The position numbers were made by a program, and so were the translations under genes. The notes beneath the pieces are model-generated. The model was given only the letters and a program-made list of their open reading frames with translations. It made no database searches and was not told where the DNA came from. Positions 1 through 44,712 of a stretch of 44,712 nt of DNA are shown here, in pieces. The DNA is taken from positions 1-44,712 of the forward strand of contig VJWM01000351.1 of the NCBI GenBank assembly GCA_010909165.1, read 5' to 3'. Origin of the DNA: Anthoceros angustus (Eukaryota; Plantae; Anthocerotophyta). Each line of letters begins with the position of its first letter. Within the stretch, counting starts at the first letter, position 1.

Positions 1-686
1 TGACCAATTGCGGTCGACCTTAGCGGCAGCCAATGCGAGTTAGCCAGTTAGCAGCCAATGGCATGAGACAGCCGCCGGCATAGCGGCCAATGGCGGCCGG
101 GTCATCTTGACTTAGCGCCAATGGATTCGTGTACCGTGTATGTCCATTGTTTGCGAGACAATGCACGATTCAGATCACGCTTGGCACCAATCTAAGCTAA
201 ATTAATATATACCATTTTTCATTTGATTGATCATAGCGTATCAGAATGGCCAAGTAGGCTGAGAGCGGGCATGGAGTAGGTAGGGCGACGTGGAGCAGAG
301 CGGCAGCGTAGACCATGGCAATAATAGGGTGGAGGGGGATAACGATGGCGTTGGTGTGTGGGCCCCATGGCTTTGGCCCATGAGGGCTTTTGTCTCCATT
401 GGCCAGCTCTCTAGGAGCTTGTTGTTCGTAGAACTTCCGTATTCCGGACTGCTGTGTGGAAACGGAGGCGTCCAGTCTTCGGTTCTCAGTGGTCTTTCTA
501 ACACCGCCGGGCAGGTGTCGACGGTTTGAGGCGCGATAGTACACCACGGATTAGGAGGGACATCAATCGTTTCTCGACTGCAGGGCTGTGTGACTTTTTC
601 ACGTTCTAGCGAAAGTCCACTTCTCTGCCGATTCCCGTGGGACGAGGGGATGCTCGTTCGAGGAGTAAGAGGGCATTTTAAAGGCT

Positions 687-1500
687 ATGAAGGAGGACTT
701 TGAGGCCATAATACCTCAGGGCCTTCAATCCTGGTTGGAGGACTTGGAGGTGGCCACCAAGGTGAAGGTCTTGGAAGAGGCCCATGCTCGTGTGCACAAG
801 GAACTGAAGAAATCAAAAGCAGACATCGAGTCTCTAAAGGTTGATATTGTGTCCTTGCAGTTATCTAATGGAGACTTGGCCCATGTGTTACAGCAAGAAG
901 AGGCTTCACGGCATGCAAATATTCAGGCTCTTCATGACTCTGCCGAGGACTCTATGCTTAAATTGGTTAAAAAATCCAATCAAGAATACTTCAACTTCAT
1001 CTGCAATGATATCTCCAAGCAAGTTCAGCAAGAGCACCGAGCACGTCCTTCTGTGGAACCTGCCCATACATATGTTGCAATAACTTCCCCTGCTATTGTC
1101 AATGCAACTATTCCAGAGTCACGTAATCGTGATAAGCGATCAAGGAATCTCCGTATTACAAGTATTTCTAGTGATACACTTGAGGGTACTGTGAGGAATT
1201 TTCTAGCTCACACTATTAAAGTCAATGTCCATTTTGAACATGCTTAGAGAGTTGCTAAGGACCACTCTCGTCCTCCGACTGTCATTGTTCACTTCCACTC
1301 CCTTGAAGACAGGCTGCAAGTGTTTCGGCAGCGTACTTCTGTGAAAGGCTTGAAGGTTGTCGTCAACCCAGACCTCACCCCCATCCAATAGGCCACAAGA
1401 AGGATCATTTGCTACTATGCAAGCAGGCAAAATCGGAAGGACGAGTGGCATATTTCATTGACGACGAGCTGATTATCAGGGACAATGTGCGAGGCCGGCC
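687..1500 (+). pseudogene. LINE ORF1 (coiled coil plus L1-type RRM/CTD-like region), with stops and a frameshift
   Basis: Coiled-coil N-terminus, then RNLRITSI, RPPTVIVHFHSLEDRLQVF and VVVNPDLTPIQ. In-frame TAG at 1245 and 1388; after a frameshift it continues AKSEGRVAYFIDDELII. Confidence 0.8.
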
Positions 1501-2024
1501 TCCTCCACAAGAAAGCGAGGCCCATAATGTTGTTGTGTACCTCCGCCTGGTGTCCTGGAATTACGATGGTTCTATTTTCTCTAAACCTGGTGGAATTCTT
1601 CAGGTCCTTACGAGCCATAACATCGTCTTCTTGGTAGAAACCCATGAGCACCATACCCGTTTTATGCCTTTTCCAGGTTTTCAATGTCTTTCCTCTTTTT
1701 AACATCATGTCCCTAGTAACTCGGACAAGCCCTTTATAGGTATCGTCTGCTATTTCCATGAGTCCCTTGCTGCCTTTATCTCTCTAGTTAGGATTGATGT
1801 GCAAAGCACCGTTCTATGGGTCATGATTTCCGTCTCCCTTCTGTCTTCAATGCATGACCTTTATGTGGGTGTTTGTTATTTTCCTCCCCGATCCTCCAGA
1901 TATGCTGCAAACGGTGTCGATCCATATGTTAACCTCTCCCAATTTGGGCCTGAGTTTTCTTCTATTGCTGACATTCTCCCTGTTTGCGATTTCAGCACCT
2001 GGATTAGTTGCCAGAAAGCTTCTA

Positions 2025-2300
2025 TTTATGATTGTACAAACTCTGACAAATGATTCGTGCTGGAACCACAGGATCTCGGGCTCAACAGGTTTTCTGCCCA
2101 CACCCATGATGTCAACGCCTTATTACAGCTTGCTGAGGCTCACAGTCTCCTCATCTCTAACGTTTATGATTGTACAAACTCTTACAAATGATTCGTGCTG
2201 GAACCACAGGATCTCGGGCTCAACAGGTTTTCTGCCCACACCCATGATGTCAACGCCTTATTACAGCTTGCTGAGGCTCACAGTCTCCTCATCTCTAACG
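2025..2300 (+). repeat. 138-bp tandem duplication inside the LINE endonuclease region (2025-2162, 2163-2300)
   Basis: Two adjacent copies; one substitution seen (ctctgac vs ctcttac). Confidence 0.95.
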
Positions 2301-3150
2301 GTCTCCCATGCTGGCCGGACAATTGTAGAAATACCAACACTTGTACATGCCTGCAAAAGGCCTATATTGCGGCGATGGTCATACTTCTAGCAGACTATTT
2401 TTGTGGGATGGAGGGATCCCTCCATCCCAAAAAAATATTGCTCCTCGCCACCCCTGGTTTGATGCCAATTGTAGGTGCATGCGCTCCCAATTGCACCAGA
2501 CCCTCCACCAACTCCAACTTCCACCTGCGTCTCACCACTCTCCTCTCTATAAAGCCACTATAAAGCCTTATAAGACCTTCCTCTCCATGAAACAGGCTCA
2601 ATTCTTCCAAACCAAACACAATCGTCTCAGCTCCCTCTTGCAGACATCTCCTGGTGGCTCTGCCTTCTGGAAGGAATTCCACTCTAGGTCTCCTGTTCTC
2701 CTCAAAGCTAATCCCAAACTTCTTTCCTTTGTTGATAGACTTTACCATATCCCCTCTTGCTATCCCCGATCCTAAGTCATCTAATTCTGGTCTAAGGTTT
2801 TTTTCGACGGATCTCGTCACTAGAGTCATTAAGGAGCTTCGGACTGCTATGGATCCTGCTGGCATCCCTGGAGACCTCTTTCGTTATAACAAGGTCTCTA
2901 GAAAGACGGCTCCTGCTCTAATTTTGAGGTGTGAAAAGGGGTTTGTTTTTCAGGTGAAATGGGCTCTTTTAAAATTCTACTTAAAATGATGTATGAAGAA
3001 TGAAGAGTTTTCAAATGAAACCGTGCATTTCAAGGTTTGTTTACTAATTTTCCTTTTTCCTCTATACTATATGACCTACCCTAAAAAACACGCCATAAGA
3101 TTTGAAGATAAATACCGTGTAAGTCATTTGCACATTTTCACACCAAGATT

Positions 3151-4881
3151 TCAATAAGCGTTCACATAAGCGCTCACATAATAAATAGGAAAGTGTTTAG
3201 CGTTCACATGTAAATAGGAAAGTGGTGGGAGCGATTCACCAAATAAACGACTCGACCCGGACATCCCGGTGCAGCGCCTTGGATTGAAGTCAAAAGGGTT
3301 TTGATTTAAATATCCGGACACACGGTGCAATGTTGCTGCCGCGGTATGATGCCTTTGGTGCTTGAGCCGGAAATCGTGCCTTTCCCCTTCTGGTGGGACA
3401 TGGCGATCGTCTGCCATTGGCGTTGAATAGCGAATGTATTCACCCCATCGCCTCGCGCTCATCCAAAGTGCTTACAACGTCCCGCTGGCGGGTCTTATTC
3501 GGATGGGGTTTGGATGCAAAGCCATTCGCTTCAATTCAGACCATGCTCCTAGCGGAGATTTGGAATAAATGGACCTCAAGGATTTGGTTCACCATCATGT
3601 GTCCGTGCGACAAATGTCTATCGCGTATATGGGTAAACAAGGAATGTAAAAGAATTTGCGGTGTGGTCATCCACCGTTTCGATTTACCAATCGTTTGATT
3701 GGATTGTCAATGAGCAAATGTTTGACATCCCTACGTGAAGAGTGCCAATGCTCAAACATATGAATCTTTGGAGGAGCTAGCGAAGAGCCACGTTGAAGCA
3801 GGATAGCACCGGACAGCGGTGCACCGGTGTCGTTAGGTTGGTGTGCGGACATGTATGCCTCACTACAAGTCAAAGCACAAATCTTCTTCGAGTCCAACAA
3901 GTAAGCATAACTATGCTTGTCAATCGGGTCCTCCACGCATCCCAAGCGATTCGGATGCTAGATATTGTTTATGGTTGTCCACCCATGCGCTGGCCTCGTG
4001 CATCCACCTCCCCTCCAAACATGCATTATACATCGCGCTGGAAGTTAGACTTGCTCTCCAGCAGGGCAAGCGTCATCAAAGCCGATATCACCAAGTTGAA
4101 TCCCTATCCATAGCAACCACCCGATCCCCTGCGGAAGCGGTCCATCCGGGTCCCGAGCTGCGTGTCGTCCACACTGAAGCCGATTTTCCAAGTAATTCCT
4201 CACGATGCCGGCGTGGTTAATGCAGGCGGCCTGACCCGCATCTGCAGCAGGGAGGATGTCGAGGCATGCGCCCGCTCCTCTCCCCCACTCACTCTCATCC
4301 AACCCGCTCCCCACCTGGCCGTGATCACGCCCCGTCTCCCTTCATCGCAGCCTTGACCGTGGACCCCATAAGCCCCTGCTGGCCTTACCCGACCTCCCCA
4401 CTCCAGGGGAACATCCTTCCGGGCGCGTCACTTGTGGCAGCGCCAGCGTGAGAATCCCGAGCCCTTTGCGCTCCAATTCCACCTCCGCCTCGGATCCAAG
4501 ACTCTACCCCTGCTGATGAATTAGGGCATCCGGCAAACCCCCGCCTTGGCGGCCACGAGGCTCCGTCATCGTCTTGAGCTGCCTCCTGCCTACCACACGC
4601 TCCAATTCCCCTCGGCCCCCTACCACGCTGCACGCACCTTCCAGAACCCTCCCGCCACCACAGTCCGGCATCTCCCTGCCGCACCTCGGCTCACCGACTG
4701 TTGGCCGCCCGTGGGTCACGGACTCCTCAGCTAACAGCAGCCGGCGGGAAGGGCCTTGCCCGCCTCCCGAGGAGGAAGCGAGCCGGCACACATGGATCTG
4801 CGAGGATGACAAGCCTCCATGCACCGCATCACCGCCGCCGCAGTGTGGAATGGGTTTTGCATCTGAAGGCCTTGAGGCCAC
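3151..4881 (-). pseudogene. Long degenerate reading frame inside the TIR element (candidate transposase, unassigned)
   Basis: ORFs 4504-4881, 4045-4314, 3667-3945 and 3151-3462 share one frame (about 577 codons, roughly 9 scattered stops). No diagnostic motif was confidently recognised. Confidence 0.4.
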
Positions 4882-5699
4882 ATTTACCCTCTATGTCGTT
4901 ATAGTCCTGGGATTCGATCCCAAGGGAATGGTGTTGTGTCAGGTGTGCTAAATCTATGGATTCTAGACACCGTCGCTCACTACCCCACCTTCTCCCACTG
5001 CCCACCACCATAGTAGACTCGGCCACCGCGGTGGCAGTTCGGCGTGGCGGGCCCGCCTTCTTGCGGAGTCTATTCGTCCGACTTCTCTAACACGGACCTA
5101 GGGCTATCGGACACCTATCGCCTCACCTTACAGAATTTACGATCCTACCACCACTTCCACTCCCCTCACGCGTTTCGATTTTCCCTCACACGCTCTCACA
5201 ATCCCTCCCGGTAGCGCACACAACTACCCCTCAGGAACCTTTCCCTTCCCAATGAACTCTCCCTCGTCTGGGCCACAGACCCCTTTCCCTTGGCCACAGA
5301 CCCTCCTTGGCCACGGACCCCTCTCTCATGGAATGAACACACAGTGGTTGGAAAGAGGATCGGGAAAACCCGGTCGGCTTGGGCGATTCGCCTTCCGGAT
5401 TCCGCCTCGGCCGTCGCGGCACTCCTACCTCTTTTGCCGGCTACCTTCCGTTACGGGCGTGGAGCTTGGCCACTCCGCTCTCGACCATCCGAGATCTTCC
5501 GGCCTTCTTGTGACGAGAAGGCGGTCGCGAACGTTTGATCGACGTCTCCAATCAACCCCACTCGGCGGTTCGATACGGAAGTTCACACAAATCGTCGAGA
5601 GACACCCGGAGGGTCTCTTATACATCGTGGTCCGACTCACTTCTCTTAGTGTCTAAAATTGTAGCTCCTACCACGGCGCCTTACCAATCTAAGCAACAC

Positions 5700-8180
5700 A
5701 GACTCTGGTGATGGAACTCCCTATCCTCTACGAAAAACCCGGTCCTAGGCTATCGCGACTCCTAAAATCAGCCGCCTCCGATTCTTTGCCTCGCCCCTCG
5801 GCCCATGGGGACCCCTCTCGCTCTTGACCTCGCCTCGATCCAGCGATTTTCCCCACAACCTCCACCTCGCTCTCCTTTGCTGAATTTCCCTCGCGCCTTC
5901 CAGCGGACGTTGCCTTTGTGACCTCTATGTCCATTGTCCGCTCCTCCTCATTTGGACAACCATACCGTGTGCTCCTCCCTCCATGCTCGCTGCGCCTCGC
6001 TCATCTCTTCCGGCACCACTTGCGGAGGATAGGCCCGCTCCTACTCGAAGGAACCCAGTAGCGCGTGCGGTCAAGATGTCTGACCGGTGGTTTACGCCCC
6101 TCCTGTCCCAACAACCACATACACGTTTAGAGTGAGCACCGCTCACCATGCGGTGCCGAGGACATGAGCATCCTCATCCGGACGCCGTAGCTCGCCCTTC
6201 GTCTGAGGTCCTTACCCTCTCCTCCGTGGACAATCCACGGGCGGCTGTTGATTCTCCGGGGATCATCCCTCCATCTGCGACACTCCGTCGGTGACTTCCC
6301 CACCTCGGTTCCCGTTCCACGGTGGCTGGTTTAGCCACCGTGGTGGTTACACGGTGGTTGTTTGGCTCCTGCGGTGGGCATTGCTCGGCCTTTCTTGGTT
6401 TGGCCACCTCTCTCTTGACTCGGCTCCGTCTCTTTCCGCTTGTACCTCTCCGATTCTTGAATTTCTCCAAGGCGCCATCGCTTCCACACACTCTGGACTC
6501 GCGAGACCTCATCTTGAAGCTCTTCAATTGTAGCATCGCCCCTTGACTGATTTACTAAAGCTTCTGCTGAGTGGACATGTGTCCTTGCTCCTGTGCCTTG
6601 CATAAGGCCGCCGCACTCCGTCTGCGCTCCTCGGCCGCCTTGCTCTCGCCTTCAGGCTCTCCAACTTCTCCTTGAGCAACTTCTCCTGTTGGCCTTGCAC
6701 TCGGCCAAGTGAGAGCCATGGTGATCGAGGAGATCCGCTGCGTCGTGCCATGGCGAAGTCAAACCACCGCAAATCCCCAAATTGGGCTGTCCCTTGCCCA
6801 TCCGCCTCCACAACAATTCTCGTGTCTGACGGTGTCTCCTATCCCCACCTCGGTAGGACGGTTCGGTGAAATGTCGCCAAAAATGTCCGGGCTCGTTCTT
6901 GGTCTCGGCTGAAGTTAACCCCTCCTCTCCTAGGGGTTGATGCCTTGCCTCTTCTCGCTTCATTCTCCCCTAGCGGTTCATCACACAGGAGGAGCAACTT
7001 GCCATTTCCCTTTACTTTTCCTCCTTACCCGCGTTCTGCTGTAGTCTTGACTGGTGACCACAGGTGTGGGTGGGTTCCTCCTCTGCAGTGCCCTCCCTTC
7101 TTCGATCCCGTTCGGCCGTTGCGCCCTTCGCTTCTTACCCTTGAAACTTCCCCACCCTCTTAGAACCTTCCAGAGCGCACTCCCAAGCTGCTTTGGAATC
7201 CTTGCGAATCCTCCTTCAATTCCTCCTCTTCTACCTTGAGTTCACTGCTTCCAACCATGCGGGCGGACCGACTTCAACTCAGTTAAACACCGGAATGTAA
7301 ATACATGAATCGGAAAAGGCGAAATCAAGGAGGGGGAAGAAGAGAGTAAATTCGCCTTCTCCTCCAGGCTCTTTCGAAAATCATCCTCCCCAATCAATTT
7401 GTGTACCCTTGACCACCTCGTGAAGAAAAACCAAGAAGTGATCCGCCATATGATCCGACGGTTACGTAGGAACACAAAATCCATTTGGCCAATCCCACAG
7501 TGCGAACACGAGTTGGCGAGTCACCCGACCATTGTTCACTCTCACTTCCCGGGCTTCATGCGGCCTGCGGCTTTCAAGGTCTTCTTTTATTTGGGGTCAA
7601 TCACCAAGCTCCCATCCTCGATGCTTCGCCCATACTTTGCTCGAAGAGGGCCAAATCCAGATTCTGCGGCCTTTTCCTCGCGTCACCCTCTTGCGACTTG
7701 GTCCTTAATTGCGGGCGCACTCTTGCACCAATGCGTGTCGTAGCACCATTTCTTCTCCATGAACTTGAGACCCGGCTCACGCACGGTGCCGGCTCTCACT
7801 TTCCGATGGTCCATGTTGGGCCCCGTGCGTTGAGATTTCGCGGCTCGGCGCCATCTCCTTCTCTCGTTGTCTCCCAAAACAAAACCTCGACTACCCTGCG
7901 GATCACGGTCGGAAGAGAAAAAAAATCGGCCGCCCTCGCGCTCCTTCCACGCCTCCTCGCGAACTTGCGGCGATTTCTCTCCTCCGCGCCGCTCTGTCGA
8001 TCGTCGCGCCTTTTCCTCCTGCCCATGAGGCGGTGATTTGGCTGGCGTCGTGTGCAGCGCGCCCCTCTTCTGCGCTCGCTCCATTGCCCCTCACGGAAAG
8101 TCGCGACCTCGTGATCTTGGGTGTGCCCTTCTCCCGATTGCGCTCCGTGGTAGTCCTCCGCCACTAGGGTTGTAAATTCC
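5700..8180 (-). pseudogene. Frameshifted retroelement accessory-type ORF nested in the TIR element
   Basis: Composite frames read DFFSLPTVIRRVVEVLFWETT...GLAKWILCSYVT...HFLVFLHEVVKGTQIDWG-RMIFERAW, then a charged coiled-coil-like region. The resemblance to Ty3 accessory ORFs is by pattern only. Confidence 0.4.
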
Positions 8181-9387
8181 ACAGTGCATGCGTCCGTTTC
8201 TCGGCCACCGTGGTGGAACTAGCCACCACCCACTTGACTACTGGCATGGCATATTGTGAGCATCCCTAGCATATATAGACACCTTTTATTCTAAAAATTC
8301 CCAATACCCAAGGACTCTATTTCTACCCCACCCTCACAGGGTCAAACCTAAGGGTCGAAAAATTATTATTATCTCCAAGGGCCAAGGACCATTCCGTATA
8401 AAAGACACTCGACGATTCTCAAAGCACTCTGCTATTCTAACACACCCAAAACAAAAAAATCGTTCCACGACACTTGAGGCGGGGTTAGTTCACATGTGGT
8501 CTTCCACACACATGTGGTCGGAGGCCGGCCGGGGAATCGAGAGAGCCTGGAGACGTGGGAGTGGCGGGTGTGAGCCAGGGGGTCCGTCTGGGCGTCGCGG
8601 CGGAGCACACGCCAGCGGCGAGGCAAGCGGGCGAGTGCAGCGGCGGCGAGGCGGAAGGCGTGATCGTCGGATCGTGTGGCGATGCCGATGCCAAAGCGAT
8701 TGCGGTGTTGGTGGTGTGCGGGGTTCCGTGTCTCGAGTCCCGACATAGCCCGGCCACCATTTCGATTTTCAAGTGGATAAGTAAATCCTTACGAAAGGCA
8801 AGGAGGGAGTGGCGCCGGACGTCCGGTGCCACCAGCGATTCGAAAGCGGATATTACTTCCTTGCTCGCGTTTTCTATTCCATACGATTCGAGTGTGTACA
8901 AGTGGATATGTTGGTTTGAAATTACTAGGATATTTATACTCAAATTGAAATTGGTTCCTTGGAACGATTTTTTAAATAGCATTGGCGTGTAATAAACTTG
9001 CACGAACGAATATATAAAATAGCCTTCAGTCATTATTGTTGGTCAAGGCGAGGTTTGGAGCAAGGCATATTGATTACTAACGGTACAAATGTGCGATTAA
9101 AATATATTGCCCGATGTGGCTGGATTTCGTTAAAAAACAGCGAAAAAGGCTTTTTTTTTCAACCAGGTTCAATCCCAAGGAGCTTCGAGCAGGGTCCGTT
9201 GGCATGAGGAACCAGTATAAGGTGCTTTTCACAAAGGTGGGCCCATTGAAGAGTGTGTTTTTTGGGTCTTGTTTGGGGGCAAACCCTTAAAAGAGGGTTC
9301 CGTTTTCATTTTAGAGGTCACAGTTGGCCTAAACGACCTCGGTCTCTAAAAAGTGGAGCCTGTCCCTACTTCTTAGGAGACCTTGTT

Positions 9388-11230
9388 TTATGCTGACCTT
9401 GTCTCACTCTCGCCTCACCTTGCCTCCCTTTTCAATGATGCTCTCCATCGATTTCCAGATAGCTGGTGTGAGAATCATATTCATTCAATTTTGAAGGCTA
9501 GTGACCCTTACCTCCCTTCCAATTATCGGACTATAGAGTTCATTTATGCCAAGATTTATAGCTCTTGTTTGGAGACTCTCACCACTTCTTGGGCCGAGGA
9601 GACTAAGGTGCGTGCTCAGGGTAAGGCTGGTTTTTGCCCTCACCGGAATACTATGGACAACATCTTTACTCTCAGGGCTATTGTTGACGAGGCGCGGTCT
9701 TAAAAGAAACATGTCCATTGTTGTTTTGTGGACTTCAAGAGAGCCTTCAACTCTGTGCCTTGGGTTGAAGTCTTTGAAGATGCCTCCACACCTCTGGCAT
9801 GCTGCTACTCTTTTGTATTCTCGTGTTTTTGCCGTATCCAGACTCCCCCTAGCTTGGCTGCTCACAAGATTCCCATCTAGCTTGGCGTCAGAGAGGGTGA
9901 CCCATTATCTCCTAATCTCTTTGTTTTCTATATTGATGAGCTTGAGGAGTGGCTTCTTGCAACATTTGACTGCAGTCCCCGTTTGTTCCTTAACAATATT
10001 TCGATCCTACTTTATGCTGATGATATTGTCCTTTTCTCATACATCGCTAAAGGTTTCCAAAGGCAACTTGATGTGCTCTCTGACTTCTGCATTGTCAAGG
10101 GTCTTTCTGTTAATCTTTGCAAGACAAACATTATGAGGTTCAATTCTGGGGACTATAATGACGTGGGTAATTCTACTATCAAGGAGAGAGGTGGAAATGG
10201 TTCACTCTTATACTTACCTTGGAGTCATGATTTTCGGCCCCCGGTTTAATTGCACTGCTTTTGTTCCTCTTATGCTACTCAAAGTATCGTCTTGGCATGC
10301 GCTCTCAGACGCTTCTTATACTACAAGCTGCATATTCAAGATATCAACCTCCGGAAGCACCTATTCAATTCTTTGATAATCTCATCTACCATGTATGGCA
10401 CAAAACTCTGGGGCCCTGATCTCTTGCCTTCTTCTTGGCCTAAGGTGGAAAAAGTATAGGCTTCTTTCCTTCGTGCTCACATCGCCTGTAACCGCTCTAC
10501 CCATGTTCATGTCCTTCTCTCTGAATTTGCCACCATTCCCTTAGAACTTGATGGTCTCTTCCGTCTCTCCTCTTTCTTTTACCACCTCCACTTTCTTGGC
10601 CAACAAAACTCTCACCTCCCTCCTTACCTTCTCCTTGGTTTTCGGTCTTCTAGATCTTTCTGGGCTGATGGCTCTATTTCTTGTTGGTATGCCAAGGCCT
10701 CCATGTGGCTGAAGCGATAGCACTTTAGTCCTTCTACTCTCCCTATTTGGCCACCCTTCAATTACCTGATCCCCCTCCGACCCTCCCCTCCACACCTCCC
10801 CTCTAACCACCTTATCTGTAAGGCAATCAAATTTCGATACCTTCGCCTTACTTGGTACCCTTTTCCCTCTGCAACACCTCTTTCCACCAAGCTTCTTTAC
10901 TATAAGGAGCACTTTCATGTGATGTCTCTCTCTAGCTTCCTGAAACTTCCACTCTACCTTAGTTCCCCCCTGTCTTTCAAGCTTCGCTCTTTATTTGGTC
11001 AATTTTGTGTCAGCTCCCATCAGCTCTAGGTTGAGACTGACCGCTGGCTAGAGCCAGCCCCTCCTCGGGAAGACCGTGTTTGCAGCCTTTGCTCTTCTAC
11101 TACGGAATGCAAAATGCACCTTTTATTTTGTTGCCCTTCTTTTAACGACATCTGGGCTAAATTCTCTATCCTTTTTTAATGTGCAGGTTTTTCCTTGTGC
11201 CGCTTTTTTTCCTTTCATATTCCCAAGCTC
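9388..11230 (+). pseudogene. LINE ORF2 3' part: reverse transcriptase plus C-terminal CCHC finger
   Basis: Motifs PSNYRTI, FVDFKRAFNSVP, LGVREGDPLSP, LLYADDIVL, VNLCKTNIM and YTYLGV. C-terminus VETDRW...REDRVCSLC...HLLFCCP at about 11030-11140. Confidence 0.92.
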
Positions 11231-11239
11231 TCTGCTCTA

Positions 11240-11730
11240 TGTCTTTCTGAGATGATCATAGGTTGTCCTTGCTTGGCCCCCTGTAACTTTCTTGTCTTTT
11301 CTCCGCATTTAATTCTCTCTGTTTCTGTTCCTCTAGTTTAGACGTACGTATCTGCACACCCTCCTTCATGATCCAATTTCTGAGATGCTTGATCATAGGT
11401 TGCCCTTGCTTGGCCTCCCGTAACTTTCTTGTCTTTCCTCTGCCGTTTACTCCCCCCGTAACTTTCTTGTCTTTCCTTCGCCGTTTACTCTCCCTGTTTC
11501 TTTCTTGTCTTTCCTTCGCCGTTTACTCTCCCTCTCCTTGTTTCTTTCTTATCTTTCCTTCGTCGTTTACTCTCCCTGTTTCTTTCTTGTCCTTCCTTCG
11601 CCGTTTACTCTCCCTCTCCCTGTCTCTTTCTTGCCTTTCCTTCGCCATTTACTCTCCCTGTTTCTATTTCTCTAGTTCAGATGTACGTATATGTACACCC
11701 ACTTCATTCAATTTAGAGTGTGTGTACACC
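11240..11730 (+). repeat. LINE 3' UTR with a segmental duplication and an about 33-35-bp pyrimidine-rich minisatellite (TTTCTTGTCTTTCCTTCGCCGTTTACTCTCCC-like)
   Basis: The ctgagatg...atcataggttg...cttgcttggcc block occurs at about 11246 and 11380. About 6-7 minisatellite units lie at 11420-11660. Confidence 0.85.
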
Positions 11731-11732
11731 CT

Positions 11733-13320
11733 AAACCCACTCAGGCGACCCCCTGGGCAGTGCTCTCTTCGCCATTGCTCACTATAGGGCCCTATCTAGG
11801 GCCGCCTTCTCAACGCGCGACTATGTCTTCTCTTCGCTGGCAAACGACTCTCACATCCTCGGGCCTGGGGACAAAGTCAAGGAGGCCTTTGAGCTCTTCT
11901 CTCATGAGCTTTCTTTGGTGGGCTTGAAGGTCAAATCCAAGTGCGTGTCACGGTCTGGATTCTACCTAATTTGCGGTTTCTGTGGGAGATTACTCGGCTT
12001 TGGGATCATTCTGGGGTCCCTTTGGTTCCCTTGACTTCATCGGGAGCTTCCTGGACCAGGCTCTCGCAGAGGACCTCTCCCATGTCGAGGACCTCCCTTT
12101 GCTGGAGGATACACAGGTGGCCTTTGGAATTCCTTCCTCCTGTTTTGCTAGGCGCCCTGGTTACCTCATCCGTACGCTGCCTCCGTCCCCGACCCTTTTA
12201 TCCCGGCTGCGGCGGTTTGATAGGAAGATTTATGGATACTCTTGGGGACATTCGGGATCGGGGCAGGTGCCCTATGGCGACTGTAGCTGGCGTCCCACCG
12301 CAATTTGGAGGCACAGTCTCTTCTTGGAGCTCTCTTCCCGGGGCTTTTCCTGGCGGTTGGGCCCTCTCACCCTGGCACTCGATTCATCCTCCATAAGAGG
12401 CCCTTTCCGGAGGATCTCGTATTAGGTGTGGAGGAGGGAACCTTCTCTCTCCAAACGTCCTTGAGCCAAGCTAGGGACATGTTATAGGTGGATGCTCGGA
12501 AGGACTTCCTCCTTTCTTGACATTTATTGATGGTTTCGAGGGGTTGAGCATCCTGCTCGGCGGCTCGGCGAGGCTTTCGGTCATCCTCCGGGACCCCTCC
12601 ATCCCAGTCCACAAGAGCGGCTCGCTCTTGTTACAGGAAGGCGTGGGTGCTTGGCTGACGCCCATGCATCCGGGGTTTTCACATCACACCAACCACCTTC
12701 ACTCTGCGATGCGATTGGTCTTGGCTGCTCCGGCTGTGGCTTCGCTCTTACTTGTGAGTGCGGCTCGCCCTCGATGATTACGGGTACACCTTGCTCGTTG
12801 TCCCCACGGGGGTCATCGCATTGCCACTCACGATGCCATCCGCGATGTCATGTTCGCCATCGCTCGCGAAAGCGGCTATATGACCTGGAGGGAGCGGGTG
12901 TATACTCTCCATACAGGTCGTTCAATCAGGGCTGACCTGTACCTTGTCTGCGGCGACCAGGTTTCGGTGGCTGATGTGGTGGTTAGGGCAATGGCTAAGG
13001 ACTTTGACAAATTTGTCAAAGTCCTGTGCCAAAGCTTACCATGCGAGTAGACACGGTGCGGGGTTGTCCCTCTCAATTGCCCTTCAATGGGCGCTCTCAA
13101 CAGCGATCCTCCACAAGGCGGCGACAGTAGGTGACACATCTTCCTCTACCTCCGTGGTTTGCAGGCCGTTTATTCTTCCTGCATATGACATTGTGGGTGT
13201 AGTAGGTGACTTTAGGTAGGGAGCTCAGTTGCTCCTCTTCACCTCGACCCCCTGGTCCCCTTTGGTTGTCCCCTCCTGGATGGGCTTTTCCCATCGTTTT
13301 TCACCTCAATAAAATCCTTC
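11733..13320 (+). mobile_element. 5'-truncated CRE-like (RLE-type) non-LTR retrotransposon
   Basis: RT motifs GDPLGSALFAIAH and SLANDSHILG; CRE-type QVAFGI...CFARRPGYLIRTLPP...FD; CECG...HLARCPHGG...HDAIRD zinc knuckle; RADL...ADVVV RLE motif; LSIALQ...AIL end; AATAAA at 13308. Confidence 0.85.
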
Positions 13321-13404
13321 CTTCATTCAATTTACGGCTGTATGTGTACACCCTCCTTCAACGGCTGTATCTCTAGTTTAGACGTATGTGTACACCCTCC
13401 TTCA

Positions 13405-13761
13405 TTGTGATATAAGTTTTGGCTCATAGTGGTTCTTCTACCCTAGTGGATATAAACAAAGTTATTGTTGTTGTTTATTGTTGTTTTGGCTCATGGTGGT
13501 TTTCTACCCTGTTGGATATAAACAAAGTTATTGTTGTTGTTTATTGTTGTTTTGGCTCATCGTTGGTTCTTCTACCCTAGTGGATATAAACAAAGTTATT
13601 GTTGTTGTTTATTGTTGTTTTGGCTCATCGTTGGTTCTTCTACCCTAGTGGATATAAACAAAGTTATTGTTGTTGTTTATTGTTGTTTTGGCTCATCGTT
13701 GGTTCTTCTACCCTAGTGGATATAAACAAAGTTATTGTTGTTGTTTATTGTTGTTGTTGTT
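13405..13761 (+). repeat. About 5 tandem copies of a 66-68-bp unit ending in a (TTG)n tail; probable LINE 3' terminus
   Basis: GGATATAAACAAAGTTATTGTTGTTG recurs at about 13447, 13513, 13581, 13649 and 13717; the last copy has an extended TTG run. Confidence 0.9.
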
Positions 13762-14406
13762 GGTCTAGGGCGCCGCCAGAATTAGTCCCAAAGGGCATGG
13801 GTTCGAAGCTCATGCATGATAGTGTTTATCATCATGAGCTTCTTTTTCCCATCAGATCCCTCGTTGTGAGGAGGAGTAGTTAATCAGCCATACTCTCGAA
13901 AGTGCGGTGTACGAATCAAACATCCCAAAACGATACGAATGTAGTGTTGGATAGGCACCCTGGAAATACGGGGAGACACACCCTGAAAATCTTCGACGAG
14001 ACAACGATACGGCACAGCACGTGCACATCAAAGACACAACGGATCCCCTGGATTGCCAGAGCAACAAGTGGTCTACGTGTAGTCACTGTGGCACTTAATG
14101 AAAACTATCAAGCTGCTCGGCACGGCAGAAGTGGCCTTTAGTGCATTTGATCCCCCTGCTTGGTCATTTCGCACTTGCAGGTGCATCAAACAACACCATA
14201 AAATCTTCTATATCGTGATGGGTCAATATTTTGTGGGACGTTTATTCTTGGCTTTGAACAATGTCGGAGGCCTGCATGCATTTCTCCAAAAAGTTGACTC
14301 ATCGGGAGCTCCTCATCCCTCAATGCTCGTTAAGGTGGAATACTATTCCTGTGGCCAGAGGAAGTACATCTCAGTGATGCACAAAGCCACAACTGTCACA
14401 CTAGTG

Positions 14407-16025
14407 TCAACAACTTACATCTGCTAGTAGCGGTGTTGTCAGATGGCTGGGTGCCTTTTCCAAATCTGAGCTCGGAACATGCACCCTTGAGGAGCTGATT
14501 TTCAGCTCCTGTGCTCTACCCCAGACCACAAAGTACAGGCCCAGCACGATGGCAACTCCTCCAACCAAGCTGCAGCGAAAAATAGACAGAGGCCTTAGAC
14601 TTGCCTGCGACTCAACAAGGATGTTAAACAGAGCACGAAATGGTGACCGACCTTCCCAGGAATAAGGCATTCCCCAGAAAGATCACTGCCAGGGCAGTTG
14701 CAATCAAGCATTGCAGTGGCATGAAAGCTGCTGTCATGATTGTCCCGCCTATCTTTAGACACCACGCTTGAAGGGTATAGTTGAAGCCAGAAGCAATCAC
14801 TCCCTGGAAGGAGATCAGAAACACGTGGTTAGTAGTAACTCGGGTTGCATACATGTGTGATGGTTTGAGTTCAGCACTTACTGTGTAGACAACCCCAATG
14901 ACTGATGCCCCCCAGTGCAGAGCCCAGTCGGATGAATCTGTCTTCCAGGAAATTGCTGTCACTGTGAATTGGAGTGCGGAGAAAAGGTAGGTGAAGCCCA
15001 GAATGGTAAGTGGTGCGGGATACTCTTTCTGAATCGCAGTCTGCAAGAATCGTCTCCGGGTGACTTTAAATAATTTAATATTTTAAATAATTAGCAATGC
15101 ACCACAACCGGCAGCAGCATGATACAGCCTGATTCTTACTCACCTGCATTGCAAGATAAGCAGCCCACAGAAAATTGCTGAAGACAAGGATCACAGCACC
15201 CAATTGCCATTCACTCCAGTTCAAGTTGAACCCCGTTTGGAGTTGGAGCCACTGCCCGACGGGGGTGTGCGCTGCTAGTCTGAGTTCATCAGTGCTTGGC
15301 GTGCCCAGCAGTTGAGGGCCTCGGGTAAAGGTGATTGTCATAGCCCCCAACATGCATAAGGTTGTGCCCAGAATCTTTGCCACTCCATCCCGTCTTTTCA
15401 CGTTGAGCTTCTCCATTCTGTTGCACCAACGTGTCAGGGGCTGTTCCACAAGAGCTAAGGTGCTCTAGCAATGAGGATGCTCACCCCGCGGCAGTGGAAA
15501 CCATGAAAGCGAAAGCAGGAACCGTGTTTTGAAATGCAGCTCCTAGGGCAGCAGATGACATCCCAACTCCTATCAGGAAGGCCGACTGTGCACCGTAGAT
15601 TCTGCAAACGAACCACTGCTTCAGCTGACGAGAAGTCTCCGAGACAAGGAAAATGACAGAAATCCTTGCGCAAACGGGACCCGACAAACTCACCCAACAA
15701 AACCCAAAGCGAAGAACTGCAGCAACAGCCTGAGGGTGAGAGGAGGCCTGATGTTCCTGGTTGACAAGGCAAGCACATACAATCAGCCAGCGTCAAAAAA
15801 AAAAACCTACAGCTCTTCAACAAGAAGAAGAATACCAGACCTTTCAAAGATCAGAGCAGCCGGAAGAAACATGGCAAGCGCAATGGCGCTCCTGTAGAAG
15901 TTGAAGATGAGAAAGCTGAGGCCGGTGTCGAGGGCCAGTCGAGAGAGGATCTGATATCCAGCAAACACGGTCTGCACCACAACCAGAGCCACAGGCAGCC
16001 GGGCCTGCTCCCACCAACCGGCCAT
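14407..16025 (-). CDS. WAT1-related / UMAMIT (EamA, nodulin MtN21 family) transporter, about 370 aa, 7 exons
   Basis: Exons 16025-15841, 15756-15694, 15601-15485, 15417-15144, 15040-14882, 14803-14652 and 14569-14407; all introns GT-AG and phases consistent (1113 nt). Family motifs FER.RPPLT, NTVPAFAF, GVAKILGT.LC..GA, YPAPLT, GVIASG, LYFVVWG. Confidence 0.95.
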
Positions 16026-17752
16026 GACCACAGCAGCACGCACTGGTCACGGAAAAATGGTGCCTTCCCGGATGGCAGCCCCTCTAGCCACTCCCCAGTG
16101 TGCAAACCAAGGCAAGCGCAATGCTGCGGCAGGTGGCAATGCCCTCAGCACAGCATTGCTGCGGCCAGAAGGAGTCTGGTCGAGGATCACTCTCAGCCTC
16201 GCTGGCTGGAGAGGTACACCCAAGGTCAGCTGTCCTTCTCACGCTCATGTTAAGCCAATTCTAGCGTGCGCTCATTGTGCTGAACCTGCAGGCGGAAGCA
16301 GGGCAGAACCAAAAAAGGCGGCTCAGCGCCTGCAGGGCACGCAGATCAAGAACACATTTCTCCTCTCCAAAACACACATACAAGTACAGCAGCGGCAGTC
16401 GGAGAATGTGAAGCAAACAGCCAGAAACTCAAATCCGTTAGAACAGTAAGAACATTCATGACTCGGAGGAGATGAAATCCCAATGCCCACGGACTTGGAA
16501 TTGAAATGACCCACACAATGCACAGGGATTGGAACTGCTCATAACGTTTTCACACATGAGGGATTTCTTGCGGGGCACGGCCGGGATCTGACATGGTGCA
16601 GGGCACACGAAAACTGGCTCCGCATCTACCGGCAAAAGACAAGCAGAAAACTGTATTCAGGAAGCTGCGCTTGCCCTGCAGCTTGCTGCCGAACTTGCTG
16701 GGACTGATCTACTGTGAATATTCGTAACCCACACGAGGCAGCCCTGGCACAATCGTCGAGCACGATTGGAAGCATTTCTCTCTCTCTTTTGGAGAACAAT
16801 GTTTACATACATACTCCTGCAGCTTGTTGGCCAGCGCAAGGCAACGTGGTCGAGACGAAACCGTCCATCAGGCTCAGGCAGGATTTGACTGCAGACTGTG
16901 AAAGCCTCGGCTCTCAAGCGCTGTTGGCGCCATGCCACATGCGGAAGGCGTGTCACATTTGGTGCATATCCTGGGTGGGCCAGCGTCCGGGCACGCTACG
17001 TGTCGGCGTACTTACATGGCCATGCTCATATCTCAGAGGTGCTATCCGAAATGATCTCTGGATTGGGAATGGTGACAACCCATCCGCAGGCTCAAGAATC
17101 GCTGGTGTCTTTGAACATGCTGTTCCTCAAAGGACGGGCAAAGATTTTTCAACTATCCAGACTCCACAGTCCACAGCGATGAAGCTTGTGGGATTGTGAA
17201 GTTTGCAAGCCTCTTCTGCACACGTATTGATGGATGATATTCTGAAGGGATGTCATTGCTACACAGTCTTCACAGGCAGCACAGAGCACAAAGCTCTTGT
17301 GCTCTGTAGTTCCGATATGAGTGGTGAAAGCTGTCCAGATGACCTATCAGTTCAAGGTGGAGGTTAAGATGGTTTTTCAGGGTTGAAGGAAGTTGTTCTT
17401 TTTTGTGTGCATGTAGCATCAGTTGCGGGGTCGTAGGCCACCACAGCTCTGGGCAAAGCGCAGAAGATGCTATGGCAGAAATGGCACATTGTACACGCTC
17501 ACAAGACTTGCAACTACGAATGTACGTCAACAAAATATTGGACTGCCCAAGTTTTTTTACAACGGTATAAACTGCAATCCCTTGCATATACAAAGACCCT
17601 CAGTGGTCCACCCTTATTTCATACAACTGTTTGCTGCCTAGCATGGCAGCCAGACATAAGATTGTACAGTGAAAGAACTGATCGCTGTTAAAACTACTGC
17701 ATATTAACAAGCCATGGTACATCTGCCAGCTTCGAGAATCCTTGCAAACCAT

Positions 17753-18154
17753 TCACTTGTTTCCAGAGAAGGCGTTCTTGATGTTGTCAGTAGCCTGTGA
17801 TGCAATCACATTGCACACAAAGTCTCAGAGTGGGTGATCAGAGCACCCAAGGAGGTCTGCATTCAACAAAGACAGGATGATGCATGTGGTTACCTGCTGG
17901 ATGACATTGCCAGTCTTGTCTTTGGCCTCCTCGGCCTTGACTTGAGCGGTGTGTGTAGCATCAGCAGCGCCCTGCTTGGTCTGGCCCCACTTCCCCTGAC
18001 CGGCTTCCCCAGTCTCATTGGCCTTGTCGCGGGCAGTCTGGCCGAAGCCCTGAGCCTGGGACTGGGCCTCTCCAGCCTTCTCCTGGCCGAACTGGGCTGT
18101 CTCGTCAGCCTTGCGGGCAGCGGCATCCTTGGTCTGCTGGAACTGCTCGGCCAT
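17753..18154 (-). CDS. LEA_4 (group 3) late embryogenesis abundant protein, about 100 aa, 2 exons
   Basis: Exon 1 18154-17894 (MAEQFQQTKDAAARKADETAQFGQEKAGEAQ...KDKTGNVIQQ); GT-AG intron; exon 2 17794-17753 (ATDNIKNAFSGNK*). A/Q/K/E/T-rich repeats. The exon 2 acceptor was chosen by similarity to LEA C-termini. Confidence 0.88.
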
Positions 18155-18324
18155 TGTGCTCGAAGTGGGTTGCCCGGACGAGTACTTGAGGAATCCTTTC
18201 GACACACGGAAGAGGGTGGAAGCAGAGGAGACTCGAGAGGGCGATGCTGCAGAGCAGTGAAAGGAGATGCTGAGCAGGAAGCAGATAGAGCGTTGGATTG
18301 CTGAACTGTTGCGAGAACGACAGG

Positions 18325-18331
18325 ATTTATA
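18325..18331 (-). promoter_or_regulatory. Putative TATA box of the LEA gene
   Basis: TATAAAT on the minus strand about 170 bp upstream of the ATG. Confidence 0.7.
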
Positions 18332-18355
18332 CGAAGTGCGAGCCATCGGAGGTGA

Positions 18356-18405
18356 ACGTAGAGATGCTCTTCGTGTCGACACGTAGAGATGCTCTACGTG
18401 TCGAC
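18356..18405. promoter_or_regulatory. ABRE (ACGTGTC) pair in a duplicated 25-bp palindromic unit upstream of the LEA TATA
   Basis: GACACGT at 18378-18384 and ACGTGTC at 18396-18402. LEA genes are canonical ABRE targets. Confidence 0.75.
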
Positions 18406-19479
18406 GCCACATTTCGAGCCTCCTGGGATGGGCACATGGCTCATAGGTGTCTTCGTTACCAATGACAAGACACAAGGTGCCAAGGGTACGTTTCAGGTAT
18501 AAAATCAGCATTTCTGCTATGGGATGCCGCGTTCACCTAGCTTATGCATGGTGCTTGGCCCATGTTCATCTCGACCAATCTTCTCCTCAGCTACTGAGCA
18601 TATGATTCATAGATCATGACACTAAGGTCCTATCATGTTCGCTGCCTGGCAAGCTTACAAGTTGATTTTGGCTGGCTTTCGCTGCTTCACTTGCGTCCAT
18701 TTTCAAGACACGATTGAAGGTGATGCGTCGTCTGTTTAGGGGATTGGTACAAGCTTTGTGCAATCACATGCGAAGGAAGGGCCAAAAAGGAAGGGTCTGA
18801 AAAATCTGGACAAGGCTGCACCGTCGCGCATGGCTTCATTTTGCAAGATTCCGCCCCCTGCATTTACAAGGGCTGATTGAAGAGGTGGTCAGTGACCAAA
18901 TATGTGTGGGCACAGCCATGTTTCTGGCCGCACTCTGGCATTTGGTACAGGGCCTACAATGACCCAAGTTTTGGGTCATTGTAGTCATTGGCATCCACGG
19001 CAGAATTTGCATTCACATCTTGGCGTCTTACTATCAGGACTGCACTTGCCGAGTAAGGTCTGAATCGCGCATGTTGGGTAGGCGCATTCAGTTTTTTCAC
19101 TTTTGGTGTTAGCCATTCTGAGATTCTGGCAGCTCCCACGCCAGTTGTGGGGTAGGATGTTATCAGAAATCTGCCTAGCCTACAGCTGCATCTGGGATGG
19201 TTGCGGGATGCTGCCCTAATCCTGGACACCTACCTGGAATTGATGTGTCTCAGACTGGTACTGGCCTTTCATTTCTTGGGTGTCTGGCAAAGCGTGATTT
19301 GATGGGTAAGGACAGTTCTGGCGGGCGATAAGTTGCTTTGACGACCCGGGATTGAAAGGAGTAACGGCCCCAGCCCATGGTCTGCAAAACAGGTGACGGC
19401 ACATGCGAAACCTACACGAGGAGTGAACTTTGAAGCGAACCGACAATGACAGCGACCATGGTCGATCGGTGACAGTCAC

Positions 19480-19990
19480 TACAGTCGGCCCCCCCTAATT
19501 GGGAACTCTATAAATGGGATTCCTCTCTAAATGGGACCTCCCATCCTACTCCCTTTAGTTTACAATGTAATAAATGGGATTTTTCCCTAAATGATAATTG
19601 GGACCTTTTGAAACATACATTCATGTTAGTTTCACCTCCCTAAATGGGATTTCTATTTTTTTTACTAAAAAACATTAAAAAAGAAAGAAAAGAATCGATT
19701 ATTTGAGCACAATAGACTTTTAGGTGTGATTGAAGACTCTTAAGCTAAGCTTTTTCCTTTATGATAGGTATAGGTTTTTTGATGTTGCTTAAAGAAAGCG
19801 CTAGCTTTCAAACAACTATATAGAGAAGTGGTAAAAGTTATTTTAGTGAAACCTATCAATCAAAATTTAAAATTTTCTTTGTTTTTGGGTATTTTTGATT
19901 TTTGATTTTATAATATTTTTTATTATTTTTAAATAGGAAAATATAATCGGGACACCTCCTTAATGGGACCTCTAAAGGCACTCAAACCAG
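19480..19990 (+). mobile_element. Left end of a Tc1/pogo-like DNA element (TA + CAGTCGGCCCC); partner TIR not found
   Basis: TA-CAGTCGGCCCC at 19480 starts an AT-rich block with about 8 TAA(T/A)TGGGA(C/T)-like subterminal motifs. Confidence 0.55.
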
Positions 19991-20812
19991 TCCAATTAGT
20001 GGGTATACTAAAACTCTTGTCATTTGAGACACATATTAAAGGCACAGAAAGACAATGGGCGGTGCCTTAAGCGTGCTCCCGGCATCGGAACACGTCTTTG
20101 TAGTCTTTCCAGTCGTGGAGAGGTGAAAGGGCGAGCCGGACACCAGTCCGGTTTCGACTAGCGGTTGCAATAGGCCGTGGCCCGAGCCGTCCGTGCACTC
20201 CCGGAGCCAGATTCGGCATTTACGCGCCCGTTTCATCTGGCCGGGTTGCGCCTTGACGTACGGCCGACGGTAGGCAACCTCGGTGACCACAGTGCAAGAC
20301 GAAGCGGCGTTGTCTGTACAATGCTTGACAATGGTGACCTCCATGACCGTATACATGCCACAAATATGACCGCGTACAAAGAATATTTTAATGTTTGGCA
20401 TGGTATATTCTTGCATGTTCAAACCAGTTTAGTGAGAGTTTCATGGTAACCTAATCATGTTAGATGTCATTATAATTTACGCTAATTGATCGTTTATGAT
20501 TCGGTTTTTATTTATGATCAGCCTGCATGATCATAGTATCCATAGATCCACATATGGGATTGGATACCTAAGTCTGAACAAGAAAGACCATGAAGGCCGG
20601 CACTATGTATATCGAGAAGCCGAAAATGAAACATCTCGTGCCTTCGAACGCTTTTCCTTTCTGCCTTCCTTGGAGCTCGAAGCTTCCTTGGACCTTGCAC
20701 CGTGCTTCCTTTTGCCTGTTGAAGATTTCTGCATGTACCGGCCATGCTCCTCTTGGACACTTGTGCATGAGCCACCTCCAAGCACATTGAGATTGCGTGT
20801 TTTCACTGCAGG

Positions 20813-21259
20813 GACTCATCACATGTTAGGCGGGATGACCTCACACGCCGCCAAATTTACATATGAGAAGCCCGAACAGAGCAAATCCCACCTTTTCACC
20901 TATAGGACTCATCACTGTCGACGGGATGACCTACGCTGCCGCTTACCAAATTTACATAGAAGCACAGAGCAAATCCCACCTTTTCACTCTGAGGACTCAT
21001 CACATGTTAGGCAGGATGACCTACACGCTACCAAATTTACATGAGAAGCTTGAACAGAAACCCCACCTTTTCACCTACATGACTCATCACCTGTTGACGG
21101 GATGACCCTGAGCTGCCCGCTTACCAAATTTACATGAGAAGCCTGAACAAGAGCAAATCCCACCTTTTCACCTACATGACTCATCCTGTGTTAGACGGGA
21201 TGACCTACGGGCTGCCCGCTTACCAAATTTACATATGAGAAACGAACAGAGCAAATCGA
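20813..21259. repeat. About 5 tandem copies of an 87-97-bp unit (GACTCATC...GGATGACC...CCAAATTTACAT...CCACCTTTTCAC)
   Basis: Unit starts at 20813, 20906, 20994, 21081 and 21178. Confidence 0.92.
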
Positions 21260-21269
21260 TTGATTACGT

Positions 21270-22250
21270 ACGATTGCATTGTTGTTGTGCCTCTTCCGAC
21301 CCTCCGTATCTTTGAACAAACCCTAGCGCTCAGTTGGCTCTCTTCATCCGTTAAGCGCCTCTCCATCATGACTCGTGTTGGCACCTCAAACTCTACCGGC
21401 ATAACGGGTGAGTGCCCATAGACCGTGTCTGAGTTGTTGCGTAGTTACCTTCTCTGCCGTCGAGCGCCCATAGCGGCGATGGTAGCTTTGTATCGATCGT
21501 GCGCATAGTTAACCGTAAGCTTATTGAGGATCGGCGGATAAGTCCGTTGGTCTTCTCGTCAATCCGTTGGCCTTGGGTTGTAGGGGCGTTTCGATGTGTG
21601 ATGCGAAATAGTCCGTCATTGCGGTTATCACATCATTGAGGAAATGGGTTCCCCTATAAACACCGGTAGCGGACACCCATACCTTGTGATGATGTTTTCG
21701 TGAGGAATTTGGCCACCGTGCTCATGAGTCCGTTCTAGTAGCGCTTCCACCCACAGTGCGATGGTCCGTTGCCACCAAGATGTACCGCTTTTGTGTGTGC
21801 CTCGTCGTTGGTGTATGGGTCCAGTCGATGCCCACTTCTCAAAAGGCGCTAGTGCTAGTATGGGCACTAACGGCCATTGAGTTGTGGTCGGCTTCCGATC
21901 CGTGACAAGCATCACACTTCTTCACAATTGGTGTGTTTCCCCATACATGGTGGGCCACGATTACCCGACCTCAAGATTTTCTTGGTGGTGACTGTTGCAT
22001 AATGTCCACCACCTAGTCCTTCGTGCATCCCTTTATTACCACCTCCGTCTCACTTTGTTGGAGGTACCTTCGTTCCATGCCCTTAAAGATGCAACCGTTA
22101 TACAACGAAAAGGCGGCGTAGTGCACAAAGGCTGCCCTGGACCAGTTCGATTCGTTTGGTAGCTCCATCTCCCATAGGTACCGTTCCAACTCCGGAGGGC
22201 CGCCTGCGTCGCTCCCTTCTCCGCCGTGGGTCATCCCGGCTTAGGGTTTG
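21270..22250 (-). pseudogene. Ty3 integrase (HHCC plus core), frameshifted and cut off before its C-terminus
   Basis: VKKCDACH; PLVPILALAPFEKW; WVEA; ENIITRYGCP; PYNP.ANG; VYGHSPVMPVEFEVP. Confidence 0.9.
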
Positions 22251-22399
22251 TCCGGTGCTCCTCTGCTTCCTCCTCTATCGCCACCAATTCCTCATCCGGA
22301 AGGCGTCCTCTTGATCTGCGGGGGGGTTGTCTTGGACAAGAAGTCGGGCGTGTTGCCGCCTTGCCTAGTCTCCACCTCAAATGTGAACTCCTGTCAGCA

Positions 22400-23400
22400 G
22401 AATCCACCTCGCAATCCGTCCGGACAAGTGCCTTGTTCACCAAGTGCTTGGCAGTGATCAACATAGAACACAAACTCATTGGGCGAAGGTAGATTTTCTT
22501 CTTGTATACCATTCCAATGCCTCTCGCTCCGTAGTAGTGTACCTCCGTTCCGTCGTGTGTCTTCCAGCGTAGTAGATTGGGTGATCCCTCCGTTTATCAT
22601 CTTTTGGTGAGCACTACTCGATGGCGAAGGTGACACATCCACATACACATGGAATCGCTTCCCGGTCAGGTCCTTTGGTCTTGGGGCCGCAGTGGTGCGA
22701 GGTCTCTGAATGCCGCCTCCCTTTGGCGTCCGGTCCATTCCTCCTCCTTCTGAGTAGCTCTGTTAGCGGCCCGCTTTGCAAAATCTTGGATGAAGCCTAT
22801 AGTAACCCACCATGCCCGGGAATCCCGTAACTCCTTCAAGTTCGTGGTGCGGGGGTGGATGACTTTCACCTTGTCTTGGTCCACCTCTATCCCTCTTGCC
22901 GACCGGTGTCCCAACAAGATTCCCTCTGTCATGCAGTAGCATTTCTCGGGATGCGAGCAGTTGAGTCTCCTACATCGTTCCAAACACTTCCGCAATGTCC
23001 ACGTGTTTGTCCTCCTCTCCGTGCACAGTGTCAAGAACACCTCCATGAAGTCCCTCGGAATTCCGGAAGACATTGGTCACCATCCGCATAAATGATCCGG
23101 GTGCTCTGTCATCCGAAGGCGTTTGTAGGCAAGCGTCCCCACTCCGTGGTGAATGTTGTCTTATCGTCAGCTCCCTTAGCGGTTGTGGAGATGGCCGTCA
23201 AGAAGGAGTAGGTACTCGTCACGCCACCTTGTCCGATATATGCGTCCACAAAGGGCATGGGAAATGGTCCTTTTCGTGGCGGCGTTAAGCTTTCTCCGAT
23301 CTGTGGACCGAATCACTTCTTCTTGACGACAACAATGGCGCCACCCATTATTCACGATTGGGAAGATGATGTCCCTCCGGATACTTATCCGGGACTTCCT
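22400..23400 (-). pseudogene. Ty3 reverse transcriptase and RNase H, frameshifted
   Basis: WVAPIVVVKKK; PFPMPFVD; YSFLDG; EGILLGH; GIEVDQDKV; GFIQDFAK; FHVYVD. Confidence 0.92.
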
Positions 23401-24049
23401 TGACCTTGGCGAGTGCTTGGGATTGATTTATCTTGCCGAATCGAGCAGGCACCGCTCCGGCTTGATCTATCCGGTGTTATTCGCCTTGTTTGAATGCCTT
23501 CATGTCGTGACCTTGAAAGCGAACACCTGAATTCCCCAACAAGCGTGAGGTCTTGTTTCCTCGATGGCATACCCTTGCGAATTTTAGGAATTCCGGAACC
23601 TCCACGTCTTCCACATCGTCGGGATTGGCCGTCTCTTTCCTCGCTTCCGCTCGCCCAAAGCCATCATCCTCTACCCAGGTTCATCTTCACGCATTCCCCA
23701 CTCCGGAAGAGTTCGTCAGGTGAAGAGTTACTTCTTGAGTCCTCCTCATCCGGGGGTTCCGCCTTTTTATTTCCTCCGCGACTTCCACTTGGAGCGTCAC
23801 CTCGCTCCAAAGTGTCCCTCCGATAGTCCATTTCTTCTTGGACCACGAGATTTTGGAAAGGTAGTCCTCATTCGTATCCTCGCGCTCATCGTCCCCTTGT
23901 CTTGGAGGTGTACCCTACATGGTGCTTGGTTTCACCACGATGTGTCCTTACTCCGGTGTCGCTACCGTCCTTCCCTCACCTTGGATCCCAGTCCGGCAGT
24001 GTATTTCCTTCCTTCCAGTGTAGTTTTGTCAGCGAGTCCAGTCGCCCCA

Positions 24050-24300
24050 GGACCTCATACCCAGGTCCGGGTCGATGAAATCTAATGTATAGGGGCTCCG
24101 CTATGGTGGCTTGGACTCGGACAACTCCCTGGCGCTCGCGACATGTCGCCATCCGAGGGTTTTGGTGGATGGCTCGAAGGTGGTGAACCCCCGTCTTGCG
24201 GTGGCCTCGGTGATGAGGTTCACTCGACCCCGTGTCGAGGCACGTTTTTAATCCGCAATTTCCACGCACTGGCGCCCGAGTCCGTATGAGATACTACCCT
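24050..24300 (-). pseudogene. Ty3 aspartic protease
   Basis: VRVVSHTDSGAS active-site motif at about 24265-24300, located between gag and RT. Confidence 0.75.
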
Positions 24301-25513
24301 TACCTCCACGTTCTTGCCCTTAGGGCCAAGGAGTTCCGCGTGGTTGCGTCTCACGATGGCCTCCGGACTTCACGATACGGGTTGTCTTTTAACAAGCCTA
24401 AGGGACACCAAGTGTTGTTGGTCCATCATCAAGTCGGCCACCTTGAAAGGGCGGGTGGTTCTCCTTTGCGTCCGTCGCTTGACCCTTCCTCCGCCTCTGT
24501 GGTGGTCGGACCACTACAGGTCTGTCGGTTCTTCTTGAAGCATCTCGGTCACTTCTCGGACCACATCCGGTGGAAGCTGGGTGTTGCCTTGGGTGAGTCC
24601 TTCTCCGACATTTGGGGGTTTTGGTTTCTTCTTGGCGGGCTGCCGGTTAACTTCGTCCTCTTTGGCGGGTTCGGCTTCCTTGGGTGTTCCGTCCTCCGTA
24701 TCCGTGGGACTATCCCATTTTCTTCCTCTTCTGTCTCCTTTCCTTCGCTCCTTTCGGCGACTCGGGTTGACACTTCCGGTACCTCGGTCCGCCTTCTCTC
24801 CTTAAACTTGCTTCGTACCACCTCGTTCAGCTCCTCGGTGCCTCCTCCCCTCCGCCTCTTTTCTTATCGGCCGCCTTAGGGAGGGCGTGGCGGTGGCTCT
24901 CCCCGGGTGGCGTGGCCGTCCTCGAGGGTTCGGACACAGTCGCCATGTGCCCGCACGCTTCAATCTCCACAGGCGTTCAAAGTCCCGTTGCCTTGCGGTG
25001 GGGTATGGCACGCGTTGGAGTAGTGCCGGGGTTCCCACAGTTCCAGCGACCACCGCCGCCGAGAATTCTGGAGGGGCTCCCATGCGGTCTTTGCGCCAGT
25101 CGATGCAGACGGACCCTGGTACATCGTCTGGGATACAGTCGGTGGCTTCTTGCACTTGGTATGCATCCTCCCTTGTTCCTCGGACTCTTCCCGTAGTCAT
25201 ACTCCACACGGTTCCAGGTGCGGATTGGCCTTGAATGCCCATGTTGGTGACACACCACGGATGAGTCGGACCGTGGTGGCCGCCTTCGCCGTTCTTTATC
25301 CTTCACACGGTTGATCGTCAACTCCTCCACCCTCTTCATTACCGTTCTAGATCTTCCCTCGGCCGCTACTTCCTTCAAAGGCTGGGTCGGGCGGGACCTC
25401 GTGCTGCGGGCATCACTCCTCCCCTCACCTCCGCGACTCTTCTTCTTTATTTTTGAGGTTCTTCTTCTTCCATGACATCCTCAGTTCTTCTTGAGTCCTC
25501 TTCCTCTTCCTCT

Positions 25514-27320
25514 GCCTCGGTCTCATCATCCTCCTCTTAGGGTTCTTCATCTTGAGTCCGACCCCGTTTCTTCTTTTCTTCTTTCCTCCTGGAGGTCCTC
25601 GGTCGTTGGTGCATCGATTCTTCATAGTTCTCCGCCCGGACCGCCTTGCTCACATCTTTCTAGCTGGCGTGCTTAGCCATTGGCTTGGATAAGCCTGCGA
25701 ACCAACGTACCGCTTTGCATGGTAGTGTGGTGGGGTGCGGTCCCGGCGTAGAACGTTCGATGTCGATCCCAACTTCTCTCTTCCTCCCGGGTTCTCGAGT
25801 TTGGACAAGGCGTAGCCTTCTTGATCGATTCGCGGAATCTTTCTGAAGGCATCCTTCAATCTTGAAGGTTGCGGGAGTTAAGGCGTGTACTTTACCGAGC
25901 GTGTCCCCGGGACCCCTTGGAGCAATTTGAATGGTGCGCATCCGAACCTTCTCCGTTGAAGTTTGCGACACGAAATCCTCCACGAAGGTTTCGCGTCTCT
26001 CTCCTTCTTACCTCCAAAGAGAATCGCTTGCTTGGTCGCGTTGTTGCCATCGCGCGATCGGGTGAGGAACCGCCCCTTACCACCGCTGACTTGGTCTTCC
26101 TCCGATGCCTCGGTCTCATCATCCTCCTCTTCAGGGTTCTTCATCTTGATCCGACCCCGTTTCTTCTTTTCTTCTTTCCTCCTGGAGGTCCTCGGTCGTT
26201 GGTGCATCGATTCTTCATAGTTCTCCGCCCGGACCGCCTTGCTCACATCTTTCTAGCTGGCGTGCTTAGCCATTGGCTTGGATAAGCCTGCGAACCAACG
26301 TACCGCTTTGCATGGTAGTGTGGTGGGGTGCGGTCCCGGCGTAGAACGTTCGATGTCGATCCCAACTTCTCTCTTCCTCCCGGGTTCTCGAGTTTGGACA
26401 AGGCGTAGCCTTCTTGATCGATTCGCGGAATCTTTCTGAAGGCATCCTTCAATCTTGAAGGTTGCGGGAGTTAAGGCGTGTACTTTACCGAGCGTGTCCC
26501 CGGGACCCCTTGGAGCAATTTGAATGGTGCGCATCCGAACCTTCTCCGTTGAAGTTTGCGACACGAAATCCTCCACGAAGGTTTCGCGTCTCTCTCCTTC
26601 TTACCTCCAAAGAGAATCGCTTGCTTGGTCGCGTTGTTGCCATCGCGCGATCGGGTGAGGAACCGCCCCTTACCACCGCTGACTTGGTCTTCCTCCGATG
26701 CCTCGGTCTCATCATCCTCCTCTTCAGGGTTCTTCATCTTGATCCGACCCCGTTTCTTCTTTTCTTCTTTCCTCCTGGAGGTCCTCGGCCGTCGTTGGTG
26801 CATCGATTCTTCATAGTTCTCCGCCGCCCGGACCGCCTTGCTCACATCTTCTCTTAGCGCGTTAGCCATTGGCTTGGATAAGCCGAACCAGCGCTTTGCA
26901 TGGTAGTGTGGTGGGGTGCCGGTCCCGCAGCGTGAACGTTCGATGTCTGATCCCAACTTCTCCGTCTTCCTCGCTTGAGGTTCTCGAGTTTGGACAAGGC
27001 GTAGCCTTCTTGATCGATTCCGGAATCTTTCTAGAAGGCATCCTTCAATGCTTGAAGGTTGCGGGGGGAGCGTTAGGGGCGGCGGTATTTCCTCCGGTAC
27101 CAGGCACCCCGTGGACCCCTTGGAGCAATTTGGATGAGTGCGCATCCGAACCTTCTCCGTTGAAGTTTGCGCGACACGAAATCCTCCACGAAGGTTTGAC
27201 GTCTCTCTCCTTCTTACCTCCAAAGAGAATCGCTTGCTTGGTCGGCGTTGTTGCCATCGCGCGATCGGCAGGGTTGAGAACCGCTCCCCTTACCACCGCT
27301 GACTTGGTGCTGCTCCTCTC
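25514..27320 (-). repeat. Three tandem copies of an about 593-bp gag segment (25514-26106, 26107-26699, 26700-about 27320)
   Basis: Identical ORFs offset by 593 bp (25660-25983 vs 26253-26576). Gag-like content KDAFRKIPRIDQEGYALSKLEN...YIERF-like...WFAGLSKPMA. Confidence 0.92.
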
Positions 27321-27470
27321 GATCCGACAACTCCACGCTTGTTGGTGGTGTCCTCGCCTCGAGCTCGTCGTCTCTCACGTGCGCTCGGGCGCTCGGCGAT
27401 CTGGCGTCCGACTCTCTGGTCGTCCTTACCTCCGTCCTCACGCATCCACGCTTGCTACGGGCGATTTCAT

Positions 27471-27484
27471 TCCCGGCAGCGCCA
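27471..27484 (-). promoter_or_regulatory. Primer binding site (tRNA-Asp type), copy 1
   Basis: Minus strand ACA-TTT-TGGCGCTGCCGGGA, similar to the Athila-type PBS TGGCGCCGTTGCCGGGGA. Confidence 0.8.
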
Positions 27485-27487
27485 AAA

Positions 27488-28490
27488 TGTGGCGACTTTC
27501 GAGCGGCGGTAGCGCACAATCCGTGTCGTTGTAGGAAGAGTCCGTTCCCAAAGGAATGAGGCTCCGTTTGCGCGTTTGATTTCTGCGTCGTTCGGTCACG
27601 CGCACATGTTCACTAACTACCGCGTTCACCGCGCGAGCCGGTATGGCCAAGCGTTTGAGACCCGTTCGCGTCCGTTCGTTCGTTCGTCCCTCACACCTCT
27701 TTCTCCACTCTCACTTATCGGTCTTAGGAAGGCGCGGGTTACGTCCGGACCTCCTCGTCGTTCGGGCCTCTCGTCCGCTCTGCCGCCTCCGAGTCCCTCA
27801 CACGTTCGGTCGGGTTGCGGGCCGGCTCCGGACGGGTCCCAGTCACCCTTCCTGCACACACAACACGTTAGGTCCGTCACGGGACCACAGTCAATCTCCG
27901 GGTCGTGCACCTTTCGGTGACTCGGGACTCACGTTAGAAGACACACAAGGTGCGCAGAGCGGCATCAACACCAGAGAAAGATGATTTATTCGGGGCGTGA
28001 CCCTCTTATACTACGCCCTCGTCTTTATTACACCCCTATTACGGTGATGGCTCGGTATACTAATCGACGCCTACCATCCTATTCCCTCCCCTATCTCCTT
28101 CGTCGTGTGGGGGGGAAGGTCCGGGTTCCGCCTTGGGATTGGTGGTCAATCTCCGTCACGGCGGGCGCACCCAATCGGATGATCCGGAGACCCCTCCTCT
28201 CCGGAATCACAGCCGAGGTTGGAGCTCTGGCGGCGGTCGGGCCGCCCGTTACCTAGTCATCCTCCTGGCCTCCCGTGGGTCCCCCTCGGTGGGGCCACCT
28301 ATCCTCCTAGCGTGAAGTCGAGGGCTCCTCCTTCTTGCGAGTCCGGACCTCGAGGTCAGGTCTCGACTCAGTCGAACTCAGTCCGTCTTATTTCACAGTC
28401 CAGGTCGGGTGGGGTCGGCCTCGTCTGGGTTCGGACCTCGGGGTCGAACTTATTACGAGGTCCGGTCCCAAGCTCGGACCGGCTTCAATC
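27488..28490 (-). repeat. Partial LTR copy 1
   Basis: Starts TGTGGCGAC next to the PBS and is colinear with 29975-about 31010. Confidence 0.85.
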
Positions 28491-28499
28491 TGTAATCTT

Positions 28500-29957
28500 G
28501 GCGCAGCCTTAGGGAGGGCGTGGCGGTGGCTCCCTGTTGGGGTGGCGTAGCGCACCGTCCTCGAGCGATTGACACAAAATCGCCATGTGCACGCACCCAA
28601 TCTCCACACAGTTCAAAGTCCCGTTGCCTTCTTAGGAGTGGGGTATGGACAGCGTTGGAGTAGTGCGGTTCCCAGTTCGGACCATAGCCGAGAATTCTGG
28701 AGGGCTCCCATGCGGTCTTTGCGCCAGTCGATGCAGACGGACCGGTGTGGTACATCGTCACAGGATACGCGGTCACGGTGGTGCTTCTTGCACTTGGTAT
28801 GCATCCTCCCACTTTGTTCCTCGGACTCTTCCCGTAGTCATACTCCACAGTTCCACAGGTGCGGAGGCGATTAGCCTTGAATGCCCATGTTGGTGACACA
28901 CCGCACACCACGGATGAGTCCGGACCGTGGTGGCCGCCTTCGCCGTTCTTTATCCTTCACGGTTGATCGTCAACTCCTCCACCCTCTTCATTACCGTTCG
29001 GATCTTCCCTCGGCCCGCTACTTCCTTCAAAGGAGCTGGGTCGAGGACCTCTCGTGCAGTGCGGGCATCATGACCTCCTTCTTCTCCACCCTCCGCGACT
29101 ACGGGCTTTTCTTCTTAATTCTTGGGTTCTTCTTCTTCCATGACATCCTCGGTTCTTCTTGAGTCCTCTTCCTCCTCCTCCGATGCTACCTCGGTCTCAT
29201 CATCCTCCTCTTGAGGTTCTTCATCTTGATCCGACCCGTTCTTCTTTTCTTCTTTCCTCCTGGCGTCCTCGGCCGTCGTTGGTGCATCGATTCTTCATAG
29301 TTCTCCGGACCGCCTTGCTCACATCCTTCTACGCCAGCGACACGTGTAGCCATTGGCTTGGATAAGCCATTGCGGTCACGCTTTGCATGGTAGTGTGAGT
29401 GGGGTCGGTCCCGGCGTGGGCAGATTCGATGTCGATCCCAACTTCTCGTCTTGCCTCGGGTTCTCGAGTTTGGACAAGGCGTAGCCTTCTTGATCAATTC
29501 GCGGAATCTTTCTAGAAGGCATCCTTCAATGCCGAAGGTTGCGGGGGGAGTTACGGTAGTGGTACCTCCGATTGTGAGCCCTGTCCCCGTAGGACCCCTT
29601 GGAGCAATTTGGATGTGCGCATCGAACCTTCTCCGTTGAAGTTGCGACGAAATCCTCCACGAAGGTTTGATCTCTCTCCTTCTTACCTCCAAAGAGAATC
29701 GCTTGAGTCGGCGTTGTTGCCATCGCCGCGATCGGCAAGGGTTGAGAACCGCTCCCTTACCACCGCGACTTGGTCTTTGCTTCCTCCTCACGATCCGACA
29801 ACTCCACCACGCTTACATTGGTGGTGACCTCGCCTCGAGCTCGTCGTCTCTCACGTACTGCGCTCGGCGCTCGGCGATCTGGCGTCCGACTCTCTCGGTA
29901 ATTAGTCCTTAACTACCTCCCGTCCTCACGCATCCCGCAGCTTGCTACGATTTCATT
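28500..29957 (-). repeat. Second copy of the gag 5' region (homologous to 24875-27470 without the extra 593-bp units)
   Basis: Starts gccttagggagggcgtggcggtggctc, as at about 24873, and is colinear up to the PBS. Confidence 0.9.
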
Positions 29958-29971
29958 CCCGAGCGGCGCCA
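29958..29971 (-). promoter_or_regulatory. Primer binding site (tRNA-Asp type), copy 2
   Basis: Minus strand ACA-TTT-TGGCGCCGCTCGGG. Confidence 0.8.
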
Positions 29972-29974
29972 AAA

Positions 29975-31248
29975 TGTGGCGCGACTTTCGTGATAGAGCG
30001 CGCGCACAATCCGTGTCGTTGTAGGAAGAGTCCGTTCCCAAGGAATGAGCTCCGTTTGCGTTTGAGGCGATTCTCGTCTTACTGCGTCGTTCGGTCCCAC
30101 GCACACATTCATCAGTTCACGACTAACTACTGTAGCGTTCATACCCGGTGATGGCCAAGCGTTTAAGGACCGTTCGGCGTCCGTATCGTTCACGTTCGTC
30201 CTCACTCCTGTCCGTTCCTCTCTCACTCACTACACTTATCGGTCTTAGGGAAAGGCGGGTTACAGTCCGGACCTCCTCAAATTGTTGAGCCTCTCCGTCC
30301 AAGACTCTGCCGCCCTCCGAGTCCTCCGGCTCACCACGTTCGGTCCGGTTCGGCGGCTCGGGCCGAGGTCCCAGTCACCCTCCTGCACACCACAACACGT
30401 TAGGTCGTCACGGGACCACAGTCAATCTCTCGGCGTGCACCTTTCGGTGACTCGGGACTCACGTTAGCAAGAAGACACACAAGGTGCGAGCGGCATCAAC
30501 ACCAAGAGAAAGATGATTTATTGACGGCCCTCTTACTCGCCCATGAAATCTCTTTATTACACCTATTACGGTGATGGCATTTCGGTATACTAATCGGACC
30601 TACCATCCTATTCCTCCCCTATCTCCTTCGTCGGCGGTGGGGGGAAGGTCCGGGTTCCGCCTTGGGATTGGTGGTCCAATCTCCGTCACAGCAGTTGCGG
30701 CGCGCAATCGGATGATCCGGTAGACCCCTCTCTCTCCGGAATCACAGCCGGGTTGGGCTCGTGGCGGCGACCGCCCGTTACCACTAACGTCATCCTCCTG
30801 GCCTCCCGTGGGTCCCCCTCGGTGGGGCCGCGCTATCTGCTCCCCTAGCGTAAGTCGAAGGGGCTCCTCCTTCTTCTTGGTCCGGACCTCGAGTCGGTCT
30901 CGACTCGGTCCCAGAACTCAGTCGTCTTATTTCACGAGTCCGGTCGGTGGGTCGGCCTCGTCTGGGGTTCGGACCTCGGTCCGAACTTATTCAGTCCGGT
31001 CCCCAAGCTCCGGACCCCTTGTCATGGACCTCGTCTTGCTAGGTCCTCATCCCTACCAGGCCCTTGTCTTGGGTCGGGTTGGCTCCTCATACTGCGCCCC
31101 GGGCCGTCACCTCCCTTCTCGGCGGGTTGCGGTGAACTTACCACAGGGTCCGTTGCGTCTCGCTCCTCTTGAGGCTCTTCTCCCCATTGCCCGTCTCCAA
31201 GCAGGGCCACTAGAGTCCCGTCTTCCCCATGCCCTTCTTCCCCTCACA
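29975..31248 (-). repeat. 5' LTR (about 1.27 kb); right end inferred from ...CCCCTCACA
   Basis: TGT...ACA termini adjacent to the PBS. The far end is not confirmed by a TSD. Confidence 0.7.
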
Positions 31249-31612
31249 GCCTTCCAGTCCGTCTGTTCTGTTGGTGACGAGGTCTCAGCCTTCGGGGCTC
31301 GGTGTGGTAGGCAAAGTCAGATCCACTTGTTGGTGCCTCTTCCACGTGTGCGAAGCACCGTCTTCGCCATAGGTGCTCGGGAGGGGCGTGCTGCCCGCTT
31401 GTTGGACCACCTCCCTGCTAGGTTTGATAGTTGGGCCGACTTCCTTCACGAGGCTGCAAGGGCTGCCTCGGTCACCTCCCATAATGCCGCCGTTGCTCCA
31501 CCACCTCCAACTCCGTCGCTTCGCTCCAGCCCCATTACCATAGCCTGTGTTCCCCGCCTTCCTCAAGCTGGACGTGACTGCTTATGCGCTTCCGATTGCT
31601 CTCTCATCCATT

Positions 31613-34600
31613 CCTACTAGAAATGGCAGCCCATGATCATTGTTGCAATTTTATATTACACTTTCAAATTGCAACAAGCTATGAAACTTGGTATTAAGTT
31701 TGACACTATTCCTTCTCATTTTGTCACCATCTTAACACGAACGACTCTCTTCCTCATCACCTCACCCTCCTAAGTACACCTCTCTCTCACAAGCATTGTT
31801 TATGATTTCAAACATATACTATGCAAACACCTTATATTCTGATCCTTTGTTACAATTTCATGTAACACTTTCCATTTGGAACACTCATTAAGTTAGTTGG
31901 CTTGGTGTTAAGTTTGTGATACTCTTCTCCACCTTCTCTCACCATCTTAACAACATGCAAGTGGTGTGACCTTACACCTCACCATTAAGAGCTTAGCATT
32001 AAGTTTGTTGGCTTGGTGTTAAGTTTGTGATTTTCTTCTTCACCTTCTCTCACCATCTTAACAACACCTTTGGTCTCTCCTTTCACCTCACACTCCTAGT
32101 TAATGCTCGATTATGACACCCATTTTATAATTTTTCCCTCTTTGTGTTGCAACATGTGTTCCCCTCTCACACTATTTTATTCTTCCCTCTTGCTTTTCCT
32201 ACATGATGACAGAACTCTATCTCTCTCCCTGGTTGTCATTCTCTTTCCATTTTGCCTCCTTTGCATAGCTAAGCATTTATAATCTACCTTCCCTCTTCAA
32301 TGCACCCTTGTGTCCACATCTGGTTTTGTTTTAAGCTCCACATACAATTGAAAACTCTTGTTTTACCATTATGTATAGTAGGATTCTAGATTATTTATAT
32401 GTCTATCTATATATATGGTTTGCAGGCCCACTTGTTGTGTATATTCCTATATATATGATTGAAATACGTATTTATGTATGTATATATATGTATTTATACT
32501 TGTATATACTTGTAACCTAAACATAATATTATTTACCTATGTCTAAGTTCGTGGGTGCGAGGCTCACTCTACGTTCGGAGGCAAGGAGGAGGCGGGGGAG
32601 AGGAGGAGGAGGAGAGGAGGAAGGGGAGAGGCAAGGAGGAAGGAGGAGGAGGAGAGGAGGAGGAGAGGAGGCGAGGAGGAAGGAGGAGGAGGGAGGCGAA
32701 AGGAGGGAGGGAGGATTATAAGGAGGAGGTGGAAGATGGAAAGAAGAGGAGCAAGAGGAGGGGAGAAGGAGGAAGAGGAGGGGAGATGGGAAGGAGGAGG
32801 AGGGAGAGGAAGGAGGAGGCCCGTTCCATCTTTGATTTCGATCTCAAATTTTCAGGTGATGCGTAACGTGTGACACACGCGTTGGTGAAGGGATGGTGGC
32901 GGGCGGGATCACGTGTACAGCCAAGCGGATCTTGTACTTGCGAGCATTGCAAGGTCGAGCCAAGACTTGTTCCAATCGTGATTTCCTCTCAAATTTTCAT
33001 TGCGTAACTAGCTAGTGTGATTTGATGTTAGACAAGGCGATAGGCAAGGAGGAAAAGGGGAGAGGATCGAGGTAGAGGAGGAGGAGGAGGAGGAGGAGGA
33101 GGAGGCGAGGAGGAAGGAGGAGGAGGAAGCGAAGGGCGAGGAGGAGATTATAAGGAGGAGGAGGGAAGATGGAAAGAAGAGGAGCAAGAGGAGGGGAGAG
33201 GGGAGGAAGAGGAGGGGAGATGGGAAGGAGGAGGAGGGGAGAGGGAAAGGAAGAGGAGGAGGCCCGTTCCATGTGATTTCCGTCTCAAATTTTCAGGTGA
33301 TCGTAACGTGTGACACGCGTTGGTGAAGGGATGGTGGCGGGCGGGATCACGTGTACCAAGCGGATCTTGTACTTGCAGAGCATTGCAAGGTCGTGCCAAG
33401 ACTGTTCCAATCGTGATTTCCTCTCAAATTTTCAAGTTGTAACTAGCTAGTGTGATTTGATGTTAGACAAGGCGATAGGCAAGGAGGAAAAGGGGAGAGG
33501 GATGGGGTAGAGGAGGAGGAGGAGGAGGAGGAGGAGGAGGAGGAGAGGAGGCGAGAGGAAGGAGGAGGAGGGAGAGGCGGGGAGGGAGATTATAAGGAGG
33601 AGGGAAGATGGAAAGAAGAGGAGCAAGAGGAGGGAGAGGGGAGGAAGAGGAGGGGAGATGGGAAGGAGGAGGAGGGGAGAGGGAAAGGAAGGAGGCCCGT
33701 TCCATGCTGTGATTTCAAGTAAAGACCCGTTCCATGCTGTGATTTCCAGTCTCAAATTTTCGTGATGCGTAACCCTGTGACATGATGTTGGTGAAGGGAT
33801 GGTGGCGGGCGGGATCACGTGTTCAACCAAGCGGATCTTGTACTTGAGCATTGCAAGGTCGCCAAGACTGTTCCAATCGTGATTTCCTCTCAAATTTTCA
33901 ATTGCGTAACTAGCTAGTGTGAATTGATGTTAGACAAGGCGATAGTAGCATGGCGGGGTGTCTCGTGTACATGTACAACTGCAAGTAGTTGCAAGGTCAG
34001 GCCAAGACCCATTCCATGCTGTTATTTCCTATCTCAAATTTTCAGCTCATGCGTAACCAGACTATGATGTGAAGTTAGGGAAGGCGATGGAAGAATGGCG
34101 GGGTCTCATGTACATGTATAGCTGCAAGGTGAGGCCAAGACCCATTCCATGTGATTTCCTACCTCAAAATTTTATTTGATGCGTAACTAGGGTGATGTGA
34201 CATTAGAGAAGGCGATGTAGGCGGTCTTGGGTGAATAGGGGTGACAAGGATGCAGTAGGAGGGACGTTTGGAGGCGGATCCGGTCTTGTAGCACAAAGAA
34301 GGCGAGTGTCTTGTCACCGGCAAGTGAGACATGTGTTGAGTGTGGACGGTGAAAACAACGCAAGGGAGTGGAAGAGGGTGGCGAGGGAGGATAGGAGTGG
34401 AGCAACCAACAGCCATGGTCAAGGCAGGGCAAAAGGCGCGTCGGACATGAGGCGGTTGTCTAGGGAGAGAGAAGGAGGAGGACTTGGAGCCAAACAACCC
34501 CATGCCAAGATAGCAAACATGGGTCCGCGTAGCACAAACTCGTAGGCACAAAAGGCACGAGTGCTCAAGGACAAAAGCGGTAAAGCGTGCGTGGACGTGT

Positions 34601-35149
34601 ACAAAGTATGTACGTTATCCGTGACGTATATGCTTATTTTATACAAAATAGAATATGACCGTATATCACGAAATTACCGTATAGTATATATCACCATGAA
34701 CAATATATGTGTATTTTAAGAAATTCGTACATGTATTTATGTACATGTATTATATGTATATTATGATGTATTTATGTGTATTCATAGTATCGTGGAACTA
34801 CTAAGTAAAACTAGGTATTCCATAGGGTAATAGTAGTAAAAGGAGGAAGGTAGATGGGGAGGAGGTTTGGTACCAAGCCTCCAAAAGTGTTACAAGACTT
34901 TTCTTGTAACACTTTATATGTTGCAATCTTGTTGCAATCTTGAGAGAGGACAAAAGCACCTCTCACTTCATCTCAACATAATTGCAACACCATTGCAACA
35001 TGGTTGCAACAAACGCCTCCGGTTGGTTTCCAAGCCAAAGTGTAACAAGAGGCCCAAAAGTTACATGACCCCAAAATTGCAACATAAGTGTTACATCCAG
35101 GGTCCAAATCTTAACATAAAGTGTAACATGGGTGCTATTTCTAGTAGGG
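31613..35149. mobile_element. Non-autonomous EnSpm/CACTA-like element with (C)CCTACTAGAAAT termini and 3-bp TSD ATT
   Basis: Left CCTACTAGAAATGGCAGCCCATG vs right-end reverse complement CCCTACTAGAAATAGCACCCATG. ATT at 31610-31612 and 35150-35152. Many subterminal TGTTGCAA/TGTTACA-like motifs at both ends. Confidence 0.85.
32577..34210 (+). repeat. Higher-order tandem array: three 435-465-bp units with (GGA)n tracts plus degenerate about 130-bp subunits
   Basis: Units start at about 32580, 33043 and 33478. The submotif TTCCA...GATTTC...CTCAAATTTTCA...GCGTAAC recurs to about 34200. Confidence 0.92.
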
Positions 35150-37016
35150 ATTTCGGGCCTTAACTCCGCTTATCTCCCTCTCCAGACGGGGCAACTGCTC
35201 CGCGTGGGTTCGCCAGCCCTTCTCCATCTCGGCGCCCCGCCTCCTGTTCCATCGCCGCCTCCGTCCGGGCCAACAGAGCTGGAGCAGCTCTATTTCCGCT
35301 TCCTGCTGCCCGAACGCCCCGCATCTACCATTCCTCTCAATGGTAGTTTGCCGCGGCCTCAAGGTCTCCTGCGGTCTTCCATCTCCCCCGCCGCTTCCAC
35401 CTCACGGAGCCGAGTCGAGATCCTCCATCTCCTTGTCGCGGGCTTCACAGGCTGGGCCGCGCTTGCTCCGCGCGCCCTGCATCTTCGTGCGTGGAGGCGC
35501 CATTCTCGCTCAAGTCTTGGACTCTCGTTGAGAACCCTTGCGCCGACGCTGCCTTGGGTTGTAACTCCAAGGTGTCCTGTTGCCTCCGCCTCGGCCTCCT
35601 TCTACCTCCTGCAGTGCGTACAGGGTCCCGATTTCGGTGCTGGCCTCTAGTGTTTCGCTCGGCCAGTCTGTGCTGCTCTCGCTTTGCCGCCTGGCCTTCG
35701 ATTGGCCGTGGCTACTCCACCGCCTCCCTCCACGCCCGATCACGCTGATAGTGATCGCGGTGGCTTGCCGGCCGCCTCGCCACCTTCACCGAGCTTCTCG
35801 CTTGGCTCTGGTCTAGAGTGCCTCCGCCAGGTCCCGAGCTCCTCCGCTTGCGCCCGGCCTCTTCCGCCTCTCGCGCTACCCTCCGCAGAGGTCCTCAGCT
35901 TGGGCCTCCTTAGCTGCTTAGCTCCTCCACTGAAGGAATTTAGTCCGTCCTTGCGGATGGACGAGACCCCTCTCGCCTCCCGGCGCTTCCTTCCTCAATT
36001 CGCCGAGAGCCCTTCCTCCTTGCCTCACAGGCCCCCTCCAAGCCTCCTGGAGGAGTACCATGCGCCTGGTGGCTTCTACCTCCGGGTCTTCTCGGCCATC
36101 CCGCAGAGACCCCAAAGCATACCGTCCATGACGGTAGCCAGACCCGCCGTGGTTTCTTCCACGGCCGCCACCGTGAGGCTCCACAAAGTCCGTAGTGGAG
36201 CCGCATTCATGTCCGCCAGGACCTCCCACAGTAGTCCGGAGTAAGTCCCATGGGTTCTCGGACCTAATCGGGACCCTTAGGTCCCGAGTCTTTGAGCTCG
36301 AGCTTCACCCTCCTTGGCCTTGGCGAGCTCCTTCTCCGCCTTTTCTCCACGGGGCTGAGGAGGTGAGGGGTCCGGAGCAAGCCCTTTGCCCCTTCACAGC
36401 CGGAGGCAGGCCCGGCTCCGGTGCAGGCTGCGGTGTCCTCTGCTCCTCAGGGCGTCCCTTCGCCTCCTTACACTTCCTCCGCTTCTTGCCGCTCAGGTAG
36501 GCGAGGGTAGTCTTGGCACCGTCTGAGGTGCCTGTGCGCGACTTCTTGGCCAGCGGGCGCACAATCCCAGTGTCGTTGTAGGAAGGGTCCGTTCCCGAGA
36601 TGGTCTCGTGCTTGTCTGCCCTGAGCTCTACGACCTATCGCCTGAGCGGACTTCATCAGAGATTTGGGTCGGCGCCAGCTCCACAACCCTAAGTGTGTGC
36701 CCTCCACAACTCGTCGGACCGGTAGCAGCGACCAGGACCTTCCCACAAACCCCCGCCTTCAGTTTCTCGATTCTACCTGGAGCAGGTTTAACGACGTTCC
36801 TTCGCCGCCCACGACTTAGCGCCCAGCGCTCCCTCAACTCTGCTCGGCCACAACTCCACCTCAACACACACGCCGTAACACGACCCTTCTCCCTTATCCA
36901 TTTCCAGCTAGTAGTCACAACACCAACACACCGATGTATTCACACCGGGCCGCCTTTGCCCCTTTCCTTCCTACCGTTCTGCGGGTAGCTTTGCGACTGC
37001 AACCCCACTCCAAGCA

Positions 37017-37580
37017 GTGACCTCCAAGGATGGCTCCGCCTGACAGGTCACCCCAAGCGCCTCCTAATCCCCTCCGAAGCCCTTCACGTTATGCGGAGAA
37101 GTGGCTTCAGCCCCACATCCACGACCTCGGTTCCATCAGCCTCAAGGATGGCTTCCGCCCAATGAGTCACCCCTAAGCGCCTCCTAATCCCCTCCGGCTG
37201 CACTTCACGTTAGAAGTGGCTTCGCACCTGCATCCCCGACCTCAGTTCCAGCCTCAAGGATGGCTTCCGCCTGACAGTCGCCAGCGCCTCCCATCCTCGG
37301 CCGCTTCACGTTGAGAAGTGGCTTGCATGCATCCCCACCTCCTCCGCCTCCAAGGATGGCTTCCGTGACAGTCACCCCAAGCGCCTCCTAATCCCCTCCT
37401 GCTTCACGTTGCGGAGAAGTGGCTTCACTGCATCCCCGACCTCCGTTCAGTGACCTCCAAGGATGGCTTCCGCCAAAGCAGTCGCCCCCAAGCGCCTCCT
37501 AATCCCCTCGGGCACTTCACGCTCGGAGAAGTGGCTTCATGACTACATCCCCACGCCTCAGTTCCAAGACCTCCAAGGTT
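37017..37580. repeat. About 5 tandem copies of a 105-120-bp unit within the LTR
   Basis: CCTCCAAGGATGGCTTCCG...CAAGCGCCTCCTAATCCCCTC...GAGAAGTGGCTTC recurs at about 37017, 37138, 37250, 37345 and 37449. Confidence 0.9.
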
Positions 37581-37949
37581 AGTCTCAGAAATCACCCGCG
37601 AGCACCTCCCGAGCTCGGTCCGACCCAGTGCACCCATCAAGCGTGTTGCGGAGCTCGTCACGAGCTCTAAACACATCCCTCTACCACCAATTAATCTGCA
37701 CGGTGGCGGAACTCACTCCGCTCCTCGAGCACAAGGCAAGAAGCACGGAGCGCGAAGATGCGGATAGTGCCGTCTTGGGCCTTGAGCCTTCCCATATACT
37801 CCCATACCTAACCTAACCTTTATGCTTGTAACCCTCCTGCTATGTATGTACTAACCCATTAGTAGTAACCGGGCGTAGCTCATCACTGCGCCCGGACTTC
37901 TTGCACCACTTCCAAAGCAGAGATCCATGCGAGCGATGCCACCAAACCT

Positions 37950-38265
37950 AACCACCCGGCACCACTCGGTCGGACCGCCCGGGCGGACCACTCCGTGACC
38001 TATGAGGGCCGGACCACCCACTGACCTCGCCCGGATACCCCTCCGTCGGACCTGAGACCGACCACTCGTCGGACCTAAGACGGACCACTCCATCGGACCT
38101 CGCCGGATGACCTCGTCGGACCTCGACGGACCACTCCGTCCGGACCTCGCAAGGACGGACCACTCCATCGACCTCGATGACCACTCCGTCGACCCCGCCC
38201 GATGATGACCACTCCTCGCCGGACGGACCTTTTCTTTGGACCTCGCCCGACAGACCACTCCGTCC
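37950..38265. repeat. About 11 degenerate 20-27-bp repeats (GGACCACTCCGTCGGACCT-like)
   Basis: Direct inspection of the sequence. Confidence 0.88.
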
Positions 38266-38718
38266 TCCAACGGACCGAGGGTCAGGGATTGGCGTCCGCC
38301 GAAATGGCCGCTGGCTAACTCCTCCCTATCCCTCTTATAAAGAACGACCAAAAAAAGCGCCAATACGGACATGATTTGGCACTCCACAGCGTTGGTAGAC
38401 GCTGCCTTGCTCTCTGCTCTCCTGGTCCCGCGGGCCCGCTGGTGGGTTGTGGCCGGTGGCTGGCTATTGGAGTTGGGGCGCCGCCGCCTGGGCACTCGCA
38501 CCAAAGGAGGGAAGCGATTTCTCCCATACTTCCCCGGGTGGTGAGGGGGTCCGCCTGCACGTATGGAGTCCGACCCTCCGCCGCTCCTCCGGTCCGCTTT
38601 GGCCTTCGAGGGTTTGCCCCCACCTCGGGCGCCTTGCCCGCCCACTTCCCAAGGGCCTCCCTTTCCGAGCGCCAAGCTCTCCCTCCTTCAGAGCTCAAAT
38701 GTCCCCATACATGGATCG

Positions 38719-39945
38719 TGTATGGGGATGTGATGGCGAGGCTTCGCCTCCCGAGCTTGGGCCTCCTCGACTAAACCGGCGAAGATAATCCTTCCCCCGC
38801 CTCTCTTCCCTCAGAGCGCATGCAGAATACTAATAGTTATCACCAAGGTGATCCACCTTGGTGAGGTGTTCCAATGGACAATGATCCGGCTACCGCCTTA
38901 CTCGACCGCCAAAGCAGTCGGATATCAACCAGCTGGTGGTCCTCTCTGCCTGTGCCTCAAAGATCGCTGCTGCCGCCCTATCTTCCCCTTCGCCTTGAGG
39001 GGCCCGCACCACACCCCTTCTTCCTCCTTTGGGCGGTAGGTCCCTGACCTCCAAGGTCCATCGCCTGGTCCTCCCGAGGTTCTTGACCGCAACCTCCTTG
39101 TTGACCGCCGCCAACATCTTCCCGGCGAACTCCCGACCAGAGTGACGCCGAACGCCCGCACTGCCGAACACATCCAGTGCCACCTCCACTAATTCTCCCG
39201 CCTCCGCCAGGCCCAAAGTCCGGATAGCGCCGGTCACAATGTTGCGCCCACGAGGTTCCATGGCTCCCAAACTTCCGCAGGCTTTTGGGTGCCATCGCCT
39301 TCGCCTCCTCGCCGTAGCCGACCGAGTTCACCGCACGATGCGCCTCGCCGCTCGCCTCCAACCCCGGCTGAACCACGCCGAAGGTGCTTGGGCGCCAAAG
39401 AGATAGCGCCAGAGAGCCGGGAGCGCAAGAGATCGAATTGTCTCGAGGTCACAGCGACCTTCCTTCGCGCCGGAGTAACTGGGCGGAAGGCGCTCGTCCA
39501 GAATCGCGAGGTCTCGCATGGCTTATTTCGACCTTACGCCCGCTTACTCGCTTTACGCCTGCCTTACGCCGCCACGACTGCCCACGCCGCGGGCGTGAAT
39601 ACCGCTATAACGGCCCTCGGCTACGGCCTGCCACTGCATGCCCGACCTCCACTGTGGCTGGCCCACGGGGCGCCTAGTCCGTCTCACGGCTCAACTTCTA
39701 AGTTATCCGCGATTTATCCCGCTTTGACTGGAGTGGGTCCGGACTTATCCTGCCCCGACGTAGTCCCCGCCATAGTAGGTCCGGCACGTTGCCCACTCGA
39801 GTCCGAGTATACTCCGAGTGCAACCGAGTGCTATCCATGCTTATTCCTCCTTTTCCGCCTTATTTTATCCTCCGCTCCTACGAAAAAAACAAAACCCTAC
39901 TTATTTCTTAATCCCCAAGGGAAGTCCGTAGTCCACATGTTCACA
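38719..39945 (-). mobile_element. Unclassified element end starting TGTGAACATGTGGAC (minus strand), with a leader and a frameshifted ORF
   Basis: Sharp junction with Ty3 coding sequence at 39945/39946. Minus-strand frames LPALWRYLFG...IVTGAIRTLGL...LVEVALDVF...FAGKMLAAVNKEV. Confidence 0.45.
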
Positions 39946-40204
39946 AGGCTGAGGTGTGGGAAGAAACCGAAGAACTAACAAGGGAGGAAATTCCGGACGC
40001 AGAAGAGGCGGATGCTTGCCTGTATGTCAGGAGCACAAGGCAATTGACACAAGCGCTGACACGGGAACATCTCCGGCAGAGAGTGGTTCAGGAGTGTCCC
40101 TTAACGCACGAGTGCCCAGAAAACAGCATACCGAAAACGCTAGTTTTGAATCCGGCCAAGCTGCGGGTCAACAACAAGGTGATTCGGTGGAAGGTGGGAG
40201 GACG

Positions 40205-41050
40205 GGCATTCATCTCATGGAACTTTGCTCGGGATCAGTGGAGCGGTGTTGAGCGGCATTCGGATAAAGAAATACACATGTGTCGAATCGGATGAAAGGC
40301 GTGGTGGGGACTAGAATCATGCGGATGCAAGGAACACGCATTGATTAGTAGAGAAGCGATCAAGGGATGCCAAAGCCGGTTACCTGCAGACATCTTGTTA
40401 GTGGGAAAGCGTCAAATTGATGCCCTTGGATGCAAGGTGGATATGTTGATTGTGTTAGAATGCGAGGAACTTTTCGAGCCGTGGCTCGCAATGGCATGGA
40501 ATTAGCAGTCATCCCGATTCGAGGAAGTGCAAGCGACCAACCCTTCCTGCTGGTACCTACCGAAAACGCGTGTGGTGCATTCGACGCGTGAAGACGTCCG
40601 GAAACAACACGGCAACCCGTAGGACCGGCTGAGAAGAATTCATTGTGTGACGCCGTGCAGCACGGTTCATATGCACATCGGGCGAAGCTTCCGGACCAAT
40701 GTTGGCGGTGACATCCACGAGGCATCACCGCTGATTGCAACGCTATGTAAAGGACATTCGGGTCGGGCTAATGCCACAAGCTGCACGTAAGGGAGATAAA
40801 GTACCCCATTATCCGATTGAACGAGGTGGGAAAGCCAAGAAGGCGTGGCCCACACTCGTAAGACCGGCAATCTATGCGTTTAGGAAAGGGGAGAAGGCAT
40901 GGTCTTACAAAGGAAATGAAGTAGGAGCCAACGAGCAACAGAGGGAACGCGTTAGCCATGGACGGTGATGGCACTTGCACGCTGTGTGTGGAATCGCCCG
41001 ATGCGAGTTGATCGGGCAAGCCACATGACTTGCATGCAATGGTTGATCAA
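40205..41050 (+). pseudogene. C5-cytosine DNA methyltransferase (DNMT3-like) domain inside Ty3 pol, frameshifted
   Basis: Motif I HLMELCSG (ELCSG 40220-40234); KKYTCVESD; RLPADI; motif IV region VDMLIVLECE (EC 40458-40463); motif VI ENA (40562-40570); motif VIII DAVQHGSYAHRAK (40649-40687); AWPTLV (40843-40860); motif X region RCELIGQA (40999-41022). All are in canonical order across frames. Confidence 0.85.
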
Positions 41051-41189
41051 CTGCGGGTTTGGCGTCTGAGATAGCCATGAGCCGTGAGAATGGGGAGCCA
41101 GATCGTGAAAGTGAACTTACCTCCGCCTCGAAGAAACAAGAACGTGCCGCCAACACAGCAGCCTCTGCTACTTTGCCACGAGAAAGGAA

Positions 41190-42520
41190 CTATGAGAATG
41201 CGGTCGATGATTGGCAGATATGTGAAGATTTGCAACCAGCTGAACGACAGAGGATCCGAGACATGTTACTCAGAAATCGTGGTACCTTCGCGTTCAGTTG
41301 GGCCGAACTAGGGCAATATGACCGTATCAAGTTCAAGATCACTACCACCACCAATGAACCCTGTTCAAGAAGACACAAACTAAGTCCCATGGAATGGGAC
41401 ATCAGACAAGCGGTGCAAGGAACTAGCCTAGGCTAATCAAGTCAACATCGCAATATCCGCAGCTCCTTTGCCACTCAAGAAGGATGAACATGGGGAATGG
41501 AAGGATAGGAGAATGTGGGGACTAGAGCTCGAATGAAATAACGCCCATGGAGCGGTATCCCATGCCCACGTTTGATGAGATCTTTGACGCCATTGGTGAA
41601 GCCAAGCACTTCACCACCCTTGACTTTCGATCCGGGTTCAATCAGATAGTGATTGAGGAGGAGGACAAGTGCAAGACAGTTTTGGGGCAAGAGCGCTATG
41701 GGAATGGGAGACCATGCCGTGATTGAAGAATGCATCCATATATTTTCAACGCGGTGACTTGGAATTGCAAGGGTGGCGTCAAGTGTTACATCGATTACAG
41801 TGTTGACAATAACTGGAGGAACACATTGAGCACTTAGAGGTGCTGCAGCGGCCAACTGGATTGAAGGCCCATCCCAAGAATGCAAGTTCGCAGGGGAGAT
41901 TGAATACCTAGGGCACAAGATTGTGCCGGGGCCGCCACAATTGGCCAAAGTACAAGCGATGAGTCTCATGCCCGGACCAAAGGATGTGGCCTTGAGGGCG
42001 TTCACAGGCTTGGTGAACTATTATCCCGGTTTGTAAGGGACATGAGCAGAACTCAAGCCACTATATGAGCTACTCAAAAGGGAAACTCGGTGGCAGGGAG
42101 GAGCAAGAGCAAGCGTGGCAGAGTTGAAAGAGCGGCGAGAGGTAATGCTTAAGAGGCCCAACCGACAGCCCTTCGTCCCATACACGGATTGGAGGTCAGA
42201 GGCATGCCGTGCGCCCGGCAGATGAGGAAGGAAGAGAGCGGGTTGTGGCGTGCGGCAGGTCGAATAACACCGCGAGGCCAAATATTCGCCTTATGAAGGG
42301 GAGTGCCTTGCAGGGGCCTTACACTTAGAGTATACCTATTTGGTCGAAGTTTTCAGTTGGTCACGGATCACCAGCCATTACACTGGCTGATGACCAATAT
42401 GAAGCTAAGCGGGAAGCTTGCCAGGTGGGCTCTCCTGCTATCTGAGTATGATATGCAAATTGTGCACCGCGCTGGAAAAGTACACCTCAACGCCGATGGG
42501 CTCAGCAGGAACCCGATGTG
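41190..42520 (+). pseudogene. Ty3 reverse transcriptase and RNase H
   Basis: KKDEHGEWKDRRM; RYPMPTFDEIFDAIGEAKHFTTLDFRSGFNQI; EYLGHKIV; GLVNYY; YTDW; YEGECLA; FQLVTDHQPLHWLM...LARWALLLSEYD...NADGLSR. Confidence 0.95.
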
Positions 42521-42649
42521 TGGGGCAGAAGATACCATTGGGGCGAGACAAGACTTCGGATCTGTGCAACATTTGCCCAGTGGGTATTTGGCGATGCTAT
42601 CCTTGGAGTCAGGCAGTGATCAACAGCCGTCAGAAGGAGGTCGAGATAT

Positions 42650-43780
42650 ATGGAAGCTCGAGCATGCCATTCAATATGGGATGGGCATGTGTGTGGACAC
42701 AATGTCACTCCGGTAATGACGATTGCTCGCTATACATACAAAGACGGCAAGGTATGTGGTTGATCGAGGGGTGAGGGAGGTGCCACCGTCGGGGAGCGAA
42801 GATCACTAGTGACCAAGATACATAACGTTGGGGCATTTTGGTGCCAAGAGAACACATCACATGTTGAAAAGTACATACTTTTGGTCGTATGCGGATGTAG
42901 AGCAAGTGGTTTGCATGTGATGCGTGAAGGCGAGGTTCAACGTGATGTGGTGCTACATTCACGCCCATCGGGACTATTCTTTCGGTGGTCACTTGATTTG
43001 ATGCCCGAATTGCCGCGACCAAGCAAGGCAACAAGCACGCATGTTGATGATAGAGCACTTTTCAAGTGGGTGGAACTAGCCTTTCTCCCGGTCGAGCTCC
43101 ACGCATACGCCCGCCAGCGTTCAGCAGTTCGCAGAGCGGAAGGCGTGAGGTGTTGGACCAAGGCAATGAGTTCGCGGTGAGTTCCAAGCATTGTCGGATC
43201 GGAGCTTGATACCACCGCCGCACATCTCGGATCATCCTCGTCGACGATTGGCGTAACGGCAAACTTTTAAGGGCGCCGCAAATAATCGCACCGAGGTTGA
43301 GACCGATTGGGATGAGTTGTTGCCATATGTTGCATTAGGATCAGGATCGGTGTGCTTTGGGCAACTTCAGCCCATATTTCATCATGTTTGGGCGGAATCT
43401 TTGTCACATGCCAAACATTGTGGCGTAGACCTATTCTAAACCGAGATTGGGGCAATCCGGAGGAATGTTTCTGAATTACAAAATCGCCCAAGTTGTTTCA
43501 ATGGTAATTCCCATGGCCATGGATAACCCATTGCCATTGCCTTGTCCAACTCGATATGCCTTTACGCCGAGGTGGCTCATGGAAACCCAAGGCGAGGAAA
43601 TTCAAGTAGGGGACTTTGTTATTTACAACACCGACCATCGCACGTTGGATGTAAGCCTTTGGGCGCTTGATTTTGCGGTGGTGAATGTGGGTGAGCAGTG
43701 TCATTGAATTGGAAGGTCGGGACGGACGACGCTGTGGAAGAACACATGCGTCACTTGGCACCATGCCACTTGGAACTTGG
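42650..43780 (+). pseudogene. Ty3 integrase
   Basis: GHFGAKRT...YFW; FRWSLDL; IEHFSKWVEL; SPYFIMFGR; IQVGDFV. Confidence 0.9.
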
Positions 43781-43814
43781 ACACGAGGACTCGCCCATGT
43801 GCATGGAAACCACC

Positions 43815-43920
43815 AATTGACTTGCCTTGCGAACTTTGTGGCCACATTACGGACCCGGAGCTGGGTAGATGCAAGCTTTGGTGTTCCATACAAGTGTGCA
43901 ACGGATGCAACACGGTTTTT
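43815..43920 (+). pseudogene. Truncated PHD-like Cys-rich finger at the pol C-terminus
   Basis: DLPCELCGH...CKLWC...VCNGCNTVF, cut where the PHD His would be expected. Confidence 0.6.
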
Positions 43921-44712
43921 TGTCCACATGTGGACATGTTATTGAAGGAAAAATTTTAAATATTGTAATTTTGATCCGAATGGCTTGAAACTTTTCAGGC
44001 TAAGAGTCACCCAAATGTCAGTGGTACAAAAAAAATTCCAGCGCAAAATAAGTAGGATTAGGCTTTGAACTATATTCACGGGTATTCCCTTTGAAGGTAG
44101 CATACCACTAGATATGGTACAGTGAGTCCACATCAAAAACGGGGAGAGAATATCAAAATTTGAATGTGCGTGTAGATGTTCTCTCTTAATGGAAGAGGGA
44201 GTCTAGTTTTGTCAAAGAGTTTACGGTGGGGAACTCACTTAACATTTAAAATTCAAACCCTCCATACCCTCTTCGCCAAGGAGATGATGGGGCAAACTGC
44301 TTCTCTCCCGCCGATCCTCGGAAGGCTGCCGGCTCACGACACTTGTCACAGATCCTAAGTGGTTTGCTTGGCAAACAACTCAAGAGATGGCTCCAACGCG
44401 CAACAACGGCCGATGCCGACGTCACGACGGGCGAACCTCTCAAGGTCTTCGTATGACCACCTAGATACCCGAACGGCATATTCGAGGATCTGCAACCACT
44501 GCCCGCACGGCCTCAGGATTTCGCCAGAGCTTGGTCTCTAAGCCTACCGGACGGCGATATGAAGAGATTGTCTATGCACTCCACCTCCCGCCCGAGCGAT
44601 ACGAGTGGGCCCGCTTCTTCATCGAAGTCCTCGAGAGGAAGCAGGGCAGGGCAGGAATGAAGTGCCTGCAGGAACTCCTCGGAGAACTCTCGTTCACCGA
44701 GGCATGCGCTGA
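43921..44712 (+). mobile_element. Start of an unclassified element beginning TGTCCACATGTGGAC, with an AT-rich leader and a degenerate ORF running off the window
   Basis: Abrupt compositional switch after 43921; frame ...LVTDPKWFAWQ...YEEIVYALHLPPERYEWARFFIEVLERK... Confidence 0.45.

Follow-up and report, generated by a model that had tools for sequence, protein, structure and literature searches.

Does the sequence just upstream of a decayed reverse transcriptase (RT) in a hornwort contig derive from a DNA methyltransferase (DNMT), and did that methyltransferase belong to the retrotransposon itself? A retrotransposon that encodes a DNA methyltransferase of its own reverses the usual view of methylation as a host defence. 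The question is raised by contig VJWM01000351.1 of Anthoceros angustus (GCA_010909165.1, forward strand), whose whole stretch of 44,712 nt was analysed and is called the window here. The original prediction placed a DNMT3-like C5 cytosine methyltransferase at 40205-41050, directly 5' of a Ty3/Gypsy RT, RNase H (RH) and integrase (INT), from motif strings interrupted by small frameshifts.

Detection of the methyltransferase relic

Translation of the + strand from 39900 to 41500 in three frames recovered all of the predicted motif strings, which are spread over the three frames. Stop-free reading frames over the claimed segment do not exceed 77 residues. Pfam found no methylase in ten stop-free pieces of 39912-41433, in which the gathering score of PF00145 was not reached, and phmmer with three window pieces against the PDB returned chance matches only. 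An ESM Atlas feature search with the motif IV piece gave a best score of 0.78. Since the single pieces match no methylase in Pfam or the PDB, the motif reading can be neither accepted nor rejected from the pieces alone.

Relatives were identified with the 129-residue stop-free piece at 41047-41433, covering the N-terminal part of RT, as a query against 1.84 billion representative proteins. Twelve weak matches were obtained, including P0009, a protein of 1343 aa with zf-CCHC, Asp protease, PF00145 (35.5 bits) and RVT_1 in that order. In two shorter matches, P0005 and P0004, the end of a DNMT domain lies just upstream of the matched stretch. A search with the DNMT region of P0009 returned 39 proteins, most of which combine PF00145 with RT, RNase H and integrase. 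Intact relatives pass the PF00145 cutoff of 22 bits (P0009, 35.5; P0036, 39.2; P0037, 26.7).

A family profile was built from 37 retrotransposon-borne DNMT domains. When all six translated frames of the window were searched with it, stops being replaced by X, it gave three matches only, colinear and all on the + strand (Table 1), and the next best match elsewhere in the six frames scored -5.2 bits. DNMT domains were also aligned to 40150-41060 with a custom local protein-to-DNA aligner that tolerates frameshifts, using 60 shuffles per protein as the null (mean 35-38, sd 4-5; 35 +/- 4.4 for P0037). Four retrotransposon DNMT domains scored far above this null (Table 1), while the reverse complement of the segment scored 32-46, which is the null level. 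The motif strings of the original prediction are therefore real. A methylase is recognized by the family profile and by frameshift-aware alignment and is missed by PF00145 on single pieces; the predicted extent is retained, with its end corrected from 41050 to 41041.

Table 1 Positions of the features described in the window and of the matches that define them
Feature	Position	Strand	Evidence or remark
Direct repeat pair	24870-26098 vs 28503-29777		83%
Direct repeat pair	25505-26696 vs 26095-27316		93%
Direct repeat pair	26688-28480 vs 29173-31016		82%
Approximate 5' truncation zone	39880..40150	.	GC drop from 60% to 52% near 40.0 kb; no gag/protease upstream
Decayed DNMT3-like C5 cytosine methyltransferase domain	40205..41041	+	three frames; family HMM, frameshift-aware alignments, shuffles
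DNMT as mapped from P0037	40219-41039	+	frameshift-aware alignment
Motif I, SAM-binding, ELCSG	40220..40234	+	aligns to DLFAG/ELFAG of relatives
Motif II-like YTCVESD	40273-40293	+	alignment to relatives; not in the original prediction
Motif IV VDMLIVLECE	40437..40466	+	alignment to relatives
Motif VI PFLLVPTENA, ENV-type	40541..40570	+	P0009-guided alignment; ENA at 40562-40570
Motif VIII DAVQHGSYAHRAK	40649..40687	+	family DAxxxGSYAHR; DNMT3A AAHRAR
Family-specific block AWPTLVRPAIYAFR, target-recognition region	40843..40884	+	HMM and alignment; not in the original prediction
Motif IX (EPTS...LAM.G)	about 40925-40966	+	P0009- and P0036-guided alignments; not in the original prediction
Motif X RCELIGQA	LIGQA within 40999-41025	+	P0009- and P0036-guided alignments
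DLHAM after motif X	41027-41041	+	alignment; not in the original prediction
Family HMM match	40338-40451	+	profile 63-99
Family HMM match	40640-40687	+	profile 174-189
Family HMM match	40699-40920	+	profile 200-275; i-E 7.8e-8, best
P0037 DNMT alignment	40150-41060		score 158; z 27.8 over shuffles
P0036 DNMT alignment	40150-41060		score 93; z 13.6 over shuffles
P0032 DNMT alignment	40150-41060		score 103; z 13.2 over shuffles
P0009 DNMT alignment	40150-41060		score 80; z 9.5 over shuffles
Linker and N-terminal RT, 129-aa stop-free piece	41047..41433	+	protein search, match to P0009
RVT_1, frameshifted	41498..41920	+	Pfam on piece, E 2.4e-4; mapping from P0037
RT_RNaseH	42160..42447	+	Pfam, E 5.6e-11; mapping from P0037
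Integrase zinc-binding domain, frameshifted	42786-42926	+	mapping from P0037
Integrase catalytic core rve, frameshifted	42980-43176	+	mapping from P0037
Integrase C-terminal region ending in Cys-rich PHD-like relic	43354..43947	+	alignment score 123, whole stretch

The relic is 33-38% identical to the DNMT domain of P0037, and its colinear alignment to relatives presents motifs I, IV, VI, VIII, IX and X in canonical, non-permuted order. Broken frames are read through with X at every break. In the frameshift-aware alignment, GIRIKKYTCVESD of the window pairs with GIRIRRYIYVDAD of a relative, LPADILLVG...KVDMLIVLECE with WPHDVTLIG...PVDMVIAGWECQ, and PFLLVPTENA with PEVAVVIENV. Further along, DAVQHGSYAHR pairs with DAVSFGSYAHR, AWPTLVRPAIYAFR with ALPTLMATPQSYAFR, and RCELIGQA.DLHAM with RCRILGQAQDLNSM.

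The element and its decay

The RVT_1 and RT_RNaseH matches in Pfam on + strand pieces indicate a decayed Ty3/Gypsy pol. When the whole of the closest relative, P0037 (1217 aa), is aligned to 39900-44712, the score is 1084 over 963 aligned residues at 45% identity. Along the window the order is DNMT, linker, RT, RNase H and integrase, with 38% identity in DNMT and 53-58% in the three pol domains. The alignment bears out the claim of a DNMT3-like domain directly 5' of RT-RH-INT, and the same layout is found in P0009 and in the environmental contig L003. The stretch at 43354-43947 aligns to the ORF after pol in the contig of P0037, which encodes the C-terminal end of the integrase together with a PHD finger (PF00628, E 7.4e-10). 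Within it, the PHD-like relic at 43815-43947 is not significant by itself (z 1-2) and is colinear with the PHD finger that closes the integrase ORF of L001 (the contig of P0037), L003 and L004.

Between 34000 and 40230, tblastn and frameshift-aware alignment for gag and protease gave results at or below the shuffled mean. Together with the jump in GC composition, this indicates that the copy is 5'-truncated just ahead of the DNMT. A position of the methyltransferase between protease and RT, as originally proposed, accordingly holds for the relatives and not for the window copy, which has neither protease nor gag. The 3' end of the element was not found before the window ends at 44712, nor was a matching repeat pair, and no LTR, primer-binding site (PBS), gag or protease is demonstrable for the window copy.

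Depending on the frameshift penalty, the best alignment of the pol region contains 17-38 frameshifts and 5-10 in-frame stops, of which 5-11 frameshifts and 2-4 stops fall in the DNMT segment. When the alignment is guided by P0037, the window keeps 8 of 18 family-invariant and 13 of 23 nearly invariant residues; these counts are lower bounds, because the alignment path took another frame at ENV and ended before motif IX. The observed/expected ratio of CpG is 0.85-1.03, with no clear depletion signal of past methylation. Judged by its reading frames, the window copy is dead and encodes nothing now. With high confidence, we assign 40205-43947 to a dead, 5'-truncated Ty3/Gypsy copy of a family in which a DNMT3-type DNMT separates protease from RT and the integrase has a C-terminal PHD finger.

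Other features of the window

A multi-exon EamA/UMAMIT-like transporter gene lies at 14410-16046 on the - strand, with a weak EamA match in its first exon (E 0.003). A separate reverse transcriptase fragment at 9881-10246 on the + strand (RVT_1, E 4.5e-13) is unrelated to the DNMT element. Long direct repeats, GC-rich and C/T-skewed, occupy 24870-31016 (Table 1), and this block is probably nested or tandem LTR-like sequence. It is followed at 32500-34250 by a purine-rich satellite of the GGA/GAG type, whose units measure about 435-468 bp and whose strong GC skew reaches +0.55.

Alternative explanations

The motif strings might be a chance collection from the three frames of spacer sequence or of a gag/protease region in decay, as could be argued from the stop-free pieces, none of which yields a methylase from Pfam or the PDB, and from the uninformative ESM Atlas result. 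This reading is refuted by the family-HMM matches, which are colinear and confined to the DNMT segment in six frames of 44.7 kb, by alignment scores 9-28 sd above shuffles with the reverse complement at the null, and by long family-specific blocks held in common, such as AWPTLV..YAFR and GSYAHR; we leave it practically no probability. A genuine relic could instead descend from the DNMT3 gene of the host, as a pseudogene that happens to adjoin an unrelated Gypsy fragment. The copy is without gag and protease, so the junction upstream of its DNMT is unlike that of an intact element. However, the relic runs unbroken into the linker and RT, as after the DNMT in P0009, P0005 and P0004, and lies on the same strand as RT with similar decay and no intron-like gaps. 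It also has signatures of the retrotransposon family that are absent from DNMT3A, namely the GWECQ-type motif IV and ALPTL..SYAFR. A host pseudogene is very unlikely on these grounds, and the methyltransferase relic is best read as part of the element.

A further reading concerns the state of the copy. Many of its frameshifts might be assembly indels, in which case the true sequence could be close to intact; the excess of indels over stops at the lenient penalty (38 versus 5) is in keeping with this. Strict penalties, however, still leave 8 frameshifts and 10 stops in RT-INT alone, and homopolymers show no excess of frameshifts nearby (8 of the 38 sites, where 6.8 would be expected). The neighbouring EamA/UMAMIT-like gene retains long unbroken exon-sized frames, a sign that indel errors are not numerous in that part of the assembly. 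In the window copy, moreover, family-invariant residues are substituted and gag-PR is missing altogether. We consider a nearly intact copy improbable and retain the interpretation of a dead one.

Relatives and their architecture

Three of the 39 DNMT-bearing relatives come from Closterium sp. NIES-53/54; Closterium is a zygnematophycean charophyte. All domains are in one ORF in P0009, P0017 and P0018-22. Two ORFs are used in L003, a 17.8-kb environmental contig with two element copies that are 99.2% identical: ORF1 (1283 aa) encodes a zinc knuckle, protease and DNMT, and ORF2 (1074 aa) encodes RT, RNase H, integrase and PHD. This division into two ORFs recurs in L004 (GCA_017884025.1). The L003 contig is flagged as circular, and the two full elements stand head-to-tail in 1-13586 with an offset of about 8.1-8.3 kb; either a true tandem or a wrap-around in the assembly could account for them.

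A tree of the RT-RH region groups the window with P0037, L003 and L004 (SH-aLRT 88) on the side of the elements with DNMT before RT, and the window RT-RH is 51% identical to that of L003. This tree contains DNMT-bearing elements only and says nothing on the number of DNMT captures. In the DNMT-domain tree, the window has a branch length of 1.86 and takes no supported position. A second lineage, P0041-P0055 (e.g., L005 1188-7223), makes up the opposite side of the RT-RH tree (SH-aLRT 99), and in its member P0041 the DNMT is C-terminal to RT-RNaseH. The label DNMT-after-RT given to P0049 in the tree is probably wrong, as its DNMT occupies residues 1-342. P0053 (MGB8816241.1), a Gypsy polyprotein of 1974 aa with RT, RNaseH, integrase and PHD, is filed under a Minisyncoccia bacterium MAG. 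Its DNMT domain was found by alignment, with no PF00145 on record, and the entry probably stems from a eukaryotic contig that was wrongly binned with a bacterial genome.

DNMT3 character and the Glu-Cys motif

All 29 sequence matches of the P0037 DNMT in the PDB at E <= 0.01 are DNMT3A/3B/3C (best 5.8e-10). An AlphaFold2 model on a 31-sequence family alignment had a mean pLDDT of 94 and a pTM of 0.92. In a Foldseek search with this model, the best 50 by E-value of at least 500 matches were all DNMT3A/B/C (E 1.5e-19, TM 0.70/0.80). As far as can be told from the closest intact relative, the DNMT of the family is DNMT3-like by sequence and by predicted fold. DRM methyltransferases have a rearranged motif order; the order in the family is canonical, unlike that of DRM.

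A Pro-Cys dipeptide in motif IV is near-universal among C5 methyltransferases. The catalytic Pro-Cys is absent from the window, where the Cys is kept (codon 40461-40463) and preceded by Glu, as in the GWECQ of relatives. The original prediction had noted the retained Cys in this Glu-Cys context and left it open whether the context was real, decay or sequence error. In a census of motif IV in 37 relatives, 17 are of the GWECQ type and the rest, P0036 and P0026 among them, of the GWPCQ type. The GWECQ carriers are scattered over several clades (P0009, P0018-22, P0032, P0037, P0039-41, P0049, P0051 and P0053-55). Residues invariant across the 37 are the Cys and Gln of motif IV, the Glu of ENV and AH.R of motif VIII; the SAM-binding motif is conserved in the relatives as well. 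L001 and L003, the two closest intact relatives, are from different samples and both of the Glu-Cys type. Their DNMT domains, compared over 321 codons, show 30 synonymous and 13 non-synonymous differences (dN/dS 0.14).

Decay or sequencing error is ruled out as the source of the Glu-Cys context by its occurrence in 17 of 37 relatives and by the purifying selection. On comparative sequence evidence, the Glu-Cys motif IV is a lineage trait, under purifying selection in the closest relatives. The frequency of GWECQ and the dN/dS value together indicate that the window inherited its Glu-Cys from a functional, selected variant.

Proposed mechanism and significance

We propose a mechanism that would apply to the live ancestor and not to the dead window copy. 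The DNMT would have been made within gag-PR-DNMT and then freed by the protease of the element. The freed enzyme may have travelled with the particle or the pre-integration complex, where it would methylate the element's own cDNA or the DNA near the integration site. The PHD finger on the integrase would read the state of the histone H3 tail and thereby bias integration. The chromodomains of chromoviruses, which bias integration, provide an analogue for a PHD finger on the integrase.

In the literature searched, Gypsy-DNMT3 was reported from Klebsormidium nitens only, and it was later cited as 'streptophytes (Gypsy-DNMT3)'. The search covered few subscription journals, and within these bounds it found no report of a land-plant Gypsy-DNMT3 and no mention of a PHD finger or a Glu-Cys motif in Gypsy-DNMT3. 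The kind is therefore already known, and what is apparently new is the land-plant host, here with a dead copy. Taken together with the intact relatives from Closterium and from many environmental assemblies, this land-plant relic suggests a wider and older family than the published record shows. We see even chances that Gypsy-DNMT3 is an old streptophyte family that is also present in Zygnematophyceae and in at least one land-plant lineage (hornworts), with a selected Glu-Cys writer and a PHD reader. If this is true, a land-plant genome was once home to retrotransposons that could write 5mC on their own.

What makes the locus interesting is mainly that its host is apparently a land plant, that the family is broadly represented in public assemblies and that the Glu-Cys variant is under selection. 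The window copy is a fossil, valuable as a marker of past activity and not as a working gene. The natural Pro-Cys and Glu-Cys variants of the catalytic loop can be used for testing enzyme activity.

Comparison with known systems

The DNMT-Gypsy polyproteins of Closterium sp. NIES-53/54 and of environmental assemblies (P0032, P0039, P0040; P0037/L001, L003, L004) have the same family motifs as the window, and their order is gag-PR-DNMT followed by RT-RH-INT-PHD. Their ORFs are intact, whereas the window copy is broken. The window DNMT is only 33-38% identical to theirs. None of these elements belongs to the genome of the window, and at the DNA level the similarity is about 72% over two short RT/RNaseH stretches only. 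The second lineage, P0041-P0055, has a related DNMT domain and a Ty3/Gypsy RT-RH-INT, often with PHD. Its domain order differs, with the DNMT of P0041 after RT-RNaseH, while the window element belongs to the DNMT-before-RT type.

The mammalian DNMT3A/3B/3C and the family DNMT have the same motif order and share the AHRxR of motif VIII, at about 21% identity. Unlike the mammalian enzymes, the family DNMT has no PWWP or ADD domain. Motif IV is GWECQ or GWPCQ in the family and GGSPCN in the mammalian enzymes. A longer insert also sets the family DNMT apart, and this insert contains an ALPTL..SYAFR block peculiar to the family.

Klebsormidium is a charophyte alga, and its element KnitGypsy-Dnmt3 is the published counterpart of the window family. 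In Klebsormidium nitens, KnitGypsy-Dnmt3 carries an intronless DNMT3-type domain inside the Gypsy Pol ORF with Ka/Ks < 0.2 (de Mendoza et al. 2018, PMC5890265). The isolated domain produced no detectable methylation in yeast, a result that its authors called inconclusive, and the text of that paper makes no mention of a PHD finger or a Glu-Cys motif IV (PMC5890265). The hosts differ, being a charophyte for KnitGypsy-Dnmt3 and apparently an embryophyte for the window element, of which the copy at hand is dead and truncated. Both are of the Ty3/Gypsy type with an unrearranged DNMT3-type domain in the polyprotein, and both are intronless and multi-copy, KnitGypsy-Dnmt3 by its published description (PMC5890265). 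Purifying selection on the DNMT is likewise found on both sides, with Ka/Ks < 0.2 in KnitGypsy-Dnmt3 and 0.14 in the closest relatives of the window element.
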